64,000 bases of DNA from an uncultured Gammaproteobacteria bacterium (GTDB lineage Bacteria; Patescibacteriota; Microgenomatia; Levybacterales; GWA1-39-11). Location of the stretch: contig CAYVFE010000001.1 of NCBI GenBank assembly GCA_964450885.1, positions 160,489 to 224,488 of the forward strand. Reading direction: 5' to 3'. Shown here one piece after another: positions 1 to 64,000 of the stretch (positions are counted from its first letter, which is position 1; every line of letters starts with the position of its first letter). A model generated the notes under the pieces. The model was given only the letters and a program-made list of their open reading frames with translations, was not told the DNA's origin and did no database searches. A program made the position numbers and the translations under genes.

Positions 1-753
1 TTTCGCTGTGGTTTTTTAGGACTTTTACACGCACAGATTGTAGTTGAGAGAATAGAGCGAGAGTACAATGTAGATTCTTTTACGGCGCCACCAAGTATCG
101 TCTATAAAGTCGATGGCGAAGAGATAAGTAGCCCTAAGGATTTTGATATCTCAAAAAAAGATATAGCAGAACCGTATATTTTAGGTGAGATATATACGCC
201 GGTAAATTATCTAGGTAACATTCTGGAAATTATTTATTCGATGCGGGGTAAAGAAGGCGATATTGCTTATTTCGGGACTCAGGCAAGAGTAACCTTTGAG
301 ATGCCGATGGCCAGTATCGTCTATGATTTTTACGATAAATTGAAGTCGGCTTCAGCCGGATATGCATCGTTTGACTATGATCTTTTGGACTATCGAAGTT
401 CTGATTTGGAGAGAGTTGATATATCAGTCAACGACACAATAGTTCCTGAGCTTTCGTTTATTATCCATAAGACGCAGGTCGATAGTTTTGCAAGGAAGAT
501 CGTCAAGGCGCTTTCAGAGAGTATTCCAAAGCATAGTTTTCAGATAGCGGTCCGTGCACAAATTGGAGGAAAGATAATAGCATCAGAAAAAATCGGCGCC
601 TATATGAAGGACGTTACTGCAAAGCTTTACGGGGGAGACAGGACCAGGAAGGACAAGCTGCTGGATAAGCAAAAAGAAGGCAAGAAGAAGATGAAATCAA
701 TCGGTCGGGTAAACGTGCCTAAAGAAGCCTTTATGTCGGTTCTAAAGATATAG
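1..753 (+). CDS. lepA: Elongation factor 4 (LepA), C-terminal portion; 5' end outside window
   Basis: Frame 1 is open from base 1 with no stop before 753. Translation GFLGLLHAQIVVERIEREYNVDSF...SAGYASFDYDLLDYRSSDLERVDISVN matches the conserved LepA domain IV and C-terminal-domain pattern. Confidence 0.85.
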   Translation, partial: FRCGFLGLLHAQIVVERIEREYNVDSFTAPPSIVYKVDGEEISSPKDFDISKKDIAEPYILGEIYTPVNYLGNILEIIYSMRGKEGDIAYFGTQARVTFEMPMASIVYDFYDKLKSASAGYASFDYDLLDYRSSDLERVDISVNDTIVPELSFIIHKTQVDSFARKIVKALSESIPKHSFQIAVRAQIGGKIIASEKIGAYMKDVTAKLYGGDRTRKDKLLDKQKEGKKKMKSIGRVNVPKEAFMSVLKI

Positions 754-1932
754 CTATAAGGCAATAAGCGCAAGTCCTCCCAGTACTATAAGAAGAAGAC
801 CTCCTATGATTATCGCTGTTGTCTCAATTCCGCCAGGATTTTCGATGGTTGGAGTTGGGGTATAGGTTGCAGTTGGTGCTATTCCGCTACCAGGTGCCTG
901 AGTAGGCTCTTCTACAACACTTTGATCTGAGACGGTTATGGTCTTTGTGCAAGAGCTACTTACGGCTCCGCTATTGTCAGTGAATACGACAGACGCATCA
1001 TATGTGCCGGCACTTTGATATGTGTGGGGGAGCTCTGTTGTTACAGATGCTGTTCCTAATCCTTCAGTTACATCTTGGACAACATTATCTCCGAAATTGA
1101 ACGTCGCTTTGATAATAGTGCCATCAGAATCTGATCCCTGCGAAGTAAGTGTTAACACGAAAGGAGCTGTTCCTGAGTCGGATGGAGACGAGACCAGGGT
1201 CGAGCAGACAGGCGACACGTTGGCGGCCCCTGTTGTTGGTGAAATAGTAGTAGTTATAGAAGGTGTTGTCGATGGATCTTCCCCACCTGTCCCGTCGGTA
1301 GGACTTGGAGACGGAGATGTCGATGGAGACGGAGAGGTTGATGGTTCAGTTTCTGTTTCCCCATCTGCGCACGCTTCACTTATGGTGACCTGTGCTTGAC
1401 TACCGCTCAAAAATACATTTTCTGTGTCAGCATCATTATTCGATAACGAGAATACTCTGGTTTTGGAGCTATCTATAGTTATGGTCGCATTGTCATCCCC
1501 AGTTCCCGCGACTGGAATTATGGTGATAGTGGCTATGTCAACTGGCGTTTTGATTGCGTCGGTAACACTCGATCCGATATTGAGTACTATGCTTGCTTGA
1601 CCATTTGATTTATTGAAAGCCCTAAGAATTTCTTTAAATACAGTAGTATTAGGGGTTAGTTCGATGTCAAATTTAGTTGAGTCATAAGTTAGGAATAGTT
1701 CTACGGTCGATACTATATTTTCACCCGGGTCGAGCTTCAGTGTGGTCGTTTGCTCGCTGCATTCATTTTCTCCAAAATTAACTGTTTGTGGTGAAAAGCT
1801 GATAGTTGTTGTCGGGGATGCTTTTGACCTTACGTCCTGCTGGCGGCTTATGAAAAATAGCGTTAATGGAATTACAGCAAGAAGAAGCGCAATATTTCCA
1901 AGTATAAAATACTTATTTTTCAAAATTTTCAT
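754..1932 (-). CDS. Cell-surface protein: N-terminal signal/TM, beta-sandwich region, Ser/Pro/Thr linker, PKD-like domain, C-terminal hydrophobic anchor
   Basis: 392 aa ORF. N-terminal hydrophobic segment ILGNIALLLAVIPLTLFF. Linker PSTSPSPSTSPSPSPTDG. PKD-like pattern ...FNFGDNVV...HTYQSAGTYDASVVFTDNSGA. C-terminal TTAIIIGGLLLIVLGGLALIAL with no LPXTG. Confidence 0.55.
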   Translation of the reverse strand: MKILKNKYFILGNIALLLAVIPLTLFFISRQQDVRSKASPTTTISFSPQTVNFGENECSEQTTTLKLDPGENIVSTVELFLTYDSTKFDIELTPNTTVFKEILRAFNKSNGQASIVLNIGSSVTDAIKTPVDIATITIIPVAGTGDDNATITIDSSKTRVFSLSNNDADTENVFLSGSQAQVTISEACADGETETEPSTSPSPSTSPSPSPTDGTGGEDPSTTPSITTTISPTTGAANVSPVCSTLVSSPSDSGTAPFVLTLTSQGSDSDGTIIKATFNFGDNVVQDVTEGLGTASVTTELPHTYQSAGTYDASVVFTDNSGAVSSSCTKTITVSDQSVVEEPTQAPGSGIAPTATYTPTPTIENPGGIETTAIIIGGLLLIVLGGLALIAL

Positions 1933-2010
1933 CTACTTTCAAGCGTACTCATTATGGAGATTAAAGTCAATATAATTTTGTTCCTTATGAGTCTAAAATT
2001 AGCAGATGTA

Positions 2011-2039
2011 TTGACAAACTGACAGCTCTGTTGTAAACT
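2011..2039 (+). promoter_or_regulatory. Sigma70-like promoter candidate for groES-groEL (TTGACA-N17-TAAACT)
   Basis: ttgaca at 2011-2016, 17 nt spacer, taaact at 2034-2039, about 45 nt upstream of groES. No CIRCE palindrome is evident here. Confidence 0.3.
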
Positions 2040-2084
2040 TTTTTCCTAATTGGTTAGAGAGAAAAAGTAATTTACACTGATAAT

Positions 2085-4065
<1,981 letters not shown>

Positions 4066-4109
4066 TCTCAAATATATACTTCATTAATTTTCCCTTATAA
4101 TACAACCAT

Positions 4110-4931
4110 ATGGTTGATGTTCATTGTCATCTCAATCTTCATAAGTTTGATGAGGATTATGATGACGTAATAAAAGAGGCCCTTTCTAAGGGTGTAAATA
4201 CAATAGTAAATACAGGGACTTCTATACCATCGTCTCGAAAAGCGGTAGAGCTTGCCCAAAAGTACGATAGTCTTTATGCGATAGTCGGAATCCATCCGCA
4301 TCATGCAGATAAGACTGATGTGGAATTTGAGGGAGAGCTTCATGAGGATTGGCTACAAGAGCTGGAAAAAATTGCTAGGTCTTCAAAAAAAGTTATCGGA
4401 ATAGGCGAAATAGGAATGGATTATTTTTCCTATAAATCTAATGGAATAGTTGAACGTCAACTACAAGAGGATGCATTTCGAAAACAGATAGAACTTTCTA
4501 TTAAATTAAACCTGCCTTTACAAATTCACAATCGTCTTGCTTGGGATGATACATTAAATATTCTCCTTGAATATAAAAGCAGGCTCCAAAATCCTCTTGG
4601 AATGTTCCATTGTTATTCCGGATCCATAGAGTTTACCCGAAAGGTCCTTTCTGCCGGATTCTATCTGGGATTTGATGGAAACGTAACATATAAAGGACTT
4701 CCGCCAAAGGAGGACACAGCACTGGTCGATTTGTTAAGATATGTGCCTGTTGATAGGATACTTACAGAGACTGATAGTCCATTTCTTGCGCCGGAGCCGC
4801 TTCGGGGAAGACGAAATACACCAGCAAATATTCCTGTGATACTTGAATTTATTGCAAAGGAAAAAGGTATTACCTATAATAAACTGGAGCTACAAATAGA
4901 CAACAATTTTAGAGAAGTTTTTTCCATTTAA
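4110..4931 (+). CDS. tatD: TatD-family metal-dependent hydrolase (DNase)
   Basis: N-terminal VDVHCHLNL metal-binding motif, IGEIGMDY and an HNR pattern typical of TatD/YcfH. Confidence 0.85.
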   Translation: MVDVHCHLNLHKFDEDYDDVIKEALSKGVNTIVNTGTSIPSSRKAVELAQKYDSLYAIVGIHPHHADKTDVEFEGELHEDWLQELEKIARSSKKVIGIGEIGMDYFSYKSNGIVERQLQEDAFRKQIELSIKLNLPLQIHNRLAWDDTLNILLEYKSRLQNPLGMFHCYSGSIEFTRKVLSAGFYLGFDGNVTYKGLPPKEDTALVDLLRYVPVDRILTETDSPFLAPEPLRGRRNTPANIPVILEFIAKEKGITYNKLELQIDNNFREVFSI

Positions 4932-4932
4932 C

Positions 4933-6432
4933 ATGCATGGCACATTTGAAAAATTTTTTACCCGCTACCCAAATAAGTCAAAGAGATTGCTTGAGATAAT
5001 CCCACCTTTGATCGGGCTTTTTTTGGTTACGTTGCCTTTTTGGGGATCGCTTATATTCCCCGTACAGCTTGCCTATTTCATAATTTTTTTCAACGTCTAC
5101 TGGCTTTATAAGTCTGCGAACTTGGCGGTTACGTCGTGGATCGCTTCCAGAAAGATTCATGAAGCTGAGAAAAAGGATTGGTTAGGTGAGGCAGAAAAAC
5201 TCAAGAATTATGATAAGGTAAATCATCTGATCGTAATCCCTAGCTACAAAGAAACATCTGAGAAGATCAGACTCACTCTCGAAAGTATCAAGAATCAGAC
5301 ATTTCCAAAAGACAGGATGTTTATATATCTTGCGTTAGAAGAAAGAGAAGAAAATGTTAAGGAGAAGGTGATGGGACTTAAAAAAGAGTATGAGAAGATT
5401 TTTGGTGGATTCTACTACACTTTGCATCCTGATCTTCCACACGAAGTTAAAGGAAAGTCCTCAAATCAGGCATTTGCAGCAAGAGATGCTTATAAAGAGC
5501 TTGTGGAAAGGAAGAAGCTTGATATAGATTATATGACTGTTTCGTCAGTTGATGCGGACGTGCTATTTGACAGGCAGTTTTATTCGTACCTTGCACATTC
5601 TTTCTTGACATCTTCTGATCCTCATTATGCCTTTTGGCAATCGGCGAATGTGAACTATAATAATTTCTGGAAAGTCCCGTCATTTACCAGAATCATTTCT
5701 TTTTTTGGAAGTTTGTGGAGAACGTCGATTTTGGTCCAGCACGTGAGGCTAATTCCAAACTCCGTCTATTCGCTTTCGTTCAAACTTTTACATAATCTTG
5801 ATTATTGGGATACAGATGTAATTCCAGAGGATTATAGAATATTTTTCAAAGCGTATTTTAAGACCAAAGGTAGAGTAACGGTAGAGCCAATTTTCCTAAA
5901 AACCTCTATGGATGCGGCTGAGTCCAATTCTTATGTCAGGAGTCTGATGAATAAATACCATCAGGAGAGGCGCTGGTCATGGGGAATTGCTGACGACGCA
6001 CTCTATATCAGATGGTATCTTACGATAAAAGGTGTGCCTTTCGTAAAAAAAACTCTTCTAGTCGCAAATGTAGTTATGGATCATATCCTTTGGCCTGTTA
6101 ATTGGTTTTTCATAACGGTCTCTGCAAATGCAGTAGTCATCCTAAATCCAGTCTTTTCAAGAACCAATTTAGGATACACGCTACCTCAGCTTTCAGGATT
6201 TATATTGACACTTTGTCTGGTTTCTTTAGTGGGGATGATATATGTTGACTATACGATGAGGTCCCGCAGTGTTTTTGCGAAGCAATCAAAAATCAGACAG
6301 CTTCTATTTCCGCTCGAGTTTGCGTTTATGCCGATCGGAGGTTTCTTGCTTTCTGCTCTTCCTGCTTTGATCACTCAAATTCAGCTTATAAGCGGGAAAC
6401 GAATGGAATATAAGGTAACCGACAAAGTATAG
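4933..6432 (+). CDS. Membrane-integrated processive family-2 glycosyltransferase (cellulose/chitin-synthase-like)
   Basis: N- and C-terminal TM helices. Cytoplasmic GT-A region with a VSSVDADVLFD Asp pair and HQERRWSWG, the QxxRW motif of processive beta-glycosyltransferases. Confidence 0.75.
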   Translation: MHGTFEKFFTRYPNKSKRLLEIIPPLIGLFLVTLPFWGSLIFPVQLAYFIIFFNVYWLYKSANLAVTSWIASRKIHEAEKKDWLGEAEKLKNYDKVNHLIVIPSYKETSEKIRLTLESIKNQTFPKDRMFIYLALEEREENVKEKVMGLKKEYEKIFGGFYYTLHPDLPHEVKGKSSNQAFAARDAYKELVERKKLDIDYMTVSSVDADVLFDRQFYSYLAHSFLTSSDPHYAFWQSANVNYNNFWKVPSFTRIISFFGSLWRTSILVQHVRLIPNSVYSLSFKLLHNLDYWDTDVIPEDYRIFFKAYFKTKGRVTVEPIFLKTSMDAAESNSYVRSLMNKYHQERRWSWGIADDALYIRWYLTIKGVPFVKKTLLVANVVMDHILWPVNWFFITVSANAVVILNPVFSRTNLGYTLPQLSGFILTLCLVSLVGMIYVDYTMRSRSVFAKQSKIRQLLFPLEFAFMPIGGFLLSALPALITQIQLISGKRMEYKVTDKV

Positions 6433-6434
6433 GT

Positions 6435-7922
6435 ATGAAGTACCCAAGTTTTTTCAGAAAAGAGATAAAATTCTATAAAGATGCATGGATCCTTGTTATA
6501 TTAGTCCTGGTTTTTATACTTTTAAGAATGCCATCTCTTGTTGAGCCACACTGGTATGGAGATGAAGGAATATATCAAGTCATAGGAAAAGCGCTCACCT
6601 CAGGCAGGATATTGTATCAAGATATATGGGACAACAAACCTCCGATACTTTATTTTATCTACGCTCTATTTAACGGTGACCAATTTCTGACAAGAGCCTT
6701 TTCGCTTTTGGTTGGAGTATTTTCTGTCGTATCTTTTTATTCTCTTGCAAAAATGCTTTTTGAGAAAAGCAAAAGTATAATTATCGCAACATCTATATAT
6801 GTAATTTTTCTGGGGAGCCCGATTATTGAAGGAAATATTGCTAACGCAGAAAATTTCATGCACCTGCCTATAGTTCTTTCTGCGATTTTTGTCCTAAAAT
6901 TCCACAAAGGAAAAAGACTAAGGTATTTATTCATAGCGGGACTGTTGTTGTCTATAGCATTTATGACAAAAATAGTTGCAATATTCGAGTTCTTAGCATT
7001 TTTGGTTTTCATTTTCGTCGTCCACAAAGAGCATCTTTTTAACGGAAAATTAAAAGATTTGGTGGATTTTGCTAAGTACAGAAAAGAGGCTTTATATATT
7101 TCAGGTTTTTTGATATTTCCTATAATTTTTTCTCTGTATTTTGTAGTAGTCGGTGCATTCCCCGATTTTTTATCTGGGGTATTATCTGAGAATATCGACT
7201 ATGTTGGAGTTGAGAATAGTTTTATCTTTCCTATGGGGATATTGCTTTTTAAGGCTATTGTCGCCTTGGTTTTGCTTTCAATTCTTTTGTACAAGCGGAA
7301 AAGCTTCTCGGATAAAAATCTATTTTTGTACCTTTGGTTGATATTTGCGATGTTCAGTACATTTTTCTCTCAGAGGCCATATCTTCACTATATGTTAATG
7401 CTTTCTTTGCCTTTTGCGTTTTTTGTAGGCAGTATTTTTGAGACTTCAAAAAATCGGGTATTAAAGATAGTTGCTGTACTAGCTATCGCGATAATTGTCT
7501 ATATGAACTTTGGTATATATAAGAAAAATATAGCGTATTACCAAAACTACATAGCATTCATGCTCTTTGACAAGAAGATAGATGACTATAGATCTTTTTT
7601 TGATAGTAATACTTTGAGGGATTATGAACTTGCGCGTTTCATTGGTAGTTTTGCCAATGGAAAAGATGAAGATGTGTTTTTATGGAGCGATAGCGGACAG
7701 ATATATGCGCTTTCCGATACTTTACCTCCCGGTAAATATATTGTTGCTTACCACATTACATATTATAATAACGCAGTGACTTATATGATGGATCAGGTCG
7801 AAAAGACAGAGCCGAAATATATAATACAGACCAAAGAGTCTCCGGAATTCAGAAAATTCCTTCCTTCGTATATATTAAAATATAAAATAAAGGATGCAAG
7901 TATTTATGAAAGGGAGAATTAA
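6435..7922 (+). CDS. Polytopic GT-C fold glycosyltransferase (ArnT/PMT, GT39/83-like)
   Basis: Ten or more predicted TM helices. N-terminal loop HWYGDEGIYQVIGKAL...YQDIWDNKPPILYFI resembles the DE..Y...KPP loop of ArnT/PMT family enzymes. Confidence 0.55.
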   Translation: MKYPSFFRKEIKFYKDAWILVILVLVFILLRMPSLVEPHWYGDEGIYQVIGKALTSGRILYQDIWDNKPPILYFIYALFNGDQFLTRAFSLLVGVFSVVSFYSLAKMLFEKSKSIIIATSIYVIFLGSPIIEGNIANAENFMHLPIVLSAIFVLKFHKGKRLRYLFIAGLLLSIAFMTKIVAIFEFLAFLVFIFVVHKEHLFNGKLKDLVDFAKYRKEALYISGFLIFPIIFSLYFVVVGAFPDFLSGVLSENIDYVGVENSFIFPMGILLFKAIVALVLLSILLYKRKSFSDKNLFLYLWLIFAMFSTFFSQRPYLHYMLMLSLPFAFFVGSIFETSKNRVLKIVAVLAIAIIVYMNFGIYKKNIAYYQNYIAFMLFDKKIDDYRSFFDSNTLRDYELARFIGSFANGKDEDVFLWSDSGQIYALSDTLPPGKYIVAYHITYYNNAVTYMMDQVEKTEPKYIIQTKESPEFRKFLPSYILKYKIKDASIYEREN

Positions 7923-8259
7923 ATTTTTATACAAAGATAGATTTATTTTATATTCATTTATCTTAACTGTTATTTTTACTATTCTATTTAGTCTTTCTGT
8001 AGTTTTTTCCTATACTAGTTTGCCGCCGCTTGTCCCGATTTTCAGCAGTATGCCTTGGGGGATGAGGAGGCTATATTCTTCAGAAATAATAATTTTCTTG
8101 CCGCTTATTATAATTTCGGTTGTTATAGTAAATATTTCTATCGCTGCTGTAATATATAAAAAATTTACCCTTCTAAGCCGTGTAATTTCATTTAATACAT
8201 TTTTGTTTTGTCTGCTCGCGACACTTGCATATTTACAGATATTATTCCTAATTTATTAA
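7894..8259 (+). CDS. Small hypothetical membrane protein (3 TM)
   Basis: 121 aa hydrophobic ORF packed between the GT-C gene and the WecA-like gene. Its stop (8257-8259) shares one base with the next start (TAATG). Confidence 0.35.
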   Translation: MQVFMKGRIKFLYKDRFILYSFILTVIFTILFSLSVVFSYTSLPPLVPIFSSMPWGMRRLYSSEIIIFLPLIIISVVIVNISIAAVIYKKFTLLSRVISFNTFLFCLLATLAYLQILFLIY

Positions 8260-9320
8260 TGGAGACAATCTACTTACTTTCTTTTGGTCTGACATTCCTT
8301 TTGACTGTAGTTTTGATTCCGCCCACGATAATACTTGCCATAAGATTTGGGATGGTTGATGATCCCAAAAAGCATAAGCATCCTGCAATCCTTCATAAAA
8401 GAACTATTCCCCGCGCAGGTGGAGTGCCTATATTTATAGCGATTGCAGTTGTTGCGCTGATTTTATTACCAAAAACAACTCTTAATATGTCTATCATTGC
8501 GGCTTCGTTTATTACGATCGTAACCGGAATCCTGGATGACAAATATGATCTTTCTCCCTATATAAGATTTATGGTGAATATATTTTGTGCATTGATCGTA
8601 GTATTTGCGGGTGTGTCTATTCCTTTCATAACGAATCCATTAGGAGGGATTTTGTATTTTGATAAGTTCTTGATTTTTTCACTATGGGGCTTTGACTTTA
8701 CTGTAGCGTCAGCGCTTGCAGTTATGTGGATTGTTTGGGTTATGAATATGCTCAACTGGAGTAAGGGAGTTGATGGACAGATGCCTGGAATTGCCGCAAT
8801 CTCAGCGATCATTATCGGGCTAGCCTCATTGAGATTTGTACCGATAGAGACAATAAATATCGAGACTGCACAATTCTCTTTTATGGTTGCTGGCGCAGCT
8901 CTTGGATTTTTGGTCTTCAATTTCTATCCTGCGAGAATTTTCCCAGGATATAGCGCAACGGTTCTGGGATTTTTACTGGGAGTATTATCTATCACCTCAG
9001 GTGTGAAGCTTGCGACAGCGGTGCTGGTAATGGGAGTGCCGACAGTTGACGCTATATTTACGATAATACGAAGGGTAATCTCAAAAAAATCTCCATTTTG
9101 GCATGACAAAGGTCATTTGCATCATCTGCTTTTAAAATACGGTCTTTCACATAGAAAAATCGCACTCTTCTATTGGTCGATGTCTCTTATCTTAGGATTG
9201 GTGGCACTTAGCTCATCAAGTTGGGGTAAGTTATTTGCTATAATTCTACTAATTGTCTTATTTAGTGGGCTTTTCTTTACATTAAAGTTCATAACCAAAA
9301 AAGAAAACGAATATGAATAA
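8259..9320 (+). CDS. Polyprenyl-phosphate N-acetylhexosamine-1-phosphate transferase (MraY/WecA family, GT4)
   Basis: Start taken at ATG 8259 (METIYLLSFGL...). Motifs MVDDPKKHKHP, TGILDDKYDLSPY and NMLNWSKGVDGQMPG match conserved MraY/WecA cytoplasmic loops. Confidence 0.8.
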   Translation: METIYLLSFGLTFLLTVVLIPPTIILAIRFGMVDDPKKHKHPAILHKRTIPRAGGVPIFIAIAVVALILLPKTTLNMSIIAASFITIVTGILDDKYDLSPYIRFMVNIFCALIVVFAGVSIPFITNPLGGILYFDKFLIFSLWGFDFTVASALAVMWIVWVMNMLNWSKGVDGQMPGIAAISAIIIGLASLRFVPIETINIETAQFSFMVAGAALGFLVFNFYPARIFPGYSATVLGFLLGVLSITSGVKLATAVLVMGVPTVDAIFTIIRRVISKKSPFWHDKGHLHHLLLKYGLSHRKIALFYWSMSLILGLVALSSSSWGKLFAIILLIVLFSGLFFTLKFITKKENEYE

Positions 9321-10260
9321 CAATACTTATTATTTATTCAAACTCCTCAGGCCTAGACAGTGGACTAAGAATCTTGCATTATTTGCAGCGATAACCTTTT
9401 CAGGACAGTTGTTTAATTTAGATTCGTTGTGGCAGGTATTTTTGGGTTTTATAGCATTTTGCCTTCTATCATCATCTACTTATATCGTAAATGATCTACT
9501 CGACGTTCATAAAGATAGGCTCCATCCTTTTAAGAGAAACAGGCCTATCGCAAGCGGCAGGGTTAGTGTAAATCAAGCTTTGATTCTGCTTACATTTACG
9601 CTTGGTGTAGCACTTATTTCATCTTTCTACCTAAACTGGATATTTTTTATGATTGCAGTAATCTATTTGGTTCTGCAGATGCTGTATTCACTATTTTTCA
9701 AGTCGATCGCTGTTTTTGATATTCTATTTATAGCAACGGGTTATATTCTGAGAATTCTTGCCGGAGCATCTATCGCAAATTTTCATATTTCTGTCTGGCT
9801 CCTTTTGACAACAGTCTCTCTCTCACTTTTTCTAGCGACCGGAAAAAGACGTTCAGAGTTAACGCTCCTTCAAAATGTTAAGAAGATTAGGGTTGATGAA
9901 ATAAGAAAAAGTCTATCTCATTATTCGGAGCCACTTCTAGACTCCTTCTCTGTAATATTTGCTACATCTACCTTTATTTTCTATACTATGTTTACTTTTC
10001 TAGCAAATCCTACAGGGCTCCAGATCCAGATAGATGTATTACTTCCGGAATTTCTTCCATTTGAGCTTTTAAAAAGAAAATGGCTCATGATAACGATAAT
10101 TCCAGTGATTTATGGAATTATGCGGTATCTTCAGGACATATATGAGAAGAAGGAAGGAGAAAGTCCTGACAAAGTTCTTCTGTCCGACAAGTCACTACTG
10201 GGCGCCGTCATCCTATGGGCATTTTTGGTAGTTTTTATAATATACGTTCTAGGTGGTTAG
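9313..10260 (+). CDS. UbiA-family prenyltransferase (decaprenyl-phosphate phosphoribosyltransferase-like)
   Basis: NDLLDVHKDRLHP (NDxxDxxxD) and GKRRSE motifs, 8-9 TM helices. ATGA overlap with the upstream gene. Confidence 0.8.
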   Translation: MNNNTYYLFKLLRPRQWTKNLALFAAITFSGQLFNLDSLWQVFLGFIAFCLLSSSTYIVNDLLDVHKDRLHPFKRNRPIASGRVSVNQALILLTFTLGVALISSFYLNWIFFMIAVIYLVLQMLYSLFFKSIAVFDILFIATGYILRILAGASIANFHISVWLLLTTVSLSLFLATGKRRSELTLLQNVKKIRVDEIRKSLSHYSEPLLDSFSVIFATSTFIFYTMFTFLANPTGLQIQIDVLLPEFLPFELLKRKWLMITIIPVIYGIMRYLQDIYEKKEGESPDKVLLSDKSLLGAVILWAFLVVFIIYVLGG

Positions 10261-11135
10261 TTTATTTGAGCAAAATCGCTGCTGATAAATCCTGAAGTAG
10301 TATCATCTACTTGGATTTCGTACCATCCCGAGGCTTCACTTAGAACATCATAAGTTTCGCCACTATTTACCCGTGTCACCTCAGGAAAGTTCGTTCCAGC
10401 ACCACTTCGGACTCTTAAAAATCCATTTGGTGTTTGAGAAATCGTGAGGGTTTTCTCTTCATTTTCTATCTCTTCGAGGTCTTCATCGGTGGTAGGCTCT
10501 TCATCCGGGGATGCTTTTTCACTTTCGGAAATATCCTCTGATGCTTCTTGACCTCCCTGCGTTCCTAAGTATGCTTCGATTACAAGTCTATGATTTTCAA
10601 TCATTTGTATTTGCATAGTTTTTTCCTGAAAACCATTTTTGCTTATTCTTAGCTCATGTTCGGATGCAGAAAGATCGCTTGTCTGAAATGGGGTCGCGCC
10701 TTTCGCGGCGCTGTCGAGGGTCACTATTGCGTTATCGGGTAGTGTAGTTATAACAAGCTCGGGTTTTTCTGAGTTGATTTTCTCAAGAGTTAATATAGAA
10801 GCACTGGCATATGCGCCAGGTAAAAAAGTTCTTTCTACGGCTGTTAGTACTCCTCCATTGATCTTTACCTTCGTGCTGAAGGCTGCAAGACTTGAATCCT
10901 CAGGTTCTATTCGAAGATCGTACGTACCTGCTGCGATGGTTTCGTTTTCCGTGCATTTGCAAAGAGGGGCAGTTCCTATCTCTGTTCCGTTTAGAAAAAC
11001 TTTACCCTTTATATTTGTCGTTATTTGCAAAGCTCCTTTGCCTGGAGTCTTGAAGGAATCAAGGACCTTTACGAACAAAAATAGACCAGCAGTTATGAGT
11101 AATATCGCAAGTATAAAAAGAAGCTTTCTTACCAT
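10257..11135 (-). CDS. Secreted/anchored protein with PEGA-like and C-terminal bacterial SH3 (SH3b) domains
   Basis: N-terminal signal anchor. PEGA-like KGKVFLNGTEIGTAPL...GTYDLRIEP. C-terminal GFLRVRSGAGTNFPEVTRVNSGETYDVLSEASGWYEIQV is typical of SH3b. Confidence 0.55.
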   Translation of the reverse strand: MVRKLLFILAILLITAGLFLFVKVLDSFKTPGKGALQITTNIKGKVFLNGTEIGTAPLCKCTENETIAAGTYDLRIEPEDSSLAAFSTKVKINGGVLTAVERTFLPGAYASASILTLEKINSEKPELVITTLPDNAIVTLDSAAKGATPFQTSDLSASEHELRISKNGFQEKTMQIQMIENHRLVIEAYLGTQGGQEASEDISESEKASPDEEPTTDEDLEEIENEEKTLTISQTPNGFLRVRSGAGTNFPEVTRVNSGETYDVLSEASGWYEIQVDDTTSGFISSDFAQIN

Positions 11136-11164
11136 GAGGTAATGATATCAGAAGGTAAAACTAT

Positions 11165-11198
11165 TGACAAATTAGCAGTCAATATGATAGAGTGCTAA
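11165..11198 (+). promoter_or_regulatory. TTGACA -35 box followed by a CIRCE operator (TTAGCAGTC-N9-GAGTGCTAA) upstream of hsp20
   Basis: ttgaca at 11165-11170. ttagcagtc aatatgata gagtgctaa at 11172-11198, one mismatch to the HrcA consensus TTAGCACTC-N9-GAGTGCTAA. Confidence 0.6.
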
Positions 11199-11230
11199 TA
11201 TAAATTAAGAAAGATTGGAGGTGAGAAACT

Positions 11231-11668
11231 ATGGCAATAATTAGATGGAATCCTTGGAATATAGACCGTTTTTTTGAAGACGATTGGGATATGCCTACAG
11301 TTCCTGGTATTTCAAAGCTTATGGGACAGGGTCTAAACCTTTATGAGACAGAGGACGCGATAGTTGCAGAAGCTGCGCTTCCTGGTATCCCAGAGGATAA
11401 GATAGACGTGACATTTGAAAATGGCGTAGTTAGGGTTAGCGGAAGCGCTGAGGAGAAACAGGAAGAAAAGGAAAAGAGACGCTATTTTATGTCATCGATG
11501 GCAACTTCATATAATTACTCATTTAGAGTTCCAGAGGGAATCGTAAGTGATGGTGAACCTGAGGCAGAGATAGACGATGGGATACTAAGACTCACATTCA
11601 AAAAAGCCCAGAAAAAAGAACCAAAGAAAATAAAGATTACTAAAAAACTCAAGGTAGAGAATAAATAG
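11231..11668 (+). CDS. Small heat-shock protein (Hsp20/alpha-crystallin family)
   Basis: Strong RBS GGAGGTGA. Alpha-crystallin domain pattern AALPGIPEDKIDVTFENGVVRVSG. Confidence 0.85.
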   Translation: MAIIRWNPWNIDRFFEDDWDMPTVPGISKLMGQGLNLYETEDAIVAEAALPGIPEDKIDVTFENGVVRVSGSAEEKQEEKEKRRYFMSSMATSYNYSFRVPEGIVSDGEPEAEIDDGILRLTFKKAQKKEPKKIKITKKLKVENK

Positions 11669-11685
11669 TTCTTTGGGAATCTTTG

Positions 11686-11720
11686 AAAGCTCCTGCTTTT
11701 GCGCGGGAGCTTTCTATTTT
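11686..11720. terminator. Intrinsic terminator between convergent hsp20 and metG
   Basis: 11 bp stem aaagctcctgc / gcgggagcttt (one G-U pair) with a 6 nt loop, followed by tctatttt on the plus strand. It lies directly after the stops of both genes. Confidence 0.5.
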
Positions 11721-13117
11721 ATCCTCGGAAAAAGTGGTTCGATTGCTGTGATTTTTTCTTTTGAGAAATGCGAGAGGATTTTCTCAGCAGTCTCGGGAAG
11801 AAATGGTTGGAGATTGTAGGCGATTTCTATAATACCAATTACCAAGGTAGCAAGAATAATTTTTGACTTCTCGTCGTTAAGCTCCCATGGCTTTTCAAGA
11901 TTAATGAGCTTATCGAGTCCGGCAATCTTATTCCATAAATAGTCCAACGCTTGATTGAACTCAAAATTTTCAAAATAATCCTTTACGACCTCATCTAATT
12001 GTTTTTCAATATTTTTAGGTCCAGAAAAGTTTTTAGTCTCGCATAACTTAGAGACTCTTGAGACTAAATTTCCCAGGCCATTTGCAAGATCCGCATTGTA
12101 GACTGTCTTTAGTTTTTCCTCAGAAAAGTCGCCATCCTGCGTAGATGGGATTTGGCTCAGCAGATAATAACGGAGTGAATCTGCTCCATATTTTTCAATT
12201 AGCTCCACCGGATCAATTACATTTCCTAAAGTCTTTGACATCTTTTGGCCATTTACAGTGAAGTACCCATGAACAAATAGTGATTTTGGAAGCGGGAGTT
12301 TTGCTGAGAGTAGGAATGCGGGCCAGTATACCGCATGGAACCTTAAGATTCCTTTTCCTATGACATGAACGTCAGCGGGCCATGCATCTAAGTTTTCGAC
12401 TCCGCTCCTATATATATTCAGAGCATCAAACCATACGTACATTCTCTGGCTGTCGTCGTCTGGGACGGGCACACCCCAGTTTTTCGCGCGTTCATTCGAG
12501 CGGCTGATACTTATATCCTGGAGACCAAGTTTTAGAAATGATAGAACTTCGTTCTTTCGGGAATTAGGAACGATCTTGATCTGGTCGTTTTCGATTATAT
12601 CTATGATGTCTTTTTCGTATCTAGATAACTTAAAAAAGTAGTTCTCCTCACTTACCTCATCGAGTTTTTTACCTGGATGCTCAAAGCACTCTCCATTTTC
12701 ATTAAGTTCACTTTTTTCATAAAAGGTCTCACATCCTACGCAGTAAAGTCCAGTATATGTTTTCTTGTAGATATCTCCACTTTCTAGGCACTTATTCCAT
12801 AAATCCTGGGATGATTTATAGTGATCAGGGACACTTCCTTTTTGAAATACATCAAATTTTACGTTTAGAGCCTTTGCAAGGTCCTCAAATAGATGGCTAT
12901 TTTTATCGACAAATTCCTGAACGCTGACATTCTCTTTTTCTGCCGCCTGGACGTTTTTCAATGCATTCTCATCACCACCTGATAAAAGTATGGTGTCCTT
13001 TCCCAGGAGCCTATGGTATCGCGCTATGACATCTGCCTGTACAAACTCCAAAGAATGGCCTACGTGCGGTTTTGCATTTACATAAGGGATGGCGGTCGTT
13101 ACATAGAAGTTTTTCAT
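11714..13117 (-). CDS. metG: Methionyl-tRNA synthetase
   Basis: HVGH (HIGH motif) near the N-terminus, KMSKT (KMSKS motif), and Cys knuckles CVGCETF...CFEH. Confidence 0.93.
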   Translation of the reverse strand: MKNFYVTTAIPYVNAKPHVGHSLEFVQADVIARYHRLLGKDTILLSGGDENALKNVQAAEKENVSVQEFVDKNSHLFEDLAKALNVKFDVFQKGSVPDHYKSSQDLWNKCLESGDIYKKTYTGLYCVGCETFYEKSELNENGECFEHPGKKLDEVSEENYFFKLSRYEKDIIDIIENDQIKIVPNSRKNEVLSFLKLGLQDISISRSNERAKNWGVPVPDDDSQRMYVWFDALNIYRSGVENLDAWPADVHVIGKGILRFHAVYWPAFLLSAKLPLPKSLFVHGYFTVNGQKMSKTLGNVIDPVELIEKYGADSLRYYLLSQIPSTQDGDFSEEKLKTVYNADLANGLGNLVSRVSKLCETKNFSGPKNIEKQLDEVVKDYFENFEFNQALDYLWNKIAGLDKLINLEKPWELNDEKSKIILATLVIGIIEIAYNLQPFLPETAEKILSHFSKEKITAIEPLFPRIK

Positions 13118-13150
13118 AATAAACGATTTTAACAGTTAGTAGCCTCAAGC

Positions 13151-13486
13151 TCAAGCTGACTTATAGGTTAATCTATCGATAAGTATTATAAGAAGCAGTA
13201 AAAGAATTGGGTAAAAAAGGTTCGAAAATCCAAAATACCTTAGCGTCAGAAATGAAAGTATAAAAATACCTAAGAAAAATCCTCTTAAGTAGTTTTTGAA
13301 AATAAATGATCCTAAGCATATGAATACACCAAAAAGAAGAACAAAAAAAACTACTACGGATGGAATAGAGATATCCAGAATTACAAGTGGCTGACTAGGA
13401 GACCGGAATAAAATCAAAGCCATTGTTAATAGAAGCAAGATGGTTGCGCCCGACAGGACAGGCAAGTATTTTTTTCTCTTTCCCAT
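13151..13486 (-). CDS. Small hypothetical membrane protein
   Basis: 111 aa with 3-4 hydrophobic helices, downstream of metG on the same strand. Confidence 0.4.
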   Translation of the reverse strand: MGKRKKYLPVLSGATILLLLTMALILFRSPSQPLVILDISIPSVVVFFVLLFGVFICLGSFIFKNYLRGFFLGIFILSFLTLRYFGFSNLFYPILLLLLIILIDRLTYKSA

Positions 13487-13514
13487 ATATACATAGATTA
13501 TCAGAAAAATGGTG

Positions 13515-13551
13515 TTGACAACAGTTAGCAGTCATGATATATTAGTGCTAA
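13515..13551 (+). promoter_or_regulatory. TTGACA -35 box followed by a CIRCE-like operator (TTAGCAGTC-N9-TAGTGCTAA) upstream of hrcA
   Basis: ttgaca at 13515-13520. ttagcagtc atgatatat tagtgctaa at 13525-13551, with the same left arm as the hsp20 site. An extra half-site ttagcactt sits at 13577-13585, just before the hrcA start. Confidence 0.55.
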
Positions 13552-13591
13552 TCAATCACTAAGCCTAGGCTAAAAATCTTAGCACTTTAAT

Positions 13592-14314
13592 ATGTACGAT
13601 TTAACGCAGAGACAAATAGAGATCCTGAAGCATATCGTAAAAGAATATACGGACACGGCGCTTCCTGTAGGCTCAGAGACCCTAGAGAAAAAGTATGATC
13701 TGGGAGTCAGTCCAGCGACCATCCGTAATGAGACCGCTGATATGGTCAAAAAAGGTTATCTGACTAAAGCTCACTCATCATCCGGAAATGTTCCGTCCTC
13801 AAAGGCAGTAAAGCTTTATATCAATGAGCTTATGAAGGAGAAGGAGCTTTCGGTAGCAGACGAGGTTGAGGCAAAAGAGAATGTTTGGGATCTTCGCGAG
13901 AAAGAGGCGCAGTTTTTGCGGGCTGCAACAAAAAAACTTGCGGAAAAAACAAAATCTCTTGCTGTTGCCAGTACGGATATAGGAGATATATTCTTTGCAG
14001 GATATTCAAATATTTTGAGCATGCCGGAGTTTTACGATATCGACGTAACAAAGAATCTGTTATCGATTCTGGATAACGATTCGTACTTTGACGCAATCTA
14101 TGGAAGGATTACAGAAAAATGCACTGTGATATTGGGAGACGAATTCGAGCAGGAAGTATTTCGCCCATACAGTTTCGTATTTGCTAAGTTTAATACCAGG
14201 CGGAATCATTCTGGATCAATAGGCGTGATAGGGCCATCTAGAATGCATTACGAATATATATTGCCTATCGTAAGACATTATGGAGCGTTAGTAGACGAGA
14301 TAGCAGATTGGTAG
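13592..14314 (+). CDS. hrcA: Heat-inducible transcription repressor HrcA (short form)
   Basis: N-terminal winged-helix pattern LTQRQIEILKHIVKEYTDTALPVGSETL...VSPATIRNETADMVKKGYL. First gene of the hrcA-grpE-dnaK order. Confidence 0.8.
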   Translation: MYDLTQRQIEILKHIVKEYTDTALPVGSETLEKKYDLGVSPATIRNETADMVKKGYLTKAHSSSGNVPSSKAVKLYINELMKEKELSVADEVEAKENVWDLREKEAQFLRAATKKLAEKTKSLAVASTDIGDIFFAGYSNILSMPEFYDIDVTKNLLSILDNDSYFDAIYGRITEKCTVILGDEFEQEVFRPYSFVFAKFNTRRNHSGSIGVIGPSRMHYEYILPIVRHYGALVDEIADW

Positions 14315-14355
14315 AAGTTATTGATAATTATAAATTGAAAGTTTAAATTAGATAA

Positions 14356-14811
14356 ATGATGAAAGATGAAAAGAAACAAACAATTAAGAAAAAGACAAAT
14401 GATAAGAACCTTGAAAATCAAATAGCGAGTCTGGAGGAGAATCTGAAAAGAGCTCTTGCTGACTATCAGAATCTGGAAAGAAGGGTTTTGAATGAGAGAG
14501 CTGATTTGGTAAAATATGCGAATCAGGAGCTTTTAAAGAAAATCATCCCTTCATTTGACAATCTATATCTGGCTGAAAAATATATTAAAGACGAAGGAGT
14601 AAAATTAACCATCCAAAAGCTTACAGAGAACTTAGGAGAGGTAGGAGTTAAAAGAATCGATGTTGTGGGGAAAGAGTTTGATCCGGTAAAAATGGAATGT
14701 GTAGAAGTCGTAGATGGAGATAAAGATATAGTTGTTGAGGAGACAACACCAGGATTTATGCTATTTGATAAAGTAATTCGTCCTGCAGCAGTAAAAGTAG
14801 GAAATAAATAA
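14356..14811 (+). CDS. grpE: Nucleotide exchange factor GrpE
   Basis: Coiled-coil N-terminus. C-terminal FDP..MECV...GFMLFDKVIRPA is the GrpE beta-sheet domain pattern. Confidence 0.8.
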   Translation: MMKDEKKQTIKKKTNDKNLENQIASLEENLKRALADYQNLERRVLNERADLVKYANQELLKKIIPSFDNLYLAEKYIKDEGVKLTIQKLTENLGEVGVKRIDVVGKEFDPVKMECVEVVDGDKDIVVEETTPGFMLFDKVIRPAAVKVGNK

Positions 14812-14835
14812 AAAAAATATTAAAATAAAATAATT

Positions 14836-16749
14836 ATGGGAAAAATAATAGGAATAGATTTAGGAACAACTAATTCGTGCATGGCCGTCATGGAAGGCGG
14901 TAGCCCTAAGGTGATCTTTAATTCTGAAGGGAAAAATACAACACCCTCAGTCGTTGATCCAGTAGACGGGGTAGTAGGAGATGTTGCAAAACGTCAGATG
15001 GTTCTAAAGCCAGAGCGCGTTATCTACTCTGTAAAGCGTTTGATGGGTAGACGTTTTAAGGACAAGGAAGTAAAGGAGGCCGCAGAATTTTTACCTTATA
15101 AAATAGTTGACGGAAAAAATGGGATGGCTGCCGTTGAAGTCGATGGAAAAACATACACCCCACAGGAAATATCAGCAAAAGTACTACAGAAATTAAAGAA
15201 AGACGCAGAAGACTATCTGGGAGACAAAGTAACACAGGCAGTTATTACTGTTCCCGCATATTTTGATGATGCGCAGCGACAAGCTACAAAACAAGCTGGA
15301 GAAATTGCGGGTCTTGAAGTTTTGAGAATCATAAATGAGCCAACTGCAGCGGCGCTTGCCTATGGTATGGATAAAAAACATGCTCATACTATTGCAGTTT
15401 ACGACCTGGGAGGAGGAACTTTTGATATTTCGATTTTAGAGTTAGGCGAAGGCGTTTATGAGGTGAAGGCTACAAATGGAGACACTCATTTAGGAGGAGA
15501 CGATTTTGATCAGGTGATAATAGATTATCTGGCTGATGAATTCAAAAAGGAAAATAGTGTTGACCTAAAAGCTGATAAGCAGGCTTTGCAAAGACTTAAA
15601 GAGGCAGCTGAAAAAGCAAAGATTGAACTTTCTTCCTCAAAAGAAGTTGATATCAATCAGCCATTTATTACGATGTCTGCAAGCGGCCCGCTGCATTTGA
15701 CTACAAAATTATCACGTTCTAAGTACGAATCTTTAGTTTCGGATCTTGTCAAAAAGACTTTTGACCCCGTAAAACAGGCTCTCAAAGATGCAGGCGTAGA
15801 TGCTTCAAAGATAGATGAGGTAATCATGGTCGGAGGAATGACCAGAATGCCAAAGATCGTTGAGGAAGTAAGTAGCTTTTTCGGGAAAGAACCCAATAAG
15901 AGCGTTAACCCAGATGAGGTTGTTGCTGTGGGTGCTGCAGTACAGGCTGGAGTTTTGGGAGGGGATGTAAAAGACGTTCTGCTTCTTGATGTTACTCCGC
16001 TTACGCTAAGTATTGAGACATTGGGAGCCGTTGCTACACCTCTTATTGAGAAGAATTCTACGATTCCAACTAAAAAATCTCAGGTATTCTCAACCGCTGC
16101 TGACAACCAGACACAGGTGGATATTCATATTTTGCAGGGTGAACGGCCGATGGCTGCTGACAACAAGGATTTGGGAAGATTTATTCTTGATGGTATTCCG
16201 CCAGCTCCGCGTGGCGTACCACAAATCGAAGTTACATTTGATATCGATGCGTCAGGAATACTCTCCGTTACCGCAAAAGATAAGGCAACAGGAAAAGAAC
16301 AAAGTATAAAAATTACCGGGTCCACTGGGCTTTCTGACGAAGAGGTAGATAAGATGACAAAAGAGGCTGAGATGAATGCGGAGGAGGACAAGAAGAAAAA
16401 AGAGCTTATTGATGCAAAAAATAGCGCCGAGGCTTTGATAATAACCGCAGAGAAAAGCATGAAGGATATAAAGGATCTGCCCGAAGATGATAAGAAAGGA
16501 CTTGAGGATCTGATTGAAGAACTTAGAAAGACGCTTGAGGGCGAAAGCAAGGATGAAATTGAGGAAAAGACACAAAAACTCTCAGAAGCGCTATCAAAGG
16601 TGGGCGAAAAGATGTATTCCCAGCAGGGAGAGCAGTCTTCGGATGAAAAGTCCGATAATGAAGATGAAAAAAGCGGAGAAAAGGATGAAGACAAGAAAGA
16701 CAAAGAGAATGTTGAAGAAGGCGAAGTCGTAGACGACAACAAAAACTAA
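14836..16749 (+). CDS. dnaK: Chaperone DnaK (Hsp70)
   Basis: [19 protein letters not shown] and acidic C-terminal tail. 637 aa. Confidence 0.97.
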
Positions 16750-16801
16750 CAATTTCCCCTAAAGCGTTGTGTTGATTCCTATTGCATGATACGATGTTAT
16801 T

Positions 16802-17098
16802 ATGCAAGATTGTGCTCCAAATGAGATATTGACAGACTTTGGATGTATCCCTGATGATCCTGTTGGATTCGTGCAAAAGTTCTATGGAATAGGTCTGGGA
16901 TTTATAGGTATGGTCGCGCTGATTTTTATCATAATTGGTGGGTATAACATAATGACCTCTCAGGGTGATCCTACAAAGCTTGCGACCGGAAAATCCTTCA
17001 TTACATATTCGATAATTGGGGTATTATTGGCGATTTTTGGTTTTGTTTTCATAGAAGTGGTTACTGGAGATATATTAAGAATTCCAGGATTTAACTAA
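16802..17098 (+). CDS. TrbC/VirB2-like pilin-type small membrane protein
   Basis: 98 aa. Two long hydrophobic helices (GIGLGFIGMVALIFIIIGG and IIGVLLAIFGFVFIEVV) separated by a short polar loop, with Cys pair C4/C15 near the N-terminus. Immediately upstream of the VirB6-like gene. Confidence 0.5.
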   Translation: MQDCAPNEILTDFGCIPDDPVGFVQKFYGIGLGFIGMVALIFIIIGGYNIMTSQGDPTKLATGKSFITYSIIGVLLAIFGFVFIEVVTGDILRIPGFN

Positions 17099-17100
17099 AG

Positions 17101-19494
17101 ATGAAGAAATTACTGCCCATAATTTGTTCTATTCTATTTGCTGCATTTGCTTTTTTCGCAGTAGTAAATACTTCTAATGCTCAGGTTATCGGCACAACTC
17201 CAACTCCCGAATCCCCATCAGGGGACTGGAAGAAAGATCAAGAGGTAACCTTTATAGGTAAGACCGCTGCCCGATCAAACGAATTTTTGCAATGGACGCT
17301 CCAGAATTATCAATGGATAAGTATCACTCCGGAAAATCCTACAAATCCTCTTGCTGAGTTCTGGGGTGTTATAAGAAATATTGTCTTGGCGCTTCTTGTG
17401 CTTTTTATTCTAGCAGCTGCATTTGTGATTATTATTACCCGTGGTCAGAACATAACCATAATGCGGTTTATCCCACGATTTATAATAATCATTCTTCTGA
17501 TTGTATTTTCTTTTGCTATCCTTAGATTTTTGTATCAATTTTTCGACGTAATCCAGGGATTTTTCCTTCGGACTACTGATCCTGCAGGAGGACCCGACAG
17601 ATTTATAGAGCCGAAAGACCTTTTATATATAGCTTTTGATTATAAGAGCTTCATAGGATTTAGGCAGGTTGGGATGGAGTTTGATGAGTCTGCTTATATA
17701 TCGCTTCTTTTGGTGAAAATTACTGCGGTTACATATTACGTGATGACAGGAATTCTTTTGATCAGAAAAATCATACTATGGTTTTTCATAATTATCTCAC
17801 CTGTTTTCCCATTGTTGCTATTTTTCAGGCCTCTAAGAAATACTGCAAAGATATGGGTGGGCGAATTTTTTAGGTGGCTTCTTTACGCTCCTCTGTTTGC
17901 AATATTCTTGCATGGGCTTGTCGTAATGTGGAGGGATAGGATTCCTTTGTCTTTTGATTTTTCTCAGGTTGGAACACAGATTTATCCTACTGCTATAAAT
18001 ATTTTACTAGGAGGTCCGGGACAGCAGATAGGGCTCAATAATTCTGTTAACTTTCGTGATACATTCGCACTTTATGTTGTAGCGCTTCTTATGCTTTGGG
18101 TGGTCATTCTTCTCCCCTGGCTATTGTTGCAGATATTTTTGGATTATCTAAATAATCTTTCGCTCTCTGAGACTCCTTTTTATCAAAGAATAGCCCAGAC
18201 GAATATCCCATTTATAAATAGGCCGATTGGTAAGGGACCAGATACGCCACCATCCGTTCCACCACAGGGTCCAGCATCAGCAGGGCTCGCCCGTAGTCTT
18301 CCATTTATGAACAAACGTGCTATGCAGATTCCTGTTAAGAAAGTTACAAGTGCCGACAATAACAAAAACATCTCATCTCGTCAAAATATCTCTAATATTT
18401 CATCTGAGACAAGCGAGGTAGTAAGACTTGCGAACCTTTCGGTTCCCAAGATGAGAGATATTGCCCGCATGGAATCGGCATCTATTACTAAGAATCAGTC
18501 AGTCCAAAACCAAAAGACGGAGATAACTAACAAATTGACGCAGATATCATCTCCCGCTTCTGCGCCGGCGATTGAGCGCGAAAAGATCACCACCATAAAA
18601 GAAAAGCTTGTACAGATGCAGCAAAAAGGAGATCCAGTCGCAAGTTCTATATTAAGTGCTTCAAGATTAGGATCGAGAGGAGCAATGACATCGGAGATGA
18701 TCAAAAACAAACTGGCGGTAACTTTGCAGCATATTGCAAGTCCTTCGATGGCTTTGACTGCGCAAGAGAGGCAGAAGGTGCAAGATATACGACAAGAGCT
18801 TTTGTCAGCTCAACAACAAGGCAATCCGCTTGCGACATATATCTTGGATATGAGTGAGAAAGTAAGTGGGGAAAACGTAAATGAAAAGGAGAAGCAGTCA
18901 CTTATAGATAGAGTAAAAGAGAAACTTTCAGCAGAAAAACAGAAAGGAAACAAACTTGCCGAAAAAGTGCTTCCAGCAGAAGGTGCAACAACGATCGCTG
19001 CAGCATCTCTTCCTAGTGTCAATCGAGTTCAGCAGGTAAGTCTGGATGAGTACGAAGAAGTCAAAAATATTTGGAAAGAAAACTATACGAATATGGAACC
19101 CCCTGCGCCTCTTGATGGTAAGACACTGACCAAGGAAGAATGGATCAATAATGATATTCAAAAAATAGATGAAACTATAAATCTACTTAGTTCTCCCGAC
19201 CAGACACAGGTACAAAAGGGCATGGAAATGGTTTCCGACATATTGCCGTTTCTACTCATAGGAGGTTTCTCAAAGGCTGAGGTCATTGCCTATCTTAAAG
19301 CAAAGCAAGCTGCCGGCAAAGAAGTCGCAGGGCAGGTTGAACAGAAGAGGAATGAGGAGGATACACTTCTTGAGAATAAGCCTAAGAAGGAAGAAAATTC
19401 AGCTGAGATGACGATGAAAAGAGAGTTGCCAATAGAAAACGCCCAGGAAAATAGTGGAAATCCTGATAAAGATCCATCAACAAATGCATCTTAG
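17101..19494 (+). CDS. VirB6/TrbL-like polytopic membrane protein with long C-terminal repeat-containing tail
   Basis: Signal peptide, about 6 TM helices and a roughly 400 aa hydrophilic tail. The tail has three imperfect repeats (EKLVQMQQKGDPVASSIL / QELLSAQQQGNPLATYIL / KEKLSAEKQKGNKLAEKVL). 2 nt gap after the pilin-like gene. Confidence 0.55.
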   Translation: MKKLLPIICSILFAAFAFFAVVNTSNAQVIGTTPTPESPSGDWKKDQEVTFIGKTAARSNEFLQWTLQNYQWISITPENPTNPLAEFWGVIRNIVLALLVLFILAAAFVIIITRGQNITIMRFIPRFIIIILLIVFSFAILRFLYQFFDVIQGFFLRTTDPAGGPDRFIEPKDLLYIAFDYKSFIGFRQVGMEFDESAYISLLLVKITAVTYYVMTGILLIRKIILWFFIIISPVFPLLLFFRPLRNTAKIWVGEFFRWLLYAPLFAIFLHGLVVMWRDRIPLSFDFSQVGTQIYPTAINILLGGPGQQIGLNNSVNFRDTFALYVVALLMLWVVILLPWLLLQIFLDYLNNLSLSETPFYQRIAQTNIPFINRPIGKGPDTPPSVPPQGPASAGLARSLPFMNKRAMQIPVKKVTSADNNKNISSRQNISNISSETSEVVRLANLSVPKMRDIARMESASITKNQSVQNQKTEITNKLTQISSPASAPAIEREKITTIKEKLVQMQQKGDPVASSILSASRLGSRGAMTSEMIKNKLAVTLQHIASPSMALTAQERQKVQDIRQELLSAQQQGNPLATYILDMSEKVSGENVNEKEKQSLIDRVKEKLSAEKQKGNKLAEKVLPAEGATTIAAASLPSVNRVQQVSLDEYEEVKNIWKENYTNMEPPAPLDGKTLTKEEWINNDIQKIDETINLLSSPDQTQVQKGMEMVSDILPFLLIGGFSKAEVIAYLKAKQAAGKEVAGQVEQKRNEEDTLLENKPKKEENSAEMTMKRELPIENAQENSGNPDKDPSTNAS

Positions 19495-19533
19495 CATTTG
19501 TTGAAGTAGTTGCTATTTGTCTATAATAAAAAT

Positions 19534-22443
19534 ATGTTTGGAGATTTATTTAAGAAAAAACAATACGAGCAAAATCCGGCGGCTCCTCAAAATCCGCAAG
19601 GACCATTTGCGCCTAATAATCAGTATCCTGTACAGCAAATGCAGCAGGGGCAAATGATGGGACAGCCTCAACAGATGCCAGCGCAAATGATGCCAAATCA
19701 AGGGATTGCTGGGTCGACGATGGATCCTGGAAAAAGGCAGAATGTAAATGCTCTTTCCCATTTAGATTCGCGCTCCAATCAGATACTTCAGCAGGCTCAG
19801 AGCGAAGCGAAGAAGTATCAGCATCCAGCGATAGAGCCAGATTTACTGCTTCTCTCTCTCACCTATGACAGAGAGATATATAAACTTTTGCAAAAGCATG
19901 AAGTGGATGTAGCATCCCTTGCAAAAGAAATAGAGTCCAAGCAGCAGGTAGGAACTGCGACAACTCCTCCTATTCTAAGTGAAAGTACTCAGCGTATTTT
20001 TGATGAATCTTATAAATTCGCTACAAAAAGAGCTTCAAGTTTTATTTCTCCGGAGGATTTGCTTTTGGCAGTCTTTTCATCGGAGGCGGCCCAAGCTCTT
20101 TTGACCTCAAAAGGAATCGATAAAAAAGATTTTGAGCAGACACTGGAAAAAGATTCAAAATTCAAGACCGGTAAAAAAAGCGTTATTGAGGAATATGGTA
20201 TAGATTTGACAGCTGAGGCTGGGAGCGGAAAGCTGGATCCAGTCGTCGGACGCGAGAAAGAAATAGAGAGGACGATTCATATATTGCTTCGAAGGAGCAA
20301 GAATAACCCAATCCTTATTGGAGAGGCGGGAGTAGGTAAAACTGCAATAGTTGAAGCACTCGCTCAGTTAATCGTAAAAAAGCAGGTCCCTAAGGATTTG
20401 CAGGATAAGAAAATAATTCAACTCGATCTAACATCGCTCATTGCGGGTGCATCTCATAGAGGGGAATTTGAGGAGAGGTTGAAAAACGTAATAAAAGAGG
20501 TGATGCTTTCTGAAGGAAGACTGCTGCTTTTCATCGATGAGATCCATACATTAATAGGTGCCGGAACTACTGATGGTGCGATGGATGCCTCAAATATTAT
20601 AAAGCCATATCTCGCGAGAGGGCAGTTGCAGCTGATCGGTACGACAACGACAGCAGAGTATAGAAAATATTTCGAGAAAGATAAAGCATTTCAAAGAAGA
20701 TTTCAGGCGATCATCATAGATGAGCCATCGATAGAGACCGCTATTGAGATGATGAAGGTTCTTCAGGTAAAGTATGAGAAATTTCATAACGTTACCATAA
20801 CGCCCGAAGCTATAGAGTATTCGGTTAAACTTTCTAAAAAGTATATTGGAGAACGATATTTACCTGATAAATCAATCGATCTTATAGACGAAGCGTCTGC
20901 TGAGGTAAAACTTATGGCTGCGGAGGGGAAGCGAAAAGATACTCAGGTGGTTCGATCTGACATAGAAAAAGTCGTAAGTGCTTGGACAGGAATACCCATA
21001 ACAAAGCTTACAGAGGATGAAAGCAAGAAGCTGTTAGGTCTTGAAGATCTGATCCATAAAAGACTTATAGATCAGGAGGAAGCTGTAAAATCCGTCTCAG
21101 AGGCGGTTAGACGCGGGCGTATAGGACTTGCCTCAGCAAATCGCCCGATTGCATCTTTTATATTTCTAGGCCCTACAGGAGTCGGTAAGACAGAGCTTGC
21201 AAAAACGCTTGCAGAAATTTTATTCGGCCGTGATGATGCGATGGTGAGGCTTGATATGTCTGAGTATATGGAAAAGCATGAGGTTGCAAAGCTTATCGGT
21301 GCACCCCCTGGGTACGTCGGTTATGAGGAAGGCGGACAGCTGACAGAGGCGGTTAGGCAAAAACCTTATTCTATAGTTCTGCTTGATGAGGTTGAGAAAG
21401 CACACCCTGACGTCTTTAATATTCTTTTGCAGCTTCTTGAGGATGGAAGACTTACAGATAATAAAGGAAATACTATATCATTTAAAAATACAATAGTTAT
21501 AGCTACATCAAATATTGGTAGTAAGCTTATCCAAGAGACTTTGACTACTCAAAAAGAAGTAAAGGCGCTATCTGTTGCTGCAGATAAAGATAGTAAAAAT
21601 GATAGGCAGAATGGTCAGGTTCAATCTGCTCAGCCGCAAGTTTCCCAGCCTCAATCCTCTGCTCCAAGCGACCAAAAGAAACCAGAGATGACAGAGGAGG
21701 AAAAAATCGATGAGAAAGTATTCAAAGAGCTCTCAAAAAATCTTATGGATGAGTTGATAAAGTTTTTCAGACCAGAGCTTATAAATCGTTTTGATGGGGT
21801 CGCAATATTTAAGCCACTAACAGAAAAGTATATGAATGCGATCGCCAAGTTAGGCATAAAAAATACCCAGAAATTACTCAAAGAACAGGGATTTGATCTT
21901 CAAATAACCGATAAGGCTATTGAAGTTCTGGCAAAGGATGGATTTGATCCCGTTTACGGAGCAAGACCCTTAAGACGTCTTATCCAAACAGTTATAGAAA
22001 ACCCGATAAGCATCGAGATAATCGGAAAAAAATTTATCCAAGGAGATATCATAATTGTTGATTATGATGAAGTTACTAAGAATTTTACCTTCAAAAAATC
22101 GCCTAATTCAAAAAGTTTGCAAAATAATTCTACGCAGCCAGGAGGAATTCCACAAAATCCTATAGATCCGAATATAGCTCCAGGTGATGCTTTGAATGTG
22201 AATGGTCAAATGCAAGGCCAACCAAATATGCAAAATGACATGAATGCAAATAATGGTTATCAGCAGGTTGGTCCGATACAAAATGGACAGGCGCAAATGC
22301 CACAACAGCAAAACGGTGGCATGATAGTAGATCCGGCAGCGCCAATTACCCAAGATCCTGCTCCCGCTCCTCCTCCTGTTGACCCGACAACGGGAGAGGC
22401 TATGACGATGGCAGTTAACGGAAATAATCAGAATCAATTATGA
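19534..22443 (+). CDS. ClpC/ClpB-family Hsp100 AAA+ unfoldase (two AAA+ modules, no M-domain, no ClpP-binding loop) with Gln/Asn/Pro-rich N- and C-terminal extensions
   Basis: Start taken at ATG 19534 (MFGDLF). The 19510 ORF start is TTG. Clp_N repeats. D1 has GEAGVGKTA and LLLFIDEIHTL. D2 has FLGPTGVGKTE and SIVLLDEVEKAHPDVFNILLQ. There is no coiled-coil insertion between DLIDEA and SAWTGIPI, and no [IVL]GF tripeptide. Confidence 0.85.
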   Translation: MFGDLFKKKQYEQNPAAPQNPQGPFAPNNQYPVQQMQQGQMMGQPQQMPAQMMPNQGIAGSTMDPGKRQNVNALSHLDSRSNQILQQAQSEAKKYQHPAIEPDLLLLSLTYDREIYKLLQKHEVDVASLAKEIESKQQVGTATTPPILSESTQRIFDESYKFATKRASSFISPEDLLLAVFSSEAAQALLTSKGIDKKDFEQTLEKDSKFKTGKKSVIEEYGIDLTAEAGSGKLDPVVGREKEIERTIHILLRRSKNNPILIGEAGVGKTAIVEALAQLIVKKQVPKDLQDKKIIQLDLTSLIAGASHRGEFEERLKNVIKEVMLSEGRLLLFIDEIHTLIGAGTTDGAMDASNIIKPYLARGQLQLIGTTTTAEYRKYFEKDKAFQRRFQAIIIDEPSIETAIEMMKVLQVKYEKFHNVTITPEAIEYSVKLSKKYIGERYLPDKSIDLIDEASAEVKLMAAEGKRKDTQVVRSDIEKVVSAWTGIPITKLTEDESKKLLGLEDLIHKRLIDQEEAVKSVSEAVRRGRIGLASANRPIASFIFLGPTGVGKTELAKTLAEILFGRDDAMVRLDMSEYMEKHEVAKLIGAPPGYVGYEEGGQLTEAVRQKPYSIVLLDEVEKAHPDVFNILLQLLEDGRLTDNKGNTISFKNTIVIATSNIGSKLIQETLTTQKEVKALSVAADKDSKNDRQNGQVQSAQPQVSQPQSSAPSDQKKPEMTEEEKIDEKVFKELSKNLMDELIKFFRPELINRFDGVAIFKPLTEKYMNAIAKLGIKNTQKLLKEQGFDLQITDKAIEVLAKDGFDPVYGARPLRRLIQTVIENPISIEIIGKKFIQGDIIIVDYDEVTKNFTFKKSPNSKSLQNNSTQPGGIPQNPIDPNIAPGDALNVNGQMQGQPNMQNDMNANNGYQQVGPIQNGQAQMPQQQNGGMIVDPAAPITQDPAPAPPPVDPTTGEAMTMAVNGNNQNQL

Positions 22444-22895
22444 TAAGAAATCTTTCAATAAAAAATAAAAAGTTGATAATAGTTTTGATATTTATAGCTG
22501 TTCTTATTCCTATAATAATATTTATTACAGCTTCAGTAGCTAAGTCAAATTCAAAAATTGATGACATAGCACCTACTCCTATCGATGAGATTCCAAGTGA
22601 GGAGGATGAAAATGCTTACGAATTAGAGCTTCTCGTAGGTGTTCCTACTATCATACCCGGGACTGATATAGAGCTCAAATTAGTCTCAACAAGTAATCAG
22701 CCTGCTGATTGTTTCGATTGTATAGCTTTGACAATAGTCGAGGTGCAAAGCGCAGGAGAAGTGGCTGTCTGGGACTATGCCTGCGGAGGATTTTCGGGGG
22801 AGTGTAATTATCAATTCAAAAAATTTGGATATGTAATCGAAGCCTTAGACTTGAAGATTGATTCGATGGTAGTAAAAGTTTATCCGGAAGAGTGA
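22440..22895 (+). CDS. Small N-terminally anchored protein with four Cys
   Basis: 151 aa, N-terminal TM helix IIVLIFIAVLIPIIIFI, Cys in CFDC...C..C context. ATGA overlaps on both sides. Confidence 0.45.
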   Translation: MIRNLSIKNKKLIIVLIFIAVLIPIIIFITASVAKSNSKIDDIAPTPIDEIPSEEDENAYELELLVGVPTIIPGTDIELKLVSTSNQPADCFDCIALTIVEVQSAGEVAVWDYACGGFSGECNYQFKKFGYVIEALDLKIDSMVVKVYPEE

Positions 22896-25800
22896 TGAAG
22901 AATAATATCCCCCAACCCGTGATATTTGGGATCATCGGGCTAGTTCTGTTTGCGATAGCCTTTTTCGCAATCCTTATTAGTTTGAATAATAATCCCAAAG
23001 CGAATGTGTCGATTTCCGGAGATGATACTATCCGGGAAATTACTGTCAAATATCCAGAGAGCGGATATATAGCCAGATCTACAAATGAGAATGCGGCAAG
23101 AGAGTATTTAGCTGAAAGCGGAATTGTAGGCGAGTCATATATAGATAATTCGGAGATAGCAAGGTCGGTTGAAGACGAAGATGATAGTAGTAGTTCAAGC
23201 GAACATAACATTCAAGTTCCTGCCAGTCATTATTTCTTTCAACAGTATATCGATGGAGTAGCAGTTCAGGACTCTATTTTAGGAGTCCATGTTCGCAATA
23301 ACAATGAAGTGTATTATGTTTCTGGAAATGCGCTGGTTACGTTTGATGTCGAAAGTGAGAATATTACTGTTGAAGAGGCCGTAAGTAAGGCGGTTGATGA
23401 AGCAAAAAAAGAAGTAGGTGAAACAGTAGATATGGAGCTGTCTACCGCAGAAAAAGTGATCTATAACAGTAAACTAATAGGTCTGTCTAGCGACAATAGA
23501 AATATCCCGACAGTAAAAGTGACAGTGAGCACTGAGGCAAATTCTTTAAATTTTGCCAAAGAGTATTTTATATCCCTTATAGATGGGGAAAAACTTGAAG
23601 AAAGAACACTCATTTTTCACGCACTCAACAGAACTATATTTGACTGTGGCGGATCCCAAACTTCGTGTTCGCAGGTTAGAAGCGAAGGAGCGCCTCCATA
23701 TGGAGCCAGGGATATAGATGACGGATATAATTACTTTGGCGATACATATAATTTCTATTTCAATAACTACCAAAGAGATAGTTATGACGGCAATGGTGCC
23801 CAGCTAAGAGGATATATGAACTATTATACGGGGAGTCCTAATGCAGGATGGGATTCGAAAGCTGGCAGGATGATCTATAGCTCGAATATGGTGACCCCAG
23901 ATATCACCGGACATGAGCTGACTCATGCAGTAACATCTTCTACAGCAGGGCTAATATACAACGCTCAATCAGGAGCCATAAATGAGGGGATGTCTGATGT
24001 GTTCGGGTGGGCTGTTGATCCTAACGATTGGACTTTGGGTGAAGGGTCTGCTTTGGGGGTCATAAGATCTTTAAGTAATCCCCCCTCCCATAATCAACCA
24101 GATAGACTTTTCGCATCTAACTATTGGTGCAGTTCAGCTGATAACTACGGTGTACATCAGAATAGCGGAATAATAAATAAAACCTTCTATCTATTAGTAG
24201 AAGGTGGCTCATTTAATACATGTAACGTATCTTCGATCGGCAAAGATAGAGCGCTGGCGATATTCTATCGCGCTTTAACCCGATATCTGACTCCGTCTTC
24301 TAATCTAAAAAATCTATATGATTCCTTACTACAATCATGTAACGATTTGTATGCAGGTGATGCGGGAGTTTGTGAGCAGGTAGATATTGCTTCACAGGCA
24401 ACAGAGATAGATCAACAGCCTGCTGGAAGCCAGTCAGGACCTGTGTGTTCTGGAAATTCTGGACAACCTCCTAAGTGCTCTGGAAATCAGGGAGGAACGA
24501 TTCCGACATCAGTACCGAACCAGCCAACATTAACACCAACGTCTGGAGCTCAGGTGAGATATTATATTTCAGGTAGGATATATCAAGATAATAACGGTAA
24601 TACCCAATATGATACCAGTGACACTCCATTGAGCAATCAGTCGGTGGGTCTTTCTGGGAGTTTTACAGACACCGTCAGTACGCTTTCTGATGGGACATTT
24701 ATTTTCGATAACCTTTTTAACGGAACATTCAATGTTTCTTATGATAGTAGTGCAAGAAATGATATCTCGCTTTCCCAGACGCAGAGTGCGGTGAGCGTCA
24801 ATTTTATCGTGACCAAGGATCCGTTAAATCCGACGCCAACTATAGTAGCTGGTCCTACATCCGTTCCTACGACTCCAACCCCTGCTGCATCCACCCCTAC
24901 CCCTGTATCTGCTACCACGATCCCTACTCCTACAACACCGATCCTATACACATGTGAGTATGATCCGAAATGTGCCACTGGAAAAAAGAATATACAGCTA
25001 TGTCCGCTTGTATGCACAGAGAAATTTGGCGATGGGGGAGGCGGGCGTGGAGGCTCGTCAATTCCTCCAGCACCTACGAGTACTCCTGGTGGCGGATCAG
25101 TGCCAACGTCTACTCCGCAGCCTGGTCAGGTGGCTACATCTACTCCTATTACTGGAAATGGGCAAGGTGCACCCTTGGATGTAGGGAGTCTCGTAAATGA
25201 TGTTTCGGAATCAAATATCAGAAACTATATGCAAAGTCTTGTTGATGATGATGATATCGCGGGGGATGACCAGTCACAAACAAGATACACCTCTACGAAT
25301 GGGAATCAGACAGAGGCAAATTATATATACAATACCCTTCAAGGTTTTGGATTAAACGTGGAGTATCAGCAATTTAATTTTTCCGGCAATACTACAAGAA
25401 ATATAATCGGGAAAGTTCCTGGGAAAGATGCAAATAGAGTTTATTTAGTTACAGCTCATATGGACTCGACATCCGGCTCGACTGATCCTGCTCCAGGCGC
25501 AGACGATAATGCCAGTGGGACAGTAGCAGTTATGGAGGCAGCAAGGGTACTAAAGACCATGCAGGACAAGTTGAATGTTTCGCTAGAATTTATTTTGTTC
25601 TCCGGGGAAGAGCAAGGGCTTTATGGGAGTTCGTATTATGCAGGAAATATTCCTTCAGGGAAAAAAATAGAGGGAGTTATAAATTTGGATATGATAGGAA
25701 ACGATTCAGGGAGCGCGTGTGTGAATTTTGGATATAAAAATTATAATGGTGGAGATATCATGTCAAACAAGATAATAGAGATGATCCAGAAGTATAATAT

Positions 25801-26014
25801 AAATCTTGGGGGATCATCTGTCTCCACATCAAATGCCAGAAGTGATCATGCTCCATTCTGGAGTAGAGGAATTCCAGCAATCTTTGGACATGAATGTACA
25901 TTTAGCTCTGTATACCATAGTACTAACGACAAGATCGAATTTATCAATTTTGCACAAATAACAAATACTGCAAAAGGAGTAGTTGCTGCGGTTGCAGAAT
26001 TATCAACACAATGA
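22892..26014 (+). CDS. Secreted fusion protease: M4 thermolysin-like endopeptidase (FTP+PepSY propeptide) - Cna-B/SdrD-like beta-sandwich - Pro/Thr linker - M28 aminopeptidase
   Basis: Signal anchor. FTP pattern HYFFQQYIDGVAV. HExxH in TGHELTHAV, third zinc ligand in NEGMSDVFG. M28 ligand pattern AHMDS, GADDNASG, GEEQGLYGS, NLDMIG and HSTNDKIEFIN. Confidence 0.8.
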   Translation: MMKNNIPQPVIFGIIGLVLFAIAFFAILISLNNNPKANVSISGDDTIREITVKYPESGYIARSTNENAAREYLAESGIVGESYIDNSEIARSVEDEDDSSSSSEHNIQVPASHYFFQQYIDGVAVQDSILGVHVRNNNEVYYVSGNALVTFDVESENITVEEAVSKAVDEAKKEVGETVDMELSTAEKVIYNSKLIGLSSDNRNIPTVKVTVSTEANSLNFAKEYFISLIDGEKLEERTLIFHALNRTIFDCGGSQTSCSQVRSEGAPPYGARDIDDGYNYFGDTYNFYFNNYQRDSYDGNGAQLRGYMNYYTGSPNAGWDSKAGRMIYSSNMVTPDITGHELTHAVTSSTAGLIYNAQSGAINEGMSDVFGWAVDPNDWTLGEGSALGVIRSLSNPPSHNQPDRLFASNYWCSSADNYGVHQNSGIINKTFYLLVEGGSFNTCNVSSIGKDRALAIFYRALTRYLTPSSNLKNLYDSLLQSCNDLYAGDAGVCEQVDIASQATEIDQQPAGSQSGPVCSGNSGQPPKCSGNQGGTIPTSVPNQPTLTPTSGAQVRYYISGRIYQDNNGNTQYDTSDTPLSNQSVGLSGSFTDTVSTLSDGTFIFDNLFNGTFNVSYDSSARNDISLSQTQSAVSVNFIVTKDPLNPTPTIVAGPTSVPTTPTPAASTPTPVSATTIPTPTTPILYTCEYDPKCATGKKNIQLCPLVCTEKFGDGGGGRGGSSIPPAPTSTPGGGSVPTSTPQPGQVATSTPITGNGQGAPLDVGSLVNDVSESNIRNYMQSLVDDDDIAGDDQSQTRYTSTNGNQTEANYIYNTLQGFGLNVEYQQFNFSGNTTRNIIGKVPGKDANRVYLVTAHMDSTSGSTDPAPGADDNASGTVAVMEAARVLKTMQDKLNVSLEFILFSGEEQGLYGSSYYAGNIPSGKKIEGVINLDMIGNDSGSACVNFGYKNYNGGDIMSNKIIEMIQKYNINLGGSSVSTSNARSDHAPFWSRGIPAIFGHECTFSSVYHSTNDKIEFINFAQITNTAKGVVAAVAELSTQ

Positions 26015-26646
26015 AAAAAATACTACTGATATTAACTCTATTTCTACTGGCATTTTTATTTTTTAGAGGAGAGGGGTATGCACAAGAGAATGGAGGAATA
26101 CTTGTTGTTACAGTTTATGAGACTAGAGAGGATATAGATATATTATTTGAAAATAGCCTTAGGGTCCTCGAGTACCTAGAGGGCGTCGATGTAGAGGAGC
26201 CGATATTTTTATCTCTTGTGAGTGATCAGCAGATAAAAAATCTACAAGACAACAATCTAGATCCACAAGTTATTGATGATAATGCTGATCTTGATTCCTA
26301 CATTCTTTTGTATAATCCTTTAGAAAATCAGGGAGAGAAGCTTTCTGGTTTTGGTGAACCTATAGAAATATCCAAACACTATACGCTTCTCAAGCTATCT
26401 CCTGGTCAGGAATTCTCCCATGAGGGAGAAGGTGTTGCTTTTTTCGATATTCCATTTCAAGAGGTTGTTGTTACTCCTCCGCTTAGAACGAAAACAGCAA
26501 CTGAAGCTATAGATGTAGCTACTGAAAATGAGCAAAGCATAAATCCTGTAATATTTGTAATTTTAGCGATAGTTATAGTAGGTTTGGGAATAGGGGCATT
26601 TTTCTTCATAAGAAATAAAAGAAACGGTGATTATCAGCCTCAATAA
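26011..26646 (+). CDS. Hypothetical exported protein with C-terminal TM anchor
   Basis: Signal peptide MKKILLILTLFLLAFLFF. C-terminal VIFVILAIVIVGLGIGAFFFIRNKRNG. ATGA overlap with the protease gene. Confidence 0.45.
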   Translation: MKKILLILTLFLLAFLFFRGEGYAQENGGILVVTVYETREDIDILFENSLRVLEYLEGVDVEEPIFLSLVSDQQIKNLQDNNLDPQVIDDNADLDSYILLYNPLENQGEKLSGFGEPIEISKHYTLLKLSPGQEFSHEGEGVAFFDIPFQEVVVTPPLRTKTATEAIDVATENEQSINPVIFVILAIVIVGLGIGAFFFIRNKRNGDYQPQ

Positions 26647-26690
26647 TTTCTAGCAATCGACTTGCTTTTTTGCTAAAATAAAGGCTTACT

Positions 26691-27557
26691 ATGGCAAAAG
26701 ATTTTTATGATGTTTTGGGCGTGAAAAAAGGGGCAAGTCCTGAGGAGCTTAAAAAAGCCTATAGGAAGCTTGCTGTCGAGTTTCATCCTGACAAGAACAA
26801 ATCGAAAGAGGCAGAAGGCAAATTCAAGGAGATAAACGAAGCCTATGAAGTGCTTTCAAATCCTGCGAAGCGCCAAAATTATGATCAATTCGGATCTAGC
26901 GGAGCTCAAGGCAGCGGACCTTTTTCGGGTGGAAATCCATTTGGTGGCGGAGGTGGTCAAGGTCCATTCAAATACTATTATTCTTCAAGCGGGGGAGGCT
27001 CACAGGGATTTGATTTCGGTGGGACAGATCCTTTCGATATTTTCGAACAATTTTTTGGTGGGGCTTCTCCTTTCGGTCGGCAAAAACCGTCATATTCTCT
27101 TGCTATCGATTTTATGGATGCGGTAAAGGGAGTAACAAAAAGAATCGACTTGAATGGAAAAAAAAGAGATATAAAAATTCCAGCCGGAATAAACTCTGGG
27201 CAAAGAATTAGATTTGATGATTTTGATATTGTAATTGATGTAAGACCTGACGATTTTTTTGAGCGCCGTGGCGCAGATGTATTCTCCGAAGAAGATGTGC
27301 CATTTACTATGGCGATTCTGGGGGGAGTAAAGGAAATAAGGTCGTTAGAAGGTAAGGTTAAGCTTAAGATTCCAGGAGGAACCCAGCCGGATACGTTGAT
27401 AAGGATTAAAGATAAGGGAATAAAGGAGATCAATGGAAGAGGGCATGGTAGCCACTTTGTAAGAGTAAAGGTGGAGATACCAAATAAGATAAATTCCAAG
27501 CAGAAAAAACTCATTGAGGAATTTGAGCAGGAGAGCTCAAAAAAGGGTTGGTTCTAA
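26691..27557 (+). CDS. dnaJ: DnaJ-family co-chaperone lacking the zinc-finger domain (CbpA/class II-like)
   Basis: J-domain DFYDVLGV...HPDKN, Gly/Phe-rich segment and C-terminal beta-sandwich domains. No CxxCxGxG repeats. Confidence 0.85.
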
Positions 27558-27607
27558 GATTCTTCGAGCTTGATTTGAGGTTTAACTATCCCTAAACTAG
27601 ATATAGG

Positions 27608-27961
27608 ATGAAAACTGCCCTGATGTATCCATTTGAGCTATTAATATTTTGGTATCATGATATTTGTCTGGGTGCGATAGATTATTTTACCCGCCTAAAT
27701 TCGTATATTTTGCAGGTTCTCTCTACGCCACTGCTTTTGAGAACATTCTTCAAGCCTCTCAAGAACGAGTACAGAAAGGGGCTCGTACTGTTCTCGATAG
27801 TCTTTGGAATTCTCGTGAAGACTTTTTTGATCGGATTTTCACTGACGGTCCTGTTGGTCCTTATAGTCATTGAGCTTTTTATTGTGGCGCTACTTTTTTT
27901 GTCGCCAATAATCTTAATCTATTTATTATATGCAGGAGAAAATATTTTTCAATTTATATAG
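27608..27961 (+). CDS. Small hypothetical membrane protein
   Basis: 117 aa with 3 hydrophobic helices. Overlaps the 5' end of the next gene in another frame. Confidence 0.3.
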   Translation: MKTALMYPFELLIFWYHDICLGAIDYFTRLNSYILQVLSTPLLLRTFFKPLKNEYRKGLVLFSIVFGILVKTFLIGFSLTVLLVLIVIELFIVALLFLSPIILIYLLYAGENIFQFI

Positions 27962-30308
27962 ATTTTTAACTAGCAAGGAGGGTGTTCTATTCAGAGCCTT
28001 ACTTTTCATTGTCTTGACACTTGTTCTCCTTCTGTTTGTTGATGAGCCCTCCGTTTTGTTAAGGATACTGCCTTTATATCTTATCTTTTTGCTACAGGAA
28101 TTATTCATTCATAAAAAACTTGAAAGAATTCATCCGGAAAAAAATGTTAACGACGCAAATGACTTAATTGACGCAACGGTATTTGATATAAGGTCAGAAC
28201 TGTCTTCTTCCAAGAGTGCTTTCACTCTTGTCGAGTCATTACTTATATCAAAGAAAGGGAAATTTATTCGGGAGCGGATAAGCCCCGAGCTTAAATTGAC
28301 TGATGCAAATATAACTAAAGATGCACTTTTGGATAAAGCTTCTGCTTTAGTGAAGGCATTAGAGGGAAAATATATTACATCTTTGGATATTATTACAGCC
28401 TACCTGTTGCTACAGGAGGAAAGTGCACGAATTCTTCAAGACAATAATTTGAATGAAAAAGATTTGCTTACTATTTTGTACTGGGCAAGGAAAAAATTTC
28501 ATATAGGTGAGGTAGAGCCTCCAGCATTTCTGTTTCATGGGAGTGGTGCATTTGATTCTTTGGTTTACGGGTGGACGCCGGAAACAAAAAATTATACATC
28601 TGATTTCACCACCGAGGTGTTAAGCCTTGATTACGAACCCAAAATAATTGGCCGCGAAAAAGACTATAGAGAATTTGTAGAAAGTCTTTCAAAAGGCTCT
28701 GCCAGCAATGTCCTTCTTGTGGGAGATCCAGGAGTTGGCAAGACTACCCTTGTTATGAAATTCGCCCACGATGCTTATAAGGGACTTCTTACAAAAAAAC
28801 TTAAGAATAAAAGAATATATTTTCTTTTTGTAGACAGATTGTTATCTGGTGCAGGCGACAAGGGGGAGATAGAAAGTCGAATCGGAAACATATTCACCGA
28901 AGTCTCACACTCCGGGAATATAATCGTTTTTATCGAGAATATAGAAAATATTTTTGGCGGCGGCGGCGGATTTGAGTTCGATATGTCGGGCGCTATACAA
29001 GCATATCTTGAAAGTAACAGGGTGCAAATCATCGGAACTATTAATCCTCAGGCTTACAAGGATTCTATCGCAACAAAACCTTCGGTACAATCTCTATTTT
29101 CAGAGATAGATTTGGATGCACCTGATCCGAAAATAGCTACATTCATGCTTATAGAAGAAGTAAATATAAGAGAAAAAATGTCAAAAGCGATAGTTACATA
29201 TGGCGCTATAAAAGAAATTGTAGAATCATCAGATCTTTATTCTCCTGATTCTTCTCTTCCCGGATCCGCTGTCAAGCTATTGGAGGATGTAATGGTCAGG
29301 AGTTTTAATTCAGGAAAGAATTTAATTACACGACATGAGGTTTCTGAGATGATAAAGGATAAAACGGGGGTTAAATTGTCTGCGCCTACAGAAGAAGAGA
29401 AGAATACGTTGCTTGCTATGGAGGAGACTTTGCACAAGAGTCTTATCGGCCAAGACGAAGCGGTTTCTTCGGTCTCCAACGCATTAAGACGACTTAGAAG
29501 TGGACTTAGAAAAAAGCAAGGCCCGATTGCATCCTTTCTATTTCTGGGCCCGACAGGAGTAGGTAAAACGACCACTGCAAAACTTTTAGCAAGGGAATAT
29601 TTTGGTAGTGAAGACCGGATGATAAGGGTCGATATGAGTGAGTACCAAACGCAAGATAGTATAAAAAAACTATTAGGCGAGATGCCTGGGGAACAAAGTT
29701 TCAAGAATTCTTTTGTAGACAAAATATCAGAGACCCCTTTTTCCATAGTTTTACTGGATGAATTCGAGAAAGCGCATCCTCAGCTTCTTGACGTTTTTCT
29801 ACAGGTTCTTGACGAGGGATTTGTCACAAATAATAAAGGTAAAAAAATATCGTTTACAAATGCGATAATAATCGCAACTTCAAATGCCGGAAGTCAATTT
29901 ATAAGAGAGAAAATAGAGTCAGGAGGCAGCGCTGTAAAGGATGAATTGATAGATTATATTTTGACAAAAAGTATATTCAAGCCGGAGCTTGTCAACCGTT
30001 TTGATGACGTTGTAGTATTCCATCCGCTATCAAAAGAGCAAGTTGTAAAAATTACAGAGTTAATGCTAACAGATTTAAAGGATAAGTTGATGGAACAATT
30101 TATTGATATAAGTTTTTCTGATAACGCGATAGACAAAATTTCTATAGAATCATTTGACCAAGATTTTGGAGCCAGAAATGTGAGAAGATATATAGAAGAG
30201 AATATTGAAAATCTCGTATCAAGAATGATACTTGAGGGTAAAATCAGCAAGGGTGAGAGATTTATTGTTGGCGTTGGAGATAACGGAGATTTTATTATAG
30301 AGCAGTAA
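27930..30308 (+). CDS. Membrane-anchored ClpC-like Hsp100 AAA+ ATPase with degenerate first AAA+ module
   Basis: Two N-terminal TM helices (LFRALLFIVLTLVLLLFV, LRILPLYLIFLLQELFI). D1 has Walker A GDPGVGKTT but the Walker B region reads IIVFIENIEN, where canonical members have IDEIH. The position normally holding ERRFQ reads QSLFSE. D2 is intact with FLGPTGVGKTT and SIVLLDEFEKAHP. Confidence 0.8.
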   Translation: MQEKIFFNLYRFLTSKEGVLFRALLFIVLTLVLLLFVDEPSVLLRILPLYLIFLLQELFIHKKLERIHPEKNVNDANDLIDATVFDIRSELSSSKSAFTLVESLLISKKGKFIRERISPELKLTDANITKDALLDKASALVKALEGKYITSLDIITAYLLLQEESARILQDNNLNEKDLLTILYWARKKFHIGEVEPPAFLFHGSGAFDSLVYGWTPETKNYTSDFTTEVLSLDYEPKIIGREKDYREFVESLSKGSASNVLLVGDPGVGKTTLVMKFAHDAYKGLLTKKLKNKRIYFLFVDRLLSGAGDKGEIESRIGNIFTEVSHSGNIIVFIENIENIFGGGGGFEFDMSGAIQAYLESNRVQIIGTINPQAYKDSIATKPSVQSLFSEIDLDAPDPKIATFMLIEEVNIREKMSKAIVTYGAIKEIVESSDLYSPDSSLPGSAVKLLEDVMVRSFNSGKNLITRHEVSEMIKDKTGVKLSAPTEEEKNTLLAMEETLHKSLIGQDEAVSSVSNALRRLRSGLRKKQGPIASFLFLGPTGVGKTTTAKLLAREYFGSEDRMIRVDMSEYQTQDSIKKLLGEMPGEQSFKNSFVDKISETPFSIVLLDEFEKAHPQLLDVFLQVLDEGFVTNNKGKKISFTNAIIIATSNAGSQFIREKIESGGSAVKDELIDYILTKSIFKPELVNRFDDVVVFHPLSKEQVVKITELMLTDLKDKLMEQFIDISFSDNAIDKISIESFDQDFGARNVRRYIEENIENLVSRMILEGKISKGERFIVGVGDNGDFIIEQ

Positions 30309-31312
30309 TGAAAATAGTAATTTTTGAAGCAGACAAAACGGAGCAGAATTATTTTGTGATGGCACTTCCATCGCATGAGCTAATTTTCGTGGATGATGAG
30401 CTTTCTTCTGACACTGTAGGTCAGGCGAAGGATGCGGAGATGGTTGTGGTGTTCGTATATTCAAGAGTAAGTAAGGAGCTAATTGACCTGATGCCAAATC
30501 TAAAATTTATTACGACTATGTCTACGGGCTTTGATCATATAGATCTTGATGCGGCAAAGTTAAAAAACATAGTAGTTTCAAATGTACCGGTATATGCAGA
30601 AACTGTAGTTGCAGAGCATGCATTTGCTTTACTTTTATCAATTTCAAGGCGCCTTGAAGAGTCTTTTGAAAGGGCAAGAAAAGGTGAATTCAACCCGGAA
30701 GGACTTACCGGATTTGAACTGAGAGGAAAGACCTTGGGAATTATAGGGATTGGTGCGATCGGTTCTCATGTGATTGAGATCGCGAATGGATTTGGAATGA
30801 ATGTCGTAGCTTACGCGAGGCATCCGGATTTAGTTATGGAGCAGAAGATGAGATTTAAACATGTGGATTTGCCAGTTCTTTTTTCGAAAAGCGATGTCAT
30901 ATCCTTGCATATACCTTACAATAAAAACACGCATCATTTTCTTTCAGAAGAACAGTTCTCTCAGATGAAGCAGAATGTAGTGGTAATAAATACTGCTCGA
31001 GGTGGACTTATCCATAATGGAGCGCTTCTAAAAGCGTTGGAGTCCGGGAAAGTTTATGCTGCAGGACTCGACGTACTAGAAGAAGAACCAGTTCTGCACG
31101 AAGAAAAGCAGCTGCTTTCAAATAAATTCGAGAAAGAGAAGCTGCAGTCGGTGCTTGAGGACCACATGCTTTGTAATCATCCAAAAGTAGTTATCACTCC
31201 CCATAACGCATTTAATAGTTATGAGGCGTTAAATAAAATTTTGGAGACGACACATGACAATATAGAATCATTTATTGCAGGAACTCCGATAAATATAGTC
31301 AATAAGGATTAG
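30308..31312 (+). CDS. D-isomer-specific 2-hydroxyacid dehydrogenase family protein
   Basis: NAD-binding GIIGIGAIGSHV and catalytic-domain patterns (ARGGLI...LDVLEEEP...HNAFNS). Confidence 0.8.
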   Translation: MKIVIFEADKTEQNYFVMALPSHELIFVDDELSSDTVGQAKDAEMVVVFVYSRVSKELIDLMPNLKFITTMSTGFDHIDLDAAKLKNIVVSNVPVYAETVVAEHAFALLLSISRRLEESFERARKGEFNPEGLTGFELRGKTLGIIGIGAIGSHVIEIANGFGMNVVAYARHPDLVMEQKMRFKHVDLPVLFSKSDVISLHIPYNKNTHHFLSEEQFSQMKQNVVVINTARGGLIHNGALLKALESGKVYAAGLDVLEEEPVLHEEKQLLSNKFEKEKLQSVLEDHMLCNHPKVVITPHNAFNSYEALNKILETTHDNIESFIAGTPINIVNKD

Positions 31313-31348
31313 TTTAATATTTTCTATCTCCGCGCTATAATAAGCATA

Positions 31349-32404
31349 ATGCAATTCAAGAATTACTTAGATAGTACAAAAAAAGATATTTCGATTTATT
31401 TTAAAAAAATTATAGAAGATAAATCCAAGACGGAACCCGCGCAGCTCAAAGATCTTAAGATACTTTCGGAGATCGAAGAGTTTGCACTACGGGGGAAGCT
31501 TATACGTGGGACTCTTTTTATCCTGACGTGTCGGATTTTAGGACAAAAGATAACAGATGACCATTTAAAGATTGCAGCTGCGATCGAACTCATTCACTCA
31601 GGACTTCTTATTCACGATGACATAATCGATAACGACAGAATGAGACGGGGAGAAAAATCAGTTTTTGCAAAGTACGAGGAAAGAGCGGCAGATTTAGATG
31701 TTATCGATGCGTCTCACTATGGGAAGTCTATGGCGATTGTAGTCGCGGACGCAGCCTATTTTTATGCTTTCGAAATCATATCTCAGATAAAATATGATAG
31801 GACACTAGAGCTTTTGAATTTTTTGGCGAAAGAAATTTACCTTGTTTGTTTGGCCGAAGGACTGGACTCGCAACTTGGCCAGAGTAATCTTGAGACAAGA
31901 CGAGAATCTATTCTAGAAGTTTATAAATACAAGACTGCTCGATATACTTTTTCTATGCCATTTACGATGGGGTGTATTTATTCGAATAGTAATAATGAAA
32001 TTAAGAAAACGCTTGATGAGTTGGGGGAAAAAGCAGGACTGATTTTTCAGTTAAAGGATGATGAGATAGGTTTTTTTGGAAAGGAAGAGGAAATAGGAAA
32101 GCCAGTTGGTTCTGATATTAGAGAAAATAAGAAAACAATTTTTCGTGATATTTTATTTAAAAAGGCAGATGCTAATGATAGGTTAGTTTTGGAAAAGTAT
32201 TTTGGAAATGCAGACATCGATATTGATCAGATAGAGATAATAAGAGCTCTTGCAATAAAATATGAAGTTAAAAAAGAAATTAAGGAAATGACCGATAGCT
32301 CGATGAAAGATATTAGAGCTTTGATAAAAAGAATAGACGTTGATAACAAGTACATGGACATCCTAAGACAACTTTTGGATTACAACTTAGATAGAAAGTC
32401 CTAA
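31349..32404 (+). CDS. Trans-isoprenyl (polyprenyl) diphosphate synthase
   Basis: First Asp-rich motif LIHDDIIDNDRMRRG. Second Asp-rich region FQLKDDEIG is a variant. GKxxR context. Confidence 0.75.
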   Translation: MQFKNYLDSTKKDISIYFKKIIEDKSKTEPAQLKDLKILSEIEEFALRGKLIRGTLFILTCRILGQKITDDHLKIAAAIELIHSGLLIHDDIIDNDRMRRGEKSVFAKYEERAADLDVIDASHYGKSMAIVVADAAYFYAFEIISQIKYDRTLELLNFLAKEIYLVCLAEGLDSQLGQSNLETRRESILEVYKYKTARYTFSMPFTMGCIYSNSNNEIKKTLDELGEKAGLIFQLKDDEIGFFGKEEEIGKPVGSDIRENKKTIFRDILFKKADANDRLVLEKYFGNADIDIDQIEIIRALAIKYEVKKEIKEMTDSSMKDIRALIKRIDVDNKYMDILRQLLDYNLDRKS

Positions 32405-35400
32405 CGCCTTTTTAGATATTCACCAGAATATATAAAGTAATATATAACTGGAATAAAGAAAAGCATTATTGCTCCCGAGAAAACGAGTCCTGCAATTATA
32501 GCTCCCCCAAGCCCGCGCCATAAGGGATCAGAAAGAGTAATCGGAATGAGTCCAATTATGGTAGTCAATGAAGTTAGAAAGATCGGTTCTAGTCTACTGG
32601 ATGCTCCATCGATTACAGATTTGGTAAATGAGATCTTGTTGTCTAGATTCTGATTTATGGTGTGAATCATGACTATCGAATTATTTACGACTATTCCAAA
32701 AAGCGCAAGAAGTCCAATGAGCGCTGGGAAGGAGAGGGGAATTCCAAATAGCGCAAAAATTATGAATACTCCAGATACCGCAAGAGGAATAACAAGCATC
32801 ACAACGAGCGCTTTTCTGAATGACCCAAGCTGTATCACTATTGTAATCAGGATTAGAATAGATGAGACAATCATTGCCTGAAGGATTGAATTTATAGAAT
32901 TTTGGTTTTCTTCATTAACTCCTCCGGTTTTTAGTTCATATCCGTCGGGAAGGGTGAGTCTATTTGCAAAATCCAAAACCTTCTGGTTTTCCTCAGGAAT
33001 ATTATATCCTGGAATAACTGATCCACCTATGCTTATGAATCGCTTCTGTTCTTCTCTATTGATCAATGTCGGATTCTGTTCGAGTGTAAATTCACCTAAA
33101 TCTAAAAGTGGAACATCGCCACCCTGAGTAGGAATATTTAGGTAGTTTAATGTTTGGGGATCATTCTCTCCGGCAATACGTATTTGGATAGGAATATTAT
33201 CATCCTCAATACGCAGGTCATCAGGAGACATTCCGCTGAGATAACTTCTCATCGTAAATCCTAAGGTGTCGATCGTTAAACCATATTCACTTAGCTTTGA
33301 TGTATCTGGCACGAATACCATTTTTCCTATTCCAGGTTCTATCGATTTTTCGACATTGGTTACTCCTGGTTGTTCATTCATGAATTCACCTATCTCGTCT
33401 GCGATTTTATCTAGTGTTTGAAGATCTGTTCCAAGAATTGTTATCAATATATCGTCACCGACTGGTGGTCCGCCGCTAACTTCAACAACAGAAAATTCGC
33501 CGTTTGGATAATCTGAGAATGCGTTTCTCAACTCCTGAGATATTTGTATAGAGTCATTATTTCTATAAGTCTCATCGACAAGACTGATAGTTAGGGTAAG
33601 ATCACCTCCTATTGCAAAAGCTCCTTGACCTGAGCCATACTGAGTTGTTACGAATTTGATATCAGGATGTTCCTGAATAATCCCACTAAGTCTTATTGCT
33701 TCCTTTTCGATAAAGTCCTGGTTAGTCCCACTAGGAAAATCTATCGCTACATAGAATTCATCAGATGGACTAGCAGGGAAAAACTCATTTTTTACAAGCC
33801 CGAGTGGGAGCAAGAGATATGAAAATATCGAAAAAATTACAACTGCGATTAGGGTCTTTCTTCTTGCTGTTCTGGAGTTAATGATCCTACTTAGGGCGCG
33901 GTTATATTTTTGATTAACAAGATCGAACTGTATAATTCCTCTGTCTGCTGCCACTTTCGCTTTATTCAGAAGTGCCCTTTGGCTAGTCGTAGGTTTGAGC
34001 TTTTTCAACAGTTTGATTCTGAGTTTGAATGTTGCTAGTAGTAAAACAATATAGATGAATAATGTAGGAATAAAAATAATGCTATTTGGTATTAGCATGA
34101 AGCCGATAAGCAGGAATGCTAACACTCCTATTGTATAAAAAAGAACAACGACTCTTTTTGGAATATTAGGTTTTAAAACAAAAATCAAAATCGGGATAGT
34201 TATATAGAAAGCAATCATGGTTGATGATATTAGTGTTGCCGAGACAACTATCGGTATGGTTTTTATGAATTCTCCTATGATTCCGGTTGCAAGAAGCAAT
34301 GGTAAAAACGCCCATACGGTCGTAAGAGTAGTTGCCCATACTGGTGAGAAAAAATCCCTATATACGAGTAATCCAGATTCTTCTGCAGTAAATCTTTTTG
34401 ACTTGTAGTAACTTGTTGCGGCTGACAATATAACAATCGCATTATCCACAAGAAGACCGAGAGCAAGCAGCAGGGAAAAAAGAGACAGAAAATTTATGCT
34501 TATTCCACTAATCTGCATAACTACAAAACTTATAAGAATCGATAGAGGGATAGTGAATGATGCAAGGACAGCCTGTCTTAGTCCAAGCACAGCCAGGAGT
34601 ACTATAAATACTAGAAGAATTGTAATTCCAAAATTTGTAGCAAGCTCATTGAATTGATCGTTAATAAGTTTCGCATAATCCGTTATTTCAATTACCTCGT
34701 ATTTTCCATCTTCTCTTGCAGTAGCATCTTGGATTACAGCTTTTACATCCTGCACAGCCTTTGTGATATCTGCGCTTGAAGTCTTATAAACTGAAAGTAC
34801 AACTACCTGTCTGGGATCTATCTTTTCGGCAAGATACGATTTTTGTTGATCAGGAGATGTAGATACATAAACGCTTGCAATATCAGCAAGCCTTACGTTA
34901 TTGCCGCTGATTTCTACTTGAAGGTCTCTAAGATCTTCAATGGAATTTATTTCTGGATCTATACTTACAGTAAATACATTTTTGTCGGTTTTTATAGTTC
35001 CGATAGGATAAGACGTAAGAGATGTTCTTATAGATTGAGAAATTTGATTTACCGAAATACTATATTGATTAATTATCTCAGGCTTAATCTCGATTCTTAT
35101 TTCATCTTCATATAGTCCCGATGGGCTTATCCTGTTTACTGTACTTAGCTTCTCTAAGGAGTCACTTAGGTCTCTTGTAAAGTTCATAAGAGACGCAAGA
35201 TCGTTTTCTGATCTTATAGCAAAGGTATAGACTGTTTGGTCTTCAAAATCTATTTCCGCAACTCGCGGAGTTGTAGCATCTTCTGGGAGATCATCCACGT
35301 TATTTACAGCTTTTTGTACATCATTTACTGCATCATCTGTATTAACTGAAGATGCGAACTCTAACGTTATAGTGGAACTACTATTTAATGAGGTACTAGT

Positions 35401-35697
35401 TATGGTATTTAGATCTGTAAGAGATGAAAGTTGTTCTTCTAGAGGAATTGTTATGAGTGATTCGACATCTGCAGGACTTGCTCCTGGAAGATTTGAAGAA
35501 ACGACAACAATCGGAATTTTTACTTCGGGATTAAGCCTTCTTGGTAGTGTTGAAAAGCTAGTTAGTCCACCTATCAGGATTATTATCAAAACCAGGATTA
35601 CAAGTCGTATATTTGTTAGATAGCGTCCCGCAAAACTTTCCTTGATTTTTTTATCAAAGCGAATAAGTTGTAAATAATTTTTCTCTTTGCCTGCCAT
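32401..35697 (-). CDS. RND-superfamily efflux transporter permease
   Basis: 1098 aa with 12 TM helices in two 6-TM bundles separated by large periplasmic loops, the AcrB/MMPL architecture. Confidence 0.75.
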   Translation of the reverse strand: MAGKEKNYLQLIRFDKKIKESFAGRYLTNIRLVILVLIIILIGGLTSFSTLPRRLNPEVKIPIVVVSSNLPGASPADVESLITIPLEEQLSSLTDLNTITSTSLNSSSTITLEFASSVNTDDAVNDVQKAVNNVDDLPEDATTPRVAEIDFEDQTVYTFAIRSENDLASLMNFTRDLSDSLEKLSTVNRISPSGLYEDEIRIEIKPEIINQYSISVNQISQSIRTSLTSYPIGTIKTDKNVFTVSIDPEINSIEDLRDLQVEISGNNVRLADIASVYVSTSPDQQKSYLAEKIDPRQVVVLSVYKTSSADITKAVQDVKAVIQDATAREDGKYEVIEITDYAKLINDQFNELATNFGITILLVFIVLLAVLGLRQAVLASFTIPLSILISFVVMQISGISINFLSLFSLLLALGLLVDNAIVILSAATSYYKSKRFTAEESGLLVYRDFFSPVWATTLTTVWAFLPLLLATGIIGEFIKTIPIVVSATLISSTMIAFYITIPILIFVLKPNIPKRVVVLFYTIGVLAFLLIGFMLIPNSIIFIPTLFIYIVLLLATFKLRIKLLKKLKPTTSQRALLNKAKVAADRGIIQFDLVNQKYNRALSRIINSRTARRKTLIAVVIFSIFSYLLLPLGLVKNEFFPASPSDEFYVAIDFPSGTNQDFIEKEAIRLSGIIQEHPDIKFVTTQYGSGQGAFAIGGDLTLTISLVDETYRNNDSIQISQELRNAFSDYPNGEFSVVEVSGGPPVGDDILITILGTDLQTLDKIADEIGEFMNEQPGVTNVEKSIEPGIGKMVFVPDTSKLSEYGLTIDTLGFTMRSYLSGMSPDDLRIEDDNIPIQIRIAGENDPQTLNYLNIPTQGGDVPLLDLGEFTLEQNPTLINREEQKRFISIGGSVIPGYNIPEENQKVLDFANRLTLPDGYELKTGGVNEENQNSINSILQAMIVSSILILITIVIQLGSFRKALVVMLVIPLAVSGVFIIFALFGIPLSFPALIGLLALFGIVVNNSIVMIHTINQNLDNKISFTKSVIDGASSRLEPIFLTSLTTIIGLIPITLSDPLWRGLGGAIIAGLVFSGAIMLFFIPVIYYFIYSGEYLKRR

Positions 35698-35703
35698 GCA
35701 TTT

Positions 35704-37182
35704 CTAGAATGAAATAAGTTCTCCCTCAGAGATGTTTCTTGTCAAGATTACATATTGGTACCGTGATAGGTCATTGCTGCTGATTTCTGCAAGATTACCC
35801 CGGATGCTCCCTACCTCTATAGAAATAGCCTGCGCCTTATCCCCACTTACTACATATATGGTAGAAGAGTCGGGTAGGGTATGTATTGCATCAATCGGAA
35901 CATAGATTGCTCCATCAGTCTTCGAGTTCACGTCAAGTGGTACTATTATATTTACATATGAATTATTGGAGATACTGTTTTGATAGGAATCTGGTATGGA
36001 ATATAAAACAGATGATAAGTTTCCATCAGTTGCATCTATGGATATGTGTTCAGGAAAGATTTCTATCTCATTTTCGTTGATAATGACCTTAGTAGCTCTG
36101 TCTTTACTTATCATTTGTGACAGATCGAATGGGATTTTCGCGATGAGTTGGAGATTTTGATCTCCATGAATAACCATAAGTGGAGTTCCTGGATTTACCA
36201 GTTCGCCTTCCTTTACGAAAATTCTTTCCACGGTCGCTTTAATAGGCGAAGCTGGAAACATTAAGGATTCTTGAATCTGTGCTATCTGGAGCTGAAGTCC
36301 TGCGGTTTTAAGAGATAGCTCCAGTGCCTTTTCTTGGACATCCAGCTGTTTTAGCGCGATTTCCTTTGTGAGATTAGATAGGTCAGCCTGAGGAGTATCG
36401 CCTCTGGATTGGTAGCGTGTATTGTCCAGTCCGCTTTGTAGCTGATTCAATCCAGACTGTATCTGACTTTTTAATTGTTTGGTTGAAAGTATCGCATCAT
36501 CATTTACGCCTCCTACGTTTCCAGATTCTAGCTCATCCAGGTTGGAGTTGATGCTATCCAGAACGTCTTGATTTAGTTCAATCAGATCCTCAGTTCGCTC
36601 AATAGAATCGTCTGCTATTTCACGCAGTTCATCTGCATTCTCGTCCTGTTTGTTTGCTATTTCTTTTTGTTTTGAAATAATTTCTTTTTGGGTGTCATAC
36701 GTATCCTTGGTGTTTTGGTACTGTGCTCCTGCTAGTTGGCGTTGAACAGATGGAGCACTTGATCCTTGATAGTTGGAAGACAGCGAGATAAGTTTTCTTC
36801 CAGGACTAACTATATCTCCAGCTTTTACATCAATACTTTTGACTATTCCTGAAGTTTGAGCAGTAATGGTAATAATTCCAGATTTCTCTATCTGTCCCTG
36901 GATGGATATTTCGCTTGGGTTTCCTGTGTCATACACCTGCACATTCTTAACTATTTTTTGTGTACTTTTGTCCTCTTGGGATGGGGTCCTAAGAATATTT
37001 CCTAATACGATAAGTACTAGCAAAACAAGAACGAAGAGTGTGATAGAGAGAAGTGGCCTTTTTTCAAATCGTCTTATAAAAACAGGATAAGTATTTTTTA
37101 GTTTTTTGATTATATTTTTGCGTTTTTTCCTAAAGAAGATGTTAATATTTTTGAGCCTGCTCATAGAAAGCAAGTATATCAT
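35704..37182 (-). CDS. Periplasmic adaptor (membrane-fusion/HlyD-like) subunit for the RND pump
   Basis: N-terminal TM anchor, long coiled-coil, and barrel/lipoyl-like segments GIVKSIDVKAGDIV and GTPLMVIH. Immediately upstream of and co-oriented with the RND gene. Confidence 0.6.
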   Translation of the reverse strand: MIYLLSMSRLKNINIFFRKKRKNIIKKLKNTYPVFIRRFEKRPLLSITLFVLVLLVLIVLGNILRTPSQEDKSTQKIVKNVQVYDTGNPSEISIQGQIEKSGIITITAQTSGIVKSIDVKAGDIVSPGRKLISLSSNYQGSSAPSVQRQLAGAQYQNTKDTYDTQKEIISKQKEIANKQDENADELREIADDSIERTEDLIELNQDVLDSINSNLDELESGNVGGVNDDAILSTKQLKSQIQSGLNQLQSGLDNTRYQSRGDTPQADLSNLTKEIALKQLDVQEKALELSLKTAGLQLQIAQIQESLMFPASPIKATVERIFVKEGELVNPGTPLMVIHGDQNLQLIAKIPFDLSQMISKDRATKVIINENEIEIFPEHISIDATDGNLSSVLYSIPDSYQNSISNNSYVNIIVPLDVNSKTDGAIYVPIDAIHTLPDSSTIYVVSGDKAQAISIEVGSIRGNLAEISSNDLSRYQYVILTRNISEGELISF

Positions 37183-37208
37183 AATAGTGCTTTGTGTAAA
37201 GTACTATT
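37183..37208. promoter_or_regulatory. Palindrome AATAGTGCTTT-N4-AAAGTACTATT in the divergent promoter region between the RND operon and the holin-like gene
   Basis: 11 bp inverted arms with one mismatch and a 4 bp spacer, starting one base after the adaptor gene start codon. Confidence 0.3.
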
Positions 37209-37244
37209 TATTGCATGGGGGCTTGGAATTTGCTAACCTAAAGC

Positions 37245-37580
37245 ATGAATATAATCGTTAGAGTTCTTATTCAGACAGTTGCTATATTTATTGCTGCATA
37301 TATTCTTCCGGGCGTGGAGGTCGATTCTCTTACGACTACTTTAATAGTTGCAATCGTTCTTGGAGTAATCAATGTGTTTCTAAAACCCATACTGGTTCTT
37401 TTGACACTTCCTATAACTCTAGTTACGTTCGGACTATTTATCTTTGTTATCAATGCTCTCCTAGTCCTATTAGTGAGTAGTTTAGTCAGCGGTTTTTATG
37501 TTGACGGGTTCTTGTGGGCGCTTCTTTTCAGCATAATAGTTTCACTCGTGTCTGCATTCCTAGAAAGTTTAAGTAAATAA
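37245..37580 (+). CDS. Phage-holin family 4 (YvlD/DUF360-like) membrane protein
   Basis: 111 aa, 4 TM. IVAIVLGVINVFLKPILVLLTLPITLVTFGLFIFVINALLV matches the conserved core of superfamily-IV holin-like proteins. Confidence 0.55.
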   Translation: MNIIVRVLIQTVAIFIAAYILPGVEVDSLTTTLIVAIVLGVINVFLKPILVLLTLPITLVTFGLFIFVINALLVLLVSSLVSGFYVDGFLWALLFSIIVSLVSAFLESLSK

Positions 37581-38021
37581 CTAAAGCTGATTGAGGTCTT
37601 CGTCTAGTGGAACAAATTCTTCGTCAAGGCTTTCTTCCAGATCCACATTTATTACTTCTTGTTCCTCTGTATTTGCTGGTGTTGGGTCAGGATTTTGTGT
37701 AGGTTCTGTTTGTGCAGCGGGGGCAGGTGTTGGAATTTGAGTCTCTGGTTCAGAAGCCTGCCTTATTATCAGAAAATAAAGCGCTACAACTATTACGATA
37801 AATATCGTGAGTATTCCTCCAACTATAATGGCCCCACCTTTTCCGCCACCGGATTTTGCTGGAGGAGTCGGAACGCTACTGGGTTGCGGAGTACTTTGTG
37901 TTACAGGAGGAGTAGTAGGCGGAGGAGTGACTGGAGCCGCATTATTTACAGGATTTATAGGAGGGGTTTGTGCGTTTTCGCTTGTTGGGTTAGTGTTAGG
38001 ATTTGGGGTTTTGTCTTCCAT
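37581..38021 (-). CDS. Pro/Thr-rich single-pass membrane protein
   Basis: 146 aa, low-complexity P/T/N-rich N-terminus, one TM helix, acidic C-terminus. Confidence 0.4.
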   Translation of the reverse strand: MEDKTPNPNTNPTSENAQTPPINPVNNAAPVTPPPTTPPVTQSTPQPSSVPTPPAKSGGGKGGAIIVGGILTIFIVIVVALYFLIIRQASEPETQIPTPAPAAQTEPTQNPDPTPANTEEQEVINVDLEESLDEEFVPLDEDLNQL

Positions 38022-38023
38022 AT

Positions 38024-38737
38024 TTATTGAATGATATCACTTCCAGAATCTGGTTGTAGGTCTAATGTTTGCTGCTCATTTTCGGCAGGAACAGTATTGA
38101 GAGCCGCTAGGCCACGAGCAGCAAGTCTTACGGCATCGCGAGCAGTCTTTACTGATGCAAGGGTTGCCCTAAGATCTTCTTTGAATTTTTGAACAACGGG
38201 CTGGATGGATTCTCTAAGTGTTGCTTCGTCAGTTATCTCAATAACGTAAGAGTTTTCTGCTTGGGTCGTAACTAGAACTGACGCGCTTTCTATAGCCTCT
38301 TTGGCACCCGCTACTAAGGTATCTGCAGAAGTGGTGTCTACACCACTATCCTTAAGCACATTTATATTCGTCTCAATTCTAGTAAGTATCTCTGATAGTG
38401 TATCTAGAGCAGATGCCCAACGTGTAGTTTTTGCTTCATTCATAGTCTGAAGTTTCGTGTTGAGCCTCTCCACGATTGCTTTTTTGGTTTCATCCGTTAT
38501 AGCAGCAAGATCTTCTGAGAACTTTTCTCTAGCAGCAACATTTCTTTGTTGCATAGCTGCTCTTTTCTCAGCAACCATGTCTGAAACATTTTCGCGGACT
38601 GCTCTTGTCTGCGTAGTGCGAGTTTGCTGCAAGGTATTTTCAAGTTCTTGAGCAAATGAATAGACACTAAAGAGGGAAAGAAGTGCTAAGGCAAGAATCG
38701 TGGATGTAATAAATCGGCTAGAGATACGTGAGCTCAT
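38024..38737 (-). CDS. Secreted coiled-coil protein, unknown function
   Basis: Signal peptide, then predominantly alpha-helical Ala/Glu/Thr-rich sequence. Confidence 0.4.
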   Translation of the reverse strand: MSSRISSRFITSTILALALLSLFSVYSFAQELENTLQQTRTTQTRAVRENVSDMVAEKRAAMQQRNVAAREKFSEDLAAITDETKKAIVERLNTKLQTMNEAKTTRWASALDTLSEILTRIETNINVLKDSGVDTTSADTLVAGAKEAIESASVLVTTQAENSYVIEITDEATLRESIQPVVQKFKEDLRATLASVKTARDAVRLAARGLAALNTVPAENEQQTLDLQPDSGSDIIQ

Positions 38738-38775
38738 GACTATAATAGTAATAAGGATTGAGGTGCTATGTCAAG

Positions 38776-39912
38776 TTAGAGTTTTCCGGATTTTATATTC
38801 TGCCTTAAGTTCTCGACTAATTTATTAAAGTATGTGAGATTATGTATCGTTAATAGCTTTAGTCCCGTGATCTCGTTTCCCCTTAAAAGATGGCATATGT
38901 ATGCTTTTGAGTATTTGCTGCAGGCAAGGCATTCACAGCTATCATCAAGTGGCTTATTATCAGTTAAAAATGATTGTTTTTTCATAGCAAGTTTTCCCTT
39001 AGGAGTGAAAGCTACTCCGTGGCGTGCGTAGTGCGTTGGAGTTATGCAGTCGAATGTTTCGACACCCTCAGACATAATCGGCTCGAAGTCGTCCGGATGC
39101 CCGATCCCCAGTAGGTGGCGAGGTTTATTTTCTGGTAGAAAAGAGTTGGTGAGGCGGAGCATTTTTTGCATTGTGCGCTTGTCGTCTCCGAATTCGCCTC
39201 CTATACCGAATCCATCAAATGGAAGAGCTCCTATAAATTTCGCGCTTTCGGAGCGAAGATCCTCAAACTTTCCTCCTTGGACTATCCCGTAAAGTGCCTG
39301 ATCGGATTTTTTAGTATCCAGACAAATTCTTGCCCATTTATGTGTTTTTAGAAGAGACTTTTTTGTGTACTCATAGTTGGCGATAGGACTGGTGCACTCA
39401 TCAAAAGCAAAAATTATGTCAGCTCCTATCGACTCTTGAATTTCTATAGACTCTTTTGGACCGATAAAAAGTTTTCGTCCATCCACTGGGCTCCTGAAAA
39501 ATACACCGTCATCAGTTATCTTTATATTTTGTGGTTGTTGCCCTTCTTTAATAGAAAGATCAGATTTTTCTTTTAGGATCTTTCCGACTCCGTGATCTAT
39601 TCCAAAGCCTAGTGAAAAAACCTGAAATCCGCCAGAATCTGTCATGAGTGGATGATCCCAGTTCATAAACTTATGGATCCCGCCAGCTTTTTTGAGAAAC
39701 TTTTCTCCAGGCTTTAGGTGCAGGTGAAAGGTGTTTGAGATAAGTATTTTAGTGTTGGTCTTTTCAACTTCATCACTTGTTAGAGTTTTGACGACAGCTT
39801 GAGTGGCAACTCCGGTAAAGGAGGGCGTCTCGAATTCTCCATGAGGAGTCTTGAGTATTCCGATTCGGGCGTTACTTTTTTTCGACTTAAACTCAATCTT
39901 GAAATCTATCAT
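38776..39912 (-). CDS. tgt: Queuine tRNA-ribosyltransferase
   Basis: N-terminal FETPHGEFETP pattern, catalytic Asp region DSGGFQ, and C-terminal zinc site CECLACS...H. Confidence 0.9.
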   Translation of the reverse strand: MIDFKIEFKSKKSNARIGILKTPHGEFETPSFTGVATQAVVKTLTSDEVEKTNTKILISNTFHLHLKPGEKFLKKAGGIHKFMNWDHPLMTDSGGFQVFSLGFGIDHGVGKILKEKSDLSIKEGQQPQNIKITDDGVFFRSPVDGRKLFIGPKESIEIQESIGADIIFAFDECTSPIANYEYTKKSLLKTHKWARICLDTKKSDQALYGIVQGGKFEDLRSESAKFIGALPFDGFGIGGEFGDDKRTMQKMLRLTNSFLPENKPRHLLGIGHPDDFEPIMSEGVETFDCITPTHYARHGVAFTPKGKLAMKKQSFLTDNKPLDDSCECLACSKYSKAYICHLLRGNEITGLKLLTIHNLTYFNKLVENLRQNIKSGKL

Positions 39913-39960
39913 GAAAAGTATTCTAGCATTATATGCTCAGCATTGATATAATTATTAATT

Positions 39961-40518
39961 ATGGGCCTAATTGATGCTTTGTCTGGAAAAACATACAAAA
40001 GGAATATTCTAATAAACAAAAATTTAGATATTCTATTAACCAAATCTAAAAATGAAGATGATAAGGTATATTTGTGGCTAAATTCTATAATTGTTCCAAT
40101 AGGTATTTTTGTCGAAACATTATTAATTGATGATAAAAGTGATCAAACAGAGTTAATAAGAAATAATACTTCTAAGATTGATGCGGAAAAAGTTTTGACC
40201 TTAATGAAATTTTTAATTCTTTTTACTCTCTATTTAGATAAAAAAGGTGAATATGCTAAAGAGTATGGTATTACTAAAAAGAGTCTTGAGAAAGCAGTAC
40301 TTGAATTTACAGACGCTAATGAAGAAATTGTAAAAATGTATTTAGACTTGAGTAAGGATAGAACAGACTTTAACTTAATTGCTGACGGATTTTACAATAA
40401 TATATTAACTATTCTTTTAGGTATTAAAAGAGAAGGCTTTATGGATAAGCTTACAGAGAGTCTTTACATATTAGACCTTTTCTCATTTACAGTATTTGGA
40501 GAAAGCAAAGAAAAGTAA
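39961..40518 (+). CDS. Hypothetical soluble protein, compositionally atypical (low GC) orphan
   Basis: 185 aa ORF alone on the plus strand between two minus-strand genes. Visibly more AT-rich than its neighbours. No motif recognised. Confidence 0.4.
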   Translation: MGLIDALSGKTYKRNILINKNLDILLTKSKNEDDKVYLWLNSIIVPIGIFVETLLIDDKSDQTELIRNNTSKIDAEKVLTLMKFLILFTLYLDKKGEYAKEYGITKKSLEKAVLEFTDANEEIVKMYLDLSKDRTDFNLIADGFYNNILTILLGIKREGFMDKLTESLYILDLFSFTVFGESKEK

Positions 40519-40559
40519 AATGGATAATATTCGATTTCTTCGGTAAGCTCAGGGTCACA

Positions 40560-41333
40560 CTACCTCTTGTCAAAGTATAATGTAACTGTTGAGGTGATAG
40601 TTTGAGATCCAGGCTGGAGATTTGCGCTTCCGCCACCCATTGCTTCTACCGAAAGTGCCCTGTCATACATAGGCATAGGGTAGTCATTTCCACTGGACTC
40701 AACTATATTTGTAACCTTTCCAAGTCTTATTCCAAGTCTGTCTGCAAGTTCTTTTGCCTGCTGTTGTGCATTTTCGATAGCAGCATTTCGAGCTTGCTCG
40801 CGGTACTCTTCAGGCTTGTCTATGACAAAACTTGTTCCCAGTATCTGATTTGCGCCATTTGCGGTGGACTGCTCTATGACTTGCGGGAGGATATCAAGAT
40901 TTCTTACTTTTATGGAAAGACTCGCATTGCCGCTGTATCCGGTGATTTCATTAGTTCCGGATTCATAATTATAGTCTGGATTTATCGAGTAATTTGATGT
41001 AGATACGTCTTCGTCAGAAATCCCCAGACTCTCCATGGCAGCGACAATCGAGTTATTGGTTTGGTTGATCTGGTTTTGTGCTGTTTCGACAGTGGTTGCG
41101 TTGCTTACGATAATTCCGACATTTACTTGTGCCGTATCAGGGACAACATCCACTTTCCCTTCTCCGATTACAGCAAGTTCTCCGGAGGCTTGTTTGGTGG
41201 TAACGTCTATCGGATACGAAATCCCTAGAGCATTTATTACCCAGAGAGTAAATACAATAAGTGCAAGTAAAACGATAGTAAAGAGAAAATTTTTACTTGC
41301 GACAAGATCGGCAATACTTCTTTGGAGTTTCAC
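40560..41333 (-). CDS. SIMPL/DUF541-family periplasmic protein
   Basis: N-terminal anchor, then the SIMPL pattern (...VSNATTVETAQNQINQ...VRNLD...AIENAQQQAKELA...). Confidence 0.65.
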   Translation of the reverse strand: MKLQRSIADLVASKNFLFTIVLLALIVFTLWVINALGISYPIDVTTKQASGELAVIGEGKVDVVPDTAQVNVGIIVSNATTVETAQNQINQTNNSIVAAMESLGISDEDVSTSNYSINPDYNYESGTNEITGYSGNASLSIKVRNLDILPQVIEQSTANGANQILGTSFVIDKPEEYREQARNAAIENAQQQAKELADRLGIRLGKVTNIVESSGNDYPMPMYDRALSVEAMGGGSANLQPGSQTITSTVTLYFDKR

Positions 41334-41374
41334 AATTAAAGTTTAGATTCTAAAAAATCCTTTGTCAATAAGAA

Positions 41375-42586
41375 TTATTCATACCTCAAAGCATCGATAG
41401 GAGATAGCTTTGCTGCACGCCTTGCAGGGTATATCCCAAACACAATTCCGACAAGCGTTGATACCCCCACCGCAATTATAATGGCAGGGATACTTACGAC
41501 AAATGGAATATTTGCAACAAGGGAAATTAGAAAAGCTCCAGATATCCCTAGTGCGATCCCTATAAGTCCTCCTATAAGACTCATAACAACTGATTCGACC
41601 AAAAATTGCGTTAATATATCCTTTTCCTTTGCGCCGATCGCTTTAAGTAGTCCTATTTCTCGCGTCCTTTCGGTTACAGATACTAGCATTATATTCATGA
41701 CACCGACTCCTCCTACGACTAGGGAAATTCCTGATATGCCAGCAATCATGGCAGTTAGTAGGCCCGTTATGGTCTGTACAGTAGACAATATATCTTGAGA
41801 GCTAGTTATCTGAAAATCATTTTCATCGTCCTCATCTAAATTGTGTCTATCACGCAGCAAGAGCTCAACGTCCTCTAAGGTCTGATTTATTGAATTTTGA
41901 TCGTGTACGCCTATATCAATCTCCTGAAGTTTTTCCTCGCCAACGATTTCCCGCGTGACAACATCTATGGGAACTATTGCCGAGTTGTTGATGAATCCGC
42001 CCGCAAGCGCGCTGGACGACTCCATGACACCAGTCACCCTAAATGTTCTGTTATTGATTCTTACTATTTCTCCTAACGCAGATGTGTTTTCTCCAAATAA
42101 ATCCTCCACGACATCTGTTCCCAGTATGACAATTCTCTCTGAGGCTGTACCTTGTTCCTGCGTCATGAACTCTCCTTCGATGAGGTCAGGACGCAGAATT
42201 TCAAATATTTCATGAGTGGAGCCATATGTCAAAACTTCTTCGTCTTCTCCGTTTGCTGATATGTTCACAGATGCCATGGAAATTGGCGCAACGTATCGGA
42301 TGTTTGTTAGGGAAGCGTCATTCCGGATCGCTTCTACGTCATCAAATGTTATGGTATTTGAACCTGCGAAAGTACTGAACTGATCACTCCCAGGAGTAAT
42401 TTGAAAATAATCTGTTCCAAATGATGATAATTCGTCTGTTACAAAAGCGACTGCTCCTTGACCTATAGAATAGATTAGGATGACCGAGGTTATTCCTATT
42501 ATGATCCCCAACATCGTTAAGGACGTTCGCAGGATATTGTTTCTCAGTGCTTGGATTGCCGATTGGACTATTTCCTTGTATTCCAT
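41375..42586 (-). CDS. ABC transporter permease, MacB/FtsX-like
   Basis: One N-terminal TM, a large periplasmic domain, and three C-terminal TM helices in the FtsX arrangement. Adjacent to the ABC ATPase. Confidence 0.8.
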   Translation of the reverse strand: MEYKEIVQSAIQALRNNILRTSLTMLGIIIGITSVILIYSIGQGAVAFVTDELSSFGTDYFQITPGSDQFSTFAGSNTITFDDVEAIRNDASLTNIRYVAPISMASVNISANGEDEEVLTYGSTHEIFEILRPDLIEGEFMTQEQGTASERIVILGTDVVEDLFGENTSALGEIVRINNRTFRVTGVMESSSALAGGFINNSAIVPIDVVTREIVGEEKLQEIDIGVHDQNSINQTLEDVELLLRDRHNLDEDDENDFQITSSQDILSTVQTITGLLTAMIAGISGISLVVGGVGVMNIMLVSVTERTREIGLLKAIGAKEKDILTQFLVESVVMSLIGGLIGIALGISGAFLISLVANIPFVVSIPAIIIAVGVSTLVGIVFGIYPARRAAKLSPIDALRYE

Positions 42587-42588
42587 AA

Positions 42589-43284
42589 TTATTTCTTTTT
42601 GTCAGAAACGACCTTTCCGTCGACTAGCCTAATAATTCTTTTTGCATGCTGAGCTATATCATCTTCGTGGGTGATTAGGATTATTGTCCTTCCTTTGTTA
42701 TTTAGCTCTTTTATAAATGACATAATTTCATGCGACGTCTTTGTGTCTAGATTTCCGGTCGGCTCATCCGCAAGGATGATCGATGGGTCCATAACGAGTG
42801 CACGTGCTATCGCGACGCGTTGGATCTGGCCACCTGATATGTGATTTGATAGATTGTGCGCTTTATCTGCGATTCCTACGAGCGAGAGTGCATCCATAGC
42901 CCGCCTCGTCCGTTCTTCCGGGTTAATCTTTCCATAGAGCATAGGGCGTTCTACATTCTTTAAGACGGTTGTCCTGGGGAGCAGATTAAATGACTGAAAA
43001 ATAAATCCAATTTCCTTATTCCTGATATCAGCGAGTTGATCCTCCGTATATGTGCTTATGTTCTTTCCATTAAGTAGATACTTTCCGGTTGTCGGAGTAT
43101 CGAGGGCTCCTATTATATGCATTGTTGTTGATTTACCACTTCCAGATGGTCCCATGATTGCGACAAAATCTCCCTCGCTTACCTCAAGTGTTACTCCATT
43201 TAGTGCTTGATAGAATTGATCGTCACCGAGGGGATAGCGTTTTGTGATGTTCTCTAGCTTGATGATCGGAGTGTTATTTGGCAT
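42589..43284 (-). CDS. ABC transporter ATP-binding protein (MacB/LolD-type)
   Basis: Walker [10 protein letters not shown], signature [15 protein letters not shown], Walker [12 protein letters not shown]. Confidence 0.92.
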
Positions 43285-43294
43285 TGCATCTTAT

Positions 43295-44545
43295 TTAAAA
43301 TAATCCTGATCTTTGAATTTGTTCGTTCGAAAGCGACGTAACAATTTCCTGTCCTTCATCTAGACCCTTGAGTATTTGTGTCCTGTCCTCTCCCCGTATT
43401 CCTATTTCTACAGGAACATATTCGACAGCTTTAGTCGATGGATTAATGACTCTTACTGCGCGTCCTCCCTGATAAGGCTTAACAGCCGAATTCGGGACAG
43501 AAAGCACGTCCGTTATTTGATTTGTGACGATCTCAACATCTGCCGTCATTCCCGATCTCAGGTCAGTATCAGGATTAGTTATTTCTATATAGACGTTATA
43601 GCGGATAACGCCCATGTCATCAGTTCCGATAGTGTCAACTCTTCGTACGATACCTTTGAATTCTTTTCCATCTATAGAGCTTACATCGATAACCGCTTCC
43701 TGACCGTCTTTTACTTTAGATATATCTGTTTCACTTAGCGAGACTTTTACCTCTGTGGTACCTGGCTTTGCGATATTGAGAATTGGCGATGAGGCATTTG
43801 TTACAGTCTGGGCTTTTATCGGAGACCCACCAGTCACTGCAAGATTTGCTATAGTCCCGTTAGTTGTTGCTTTCACAACCGCATCTTGGGTTGCCTGATA
43901 CAAAAGCCATGTTGAGCTAACTGCCACTCCGGCTTGGCCTACGACCGTCTGTTGATCTTTATATTTGGCTTCAGCTGCTTGCCATTGGTCTTGCGATATC
44001 TGAAATTCTGCAGCTTGGCGATTTTCCTCCCGTGGTCTATTTTCACCATCCTCATACTCTCCATTAGTCGCCAGGTCTCGGAATGAATCCCATGCTCCGT
44101 ACATATCTGCGCGCAGTACATCTAGGTTGGATTTTGCAGCATTTAGAGTTGCCACAGCTGTTAGGTAATTTGCATAAGCTGCCTTTTGTTCTTGTTCTGT
44201 TGCGTTACTTTCTATATTTAGAAGATTTTGGTTTTCGATTACGATATCTCCATTTGCTACATAAATTTCTTTTACAATACCGTTAGTTGGAGAATATATC
44301 TCGACGTTTCCATTCGATGACACTCTTCCCGTTTCTGTAACAGTTTCCTTTATATCTGTACGCTCAGCCTTTGCCAGCGTATATCCTGGAGGGGCAGTGA
44401 GCGCGCCGATTTGGCCAACAACGATAGACAGTAATATGATTATTACAACTATTACGATGATCTTTTTTTTCCACGATATAGACTTGAACCACGAGTGGAA
44501 CTTTCTGGGAAAATAGAGCACTTTAGCTATCATAATTAATATCAC
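43295..44545 (-). CDS. HlyD/MacA-like periplasmic adaptor
   Basis: N-terminal TM, coiled-coil, beta-barrel segments. Operonic with the MacB-like ABC transporter. Confidence 0.6.
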   Translation of the reverse strand: MILIMIAKVLYFPRKFHSWFKSISWKKKIIVIVVIIILLSIVVGQIGALTAPPGYTLAKAERTDIKETVTETGRVSSNGNVEIYSPTNGIVKEIYVANGDIVIENQNLLNIESNATEQEQKAAYANYLTAVATLNAAKSNLDVLRADMYGAWDSFRDLATNGEYEDGENRPREENRQAAEFQISQDQWQAAEAKYKDQQTVVGQAGVAVSSTWLLYQATQDAVVKATTNGTIANLAVTGGSPIKAQTVTNASSPILNIAKPGTTEVKVSLSETDISKVKDGQEAVIDVSSIDGKEFKGIVRRVDTIGTDDMGVIRYNVYIEITNPDTDLRSGMTADVEIVTNQITDVLSVPNSAVKPYQGGRAVRVINPSTKAVEYVPVEIGIRGEDRTQILKGLDEGQEIVTSLSNEQIQRSGLF

Positions 44546-44707
44546 CTATGATAACATGTTTGGCTAATCTTAAGAAAGTAGATTTCAAAAGGCTTCAATC
44601 ATGAAAATTTTAAGTTCAAAATAGGCCAAAAGTAAAAAAAGGTGAGCAAAATTACTATAACATATTGACTAGTTTTATACAGTCTGATACTATCCTGAGA
44701 CTGAACT

Positions 44708-44730
44708 GCCCCAGCAAAGGGGCTTTTTTT
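44708..44730 (+). terminator. Terminator-like hairpin (gcccc-agcaaa-ggggc + T7) 12 nt upstream of the DUF4352 gene start
   Basis: 5 bp GC stem, 6 nt loop, seven T. Preceded by a TTGACT-N17-TACTAT promoter-like element at 44674-44702. Confidence 0.35.
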
Positions 44731-44742
44731 ATAGCAAAAAAT

Positions 44743-45507
44743 ATGGACAAAAATAATTCTACAATTTCGATAAATATCCCAAATCCCGTTGTCGGGATCG
44801 ATAAATTGAAAAACTACATTTTCGCTTTTGCATTGGAGATGTATAACGGTCCGATAAGACAAAGGACTTCTCCACTAAAAAACTTTCTGAGCAACGTAAA
44901 AAATCCTTTTAAGAATTTTAAATTCCCAAAGTTTAACAAGAAATTTTTGATCAAAATCGCACTTCCTATACTTGTAGTAGTAATTTTCCTGTTGGGTGCA
45001 GCAAGCATCATAAGAAGTTTTAATACCACGAGCGCAAATCCTGATTATGCGACGCAAGTTGGGGCAGCACTTCCAAACCCAGTGTCTGAGCAGAAATTGG
45101 ATAAGAGTTTTAATTTTCCTCTGACAGATGAGGAGGGAGAACAGGTTGGATCTTTTGACTATACAGTCGAGAATGCAGAGCTTAGAAAGCAGATTATTGT
45201 TCAAGGAAAAAGAGCGACTTCTATAGAAGGAAGAGTATTTCTGATCCTAAATCTTAAGATCGTGAATAATCTGGATCAGGCAATCCAACTTAATACGAGA
45301 GATTATGTCAGGGTGGTCGTAAACAATAACGCTGACGAGAGGCTTGCTCCAGACATCCACAACGATCCAGTAGAAGTGCAGGCGATCTCAACAAAATACA
45401 CACGACTTGGTCTTGCGATAAATGATACAGATACTAAAAATCCAATCATTCTTCAGGTAGGAGAAATTGATGGAGAGAAACAAACGATAGAGATAAGCTT
45501 TAAATAA
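44743..45507 (+). CDS. Membrane-anchored DUF4352-like protein
   Basis: Start taken at ATG 44743 (MDKNNST...) because the upstream ORF extension contains the terminator hairpin. One TM (IALPILVVVIFLLGAA), then a beta-rich domain ...RVFLILNLKIVNN... Confidence 0.45.
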   Translation: MDKNNSTISINIPNPVVGIDKLKNYIFAFALEMYNGPIRQRTSPLKNFLSNVKNPFKNFKFPKFNKKFLIKIALPILVVVIFLLGAASIIRSFNTTSANPDYATQVGAALPNPVSEQKLDKSFNFPLTDEEGEQVGSFDYTVENAELRKQIIVQGKRATSIEGRVFLILNLKIVNNLDQAIQLNTRDYVRVVVNNNADERLAPDIHNDPVEVQAISTKYTRLGLAINDTDTKNPIILQVGEIDGEKQTIEISFK

Positions 45508-45529
45508 GCCTATTAATGTACGTTTTCAT

Positions 45530-45763
45530 ATGAGTAACCTAAAACAGGACGAGCTAATCTCAGAAATAAAAAACGCCCTCAGAAGCGTTAAATATGGAAG
45601 CGTTGAAATCATTGTTCAGGATAGTACCGTTACTCAGATTACCGTTAGAAACATCAAAAAAACCAGCGTTGGAATACATGAGGAAGATGCACCAACGCAA
45701 GATCATACACTTAGGAATAATATTCATACGAGGTCTAAAATAAGAATAAACTTGCACTCTTGA
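45530..45763 (+). CDS. Small DUF2292/YezD-like protein
   Basis: ISEIKNALRSVKYGSVEIIVQDSTVTQITVRNIKK resembles the conserved YGSV-I-I-QDG-V-QI core of YezD-family proteins. Confidence 0.4.
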   Translation: MSNLKQDELISEIKNALRSVKYGSVEIIVQDSTVTQITVRNIKKTSVGIHEEDAPTQDHTLRNNIHTRSKIRINLHS

Positions 45764-45788
45764 CACAGTAAGTTACATAGAGTATAAG
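45760..45788 (+). promoter_or_regulatory. Sigma70-like promoter (TTGACA-N17-TATAAG) for the repeat-protein cluster
   Basis: ttgaca at 45760-45765, 17 nt spacer, tataag at 45783-45788. Confidence 0.35.
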
Positions 45789-45817
45789 TATTAACTAGTA
45801 ACGAAAGGCTGACCGCA

Positions 45818-45873
45818 AACGGAGGCTTCTACACACAAAAACTTGTGTGCGGAAGTCTCCGTTTTTCGTTTTT
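45818..45873 (+). terminator. Leader hairpin with U-tract (intrinsic-terminator-like) between promoter and first repeat-protein gene
   Basis: acggaggcttctacacacaaaaacttgtgtgcggaagtctccgt followed by ttttcgttttt. Outer stem of about 11 bp with one wobble pair, inner cacaca/tgtgtg stem. Confidence 0.45.
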
Positions 45874-45961
45874 AAGGGCTACCAAAAACGACTTAGGCGG
45901 GGCAAGTTACGAAGTGCTCTCTTAACGGAGAAATCTTAATAAAAAGGAGGTGAAACTTAAA

Positions 45962-47248
45962 ATGACAAATTTAAAACAACAAACTTTTTCAGTACTAGCA
46001 GCAGGAGCTATGCTTCTTAATGTAGCTACTCCAGCCCTAGCTGGTACTTATGAAATATCTGGTAACGGTTCAGGATCTGACAACGATATCGTTGTTGAAT
46101 CTACAAATACAACAACCGTTAATCAGAACAATACAGCAAACGTCACCAACAATATAAAAACAAAAGCAGACACAGGCGACAACAAAGCTAATTACAATAC
46201 TGGTGGAAATGTAGAAATTTCTACTGGGAACGCAGGTGTAACTGCAAGTGTTTCAAACAACCTTAACAGCAATGTTGCAGAGGTTGATTGTTGCGCAGCA
46301 AATGATACCGATGTCACAATTTCTGGCAACGGTTCAAAGTCTGATAACAAAGTTGGACTAGTTAACTCTAATACAACTAAAGTTAATCAGAAAAATGTTG
46401 CAAATGTAACAAATGATGTAGATGCTAAAGCAGACACAGGCGACAACAAAGCAGGCGCAAATACCGGCGGAGATGTCGTTATAACAACTGGTAAAGCAGT
46501 AGTAAATGTAGACGTTGACACTGTTGCAAACAGCAATGTTGCAAGAGTTGGAAGCGGAAACAGCGCTACTCCTACACCATCAGCAAGCTTTATGATTATC
46601 GGAAACGGTTCCGGATCTGATAATGAAATAGCAGCTGCACTTACAAACGCAACAACACTAGGTCAGAACAATACAGCAAACATCACTAATGATGTAGATG
46701 TAGACGCTGATTCTGGGGACAACAAAGCTAACTATAATACAGGCGGCGATGTTGTAATAACTGCTGGTTATCCAGTAGGAGCAGTTGCAACTGTTGATGT
46801 TGACAATCTAGTTAACTTCAACGCTGCAGATGTTGATTGTGGATGTGAATTCGATGTTACTGCAAAAATCTCTGGAAACGGAGCAGAAGCAGATGACAAA
46901 AATCACAAAAATTGGTGGAGCAAATGGTTTGACAAAGACCAGAATTATATCGGTCTTACCCTAGACAACACTCAAACTGTTGGACAGGCAAACTTAGCAA
47001 ATCTAACCAATGATGTTGACGTAGACGATGCAGAAAGTGGAGATAACGAAGCTAGTTACAATACTGGAGAGGCTGATACCGACCCAAGCATAACAACTGG
47101 TGCTGCTATCTCAGATACTTCTGTATCTAACGAAGGCAACTCAAATATCTTAGGTGATCTTTCTCTAGAAATGCCTGAAATGCCAAGCAATGTTGAAGTT
47201 TCTTTCAGCTTTGCAGCAATGATGGCTTTCTTTGGAATGTCATTCTAA
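45962..47248 (+). CDS. Secreted Asn/Thr/Gly-rich tandem-repeat protein (paralog 1)
   Basis: Start at ATG 45962, 9 nt after RBS aaaggaggtg. Signal peptide MTNLKQQTFSVLAAGAMLLNVATPALA. About 75 aa repeats (ISGNGSGSDN...VNQNNTANVTN...ADTGDNKANYNTGGDVVITTG.A.V) with paired Cys between repeats. Confidence 0.7.
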   Translation: MTNLKQQTFSVLAAGAMLLNVATPALAGTYEISGNGSGSDNDIVVESTNTTTVNQNNTANVTNNIKTKADTGDNKANYNTGGNVEISTGNAGVTASVSNNLNSNVAEVDCCAANDTDVTISGNGSKSDNKVGLVNSNTTKVNQKNVANVTNDVDAKADTGDNKAGANTGGDVVITTGKAVVNVDVDTVANSNVARVGSGNSATPTPSASFMIIGNGSGSDNEIAAALTNATTLGQNNTANITNDVDVDADSGDNKANYNTGGDVVITAGYPVGAVATVDVDNLVNFNAADVDCGCEFDVTAKISGNGAEADDKNHKNWWSKWFDKDQNYIGLTLDNTQTVGQANLANLTNDVDVDDAESGDNEASYNTGEADTDPSITTGAAISDTSVSNEGNSNILGDLSLEMPEMPSNVEVSFSFAAMMAFFGMSF

Positions 47249-47258
47249 TTGGGCGTGA

Positions 47259-47295
47259 GTAGAGGTTCTTGCTAGCACTTCGGCAAGACCTCTAC
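47259..47295 (+). promoter_or_regulatory. Intergenic long stem-loop (13 bp stem with one bulge, 10 nt loop) with no U-tract
   Basis: gtagaggttcttgc tagcacttcg gcaagacctctac, between repeat-protein genes 1 and 2. Confidence 0.35.
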
Positions 47296-47343
47296 AAAAC
47301 CCAACACAAAATTGAAAATTAAAATAAATAACTAAAAATAAAA

Positions 47344-49671
47344 ATGATAAAAATACAACAAAAAATAATAACAATATTACTGATCCTCGTTATGGTAGGA
47401 CGGGCGATAGTGCCATCTGTTGTAGTAGCGCAGGAGTCGACTGAGACAGAAACCCAAACAACGACTACTCAGGAAGAGCCTAAAGAGCCAGAGTCTCCTA
47501 AAGAACCCGAAGCACCTAAGACACCTGAGAGCCCAGAGTCTCCAAAAGAACCTGAAGCACCTAAGACACCTGAGAGTCCTAAGTCGCCTGAAAGTCCTAC
47601 ATCTCCAAAGACACCAGAGTCTCCGAAATCTCCAGCATCTCCAAAGGCACCAGAGTCTCCTAAAGAGCCCTCTAAGCCATCAACTGATGCATGGAAACCA
47701 AAACCACGGGGAAATTATGGCGGAAATAATATCAATTCAAATGAAACGCAGGACGCAGTCCCCAGCACAGGAGCAAATTCAAATGGTAATGTAGGGAGTA
47801 CATCTGTGGATACCGGAGATGCAAATAACGCTGCAACCGTTACGACAAATGGTAATTCAAATCTCGCATCAGGAAATGGTCCAACTAACGGAAGTGCAGG
47901 AGTCGTTAACAGCGGCAACGGAGTACACTCGTCAAATAATGGTTCTGCATCTACAACGAATAACAACAATACAAATCAAAACAATAGTGCAAATGTAGGA
48001 AATAATGTAGAGCAATCATCTATAACCGGTGATAATTCGACGTCTTTTAATGTGGGAGATTCATCGATAACTACAGGGGATGCAAACGTAACTGGAACAG
48101 TCATAACTTCTGTTAATACCAATGTCGACGGAGTGGCTGTCGCGGAATTCAATATAGCAGATGACCATGTGGGAGATATAATTCTTGATTTTGGATCAAA
48201 TTGCGTGCAGGGATGCACTCCTGGATCTCTCTCAGCAACAAATAGTGGCAATGGTGTAGGCTCAAATAATAGCTCAGATGCTAGCACAACGAACAATAAC
48301 ACCACAAACCAGACAAACGATGCTATCGTAGGAAATAATCTGGATCTATATGCAGACTCGGGAAACAATACAGCAAGCTTCAATACTGGTGGCGATTCGT
48401 CGATAACTACTGGGGATGCAAACGTTAGCGCAAATGTACTGACTTTTGCCAACAACAACTTTGCCGGAAATATAATATATGGAGTAGTCAATATATTTGG
48501 AGATCTAGTAGGTGACATAATCCTTACCGAGGAAGCGATGAATGCAGCGTGTGGAGGAAATTGTTATGGACAAAATACAAATGCAGCAAATGCAGGAAAT
48601 GGAGCATATTCAGACAATAACGCAAGTAGTACAAACACGAATAACAACAATACATTTCAATCAAACGATGCGACCATAAACAACAACCTAGTTCTTGACG
48701 CGACTACGGGGGACAATGATGCGAATTTCAATACAGGTGGATCGTCAAATGTGACTACTGGAAATTCATCGATCGATGCAAATGTGCTAAATATCGCAAA
48801 CTCAAATATAAACGGTGGTAACTGGTGGCTGGTTGTGGTAAATGAAGCCGGTAATTGGGTAGGAAAGCTATTTGGAGCAGATGAAAATGGAAATATGGCA
48901 GGATCAACTGGAACGGAATTTGTGATAGATCCTGTAACTGGCGCAGTTACAGCAAAAAATAACGCAAACGGAGTGGGCTCCGATAATACGGCAAACACGA
49001 CAAATACGAACAATAACACGACAAACCAGACGAACACTGCAGTAATTGATAACAACATAAATCTAGGTGCAAACACTGGAGGAAATAAGACCAGCTACAA
49101 TACTGGAGGAGATTCTAACATCGTGACGGGAGACGCAGAAGTGGTCGCAAATATCGTAAACTTTGTGAACAATAATGTAAGTGGCGGTGGTAAGCTTCTT
49201 GTAACAGTGGTTAATGTATTCGGCAGCTGGATCGGTGACTTTGTGACACCAGGGCACGAAAAGGCTCCTTCTACAGCTCAGAATGTAGGCGGATCAAATA
49301 ATAACTCTCATAATAGTTCATCAAATTCATCCAATAGCACAAAGTCAGAAAATTCGGACACAAATGTATCGATAATAAATGCTGGGAATGAGAATGTGGC
49401 ATATGTAGGAGGAGAGATGGGAGACGAAGAGGATTTTGAAGGATTTGGTTTTGGTACAGTCCAAGGAGAAAATACATCCGGAGGAAATGAGGCTACTGTT
49501 GTAAAAACCGTTGGGCAAGACGATTCTGCGGCAGTAGCTGAAAAGACACTTCACATTAATCTAGCATGGCTACTTCTCGCCTTCCCTATGTTAGTTATGA
49601 TCTCGTTACTGAAGAAATCATTTGTTCCGGTAAAGACACTTGCACTAAAAGGTATACATCTATTTCTATGA
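47344..49671 (+). CDS. Secreted repeat protein (paralog 2): signal peptide, (E/S)PKxPE linker, four ~110 aa Asn/Thr/Gly-rich repeats, C-terminal hydrophobic segment
   Basis: Linker PKEPESPKEPEAPKTPESPESPKEPEAPKTPESPKSPESP. Repeats NSGNGV.S.N...TTNNNTTNQTN...TGDN..SFNTGGDS.ITTGDA.V.ANV. C-terminal LAWLLLAFPMLVMISLLKK. Confidence 0.7.
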   Translation: MIKIQQKIITILLILVMVGRAIVPSVVVAQESTETETQTTTTQEEPKEPESPKEPEAPKTPESPESPKEPEAPKTPESPKSPESPTSPKTPESPKSPASPKAPESPKEPSKPSTDAWKPKPRGNYGGNNINSNETQDAVPSTGANSNGNVGSTSVDTGDANNAATVTTNGNSNLASGNGPTNGSAGVVNSGNGVHSSNNGSASTTNNNNTNQNNSANVGNNVEQSSITGDNSTSFNVGDSSITTGDANVTGTVITSVNTNVDGVAVAEFNIADDHVGDIILDFGSNCVQGCTPGSLSATNSGNGVGSNNSSDASTTNNNTTNQTNDAIVGNNLDLYADSGNNTASFNTGGDSSITTGDANVSANVLTFANNNFAGNIIYGVVNIFGDLVGDIILTEEAMNAACGGNCYGQNTNAANAGNGAYSDNNASSTNTNNNNTFQSNDATINNNLVLDATTGDNDANFNTGGSSNVTTGNSSIDANVLNIANSNINGGNWWLVVVNEAGNWVGKLFGADENGNMAGSTGTEFVIDPVTGAVTAKNNANGVGSDNTANTTNTNNNTTNQTNTAVIDNNINLGANTGGNKTSYNTGGDSNIVTGDAEVVANIVNFVNNNVSGGGKLLVTVVNVFGSWIGDFVTPGHEKAPSTAQNVGGSNNNSHNSSSNSSNSTKSENSDTNVSIINAGNENVAYVGGEMGDEEDFEGFGFGTVQGENTSGGNEATVVKTVGQDDSAAVAEKTLHINLAWLLLAFPMLVMISLLKKSFVPVKTLALKGIHLFL
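47491..47580 (+). repeat. 45 bp tandem duplication encoding ESPKEPEAPKTPESP, inside repeat-protein gene 2
   Basis: The 45 bp at 47491-47535 are nearly identical to 47536-47580. Degenerate further copies follow up to about 47670. Confidence 0.6.
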
Positions 49672-50786
49672 TACGAAAGGCAGCATTGTTAATAATCTGC
49701 CTGCCCATCCTGACCCAAACACTTAGCCAACAAGTTCTGGCAGAGCAAATAACTATCGTGGTGGAAGGAAATGGCTCAGGTTCTTCAAATGAAGCAAATG
49801 TAAAAGTAGAAAAAGAAACGACGGTCAGTCAGAATAACGAAGCAAATATTAACAATAATGTAGATGCGAATGCCAATACCGGTGATAATTCTGTAAACGG
49901 CAACAGTGGAGACGCAAACATCCAGACAGGAGATGCAAATGTTACGACAAACATAAATAACGAAAATATCAACACAAATTCTGCAGACATCAATAATTGC
50001 TGCAATGGAGATACTAGCATCAAAGTTTCAGGAAATGGATCAAATTCGACAAATGTTGTGAACAGTAACCAGTATTCAGGAAATACGGTGAATCAGACCA
50101 ACAAAGCGAATATCGGAAACAACGTCAACATAAAGGCAAATACCGGGAACAATACTGCAAATTACAACGGTGGAGATGTATTCATCAAGACGGGGAATAT
50201 AAAATCGACGACAAATATCTCAAACAAGAACATAAATAATAGTTATGCGCTATCTAATACAGGAGTTGGCGGAGCGTCTGTTGTAATAATCGGAAATGGC
50301 TCTAATTCTGTAAACATCGTAAATCAAAACGATATCAATAGCACAGTAACCAATGTGGTAAATATCGCAAATATAAATAACTATGTGAGAGAGGATTTGA
50401 ATACAGGAATCAATAAAGCAAAAGGAAATCTGGGGGATGTGGCCATAATTACGGGAGGTATTGAGAGCGTTATAAATATCAAGAATGAGGATATAAATAC
50501 CAGTACTGCGATAACTACATGTCTTTGTGATACAAAAACTCCTGAGGAGCCTGAGAATCCCGAAGAGCCAGAGAACCCCGGAAATGGAAATCCTCCTGGA
50601 TCAACAGTCCAATCTGCAAATGGAAGTAGCAATGGGGGAAATGGTGGTCCAGCTGGAGCAGTGCTTCCGATAACCGGAGGACTACCTTTCACATATATAT
50701 TTACTCTTGTGCTATTTCTAATGTTTCTGATGGGTCTGTATCTGCGTTTTTATTCTGGAAAATCTCCGCCGGCAGTTGCCAAGTAA
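49668..50786 (+). CDS. Repeat protein (paralog 3) with C-terminal LPITG sortase sorting signal
   Basis: Start at ATG 49668, overlapping the upstream stop (ATGA). Signal peptide MIRKAALLIICLPILTQTLSQQVLA. C-terminus ...AVLPITGGLPFTYIFTLVLFLMFLMGLYLRFYSGK is LPxTG plus a hydrophobic segment plus a basic tail. Confidence 0.7.
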   Translation: MIRKAALLIICLPILTQTLSQQVLAEQITIVVEGNGSGSSNEANVKVEKETTVSQNNEANINNNVDANANTGDNSVNGNSGDANIQTGDANVTTNINNENINTNSADINNCCNGDTSIKVSGNGSNSTNVVNSNQYSGNTVNQTNKANIGNNVNIKANTGNNTANYNGGDVFIKTGNIKSTTNISNKNINNSYALSNTGVGGASVVIIGNGSNSVNIVNQNDINSTVTNVVNIANINNYVREDLNTGINKAKGNLGDVAIITGGIESVINIKNEDINTSTAITTCLCDTKTPEEPENPEEPENPGNGNPPGSTVQSANGSSNGGNGGPAGAVLPITGGLPFTYIFTLVLFLMFLMGLYLRFYSGKSPPAVAK

Positions 50787-50796
50787 CTTAATCCTT

Positions 50797-50818
50797 AAAC
50801 CCCGAAAGGGGTTTTTTG
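50797..50818 (+). terminator. Intrinsic terminator after the LPITG protein gene
   Basis: aaacccc gaaa ggggttt followed by tttt. Confidence 0.5.
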
Positions 50819-50869
50819 ATGCCTTAAATTAGATTTGCTTTATATAGCTTCATAAATTAACATACCCAT

Positions 50870-51427
50870 ATGAATACAAGAGTTCAAAAAATGCTGGGAA
50901 ATATACTTATTGTACTTTCGCTATCAGGATTATTATTCATATATTATCCATTACTAAAGGAGCTTTTCTTCCCCCCGATTTATACAGTAGAGGAAAAGGA
51001 GAGTCTCGATTTTTCCGTAGAAATACCTTCGATAGGCGTTTTTTCAAAAGTTATCGGTGATGTTGATCCATTTGACCAGTCAGAATACATAGAAAGCCTG
51101 AAAGATGGTGTAGCTCATGCTCTTGGGTCTAAAAAGCCAGGAGAAAACGGTACAGTGTATCTATTTGCGCATAGCTCTGACGTGCCGTGGAGAATTACCC
51201 GTTATAACACAGCATTTTTCAAACTCGGAAATACGAATTCAGGAGACAGGGTTGTCGTCAGAAATGATGGAAAAAAATTCGTCTATGAAATCTTTGATAA
51301 AAAGGAAGTCTGGCCGGACGAGATAGAATATTTGACGCAGGATCAGGGGGACATATTGATCCTCCAGACGTGTACACCTGTAGGAACCGCTCTTCGCCGC
51401 CTTCTGGTATTTGCAAAACCTATATAA
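50870..51427 (+). CDS. Sortase (class unassigned)
   Basis: N-terminal TM anchor. Conserved His in LFAHSS, catalytic Cys in LILQTCTP (TLxTC motif), downstream Arg in ALRRLLVF. Confidence 0.75.
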   Translation: MNTRVQKMLGNILIVLSLSGLLFIYYPLLKELFFPPIYTVEEKESLDFSVEIPSIGVFSKVIGDVDPFDQSEYIESLKDGVAHALGSKKPGENGTVYLFAHSSDVPWRITRYNTAFFKLGNTNSGDRVVVRNDGKKFVYEIFDKKEVWPDEIEYLTQDQGDILILQTCTPVGTALRRLLVFAKPI

Positions 51428-51463
51428 AAAACAAACCCTTTCTTTGTACTTCAGAAAGGGTTT
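51425..51463. terminator. Terminator between convergent sortase and repeat-protein paralog 4 (strong for the minus strand)
   Basis: Perfect 11 bp stem aaaccctttct / agaaagggttt with 9 nt loop. An A-run on the plus-strand 5' side gives a U-tract for the minus-strand transcript. Confidence 0.5.
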
Positions 51464-51486
51464 GAAATAACTATTAAGCGTCCTTA

Positions 51487-52152
51487 TTAGTTATTTGTAT
51501 TAGATGATCCTTCTACAGTTACACCTACTGTTGAGTTGGTTCCACCGCTTGTGATTGAAGATCCACCGCCTACGTTAAAGCTTGAGCTATTGCCGCCGGT
51601 ATTGGATCCGACAACTATATTAGTATTTGCAATAGTAGTATTGCTTTGGTAGGTTGACTTGCTGTTTTTGTTTACTAAAACTACGGAATTTTTGCTGAAC
51701 GCTCCATTTCCAGAAATAGTCGTAGTATTTGATCCCTCTTCGCATCCGCAGTCGTCAGTATTTGTGTTGGTATTACCTGTCACAGTTACAGTCGCATTGG
51801 TAGTTACTCCTCCTGTAGTGATAGTATTATTACCTCCTACATTGAATGAAGATTTATTCTTTCCAGTGTTGGAAAGTATTCCTACATTCGTATTTGCGAC
51901 AGTAGTGTTGTTCTGGACTACACGGGTCTTTTTCTTGTTAAAGATCCATGCATGATTCCATGAAAAAGCACTATTGTTTTTGATCTCAACGTTATTGCTT
52001 GCCGCAAATGAGCTTGCAGGAGCAAAAACAGCTGCTGCCATACTTCCGATTACAGCTGCAGTAGTTAATTTTTGTTTTATATTCATTTGATTCACCTCCT
52101 TCCTAGAAAAATCCTGCCAACCATATGTGTATTTGTACAAAAAAACAGCCAA
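51487..52152 (-). CDS. Secreted Asn/Thr/Gly-rich repeat protein (paralog 4), no anchor
   Basis: RBS aggaggtgaatcaaATG on the minus strand. Signal peptide with AxA site. Repeats NTTVANTNVGILSNTGKNKSSFNVGGNNTITTGGVT. Cys pair DDCGCEEG between repeats, as in paralog 1. Confidence 0.65.
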   Translation of the reverse strand: MAVFLYKYTYGWQDFSRKEVNQMNIKQKLTTAAVIGSMAAAVFAPASSFAASNNVEIKNNSAFSWNHAWIFNKKKTRVVQNNTTVANTNVGILSNTGKNKSSFNVGGNNTITTGGVTTNATVTVTGNTNTNTDDCGCEEGSNTTTISGNGAFSKNSVVLVNKNSKSTYQSNTTIANTNIVVGSNTGGNSSSFNVGGGSSITSGGTNSTVGVTVEGSSNTNN

Positions 52153-52388
52153 AAAAAAGGCTGTTTATAATTTTCTGTAGCAAATGACTATCATAGGCAG
52201 GTTCATAAAAGACTTAGATAAAATCTTTTTAGATTAAAAGGTCTTTAAATAAATGGCAAGAAATTAAAGACTGGGGCAAGATTAAATGCCATTATATGCT
52301 AGCTTCTGCCACGTCCGTCAAGAGAGACTAACTGTATGTTTTTATAATAAAAAGGCTCAGTTTTGTTTTCACGGATATCTTGTTATTC

Positions 52389-52417
52389 TTGACTTCTTAG
52401 GCTAATTTTAGTATTAT
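52389..52417 (+). promoter_or_regulatory. Sigma70-like promoter (TTGACT-N17-TATTAT) for the nusA operon
   Basis: ttgact at 52389-52394, 17 nt spacer, tattat at 52412-52417. Confidence 0.35.
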
Positions 52418-52473
52418 AAAGCTAAAGTTTCCGATTATTTAGAAGCTTTACCAATCAAAACTAAATAGATACG

Positions 52474-52501
52474 GTGGGAAGAAATTTGCCCACCTTTTTT
52501 T
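52474..52501 (+). terminator. Leader intrinsic terminator 8 nt upstream of the nusA start codon (attenuator candidate)
   Basis: ggtggg agaaatttg cccacc followed by ttttttt. Confidence 0.5.
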
Positions 52502-52509
52502 ATAAAAAT

Positions 52510-53544
52510 ATGGCTGTAATACAACGAAGTGAATTTGCACTAGCACTAAATCAAATCGCATCAGAGCGAGGAGTTCCTGTGGAGACGATAATGGATAGCA
52601 TAAAATCCGCAATACTGGCTGCCTACAAAAAGGACCATGTTGTTTCCGAAGATGAGGACGAAGATAAAGAGATGGAAGGGGTAAGTGCTTCGCTAAATGA
52701 AAATACTGGAGAAACAAAAATAGTAAAAGACGGAAAAGACATAACACCTCCAGGCTTTGGTAGGATCGCAACCCAGACTGCAAAGCAAGTACTTTTGCAG
52801 ACTATCCGTGAACGTGAGAAAGATGCGATCCTAGCAGAATATAAAAAACGATTGGGAACTGTAGTAAATGGAATGATCCTGAGGTTTTATGGCCCCACGA
52901 TAATCGTTGATATAGGAAAAGCAGAGGCTATTATTCCTCAAGAGGAAAGAATCCCCAATGAGTCATATTTTTTGAATAAAAAAATAGCAGTTTATATCAA
53001 GGAAATTCAGGAAGACAGCACGCGTGGACGAGAAATAGTTGTGTCCAGAACCGATCCGGGACTTTTGGAAGGGCTTTTGAAAAGAGAGGTTCCAGAAGTA
53101 AGCTCTGGTAGCGTTATCATCAAAGAGGTTGTCCGTGAGCCTGGAAGCCGAGCAAAGATCGCAGTTTACTCAGAGCAACCAGGGATTGACCCAGTGGGTA
53201 GTTGCGTAGGTCAAAAAGGGGTAAGGATTCAATCAATAATTGATGCTGTAGATGGACTTGAGAAAATTGATGTTATCCAGTGGAACAGTGATCCCGAGCG
53301 ATTTATCGCAAATTCACTTTCGCCGGCAAAAGAAATAACTGTAAAACTTGATGCAAAAGAAAAAACAGCATACATAAAAGCGCCTCAAGAAGAGCTCCCT
53401 CTTGTCATAGGACGTGATGGACAGAATGTGAGGCTTGCTTCAAAATTGACAGGATATACGCTTGAAGTTGTTGGTGGAGAGAAAGAAAAGAAAGAAGCCG
53501 AAAAAATTGCAACCGATTTTGACGCATCACAAAGTGAAAAATAA
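52510..53544 (+). CDS. nusA: Transcription termination/antitermination factor NusA (no C-terminal acidic repeat domains)
   Basis: Start at ATG 52510 (MAVIQRSEFALALNQIASERGVPVE). S1 and two KH regions (VGSCVGQKGVRIQSI, IGRDGQNVRLASKLTG). Confidence 0.9.
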   Translation: MAVIQRSEFALALNQIASERGVPVETIMDSIKSAILAAYKKDHVVSEDEDEDKEMEGVSASLNENTGETKIVKDGKDITPPGFGRIATQTAKQVLLQTIREREKDAILAEYKKRLGTVVNGMILRFYGPTIIVDIGKAEAIIPQEERIPNESYFLNKKIAVYIKEIQEDSTRGREIVVSRTDPGLLEGLLKREVPEVSSGSVIIKEVVREPGSRAKIAVYSEQPGIDPVGSCVGQKGVRIQSIIDAVDGLEKIDVIQWNSDPERFIANSLSPAKEITVKLDAKEKTAYIKAPQEELPLVIGRDGQNVRLASKLTGYTLEVVGGEKEKKEAEKIATDFDASQSEK

Positions 53545-53577
53545 AGATATGAATTCGCTTTTGCATCTATTCATAAT

Positions 53578-55056
53578 ATGGGAAAGAAAAAAGAGCAACA
53601 AACAACTCGCACGTCGCATCCTCCAGTAGTATCTGTTTTAGGTCACGTTGATCACGGAAAAACTACGCTACTTGATACCATAAGAAAGACTAATAGGGCA
53701 GACAGGGAGGCTGGTGGAATTACCCAGTCGATAGGTGCTTCGTCGATCAAACTAGATCACGAGGGAAAAAAACGTGAAATAACTTTCATAGATACACCAG
53801 GCCACGAGGCTTTCTCGAATATGCGTTCATATGGGGTAAACGGAGCAGATATAGTCCTTCTAATAATTGCTAGCGATGACGGAATAAAACCTCAGACGAA
53901 AGAATCGATTGATTTGATTTTAAAATCTGGGTTGGATTTTATTGTCGTTTTTACAAAATCAGATGCTCCTGGAGCAAACCTAGAAAAGGTGAAGCAGGAA
54001 GTTTTAAAATCCGGAATCCTTTTGGAGGGACTTGGTGGAAATACGCCATTTATCTCAGTTTCCGCAAAAACAAATACGAATATCAAAGAGCTTTTGGATC
54101 TGATACTTATAGTTTATGACATAAAAGAGAACAAGAAAGACGCAGGCGGGGAATTTCAAGGGGTTGTTATCGAATCTCAGCTTGATAAAAGACGCGGACC
54201 TGTATCGTCAGTAATCGTAAAAAAAGGAACGATAACGAGAGCAAGCAAGCTATATGTAAAAGATAAAGAGGTTGGAAGTGTTAGGGCACTATTTAACACA
54301 GAGTCAAAACCTGCAGCATCAGCTTATCCAGGTGACGCAGTTGAAATACTAGGAATATCTACTGTTCTTCCTGCGGGTAGTGTTTTGTATTCTCAGCCTC
54401 AAATAGAATCGGAAAAAGAACAAGGCCCGACAGCTCTTTCCGATGTTTCTCATCACGATTTGTTAAAAAGAATCCAGATGCAGTCCCAAGATAAGTTGCC
54501 ACTTATCCTAAAGACCAGGACGAGCGGAGAGTACGAGGCGATAGTCGAGTCGATGCCGGATGATGTAGAGATAATTTTTGAGGGTAGGGGAGATATAGTC
54601 GCATCGGACATCATGATGGCCAAGGACTTTTCAGCGATTGTTGTCGGCTTTAATGTCGGAATCGAAAAACAGGCGGAGAGTATCGCTATCTCGCAGGGGA
54701 TCTTTTATAGGAATTATACAATTATCTATAAGATGCTTGAGGAGATAGAGGATGCTGCTCAGATGCTGCTTGAACAGGGAATGAAAAAAATTGCCGGTAA
54801 GGCAAAGATACTGGCTCAATTTGAAGGAACGACAGGAACGATTATCGGAATTAGGGTTGATGAGGGAAGGGTTCAGATAGGAGACCTAATCCAGAGAGAA
54901 GATACGGATGATACTATAGGTAAGATTTCTACGATAAAGCAGGGAAAAGAAGATGTAAAACAAGTCGGCAAAGGTAAAGAATGCGGAATCATGTCAGACA
55001 CGCCGATTGACTTTACTATAGGTGATATGTTAATATTCCTCTCAAATAAAAAATAA
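53578..55056 (+). CDS. infB: Translation initiation factor IF-2, minimal form beginning at the G domain
   Basis: PVVSVLGHVDHGKTTLLD (G1), DTPGHEAF (G3), TKSD (G4). 492 aa with no N-terminal extension. Confidence 0.9.
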   Translation: MGKKKEQQTTRTSHPPVVSVLGHVDHGKTTLLDTIRKTNRADREAGGITQSIGASSIKLDHEGKKREITFIDTPGHEAFSNMRSYGVNGADIVLLIIASDDGIKPQTKESIDLILKSGLDFIVVFTKSDAPGANLEKVKQEVLKSGILLEGLGGNTPFISVSAKTNTNIKELLDLILIVYDIKENKKDAGGEFQGVVIESQLDKRRGPVSSVIVKKGTITRASKLYVKDKEVGSVRALFNTESKPAASAYPGDAVEILGISTVLPAGSVLYSQPQIESEKEQGPTALSDVSHHDLLKRIQMQSQDKLPLILKTRTSGEYEAIVESMPDDVEIIFEGRGDIVASDIMMAKDFSAIVVGFNVGIEKQAESIAISQGIFYRNYTIIYKMLEEIEDAAQMLLEQGMKKIAGKAKILAQFEGTTGTIIGIRVDEGRVQIGDLIQREDTDDTIGKISTIKQGKEDVKQVGKGKECGIMSDTPIDFTIGDMLIFLSNKK

Positions 55057-55071
55057 AGTAATTTACTGCTT

Positions 55072-56130
55072 ATGAATCAGTCAAATTTAGTTCAGGAAAT
55101 ACTAAAAATCCGCAATCTTCTGCAAAATAATACTATAGGTATCGTTTTGGGAGATAGATTGAATTTGGATACTGCAGCTGGAGCTTTGGGACTCTACCTT
55201 TCGCTTATTGAGGCTGGAAAAAAGCCACAGATAATTTCAAAAAAAGAACCGACAGTCGAGATAGCAAATCTTGTAGGAATTAACAAGATAAAGAAAAACT
55301 TCTCAGGAGATTCAAACAGAGTGGTCGTGTCTCTTCCTTACAATAGAGGAGAGGTTGGGAAAGTTTCGTATAAAGAAGAAAACGATAGAATAAATTTCTA
55401 TTTGACCGCAGTAGACGGAAAATCTATTAGTCAGTACGACACAAATGAGATAAATCTTATCTGGGATGGTGCCATGCCGAGTGTGATATTTGCTTTTGGC
55501 ATATCAAATCCTAGTCAGTTGACTGAATATGTCGATTCAAAAGGATCATCGCTTAAGGTTATTAATATCGATAATTCCGGAGAATCTTTCGGAGACGTTT
55601 CTTTGGTGGACAGCTCCTTTTCTTCCGTATCTGAAATTGTTGCGAAGGTAATCAAAGAACTGCGCCTTCCTATGAATATAGATATCTCTCAGAACTTACT
55701 TGATGGAATACTTTATTCAACAAGAAATTTTACAAAGCCCAATAGCAGTGCATATGCATTCGAAGCAACAGGTGCCATGATGCAGCTTGGAGCTATCAGA
55801 TCCGACAATAGAAATACTGGACGTCAAGGAGGATCACAAAATAGACAAAGTCAGCAGTTCAATCAGAATAGGAATCAGTCAAATCAAAATAGATCCAATA
55901 ATCAGCCTTTTCAAAATATGAATAATTCAAACCAATCAAATCCGCAAAATAGAAATGTAAGACAAGACACATTGAGAAATGATGTCACATCTCAGAATGA
56001 TACTTTCGAATCGAATTCGATCGTAACACCTGTTGATTCAAATCAACCTCAAGATGACCAGGATATCCCATCAGATTGGCTTATGCCAAAGGTCTTCAAA
56101 GGAAGCCAAAATATCGATGATTTGAAATGA
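55072..56130 (+). CDS. NrnA/DHH-family homolog with degenerate catalytic motifs and a Gln/Asn-rich tail
   Basis: DHH-domain layout is recognisable (IGIVLGDRLNLDTAAGALG in the motif I position, VINIDNSGE in the DHH position, LDGILYSTRNFTKPNSSAYAFEATGAMMQLGA in the linker pattern). Metal-binding His and Asp residues are replaced. The C-terminal 110 aa are Q/N/S-rich. Confidence 0.5.
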   Translation: MNQSNLVQEILKIRNLLQNNTIGIVLGDRLNLDTAAGALGLYLSLIEAGKKPQIISKKEPTVEIANLVGINKIKKNFSGDSNRVVVSLPYNRGEVGKVSYKEENDRINFYLTAVDGKSISQYDTNEINLIWDGAMPSVIFAFGISNPSQLTEYVDSKGSSLKVINIDNSGESFGDVSLVDSSFSSVSEIVAKVIKELRLPMNIDISQNLLDGILYSTRNFTKPNSSAYAFEATGAMMQLGAIRSDNRNTGRQGGSQNRQSQQFNQNRNQSNQNRSNNQPFQNMNNSNQSNPQNRNVRQDTLRNDVTSQNDTFESNSIVTPVDSNQPQDDQDIPSDWLMPKVFKGSQNIDDLK

Positions 56131-56159
56131 GCCTCACGCTCTGGTAGAATATACATCTT

Positions 56160-56429
56160 ATGCCACTTACAACGACAGAAAAACAAGAAATAATAAAAAG
56201 CTACGCAGTAGGCGATGGCGATACCGGGAGTCCTGAGGTTCAGATTGCACTTCTGACTAACCAAGTCCAAAAGCTTACCGACCACCTAAAACTACATCAC
56301 AAAGATGTTCATAGTAGAAAAGGACTTCTAAATATGTTATCAAAGAGAAGAAGGTTATTTACCTTCCTTGATAAAGTGGATAAGAAACGTGCCGAAATTA
56401 TCGCTGATAAAGTCGGCATGAAAAAGTAA
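56160..56429 (+). CDS. rpsO: 30S ribosomal protein S15
   Basis: 89 aa. GDTGSPEVQIALLT...HLK.H.KD.HSRRGLL pattern. Confidence 0.93.
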   Translation: MPLTTTEKQEIIKSYAVGDGDTGSPEVQIALLTNQVQKLTDHLKLHHKDVHSRKGLLNMLSKRRRLFTFLDKVDKKRAEIIADKVGMKK

Positions 56430-56437
56430 GGAACTGA

Positions 56438-58777
56438 ATGAAAAAAACCTCTAAGACGTTTGATATTGATGGTAAGACTATTACCCTCGAAACAGGTACA
56501 CTAGCACAACTCGCAACGAGTAGCGTTATGGCTCGTATGGGTGACACAATCGTTCTTGCGAATGTCACTATGGGAAGATCCGACACCACCCTCGACTACT
56601 TCCCTCTTTCGGTTGATTATGCAGAAAGGCTTTACGCTGGGGGAAAGATAAAAGGTTCCCGATGGGTAAAGCGCGAAGGCAGACCGACAGATGAAGCAGT
56701 ACTTACCGGAAGACTTATTGATCGTTCTATTCGACCTCTATTTCCTAAAGAGCTTAAAAAAGATGTTCAGGTAATTGTAAACGTTTTATCGGTTGACGGT
56801 GTAAACGATCCGGATATTCTAGCTATTAACGCAGTGTCGGCAGCTCTTGCTATCTCAAAAATCCCTTGGAATGGTCCAGTTGGAGCAGTTCGGGTAGGAG
56901 TCGCAAAAGCAGATTCGCAAAATACACTTTTGGTAAATCCTGACGCGACTGTCGAGCTAAATCTTGACCTGGTTCTTACCGCCAGCAAAACCGGACACAC
57001 TCTTATGGTTGAAGCTGGTGCAAGCGAGATCCCCGAGGAAATCGCACTAAAAGGAGTAACCCTGGCTCGTGAATGGGGAGTAAAGATAATCGAATTCGTA
57101 AATGAGGTTGTAAAGGAAGTTGGAGAAGAAAAAATAGAAGTTGTAGCAGATAGTGCAAAGGATGAGTATGTTGCTTTAGTCGAGAAAAGTTACAAGAAAA
57201 ATATTGTTGACGTTTTGGAAGGAGATCTTGGAGAGAATGTAAGTGGAGATCTAGGAAAAATTGCAGATGTTATCGCAGAGGAGGAGTCCAAAAAACTTAA
57301 AGAGGGTGATGAGGCGCCAAATAAAAAGAAGATATTTGAAGCAGTAGACTATGTATTCAAGAAAATTATCCGAGAAAATATAGTAGAAAAAGAAAAAAGA
57401 TTTGACGGCCGAAAGATCGACGAGCTTCGCGAAATTACATCTCAAGTGAGCTTTTTGCCCCGTGTACACGGTTCGGGATTATTCTCTCGAGGACAGACTC
57501 AAGTTCTATCTATCGCAACACTTGCAGCATCTTCATTTAGCCAGCTTATAGAAACCCTCGAGGGCGAAGAGACGAAAAGGTATATGCATCATTATTCTTT
57601 CCCACCTTATTCTGTAGGTGAAACTGGAAGAATCGGAAGTCCAAATAGACGCGAAATAGGCCACGGTGCGCTTGCTGAGCGTGCTCTAGAGGCAGTACTC
57701 CCTAGTATTGAAGAATTTCCATATGCGATAAGGATTGTGTCTGAGGTTATGAGCTCAAACGGCTCTACATCTATGGCATCTGCTTGTGGATCGACTCTAG
57801 CCCTCATGGACGCTGGAGTGCCTATTAAAGCTCCAGTTGCTGGAATTGCGATAGGTCTTATGACTCTTGGTGACAAGTATAAAATCTTGACAGACATAAT
57901 CGGTCTTGAGGATTTTGCCGGAGATATGGATTTTAAAGTAGCAGGTACGAGGTCAGGAATAACTGCGATACAGCTTGACGTCAAAAAAGACGCATTAACC
58001 GATGAGATGGTTGCAGAGGTCTTTGAGCGCGCTAAAAAGGCACGCCTTGAAATCCTTGAAGTTATGGAGAAGTCTCTTCCGGAATCAAGAAAAGAAGTCA
58101 GTGCGTTTGCTCCAAAGATAAAGATGATAAAGATCGATCCTGAGAAAATTGGTGGACTTATAGGTCCTGGAGGAAAGATGATAAAAAATATTATCGCGAC
58201 GACTGGTGCACAGGTAGATGTTGAGGACGACGGATCGGTAAGTATTTCTGCAGTAGAAGAGGAAGCGGTAAATAAAGCAGTCGAATGGATAGAGGGGCTT
58301 ACTCACGAAGTAAAGCCTGGGGAGGAATACGAGGGAACCGTAAAGCGGATGATGGGATTTGGAGCATTCGTGGAGATACTTCCTGGTAAAGAAGGACTGG
58401 TTCATGTATCTGAAATGTCTACTGACTACGTAGAATCGCCTGAGGATGTAGTGTCTCTTGATCAAAAAGTTAGGGTTCGTGTAAAAGAGATTGACGATCA
58501 GGGTAGGATAAATCTTTCGATGAAATTTGGAGAGGATGCTGATAAGCCTTCCAAAAGGCCTGAAGGTATGGGTGGATCTGGTCCACGCAGGGATAATCGC
58601 AGCGGGGGCTCTAGATCATTTGAAAGATCTTCGGGTTCACGTGATGACAGGCGAGGAGGGCGTTCCTTTGGAGGATCTTCATCGGGACCTAGGCGTGGTT
58701 TTGGCGGAGGACGCGGTAGATCACAAGGTAAAGAAAAACAATACGAAGGCGGACGCCGCGACGATTGGAATAGATAA
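56438..58777 (+). CDS. pnp: Polynucleotide phosphorylase with an Arg/Gly-rich C-terminal tail
   Basis: Two RNase PH domains, KH (IGPGGKMIKNI) and S1 (GTVKRMMGFGAFVEILPGKEGLVHVSEM). The last about 65 aa are RGG/RS-rich. Confidence 0.95.
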   Translation: MKKTSKTFDIDGKTITLETGTLAQLATSSVMARMGDTIVLANVTMGRSDTTLDYFPLSVDYAERLYAGGKIKGSRWVKREGRPTDEAVLTGRLIDRSIRPLFPKELKKDVQVIVNVLSVDGVNDPDILAINAVSAALAISKIPWNGPVGAVRVGVAKADSQNTLLVNPDATVELNLDLVLTASKTGHTLMVEAGASEIPEEIALKGVTLAREWGVKIIEFVNEVVKEVGEEKIEVVADSAKDEYVALVEKSYKKNIVDVLEGDLGENVSGDLGKIADVIAEEESKKLKEGDEAPNKKKIFEAVDYVFKKIIRENIVEKEKRFDGRKIDELREITSQVSFLPRVHGSGLFSRGQTQVLSIATLAASSFSQLIETLEGEETKRYMHHYSFPPYSVGETGRIGSPNRREIGHGALAERALEAVLPSIEEFPYAIRIVSEVMSSNGSTSMASACGSTLALMDAGVPIKAPVAGIAIGLMTLGDKYKILTDIIGLEDFAGDMDFKVAGTRSGITAIQLDVKKDALTDEMVAEVFERAKKARLEILEVMEKSLPESRKEVSAFAPKIKMIKIDPEKIGGLIGPGGKMIKNIIATTGAQVDVEDDGSVSISAVEEEAVNKAVEWIEGLTHEVKPGEEYEGTVKRMMGFGAFVEILPGKEGLVHVSEMSTDYVESPEDVVSLDQKVRVRVKEIDDQGRINLSMKFGEDADKPSKRPEGMGGSGPRRDNRSGGSRSFERSSGSRDDRRGGRSFGGSSSGPRRGFGGGRGRSQGKEKQYEGGRRDDWNR

Positions 58778-58813
58778 ATCTTCAACTAGTTTAATTTTCA
58801 GCGATTTTATTTG

Positions 58814-58837
58814 TTAGCACCCTTTGGTTAGTGCTAT
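58814..58837 (+). promoter_or_regulatory. CIRCE-like inverted repeat (TTAGCAC-N10-GTGCTA) overlapping a TATACT -10 box upstream of the lon-like gene
   Basis: ttagcaccctttggttagtgctatact. The arms match CIRCE cores but the spacer is 3 nt shorter than canonical. Confidence 0.35.
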
Positions 58838-58846
58838 ACTTTTTTT

Positions 58847-59989
58847 ATGGATCAAAGACCAAGTAGTGACCCGAGTGGTCAAAATTCAACTAATAATCCG
58901 GATCAGAATACAGTTCAAAATCAAACTGAGGATGTATCACCTCATTTACAAATCCAGAAGCTTGAGGACAAGATAAAAGCAGCAAATCTACCCGAAGAAC
59001 TTCATTCAAATGTAATGTCGATGGTTGGGCGTTTGAGATTGATTGAGAAAGAGAATAATTTTTTTGCAGAATATGATACGCTTTCACGTTATATTAACTG
59101 GGTAGTTGTTCTTCCATGGACGAATTCCTCACAGGATATTCTGGATCTAAATCATGCACAGCAGATTTTCGACAAAAATCATCATGGACTACAAGAGGTA
59201 AAAGAAAAAATACTTGAGTACCTGTCCATTATGATTCTAACAAGAAGTAGACTCGAAAAAGATGCGATAATCCGTGCTCCGATTCTCTCCCTGGTGGGTC
59301 TTGTGGGAACAGGTAAGACGACTATCGCGCGTTCTATCGCCGAGGCTTTAGGGAGAAAATTTGTACGTATCCCATTTGGAGGTATGGGAAATGCAGCTCA
59401 GCTCAGAGGTAAAACGCGTATGTCGCCTGATTCTGAGCCTGGTATGGTGATAAAAGCACTGCGTCAGGCAGGAACGAATAATCCAGTCATACTTCTTGAT
59501 GAGATTGACCGTGTGAGTGCTGAGGCAAGGGCTGATATAATGGGAGTTTTGATTGAACTTTTGGATCCAGAGCAGAATCAGCATTTTTCAGATCACTTTA
59601 TAGACTATCCATTTGATCTTTCAAATGTCCTTTTTATCGCAACATCAAACAACACGAAAGACATCTCAACTGCTGTTGTCGATCGTATGCAGATAATACA
59701 AATGCCCTCATATAGCGATGATGAGAAGATTTATATCGCAAAAAACTATATTTTTCCTGAGGTATTGCGTGAATCAGGATTAAGGCCCGAAGAGTTGGCG
59801 ATTGCGGATGATGTCTGGGGAGAAATCGTAAGACCCTTAGGGTACGATTCAGGTATCAGGTCGCTAAAAAGGGCGGTACAGGGACTCGTCCGGAAGGTTG
59901 TACATTATTATTTAACTGGTAAAATAGTTCAAGGCAAGCAATTCATGATCACTAGCCAAAATCTGCCAAATTTTGTTTCGCAATGGTAA
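58847..59989 (+). CDS. Lon-like AAA+ ATPase lacking the N-terminal LAN domain and the C-terminal protease domain
   Basis: YINWVVVLPWTNSSQDILDLNHAQQIFDKNHHGLQEVKEKILEYLS is the Lon pre-AAA linker. GLVGTGKTT (Walker A), PVILLDEIDRV (Walker B), LDPEQNQHFSDHFIDYPFDLSNVLFIATSN. The ORF stops right after the AAA+ alpha-subdomain and the next gene starts immediately. Confidence 0.7.
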   Translation: MDQRPSSDPSGQNSTNNPDQNTVQNQTEDVSPHLQIQKLEDKIKAANLPEELHSNVMSMVGRLRLIEKENNFFAEYDTLSRYINWVVVLPWTNSSQDILDLNHAQQIFDKNHHGLQEVKEKILEYLSIMILTRSRLEKDAIIRAPILSLVGLVGTGKTTIARSIAEALGRKFVRIPFGGMGNAAQLRGKTRMSPDSEPGMVIKALRQAGTNNPVILLDEIDRVSAEARADIMGVLIELLDPEQNQHFSDHFIDYPFDLSNVLFIATSNNTKDISTAVVDRMQIIQMPSYSDDEKIYIAKNYIFPEVLRESGLRPEELAIADDVWGEIVRPLGYDSGIRSLKRAVQGLVRKVVHYYLTGKIVQGKQFMITSQNLPNFVSQW

Positions 59990-61689
59990 ATTCAGTCACA
60001 AATACAAATATACAAGTCAGTAAAAATAGTTCTGGTCTAACGTTCATTTCTCTCGGAGGTATAGGAGTCGTTACCCGTAATATGCATCTTTATATGGTCG
60101 ATGACGAGATACTTATTGTCGATTGTGGGATAGGTTTTCCGGACCAGACGACCGTGACTGGAGTTGATTTTTTGATTCCAGATATAACTTATCTAAAAAA
60201 ACTCGTAGATGAAGGGAAAAAAATTGTAGGAATGATTCTTTCCCACGGTCACGAGGATCATATAGGTGCTGTTCCATTTATCCTTGATCAACTCCCTCAG
60301 TTTCCCATCTATGGATCCAAATTTACATCAGCGCTCACAAATGTAAAACTAAAAGACTTTGCTTTAAACAAGAGAGTCGATGAACTGGATTTTAACAAAG
60401 AGGTAAATCTTGGGAAATTTACCTTCAAGCTTATCCGCGTAACGCATTCTGTTCCTGATACATCTCACATTTTTATAAAGACTCCAGCTGGGAATTATTA
60501 CCATGGGTGTGACTATAAATTTGATCTTGCTCCTGTTGATAAAAAACCATCAGATCTTCAGGCGATCGTCGCAGCTGGAAATGAAGGTATCACAGCACTA
60601 TTTTCTGATTGTTTAGGGTCTGAGAGGGAGGGTCATTCAGAGTCAGAGAGTAAGATAACAGGAAATTTCGAAGATGAATTCAGACGCGCAAAAGGAAAAG
60701 TCTTTATAACGACCTACTCCTCGAATGTTGCCAGAATGAATCAAGCGATTGAGGCTGCGATAAAATTCAATAGGAAAATTTGCTTCATGGGCCGTTCATT
60801 TCTTAAGGTTAGGGATCTTGCACGCCAACTTGGATATCTTAATTGTCCGGAGAAGTGGGAGATAAAGCCGGACAGGGTTGCCAGCATGAATCCTAAAGAA
60901 GTGATGATTCTTCTCCCCGGTAGTCAGGCTCAGGAAGAGTCGGCTCTCGTTCGTGTTGCAACTGATTCAAATCGATATGGAATTAGGGTAGACAAAAACG
61001 ATACGGTAATTTTTTCTGCTGATCCAATCCCGGGGAATGAAGTCTCCATCTACGCGCTTTTAGATGTGCTTTCCCAAAAGGGAGCGAGGATTATTTATTC
61101 AGATATTGCAAATGATTTTCATGTATCAGGACATGGTAATCAGAATGATATAAAGCTTTTGACGTCGCTTTTGAAGCCAAAATTTGTAATTCCGATAAGC
61201 GGAAACTACCGACATATGAATGCATATAACAGAATAATGCGCGAACTTAACTATGATGACAGGAATGTAATTCTAATCGAAAGCGGACAGGAGGTTTCAT
61301 TTTCGGGAAGTGTATATAGGGTCGGGAAAAAGCAGGATCTAAAGACTGTCTATGTAGATGAATTTACGGGAGAGGAAATGGAGCATTTTGTGCTTCGTGA
61401 TCGTCAGAAGATAGCAAAAGAAGGGGTTATGATAATTCTCGCGGAGGTTGATACTAATAACGGAAAGTTAGTTGCTCCACCCGATATTATCGCCCGAGGG
61501 TTTTTATATCCGGAGAAAGAGGAATTCACGAAAAAACTCGAAGGAGAATTTACTAAGTTTTTGTCGGAGAAAAAGGGTAAAGCTACAAATTGGACGTATT
61601 ATAGAAAAGTTATACAGAGAAGCGCTGAGAAACTACTTGTGCGAGAGAAGCGAGAGCCGATGGTGATCCCCATAATTGTTGAGGTTTGA
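59983..61689 (+). CDS. rnj: Ribonuclease J (metallo-beta-lactamase/beta-CASP)
   Basis: HGHEDHIGAVP motif, beta-CASP region and C-terminal domain. 568 aa. Confidence 0.9.
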   Translation: MVNSVTNTNIQVSKNSSGLTFISLGGIGVVTRNMHLYMVDDEILIVDCGIGFPDQTTVTGVDFLIPDITYLKKLVDEGKKIVGMILSHGHEDHIGAVPFILDQLPQFPIYGSKFTSALTNVKLKDFALNKRVDELDFNKEVNLGKFTFKLIRVTHSVPDTSHIFIKTPAGNYYHGCDYKFDLAPVDKKPSDLQAIVAAGNEGITALFSDCLGSEREGHSESESKITGNFEDEFRRAKGKVFITTYSSNVARMNQAIEAAIKFNRKICFMGRSFLKVRDLARQLGYLNCPEKWEIKPDRVASMNPKEVMILLPGSQAQEESALVRVATDSNRYGIRVDKNDTVIFSADPIPGNEVSIYALLDVLSQKGARIIYSDIANDFHVSGHGNQNDIKLLTSLLKPKFVIPISGNYRHMNAYNRIMRELNYDDRNVILIESGQEVSFSGSVYRVGKKQDLKTVYVDEFTGEEMEHFVLRDRQKIAKEGVMIILAEVDTNNGKLVAPPDIIARGFLYPEKEEFTKKLEGEFTKFLSEKKGKATNWTYYRKVIQRSAEKLLVREKREPMVIPIIVEV

Positions 61690-61728
61690 TAAACGATATA
61701 ATATGCCAAATGGTGTATAATTTTTTGT

Positions 61729-63891
61729 ATGCCTAAAAGACGAAAGCGAAAATCTTATAAGAAGAAAAGTTCACTTAAATTAAAGAAAGATACGATATAC
61801 ACACTTTCTGCTATCGGACTTTTTTTCGTTGCGGCATTGTTATTTCTTTCTTATACGCGAAACGGTGACGTGTTAGACAGCCTATATATAACACTAAGCG
61901 ATTATTTCGGATTTTTCGCATTTTTGGTTCCACTCAATTTGATATTTTTCGCATTTTATCTAAGCCGTACAAAGTTTGCTCTATCTCGCGCAAATGTTTT
62001 TGTCGGTTTTCTCCTTTTCTCGATAGCTCTTGTTAGTCTTTTCCGGACGGGGATGGTCGGAAATGACATATTTTTCTATTCTGAGGAGTTTTTGGGTGGA
62101 ATAGTTACCCTGCTCCTTTTTTCTGCGATGGCATTTGTTGGATTTGTTGTTCTTATGAATCTTTCATTTAGGGAAGTATTTTCGTTCGTGGGCGAAAGTG
62201 CAGCAAGTGGAGCAAAATCTATTTCATCAAGCATAGTTCCACTTCTTAAGACGAAAGATAAGTTAGTGCACGATATAAAGCAACCGATTGCTATCCGCGG
62301 GATCAATGAGCCCAAAATTCAAGAGGCAGAGATCGCTCCAGCGGATAAACCTCTCCCTCCGCCACCTACATCTAAAAAACCAAGCGAGTTTCCGGATGAC
62401 GTAGTAGTAAATCCACTTTCTGACATAGGGGTGTGGGAATCACCTCCGCATTCTCTCCTTACGCAAGCTCCAGAAAAAAGACGGGATAGTGGTGATGTCA
62501 AAAAAATAGCTGCGGTGATTGAGGATACTCTGCAGAATTTTGGAATAAAGGCGCAAGTTGTTGAGATAAACGTAGGGCCTTCTGTTACGCAATATGCGAT
62601 AAAAATACCCTTGGGAACAAAACTTACCAAAATTACGACTCTTGCAAATGATTTGGCATTGACTACAGAAGCGCCCACTGGTCAAATTAGGATCGAGGCG
62701 CCGATCCCTGGAAGATCTCTTGTCGGAATAGAAATCCCAAATAAGACACTGCAATTTGTGGGGCTTCGCGAGATGCTCGAGTCGAAAGTGATGCAGCAGT
62801 CCAAATCCAAGCTCTCAGTTCCGCTTGGGCTTAATGTTTCGGGACAGCCGGTGGTCGCTGATATATCTAGAATGCCTCACGTACTTATAGCAGGTACTAC
62901 CGGTTCTGGAAAATCAGTTATGGTCAATACGATTATTTCGTCTATCCTATTTAGTGCTTCACCAAATGAAGTGCGATTTATCATGATTGATCCTAAAAGG
63001 GTTGAGCTTACTGGGTATAACGATATCCCACACCTTTTGTCGCCCGTAGTAGTTGATGCTGACAAGTCGGTTTCTGCTCTTAAATGGGCACTCAAAGAGA
63101 TGGATAAGCGTTATTCGAAATTTGCCGAGGCAGGAGTTAAGAATATCGATGGTTATAATGAACTCTCAGGATTTCAAGCAATTCCCTATATCGTTATCGT
63201 GATGGATGAGCTCGCTGATCTTATGGCACTTGCTCCTGTTGATGTGGAGGATTGCATAGCCCGTCTCGCGCAAATGGCAAGAGCTACGGGTATCCATCTG
63301 GTGCTTGCTACGCAACGTCCATCCGTAGATGTTATAACAGGACTTATAAAGGCTAATATTCCGTGCAGGATAGCATTTAATGTATCATCCGGAGTTGATA
63401 GTAAGGTAATCATCGATACTCCTGGAGCTGAGAAGCTTTTGGGTCGTGGAGACATGCTTTATGTTCCGCCAGATCAAGCGAAGCCTACGAGGATTCAAGG
63501 TACATTTGTATCGGATCAAGACGTAAAAAGACTGGTGAATTATATTAAATCAAAAGGAATTCCAGTTCAGTATACAAGTGAGGTGGTAGAGCAGGCTGTA
63601 AATATAAAGGGACGCGGTGGGACGGTGGTATCGGGTGGTGGAGGAGATGAGAAAGATGATCTATTCGAGGATGCGATAACACTTATTTGCCAGCATGATA
63701 AAGCGTCAGCCTCACTTCTCCAAAGGAGATTTAAGATAGGATTTAACCGAGCAGCAAGATTACTTGAACAACTTGAAGAACATGGAGTAGTAGGTCCTGG
63801 AGAGGGCGCTAAGCCAAGAGAAGTTCTGGTCAGAAGTGTCGAAGATTATTATGCCCGTTCTGGTCAGCAGCCAGAAAGTTCCGAAGTATAA
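61729..63891 (+). CDS. ftsK: DNA translocase FtsK/SpoIIIE
   Basis: N-terminal 4 TM, Pro-rich linker, motor domain with GTTGSGKSV (Walker A) and IVIVMDELADLM, and a C-terminal gamma winged-helix domain (LQRRFKIGFNRAARLLEQLEEHGVV). Confidence 0.9.
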   Translation: MPKRRKRKSYKKKSSLKLKKDTIYTLSAIGLFFVAALLFLSYTRNGDVLDSLYITLSDYFGFFAFLVPLNLIFFAFYLSRTKFALSRANVFVGFLLFSIALVSLFRTGMVGNDIFFYSEEFLGGIVTLLLFSAMAFVGFVVLMNLSFREVFSFVGESAASGAKSISSSIVPLLKTKDKLVHDIKQPIAIRGINEPKIQEAEIAPADKPLPPPPTSKKPSEFPDDVVVNPLSDIGVWESPPHSLLTQAPEKRRDSGDVKKIAAVIEDTLQNFGIKAQVVEINVGPSVTQYAIKIPLGTKLTKITTLANDLALTTEAPTGQIRIEAPIPGRSLVGIEIPNKTLQFVGLREMLESKVMQQSKSKLSVPLGLNVSGQPVVADISRMPHVLIAGTTGSGKSVMVNTIISSILFSASPNEVRFIMIDPKRVELTGYNDIPHLLSPVVVDADKSVSALKWALKEMDKRYSKFAEAGVKNIDGYNELSGFQAIPYIVIVMDELADLMALAPVDVEDCIARLAQMARATGIHLVLATQRPSVDVITGLIKANIPCRIAFNVSSGVDSKVIIDTPGAEKLLGRGDMLYVPPDQAKPTRIQGTFVSDQDVKRLVNYIKSKGIPVQYTSEVVEQAVNIKGRGGTVVSGGGGDEKDDLFEDAITLICQHDKASASLLQRRFKIGFNRAARLLEQLEEHGVVGPGEGAKPREVLVRSVEDYYARSGQQPESSEV

Positions 63892-64000
63892 ATCCTCATG
63901 AGAACTGTAAATCAAATTCTGCGCGAAGAGCGTTTAAAACAGGGTCAATCCATACATACTGTCGAGAGAAAGACAAAGATAAAGAAAAAATTTCTTGAAG

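Follow-up and report, generated by a model that had tools for sequence, protein, structure and literature searches.

The Hsp100/Clp proteins are textbook AAA+ machines in which polypeptides are threaded past pore-loop tyrosines, and threading by Pex1/Pex6 uses the aromatic pore loops of D2. Processive unfolding by Clp/Hsp100 proteins is reported to depend critically on aromatic pore loops (PMC5425593), and threading of substrate through the central pore is described for Pex1/Pex6 (PMC10518020, PMC9265785). Here we describe a small membrane protein and a membrane-anchored Clp/Hsp100 ATPase that together form a conserved two-gene unit of candidate-phyla-radiation (CPR) bacteria. The ATPase would share with the type-II proteins Pex1/Pex6, NSF and p97, which have one degenerate ring, a double ring with one structural, hydrolysis-inactive half and one motor half, and with Pex1/Pex6 action at a membrane (PMC10518020, PMC9265785). 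Pex1/Pex6, unlike the ATPase, belongs to the classical AAA clade, is a soluble heterohexamer and has a separate recruiting anchor. With FtsH and Msp1/ATAD1 the ATPase has in common an N-terminal TM anchor, an ATPase ring predicted to face the membrane and a putative role in membrane proteostasis. These proteins consist of a single classical-clade AAA module and depend on aromatic pore loops, neither of which is a feature of this ATPase, and the protease domain of FtsH has no counterpart in it (Pfam and NCBIfam scans found no peptidase domain, the FtsH-type M41 zinc protease included).

In the window, the whole 64,000-nucleotide stretch of DNA that was analysed, the unit consists of two ORFs on the same strand with a 32-nt overlap:

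27608..27961, + strand, gene for the small membrane partner, 117 aa (stand-alone homologues, AF2 model, pairing counts)
27930..30308, + strand, gene for a Clp/Hsp100 paralogue, 792 aa, membrane-anchored, without a ClpP loop and without an M-domain

The preliminary description had placed the ATPase gene directly after dnaJ; the small ORF sits in between. The partner gene lies directly upstream of the ATPase gene at 26/26 genome loci and 62/66 metagenome loci, and technical explanations account for the four metagenome exceptions. A search for related loci based on a 7-sequence alignment took in just those members that carry the [IF][QEP]NIENIF motif. The pairing of small ORF and ATPase is the only universal neighbour relation of the locus. 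The ATPase family comprises 77 protein clusters (736-813 aa) from Patescibacteria, chiefly Levybacteria, and is set apart at E<=1e-56, the canonical Clp proteins coming next, from ~1e-28. Public annotation pipelines label these proteins 'ClpC', 'ClpA' or 'ClpB', and the partner gene is often overlooked. We found no description of the two-gene unit in the literature on membrane-anchored or CPR Hsp100 proteins.

The 32-nt overlap, and the genuine in-frame fusion of partner and ATPase seen in one lineage, might be taken to mean that the 117-aa and 792-aa ORFs belong to one gene, interrupted at 27930-27961 by a sequencing error or by a +1 frameshift, the latter having been suggested earlier. Synteny, junctions and homologue lengths ruled this out, and we assign the single-gene reading a vanishingly small probability. 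The ORFs are separate at the 26/26 and 62/66 loci, an ATGA overlap is present at 15 of 24 junctions, and the frame offset depends on the lineage, being +1 in some and +2 in others. All partner homologues are small proteins: 182 are stand-alone, of ~105-120 aa, and the 56 representatives in a library of 1.84 billion proteins are 44-152 aa. The ATPase N-terminus, MQEKIFFNLY, is conserved from its own ATG. As for the fusion, which was recovered in two independent assemblies, the partner's hairpin stands in for the ATPase's own hairpin; since the latter is deleted in this lineage, the fused protein represents a separate architecture, not the state from which the pair descends. The strict pairing and the natural fusion suggest that the small membrane ORF is functionally linked to the ATPase, in keeping with the preliminary description.

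The genes on either side of the pair are less constant:

26691..27557, + strand, dnaJ, the upstream neighbour in the window, not universal (Pfam, synteny counts)
30308..31312, + strand, gene for a D-isomer-specific 2-hydroxyacid dehydrogenase, with a 1-nt overlap with the ATPase stop (Pfam)

Upstream of the pair in the window, and on the same strand, are a CIRCE element ahead of hrcA and then grpE, dnaK, clpC and dnaJ, and no terminator-like site was seen in the window between dnaJ and the pair. The pair is probably expressed together with the HrcA/CIRCE heat-shock operon in this organism, and a function in proteostasis of the envelope or membrane is thereby suggested. Elsewhere, dnaJ lies directly upstream of the pair at only 15 of the 49 metagenome loci having enough upstream sequence. 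The earlier assignment of the pair to a stress locus thus holds in the window but not generally, the dnaJ/heat-shock-locus linkage being lineage-specific and limited to about one third of lineages. The 2-hydroxyacid dehydrogenase gene is directly downstream at 23/26 genome loci but only 11/35 metagenome loci, its conservation as a neighbour being confined to the nearer subfamily. A role in anti-phage defence was rejected, as the PADLOC matches (DolB and PDC-M37B) span the generic D2 module only and the neighbours are housekeeping or heat-shock genes.

In the partner protein, an amphipathic N-terminal helix and a C-terminal TM hairpin flank a basic loop that is invariant:

27743..27781, + strand, invariant loop TFFKPLKNEYRKG, aa 46-58, predicted to be cytoplasmic (conservation, charge)
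27779..27922, + strand, hydrophobic hairpin, aa 58 to ~105 (hydropathy and charge profile, alignment, AF2 helix 57-116)

Among 49 sequences, T46, F48, P50, K52, N53, E54, Y55, R56 and G58 of the loop are invariant, with an average of 4.6 K+R per loop; within the hairpin K71 is invariant and E89 near-invariant. The AF2 model of the partner has a pLDDT of 89.9. No match to the partner was obtained in Pfam, NCBIfam, PADLOC or the PDB sequences, and its Foldseek matches in the PDB all had E>1.

The 792-aa protein is a class-I (two-ring) Clp/Hsp100, with tandem D1 and D2 and a C-terminal D2-small domain. Pfam detected AAA_2 (1.3e-46) and ClpB_D2-small (3.8e-20) in addition to the D1 P-loop, and the closest solved structures are ClpC and ClpB (~1e-104, both modules aligned). 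An AF2 model (pLDDT 84.4), computed like that of the partner as a monomer and hence without the small partner, gave target-normalised TM-scores of ~0.8 on ClpC/ClpB protomers (Foldseek). Like ClpA, ClpC and ClpB, the protein has the tandem modules, the D2-small domain, a remnant N-domain of the Clp_N type and the protomer fold, with a D2 identity of ~40-43%. Unlike them, it has an N-terminal TM hairpin and an obligate small membrane partner gene, and lacks the Walker B Asp/Glu, Arg fingers and pore Tyr of D1 and the GYVG Tyr of D2. Its NCBIfam equivalog scores are far below the cut-offs (ClpB TIGR03346, 415 vs 1232; ClpA TIGR02639, 383 vs 993). In the alignments with canonical ClpC references, nothing is inserted between D1-small and D2 that could be an M-domain, and D2 lacks the [LIV]G[FL] loop for ClpP docking. 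The ATPase is thus M-domain-less like ClpA, as is also evident from its aligning in one stretch with TIGR02639 and with ClpA structures, and ClpP-loop-less like ClpB. ClpA hallmarks are missing, namely the IGL ClpP-docking loop, an active D1 and an equivalog-level score; the ClpC hallmarks (a short M-domain with an adaptor/UVR-like region, and the ClpP-docking loop) appear as gaps or without the tripeptide; and, unlike ClpB/Hsp104, there is no long coiled-coil M-domain, the DnaK docking site, in the D1 small subdomain.

Ahead of the two rings are three segments:

27975..28121, + strand, TM hairpin of the ATPase, TM1 aa 16-35 and TM2 aa 40-64 (Kyte-Doolittle, AF2, positive-inside rule, conservation)
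28164..28496, + strand, helical N-domain, divergent and Clp_N-like, aa 79-189 (hhalign, TIGR02639, AF2)
28539..28610, + strand, family-specific linker FxGxGxFDxLVxGWTxETKKYTxDxT, aa 204-227 (conservation)

The N-terminal two-TM tether proposed in the preliminary description was supported, a Kyte-Doolittle scan and AF2 both placing hydrophobic helices at aa 16-35 and 40-64. Across the 77 members the Kyte-Doolittle scan found the hairpin in all; two proteins seemingly without TM helices, P0183 and P0197, are start-codon miscalls. The K+R count is 3.4 ahead of TM1, 0.27 within the 7-residue loop and 3.2 beyond TM2, and this charge pattern fits a predicted N-in/C-in topology. Hydrophobicity at the N-terminus is the sole support for a cleaved signal peptide, with the protein exported or soluble. 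That reading has hardly any likelihood given two helices of at least 20 residues separated by a 7-residue acidic loop and basic on both flanks, a conserved 15-residue amphipathic helix in front of them (AF2), and near-invariant R22, E57 and F59 in or next to them; moreover, an AAA+ ATPase, once exported, would be without ATP. The ATPase hairpin was also considered as a copy of the partner's, and was rejected as such by hhalign (probability 1%, not above that of a reversed-sequence control). The N-domain is all-helical in AF2, its second repeat matches canonical Clp N-domains (hhalign, 94% probability), and the alignment to the TIGR02639 ClpA model begins at aa 128. In the linker, G206 and W215 are invariant, yet AF2 pLDDT is 60-70 over aa 190-220.

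To place the motifs of D1 and D2, we aligned the ATPase to S. aureus ClpC, B. subtilis ClpC and the window's own ClpC-like chaperone (19510-22443). D1 was resolved as follows:

28635..29309, + strand, D1 AAA+ module, a pseudo-ATPase, aa 236-460
28722..28748, + strand, D1 Walker A GDPGVGKTT, aa 265-273, intact in this ATPase
28845..28880, + strand, D1 pore loop SGAGDKGEIESR, Tyr of KYRGEFE replaced by Asp (D310)
28920..28949, + strand, D1 Walker B position IIVFIENIEN, Asp replaced by Glu and catalytic Glu by Asn
29085..29105, + strand, D1 arginine-finger position VQSLFSE, both Arg gone

An intact Walker A with a lost Walker B and arginine finger had been proposed, and the alignments agree on all three points, placing no canonical hhhhDE or Arg finger in D1. 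GDPGVGKTT aligns to the Walker A of ClpC; FIENIEN (aa 334-340) aligns to FIDELHT, with FIEN opposite FIDE; and QSLFS (aa 387-391) aligns to ERRFQ. The canonical pore-loop sequence KYRGEFE reads GDKGEIE. Across the family, the Walker A K is kept in 73/77 members and the T/S in only 52/77, while the Walker B Asp, the Arg finger residues at either position and the pore tyrosine are each found in 0/77; the family motif IENIFGGGG comes after the Walker B position. An active AAA+ module is expected to have hhhhDE at Walker B and an arginine finger that acts in trans; both are accordingly absent family-wide. As judged from the motif alignments, the family D1 is stripped of its catalytic Walker B/Arg-finger residues and of its substrate-gripping residues, and the D1 of this ATPase can probably bind ATP yet not hydrolyse it.

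D2 presents a different picture:

29427..30302, + strand, D2 AAA+ module and D2-small domain, aa 500-791, catalytically complete (conserved residues, Pfam)
29676..29714, + strand, D2 pore loop GEMPGEQSFKNSF, GYVG Tyr replaced by Glu (E588), 2 residues shorter than canonical

The description of D2 as canonical stands for the catalytic motifs: Walker A K, sensor-1 N, the Arg finger (R690) and sensor-2 R are conserved in 77/77 members and Walker B DE in 76-77/77. It does not stand for the pore loop, where canonical PGYVGY reads PGEQSF and the Tyr is found in 0/77 members, with Glu at the same position in 45/77. With the pore tyrosines gone from both rings, the ATPase is unlikely to draw proteins through its pore in the manner of known Hsp100s.

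This bears on membrane-protein extraction or quality control, the function put forward in the preliminary description. In its classical form, the pair's ATPase would be a dislocase, a hexamer threading membrane proteins hand over hand through D1 and D2 in the manner of Msp1, FtsH or ClpB. The membrane anchor, an entry face predicted to lie towards the membrane, the intact D2 motor and the position within a heat-shock locus are all consistent with such an extractor, and a shifted aromatic is kept in the D2 loop of 44/77 members, including this ATPase (F591, F595; PGEQSF) and the window's subfamily, so non-canonical threading may still occur there. The loop is without any aromatic residue in the other 33/77, is 8 residues shorter in 7/77 and is deleted in the fused variant. 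These losses, the frequent Glu at the Tyr position and the absence of the pore tyrosine from both rings in 77/77 sit poorly with the reported need for aromatic loops in processive Clp/Hsp100 unfolding (PMC5425593). The missing D2 pore tyrosine in particular makes classical extraction by threading doubtful, and we consider the dislocase less likely than not, though a serious rival.

The ATPase might alternatively be no motor itself but a tether or regulator of the neighbouring ClpC-like chaperone, acting through mixed oligomers or membrane recruitment. In several lineages the genes for the two Hsp100 proteins form a cluster, and the window's ClpC-like chaperone likewise lacks the M-domain and the ClpP loop; however, the pair is often far from clpC, and the D1 identity of the two window proteins is only 31%. 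Strict conservation of the D2 catalytic residues in the family argues for an ATPase function of its own, which makes the ClpC tether a distinctly improbable explanation.

We favour, at about even chances, a reading in which the pair is a complex embedded in the membrane, independent of ClpP and driven by D2 alone, with a structural pseudo-D1 and non-canonical substrate handling that dispenses with classical Tyr pore loops. By homology, the ATPase would form a hexamer like its relatives, in which D1 is a structural ring insensitive to nucleotide and D2 is the sole motor. Given homology and the order of the segments in the gene, with the TM hairpin ahead of the N-domain, the N-domain/D1 face would be turned towards the membrane and would overlie as many as 24 bundled TM helices, each ATPase subunit and each partner contributing two. 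Contact between partner and ATPase is suggested by the strict gene pairing and the one natural fusion. The machine would need neither ClpP nor the coupling of DnaK to an M-domain that ClpB uses. Turnover of ATP by D2 would most likely remodel the membrane partner, or membrane-associated clients that the partner presents, using surfaces other than Tyr pore loops, for example the N-domain, the GWTxET linker or the partner's KPLKNEYRKG loop; processive threading in the style of ClpB seems less likely.

A more specific and tentative proposal, which we would not expect to hold but take seriously, is that the pair is a bacterial counterpart of the Torsin principle: a membrane Hsp100-derived ATPase that has abandoned threading and whose D2 would switch or remodel a 24-helix assembly with its small partner. 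Torsin, which acts with LAP1/LULL1 at the eukaryotic ER and nuclear envelope, is likewise an AAA+ protein of the Clp/Hsp100 D2 lineage, and shares N-terminal hydrophobic membrane association, the absence of aromatic pore loops and a TM cofactor (PMC5425593). Torsin has a single AAA+ module, receives its Arg finger from an AAA-like TM cofactor and resides in the ER lumen, whereas the ATPase has two modules, its own D2 Arg finger (77/77) and a predicted cytoplasmic face, and its partner, helical and 117 aa long, is a membrane protein without an AAA-like fold. The likeness is an analogy, and we do not assign the ATPase to the Torsins.

The family combines several departures from known Hsp100 proteins, with a perfect D2 site, the tyrosines gone and with them, in some members, the entire D2 loop, a pseudo-D1 and a construction into the membrane together with a small partner. 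It would thereby be a natural experiment on the capabilities left to an Hsp100 ring once threading is gone, and would offer a prokaryotic analogue, open to study, of the Torsin mechanism, which is still unexplained. If the Torsin-like proposal is true, the pair would serve Microgenomates and other CPR bacteria, and them specifically, as a membrane gate, assembly factor or signalling switch driven by ATP. The pair points to an uncharacterised, lineage-specific component of envelope proteostasis in the poorly known CPR bacteria.

The 792 aa Clp/Hsp100 ATPase is encoded in a heat-shock locus of a low-GC genome (~39% G+C), immediately downstream of a gene for a small membrane protein (the partner), and in the window the two ORFs overlap by 32 nt. 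The ATPase gene had been placed directly after dnaJ, but the partner gene lies between them; no terminator-like site was found between dnaJ and the pair in the window. The inverted repeats listed below match the CIRCE element (HrcA operator) with 1 and 2 mismatches, respectively, where 0.03 such sites are expected by chance.

2085-4065: groES/groEL
11172-11198: CIRCE, 1 mismatch
11231-11668: hsp20 gene, downstream of the first CIRCE
13525-13551: CIRCE, 2 mismatches
13592-14314: hrcA, downstream of the second CIRCE and followed by grpE and dnaK on the same strand
17101-19494, + strand: 797 aa ORF within the heat-shock operon, with dnaK on one side and the ClpC-like gene on the other; no Pfam match at E ≤ 1e-5
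19510-22443, + strand: ClpC-like gene
After the ClpC-like gene and before the peptidase gene: small membrane ORF
22892-26014, + strand: large secreted peptidase gene, M4/M28-type
Between the peptidase gene and dnaJ: membrane ORF
26691-27557, + strand: dnaJ, upstream neighbor of the partner gene
27608-27961, + strand: partner gene, 117 aa
27930-30308, + strand: ATPase gene, 792 aa
Downstream of the pair: 2-hydroxyacid dehydrogenase gene, then polyprenyl synthase gene

Among the loci compared, only the partner-ATPase pair is universal. The 2-hydroxyacid dehydrogenase gene directly follows it in 23 of the 26 loci of the nearer subfamily compared with 11 of 35 metagenome loci, and the ClpC-like and secreted peptidase genes are found farther upstream in several lineages, inverted in two. 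With dnaJ directly upstream of the pair in 15/49 metagenome loci, membership in a stress locus, as suggested in the preliminary description, is true of the window but does not define the pair.

The peptidase looks M4-type with a second M28-like domain, as judged from its translation, which carries an HExxH motif; M4 genes occupy the same place in related loci. In several lineages, the interval from the ClpC-like gene to dnaJ holds a large secreted peptidase gene (window 22892-26014 and the related loci L001:798-2693, L003:3530-5611, L010, L018 and L019), of type S8 in L001 and M4 in L003 and others, a conserved placement of a secreted enzyme's gene amid a cytoplasmic chaperone cluster. The ClpC-like Hsp100 itself (also at L003:386-3466 and L086:2-3898) lacks an M-domain and the [LIVM]G[FL] ClpP loop, and in three lineages of the candidate phyla radiation the sequence of its D1 pore loop is GASHRGEFE, where His replaces Tyr. 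Its D2 contains an 82 aa low-complexity insert, and both termini have Q/P-rich extensions; the D2 GYVG and all catalytic motifs are retained.

Starting from the ATPase, we found a partner homolog directly upstream on the same strand in 26/26 loci; the genome scan took in only the subfamily with the NIENIF motif. Gene callers often miss the partner ORF, which hides the pairing from existing annotation; in L001, L002, L003 and L004 the ORF is unannotated, in gaps of 390-550 nt upstream of the ATPase gene in public assemblies. Starting from the partner in metagenomes, the ATPase gene came next in 62 of the 66 loci where the downstream sequence was 300 nt or longer; of the other four, one has a split ORF and three offer too little sequence. 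The partner had 182 homologs, and among the matches listed all were stand-alone proteins of 96-152 aa. When 1.84 billion representatives were searched with a profile, only 56 relatives emerged, all of 44-152 aa; the family is thus narrow, and within that library the partner is never part of a large protein. Its loop TFFKPLKNEYRKG is invariant and leads into a hydrophobic hairpin in which K71 is invariant and E89 nearly so. The protein was modeled by AF2 with a pLDDT of 89.9 and had no match in Pfam, NCBIfam, PADLOC or PDB. From these patterns, we consider the partner a separate gene and an obligate companion of the ATPase gene.

The junctions between the two genes bear on the alternative that a +1 frameshift joins the partner ORF to the ATPase. 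In 15/24 loci, the genes meet in an ATGA overlap; in the others they overlap by 4 (with a TTG start), 8, 11 or, as in the window, 32 nt, or lie 0-1 nt apart. Relative to the partner ORF, the ATPase frame differs among lineages, being either +1 or +2. Both the junction types and the differing offsets speak against a frameshift; such junctions are the signature expected of two translationally coupled genes rather than of a single frameshifted one. In one lineage, the two are naturally fused in frame (metagenome loci L065:2902-5412 and L063:2895-3488), with an identical junction in two independent metagenome assemblies. Here the partner runs straight into the ATPase linker that otherwise follows the second transmembrane helix (TM2), and the hairpin native to the ATPase is missing. 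No homology was detectable between the two hairpins. The fused architecture argues that partner and ATPase act together physically, and would place the partner C-terminus in the cytoplasm.

Descent and fold place the ATPase in the class-I Clp/Hsp100 superfamily. It matches Pfam AAA_2 (1.3e-46) and ClpB_D2-small (3.8e-20), and its best solved relatives are Staphylococcus aureus and Bacillus subtilis ClpC, and ClpB (~1e-104); it scores far under every NCBIfam equivalog cut-off (ClpB, 415 vs 1232; ClpA, 383 vs 993). Structural statements on both proteins rest on monomer AF2 models and alignments. The ATPase model, built from 72 family sequences (mean pLDDT 84.4), has an amphipathic helix (aa 2-13) and two long hydrophobic ones (aa 16-35 and 40-64) before a helical N-domain and the two AAA+ modules, with a target-normalized TM-score of ~0.8 against ClpC/ClpB protomers. 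A divergent Clp_N-type domain occupies the stretch from TM2 to D1; its second repeat was detected by hhalign with 94% probability. This domain is followed by a conserved family-specific linker, FxGxGxFDxLVxGWTxETKKYT (aa 204-227, window 28539-28610), with invariant G206 and W215. Strongly conserved, the linker lies in the only low-confidence stretch of the model (pLDDT 60-70), as expected for a binding motif, which suggests a putative partner- or client-binding segment. In alignment with canonical references, the ATPase lacks an M-domain, in that respect like ClpA, and the [LIV]G[FL] ClpP-docking tripeptide, in that respect like ClpB.

A search with the N-terminal 470 residues defined a family of 77 protein clusters (736-813 aa, E ≤ 1e-56), with canonical Clp proteins appearing only from ~1e-28 on. 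Members are called ClpC, ClpA or ClpB in the source databases. Where sources name a taxon, in record titles, it is Levybacteria, Patescibacteria group or Parcubacteria. Most genome contigs with the pair (L006-L026), which is specific to the candidate phyla radiation, are titled "uncultured Gammaproteobacteria bacterium", and one, of 650 kb, also carries family member P0149; the title probably serves as a submission placeholder and does not reflect the true taxonomy.

The substitutions originally noted in D1 were borne out by residue alignments to ClpC and to the window's ClpC-like protein: GDPGVGKTT falls on an intact Walker A, FIENIEN on FIDELHT (Asp to Glu and catalytic Glu to Asn), resembling a natural Walker B "trap", and QSLFS on ERRFQ, with both arginine fingers gone. 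Aligning the 77 members with 11 canonical references extended this family-wide. The Walker B Asp is found in 0/77 members (Pro in 33, Glu in 21, Gln in 20) and 11/11 references, the catalytic Glu in 19/77 (Asn in 46) and 10/11, each of the two Arg fingers in 0/77 and 11/11, and the pore-loop Tyr in 0/77 and 9/11. The Walker A Lys is kept in 73/77 members and the Thr/Ser in 52/77 (Glu/Asp in 19), both being present in 11/11 references. These counts indicate that D1 is a predicted pseudo-ATPase in the whole family; nucleotide binding probably is retained in the window's subfamily and is doubtful in distant members.

D2 had been called canonical, which fits its catalytic residues but not its pore loop. 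All 77 members have the Walker A Lys, Walker B Glu, sensor-1 Asn, Arg finger and sensor-2 Arg, and 76/77 have the Walker B Asp, whereas the window's ATPase has PGEQSF in place of the canonical PGYVGY. The pore Tyr is found in 0/77 members (Glu in 45/77), and in 33/77 the loop is entirely free of aromatic residues. The loop is 2 residues shorter than the canonical one in most members, 8 shorter in 7, and deleted in the fused variant.

The proposed N-terminal two-TM hairpin was present in all family members; P0183 and P0197, seemingly without it, are start-codon miscalls whose full ORFs encode it. On average, 3.4 K+R precede TM1, the 7-residue loop has 0.27 K+R and 1.0 D+E, and 3.2 K+R follow TM2, obeying the positive-inside rule for an N-in/C-in hairpin. 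This distribution rules out a cleaved signal peptide. Three residues in or around the helices, R22, E57 and F59, are near-invariant, and thus the hairpin probably is not just a passive anchor.

The predicted architecture is therefore a TM hairpin, a Clp_N-like domain, a pseudo-D1 and a D2 predicted to be active. By analogy with established Hsp100 hexamers, D1 would be a structural ring, comparable to the degenerate rings of Pex1/Pex6 or NSF, and D2 the sole motor. Since the hairpin lies ahead of the N-domain, the N-domain/D1 entry face would be turned towards the membrane, above up to 24 TM helices from six ATPase subunits and six partners. Lacking the ClpP loop, the ATPase would be unable to feed ClpP, and lacking an M-domain, it would not be regulated by DnaK as ClpB is. 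Clp/Hsp100 proteins have been described as depending critically on aromatic pore loops for processive unfolding (PMC5425593); with these loops lost, and in some members deleted, the family in general is unlikely to thread in the classical manner. For this reason we favor, with moderate confidence, ATP-driven remodeling of the partner or of membrane-associated clients via other surfaces. Extraction by threading, as first proposed, could apply to the window's subfamily, which retains a shifted Phe (F591) in the D2 pore loop, but given the family-wide loss we regard it as rather unlikely. Less likely still, and in our view improbable, is that the ATPase tethers the canonical ClpC-like chaperone. 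The initial interpretation thus is partly supported, and the underlying observation is confirmed and extended.

The ATPase lacks what defines ClpB (M-domain, pore tyrosines), ClpC (M-domain, ClpP loop) and ClpA (ClpP loop, an active D1, a score above the equivalog cut-off). Its working principle may resemble that of Torsins, membrane-associated proteins without aromatic pore loops that use a TM cofactor, and that of Pex1/Pex6, with a dead D1 and active D2 acting at the membrane; its geometry at the membrane may be like that of FtsH and Msp1. It belongs to none of these. Full-text literature searches turned up no account of a protein of this kind. The family is narrow, and we infer the function of the pair; what would surprise a specialist is a conserved Hsp100 with no pore Tyr in either ring, a predicted dead D1, a membrane anchor and an obligate partner.

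What the first reader, a model, noticed from the sequence alone, without database searches (positions are those of the whole stretch)
45760..52152. Sortase locus with four paralogous Asn/Thr/Gly-rich repeat proteins, only one of which carries LPXTG
Between the MacAB transporter and nusA lie three co-directional genes and one convergent gene. They encode secreted proteins built from 75-110 aa repeats with the recurring core ...SGNGSGSDN...NT(A/T)N(V/Q)TN...(A/T)TGDN.A.(Y/F)NTGGD..I.TG.A.V... and conserved Cys pairs. The set also contains a sortase (His in LFAHSS, Cys in LILQTCTP). Paralog 3 ends with LPITG plus a hydrophobic stretch plus a basic tail, which is a textbook sorting signal, and its start overlaps paralog 2 (ATGA). 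Paralog 2 carries a PESPK proline linker of the cell-wall-spanning kind. Paralogs 1 and 4 lack anchors. I could not assign the repeat to any family I know. Its composition suggests a beta-solenoid-like surface fibre or coat. As inference, a sortase-attached base subunit (paralog 3) may carry non-covalently associated or co-polymerised paralogs as a surface layer or adhesive appendage.
Basis: partly seen in the sequence, partly recalled or inferred. Interest (0 to 1): 0.6.

Follow-up and report, generated by a model that had tools for sequence, protein, structure and literature searches.

The report
Conserved sortase-linked beta-solenoid surface cassette
This is a seven-gene cell-surface cassette conserved across the uncultured Microgenomates bacteria: four related secreted repeat proteins predicted to be beta-solenoid rods, each attached differently, plus their own sortase; none of them is annotated or studied, so it is a concrete lead to what covers these cells.

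Summary
Four paralogs (p1 45962-47248, p2 47344-49671, p3 49668-50786, all +; p4 51487-52086, -) carry 4, 4, 3 and 2 copies of an ~85-aa Asn/Gly/Thr-rich unit. A sortase with an intact His-Cys-Arg triad lies between p3 and p4. Only p3 has an LPXTG-type signal.

p2 ends in a conserved transmembrane anchor. p1 ends in a conserved hydrophobic tail. The two upstream genes, a membrane protein with a weakly DUF4352-like domain and a DUF2292 protein, belong to the same unit.

The gene order X-DUF2292-p1-p2-p3-sortase-(p4) recurs in about 80 species-level genomes of at least seven Microgenomates lineages. The sortase occurs in two forms that track the two forms of the p3 sorting motif.

Best reading: a multi-anchor beta-solenoid surface assembly, similar in logic to chaplins. 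Co-assembly of the paralogs is inferred, not shown. This is a new variant of a known kind; interest about 0.6.

The parts
44665..45507 (+). Gene X: single-pass membrane protein with a conserved extracellular C-terminal domain that is weakly DUF4352-like. The start codon is uncertain (ORF listed from TTG 44665; an ATG lies at 44743).
   Evidence: ORF. An ortholog sits immediately upstream of DUF2292-p1 in 74 of 80 related loci. 13 of 36 orthologs give weak DUF4352 hits, best E 8e-4; the window copy itself gives none.
45530..45763 (+). Small DUF2292 (YezD-like) protein, 77 aa, with no signal peptide.
   Evidence: Pfam DUF2292 at E 2.4e-10, 40.2 bits against a cutoff of 22. Present between X and p1 in 75 of 80 loci.
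45962..47248 (+). p1: signal peptide, four ~88-aa solenoid units, CC and CGC motifs after units 1 and 3, and a conserved C-terminal hydrophobic tail (47168-47245). No LPXTG.
47344..49671 (+). p2: signal peptide, N-terminal Pro-rich PESPK linker (47479-47682), four units each followed by a conserved hydrophobic 'VVNxFGxWxG'-type insert, Cx3C pairs, and a C-terminal INLAW + TM + KK membrane anchor (49555-49668).
   Evidence: 165 positions are at least 90% conserved in 74 orthologs, including N739, L740, A741, W742 and P748.
49668..50786 (+). p3: signal peptide, three units, CC and CLC motifs, Pro/Gly linker (50532-50603), and an LPITG + TM + basic sorting signal (50664-50783). The ATGA start overlaps the p2 stop.
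   Evidence: 45 of 67 positional orthologs carry LPxTG and 17 carry a GL[SA]x[TAS][SA][GSE] variant.
50870..51427 (+). Sortase, 185 aa, with an N-terminal TM. Catalytic residues: H101 (51170-51172), C168 (51371-51373), R177 (51398-51400).
   Evidence: Pfam Sortase E 7e-23. NCBIfam sortase_fam 48.7 bits against a cutoff of 39.35, with classes C to F far below their cutoffs. Triad invariant in 61 of 61.
51487..52086 (-). p4: signal peptide and two units separated by a CGC motif. No anchor. Convergent with the operon.
   Evidence: Orthologs are about 197-205 aa. A positional ortholog follows the sortase in 42 loci. The AF2 model has low confidence, pLDDT 57.
46049..47155 (+). The four p1 repeat units: 46049-46306, 46313-46570, 46589-46849, 46865-47155.
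47905..49212 (+). The four p2 repeat units: 47905-48159, 48238-48492, 48586-48840, 48958-49212.
49758..50534 (+). The three p3 repeat units: 49758-50012, 50019-50267, 50280-50534.
51490..51990 (-). The two p4 repeat units: 51736-51990 and 51490-51723.

Best explanation
The locus is a conserved seven-gene envelope cassette of Microgenomates (CPR/Patescibacteria). The window most likely comes from a Levybacteria-like genome.

**The proteins.** Four Sec-secreted paralogs are built from one ~85-aa Asn/Gly/Thr/Ala-rich unit predicted to fold into beta-helix/solenoid rungs. Each paralog is held at the cell surface in a different way:
- p3 carries a tripartite C-terminal sorting signal. The adjacent dedicated sortase cleaves it and joins p3 covalently to the wall (inferred from family knowledge of sortases).
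- p2 is tethered by a conserved C-terminal transmembrane helix and projects a Pro-rich N-terminal extension.
- p1, which has a conserved hydrophobic C-terminal tail, and the minimal two-unit p4 are released.

**Proposed mechanism.** p1 and p4 are retained by stacking onto the anchored solenoids, so that the four proteins build one fixed-composition surface structure: a rod, fibre or coat. The conserved CC/CxC cysteine pairs at unit boundaries probably stabilise it by disulfides. X, with its membrane-anchored, weakly DUF4352-like domain, and the small DUF2292 protein are conserved accessory factors of unknown role.

**Shown versus inferred.**
- Shown: repeat architecture, anchor types, intact sortase, synteny, enzyme-signal covariation, fold class (moderate confidence).
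- Inferred: cleavage and anchoring of p3, co-assembly of the paralogs, disulfides, biological role.
For: - **Repeats.** 13 units at E 4e-9 to 2e-42, confined to these four ORFs.
- **Signal peptides and starts.**
- **Synteny.** X-DUF2292-p1-p2-p3-sortase-(p4) recurs in about 80 species-representative loci. These include Levy-, Roizman-, Gottesman-, Ames-, Woese-, Chisholm- and Daviesbacteria, with different flanking genes.
- **Lengths are tightly conserved.** IQR is 414-439 for p1, 720-758 for p2, 368-391 for p3 and 198-205 for p4.
- **Sorting signal.** Conserved in p3 orthologs: 45 LPxTG and 17 of the GLSxT type.
- **Sortase.** The triad is invariant in 61 of 61. Two sortase forms co-vary 44/44 versus 14/14 with the two motif types, at positions flanking the catalytic His and Cys.
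- **Other anchors.** The p2 C-terminal NLAW-TM-basic anchor and the p1 tail are conserved.
- **Conserved residues look structural.** They are almost all N, G, A, T, Q, S and C, which fits structure rather than catalysis.
- **Literature.** Sortase fam000526 is near-ubiquitous in Microgenomates, and MdbA-like/VKOR disulfide machinery is enriched in CPR (PMC6744442).
Against: - There is no direct evidence that the paralogs touch each other.
- The p1 model is only moderately confident, and the p4 model is poor (pLDDT 57).
- Foldseek finds nothing significant in the PDB or BFVD.
- I had no model coordinates, so continuity of the solenoid and the positions of the cysteines are unverified.
- Enzyme-motif covariation is confounded with phylogeny, because the two forms are clade-specific.
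- Prevalence within Microgenomates is not quantified: the scan used strict peptide patterns and is capped at 80 loci.
- A positional p4 was identified in only 42 of the 61 loci in which a cassette sortase was identified.
Confidence: 0.55

Rival explanations
1. The four proteins are independent surface proteins or adhesins. They are paralogs that diversified and each acts alone, for example by binding host-cell polymers. One happens to be sortase-anchored and one membrane-anchored. There is no joint structure.
For: - The unit also occurs in other architectures and contexts. Examples are proteins of 5 to 10 units and a 1183-aa protein in a 'Parcubacteria group' contig with no sortase among the called genes of the fetched locus.
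Against: - Gene order, copy number of units and protein lengths are held almost constant across several candidate phyla. That is unusual for adhesins, which normally vary.
- p1 and p4 have no retention device of their own.
- The translational coupling of p2 and p3 (ATGA overlap) suggests matched production.
Confidence: 0.2
2. This is a covalent, pilus-like assembly. The sortase joins the Thr of the p3 LPXTG to a lysine of another paralog rather than, or as well as, to peptidoglycan. One candidate is the near-invariant K306 of p1, in the 'AKI(A/S)GNG' motif.
For: - Among NCBIfam classes the sortase scores best against class C, the pilus-polymerising class (50.1 bits).
- p1 has only one conserved lysine (at least 90% of orthologs), at the start of unit 4.
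- The sortase is dedicated to and adjacent to its substrate, as in pilus loci.
Against: - Only one protein has a sorting signal, so no open-ended covalent polymer is possible.
- The class C score is far below its cutoff of 160.
- The predicted fold is a beta-solenoid rather than the Ig-like pilin fold, and no canonical pilin motif was seen in the conserved positions of p1.
Confidence: 0.1
3. The solenoids are functional surfaces rather than scaffolds. They could be Ca2+-binding RTX-like beta-rolls, ice- or mineral-binding faces, or polysaccharide-active beta-helix enzymes.
For: - There is a weak NosD hit for p4 at E 0.003, below its cutoff.
- The TG(D/G)N / NTGG turns recur every 8-9 residues.
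Against: - No HemolysinCabind or lyase family hit appears.
- There is no GGxGxD consensus.
- Conserved positions lack acidic, His or Arg clusters typical of beta-helix enzymes.
- The cassette's strict conservation with a sortase fits a structural role better.
Confidence: 0.07

Closest known systems
Chaplins of Streptomyces (ChpA-H) with class E sortases
   Same: Both are sets of paralogs built from one self-associating domain. The longer paralogs carry a C-terminal sortase signal and are wall-anchored, while shorter ones are simply secreted. In chaplins the short forms are proposed to co-assemble onto the anchored ones and form a surface layer (PMC5618241). The logic here is the same: p3 anchored, p1 and p4 free.
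   Different: - No sequence relationship: Pfam Chaplin/DUF320 is not hit.
- The unit is ~85 aa and predicted to be a solenoid, not a ~40-aa amyloid domain.
- There is an additional membrane-anchored paralog (p2).
- The sortase is encoded inside the cassette and is not class E by score.
- The host is a CPR lineage, not an actinomycete.
Curli CsgA/CsgB and Fap functional-amyloid beta-solenoids
   Different: - The repeat period is 88-92 aa with only weak sub-periods, against 19-23-aa rungs in curli.
- Export would be by Sec plus sortase; no CsgG-type outer-membrane channel is expected, since CPR are reported to lack a Gram-negative envelope (PMC6744442).
- Amyloid-like polymerisation is untested.
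Sortase-assembled Gram-positive pili (SpaA type)
   Same: A dedicated sortase is encoded next to its secreted substrates in one operon, and several related structural proteins are present.
   Different: - Only one of the four proteins has a sorting signal.
- The predicted fold is a beta-solenoid rather than the Ig-like pilin fold.
- The sortase is far below the class C cutoff.
LPXTG-anchored beta-helix adhesins (e.g. S. pneumoniae PfbA, serine-rich-repeat protein binding regions)
   Different: Those are single proteins anchored by a housekeeping sortase. Here there is a four-paralog set with three retention modes, plus conserved accessory genes.

Membership tests
Sortase (PF04203 / TIGR01076) | Sortase domain above the curated cutoffs | tested here: met
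   Pfam 81.1 bits against 26.6. TIGR01076 48.7 bits against 39.35.
Sortase (PF04203 / TIGR01076) | Catalytic His, Cys (TLxTC-like) and Arg | tested here: met
   H101 (FAHSS), C168 (LQTCTP) and R177 are invariant in 61 of 61 cassette sortases.
Sortase classes A-F | Score above a class-specific NCBIfam cutoff | tested here: not met
   Class C 50.1/160, D 42/165, E 34/160, F 21/166. The class is unassigned.
LPXTG cell-wall sorting signal | LPXTG-type motif, then a hydrophobic segment, then a basic tail at the C-terminus | tested here: met
   p3 ends LPITG-GLPFTYIFTLVLFLMFLMGLYL-RFYSGKSPPAVAK. The signal is conserved in 45 of 67 orthologs, with a variant motif in 17. It is absent from p1, p2 and p4.
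LPXTG cell-wall sorting signal | Cleavage between T and G and linkage to peptidoglycan | not testable with these tools
   Needs a biochemical assay or mass spectrometry.
Curli (Curlin_rpt PF07012, CsgA/CsgB) | Curlin repeat sequence signature | tested here: not met
   No Pfam hit at E up to 1. hhalign of the unit profile against CsgA gives probability 0.2%.
Curli (Curlin_rpt PF07012, CsgA/CsgB) | Beta-solenoid fold of stacked strand-turn-strand rungs | tested here: inconclusive
Curli (Curlin_rpt PF07012, CsgA/CsgB) | CsgG/E/F secretion-assembly genes | not tested
   The window was not searched systematically for them. None is expected, since CPR are reported to lack a Gram-negative envelope (PMC6744442).
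Chaplins (PF03777) | Chaplin domain | tested here: not met
   No Pfam hit.
Sortase-dependent pilins | A sorting signal on every subunit | tested here: not met
   Only p3 has one.
RTX beta-roll (HemolysinCabind PF00353) | GGxGxD nonapeptide repeats | tested here: not met
S-layer proteins | Known wall-binding modules (SLH, CWB2) or a known S-layer family | tested here: not met
   No Pfam or NCBIfam hits of that kind.
S-layer proteins | Formation of a 2-D paracrystalline lattice | not testable with these tools
   Needs microscopy.
DUF2292 (YezD-like) | Pfam model above cutoff | tested here: met
   45530-45763 scores 40.2 bits against 22.
DUF4352 | Pfam model above cutoff for gene X | tested here: inconclusive
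   The window copy gives no hit. 13 of 36 orthologs give weak hits, best E 8e-4.

The most novel reading that the evidence does not exclude
The cassette builds the main proteinaceous surface structure of Microgenomates cells: a sortase-nucleated, curli-like or chaplin-like beta-solenoid fibre or coat.

In this reading, wall-linked p3 and membrane-linked p2 template the open-ended stacking of the secreted p1 (major subunit) and p4. Disulfides at the CC/CxC motifs lock the assembly. It would be the first functional-amyloid-like system of the CPR and the first to be anchored by its own sortase. It might correspond to the envelope layer or appendages that published microscopy of CPR cells is said to show; I recall such reports but did not verify them here.
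Probability: 0.25. Interest if true: 0.8.

Novelty: new variant of a known kind. Interest (0 to 1): 0.6.

Why it matters
Microgenomates are a large, uncultured, ultra-small, probably host-dependent branch of bacteria, and their cell surface is essentially unknown at the molecular level. Earlier work noted that a sortase is near-ubiquitous in this group and that its lineage-enriched families are mostly hypothetical proteins (PMC6744442). It did not name the substrates.

This cassette supplies a conserved, dedicated sortase-substrate pair together with three paralogs and two accessory genes. That gives testable candidates for:
- the envelope layer or appendage of these cells;
- host attachment;
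- antibodies or tags to visualise or enrich the organisms.

It also defines an unannotated domain family with thousands of members (3246 representative clusters), and a natural pair of sortase/motif variants that is useful for studying sortase specificity.

Tried and rejected
- **Sequence families for the repeat.** Pfam and NCBIfam on all seven proteins gave only sub-threshold noise for the repeat proteins: DUF4269, DUF4834, NosD, and a Pro-rich match to the GBS IgA-binding protein.
- **PDB sequence searches.** Searches with p1, the unit profile and the X profile found nothing meaningful.
- **Foldseek.** Searches of the p1 model against the PDB and BFVD found no significant match.
- **afdb50.** This library was unavailable.
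- **p4 model.** pLDDT was 57, so I did not use it for fold search.
- **CsgA comparison.** hhalign of the unit against CsgA showed no relationship.
- **Phage origin.** tblastn of p1 against phage genomes gave no match, so a phage origin is rejected.
- **RNA elements.** No tRNA or Rfam element lies in the window.
- **Promoters and terminators.** Promoter-like matches (20) were not above the shuffle expectation (21.8 ± 4.8) and terminator-like matches (9 versus 5.1 ± 2.7) only modestly so; I did not use them.
- **Sub-repeat (rung) length.** Profile autocorrelation showed only weak 8/17-aa signals, so I claim no rung length.
- **Literature.** Searches for this cassette, for Microgenomates with LPXTG or sortase, and for CPR S-layers found no description.
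- **Source organism.** Look-ups returned no organism or protein name, and the look-up of encoding contigs returned only a 2.4-kb Logan contig for p1.
- **Enzymatic reading.** I rejected a beta-helix enzyme because the conserved residues are N/G/A/T/Q/S/C.


Full report
**1. What is in the sequence**

Seven genes lie between a MacAB-type transporter and nusA/infB. The transporter spans 41375-44545 on the minus strand, with the MacB_PCD and FtsX domains confirmed. The nusA gene starts at 52474.

The seven genes are:
- X, 44665-45507 (+).
- A DUF2292 gene, 45530-45763 (+).
- p1, p2, p3 and a sortase (+).
- p4 (-).

Corrected starts are as follows:
- p1: ATG 45962, behind the RBS AAAGGAGGTGA.
- p3: ATG 49668, in an ATGA overlap with the p2 stop.
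- p4: ATG 52086, behind the RBS GGAAGGAGGTGA.

Public gene calls give the same p1 (428 aa) and p4 (199 aa). All four paralogs begin with a plausible Sec signal peptide, judged by reading the sequence.

**2. The repeats are real**

An HMM built from the four p1 units detects 4 units in p1, 4 in p2, 3 in p3 and 2 in p4. Domain E-values run from 4e-9 to 2e-42. A profile of all 13 units (alignment A2) matches only these four ORFs in the 64-kb window.

The unit consensus is ISGNGxxSxN...NQxNxANxxNNV...AxTGDNxAxxNTGGDxxITTGxA...VxNxxNxNxA. Profile autocorrelation of p1 gives a period of 88-92 aa with only weak 8- and 17-aa sub-periods. In p2 each unit is followed by a conserved hydrophobic insert of the VVNxFGxWxG type.

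Every cysteine of the mature proteins lies in a close pair:
- p1: CC and CGC.
- p2: CVQGC and CGGNC.
- p3: CC and CLC.
- p4: CGC.

These pairs sit after particular units and are conserved in orthologs.

**3. Anchors**

- **p3** ends with a Pro/Gly linker, LPITG, a hydrophobic stretch and a basic tail. It is the only ORF in the window with such a signal.
- **p2** has its Pro-rich PESPK linker directly after the signal peptide, not near the C-terminus. It ends in a conserved '(I/V)NLAW' + transmembrane helix + KK/RR. N739, L740, A741, W742 and P748 are at least 90% conserved in 74 orthologs.
- **p1** ends in a conserved short hydrophobic tail, consensus PEMP..FSFNxAALWAFFGMS, with no basic tail.
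- **p4** has no anchor.

**4. The sortase**

The protein matches Pfam Sortase at E 7e-23. It passes the generic NCBIfam sortase model but falls far below every class-specific cutoff; the best is class C at 50 bits against 160. H101, C168 and R177 are invariant in 61 of 61 cassette sortases.

**5. Conservation elsewhere**

p1 has 866 relatives among the 8000 candidates scored in the 90%-identity-clustered protein database. They are full-length, about 410-430 aa and 50-85% identical. Where a name is given it is only 'hypothetical protein', and the organisms named are Levybacteria and Patescibacteria.

A scan of one genome per GTDB species returned 80 loci. They include:
- Levybacteria
- Roizmanbacteria
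- Gottesmanbacteria
- Amesbacteria
- Woesebacteria
- Chisholmbacteria
- Daviesbacteria

One record is labelled Nealsonbacteria. Many TPA records are titled 'uncultured Gammaproteobacteria'; I treat those titles as unreliable.

In almost every locus long enough to judge, the order is X-DUF2292-p1-p2-p3-sortase, often followed by a convergent p4. Of 80 loci, counts are X 74, DUF2292 75, p1 80, p2 80, p3 67, sortase 61 and p4 42. Many loci are cut by contig ends. Flanking genes differ between genomes, so the seven genes form a unit of their own.

| Protein | Length IQR (aa) | Median identity to window (%) |
|---|---|---|
| X | 210-262 | 46 |
| DUF2292 | 63-79 | 58 |
| p1 | 414-439 | 51 |
| p2 | 720-758 | 50 |
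| p3 | 368-391 | 42 |
| sortase | 185-204 | 48 |
| p4 | 198-205 | 39 |

(All values.)

The unit profile finds 3246 representative clusters (50% identity) at E up to 1e-3, and 767 at E up to 1e-30. They include proteins with 5 to 10 units. The few that carry names are CPR hypothetical proteins. One, on a 'Parcubacteria group' contig, has no sortase among the called genes of the fetched locus.

**6. The enzyme and its signal change together**

Among 67 p3 positional orthologs, 45 carry LPxTG followed by a TM and a 'YLRxxSGxSP' tail. Another 17 carry GL[SA]x[TAS][SA][GSE] followed by a TM and a basic tail.

| | Sortases next to LPxTG substrates (44) | Sortases next to the GLS variant (14) |
|---|---|---|
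| After the catalytic His | FAHSSDxPWRITRYN | FAHA(R/K)(D/E), no 9-residue insertion |
| Around the catalytic Cys | LQTC(T/V)P | TL(F/Y)TCSGFxD |

The split is 44/44 against 13-14/14 at several columns flanking the catalytic residues. The two forms are clade-specific, so phylogeny is a confounder. The pattern is nevertheless what a dedicated enzyme-substrate pair would show.

**7. Fold**

- AlphaFold2 on p1 with a 50-sequence alignment gave pLDDT 69.7 and pTM 0.58, with an all-beta model.
  - SufB, TBCC, filamentous haemagglutinin, RTX blocks, the LPXTG adhesin PfbA and many lyases.
- Foldseek against the PDB and BFVD found nothing significant. Its weak top hits were again FapC, CsgA and 'curlin associated' proteins.
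- The p4 model was too poor to use (pLDDT 57).

I could not inspect coordinates. Whether the four units form one continuous solenoid, and where the cysteines sit, is therefore unknown.

At sequence level no family matches: Pfam, NCBIfam and the PDB give nothing.

**8. Accessory genes**

X is a single-pass membrane protein with a well-conserved C-terminal domain. Weak DUF4352 hits appear in 13 of 36 orthologs, best E 8e-4, and the window copy gives none. The small protein is a clear DUF2292 member. I found no functional literature for DUF2292. Their roles are open. Their conservation with the cassette is the only evidence that they belong to it.

**9. Interpretation**

Conserved positions in p1, p2 and p3 are almost entirely Asn, Gly, Ala, Thr, Gln, Ser and Cys. 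This argues for a structural scaffold and against a beta-helix enzyme. Fixed unit numbers and lengths across candidate phyla, translational coupling of p2 and p3, and three complementary retention modes all favour one defined surface assembly over a set of independently evolving adhesins.

The closest analogy in logic is the chaplin system. There, long paralogs are sortase-anchored and short ones are proposed to co-assemble on them (PMC5618241). The closest analogy in predicted fold is curli/Fap. Membership of either family fails at the sequence level. The classical sortase-polymerised pilus is excluded as a family because only one protein has a sorting signal.

A limited covalent link from p3 to a lysine of another paralog, for example the near-invariant K306 of p1, cannot be excluded. 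Extracellular disulfide formation is plausible in CPR, since MdbA-like oxidoreductases and VKOR are enriched there (PMC6744442).

**10. Novelty**

Méheust et al. [quoted passage not shown] I found no paper that describes these substrates, the repeat domain or the cassette. The literature tool does not cover most subscription journals, so this absence is not proof.

I classify the finding as a new variant of a known kind: a sortase-dependent surface assembly of paralogous repeat proteins, built from an unannotated domain family and confined, as far as seen, to CPR bacteria.

**11. Verdict**

- Confidence that this is a surface-located, sortase- and membrane-anchored beta-solenoid protein set is high.
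- Confidence that the four proteins form one assembly is moderate (about 0.55).
- Confidence in an open-ended amyloid-like fibre or coat is low (about 0.25).
- Interest: 0.6.

Noticed in passing
L024-L027, L030, L034, L035, L037, L040-L043, L056, L060 (p3 and sortase genes) compared with the window 50664-51427: A second, clade-specific version of the system. p3 ends in GL[SA]x[TAS][SA][GSE] + TM + basic instead of LPxTG, and p3 is often only ~190-200 aa. The adjacent sortase lacks the 9-residue insertion after the catalytic His and reads TCSGFxD instead of TC(T/V)P. This is a natural specificity pair.
   Followed up: partly
P0271 (1046 aa, Woesebacteria): This protein looks like a p2-p3 fusion. 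The p2 C-terminal 'INFAW' TM segment is followed in the same protein by p3-type units and a GLSATSS end. It is either a real fusion or a read-through gene call.
   Followed up: no
L001:13504-17113: In one Levybacteria genome the cassette is followed by further surface-type genes: HemolysinCabind, LTD and Peptidase_M73 (the camelysin family). The window has nusA there instead.
   Followed up: no
L083:8001-11552 (Parcubacteria group contig): A 1183-aa protein carries 9 matching stretches of the same unit with p2-like hydrophobic inserts. It sits beside housekeeping genes, and no sortase is among the called genes of the 19.5-kb locus. The domain therefore also occurs outside the cassette and possibly outside Microgenomates.
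   Followed up: partly
Genome contigs record titles of L003-L009 and many others: Dozens of TPA MAG records titled 'uncultured Gammaproteobacteria' or 'Pseudomonadales' carry this CPR cassette with full synteny. The titles look like placeholders or errors and should not be used for taxonomy.
   Followed up: no
window 32401-37182 and 41375-44545: An AcrB-type RND pump (1098 aa) with a HlyD-like adaptor, plus a MacA/MacB-like set, sit in what is presumed to be a single-membrane CPR cell. Tripartite-pump components without an outer membrane are worth a look.
   Followed up: no
window 1-64000: The whole 64-kb window has no tRNA gene and no Rfam family at gathering threshold.
   Followed up: yes
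window 52143-52166: A perfect 8-bp stem hairpin is flanked by T-runs on both strands (AAACAGCC-N8-GGCTGTTT), between the p4 start and nusA. It looks like a bidirectional terminator, but it lies upstream of p4 rather than downstream.
   Followed up: no
window 53578-55056: The infB (IF-2) ORF is only 492 aa. This is noted as a feature of the genome, not of the finding.
   Followed up: no
window 47168-47245 (p1 tail) and p2 inserts, e.g. 48490-48560: The conserved p1 C-terminal tail (FSFNxAALWAFFGMS) and the p2 inter-unit inserts (VVNxFGxWxG) are both short aromatic/Gly hydrophobic elements. Possible docking partners, but this is pure speculation.
   Followed up: no
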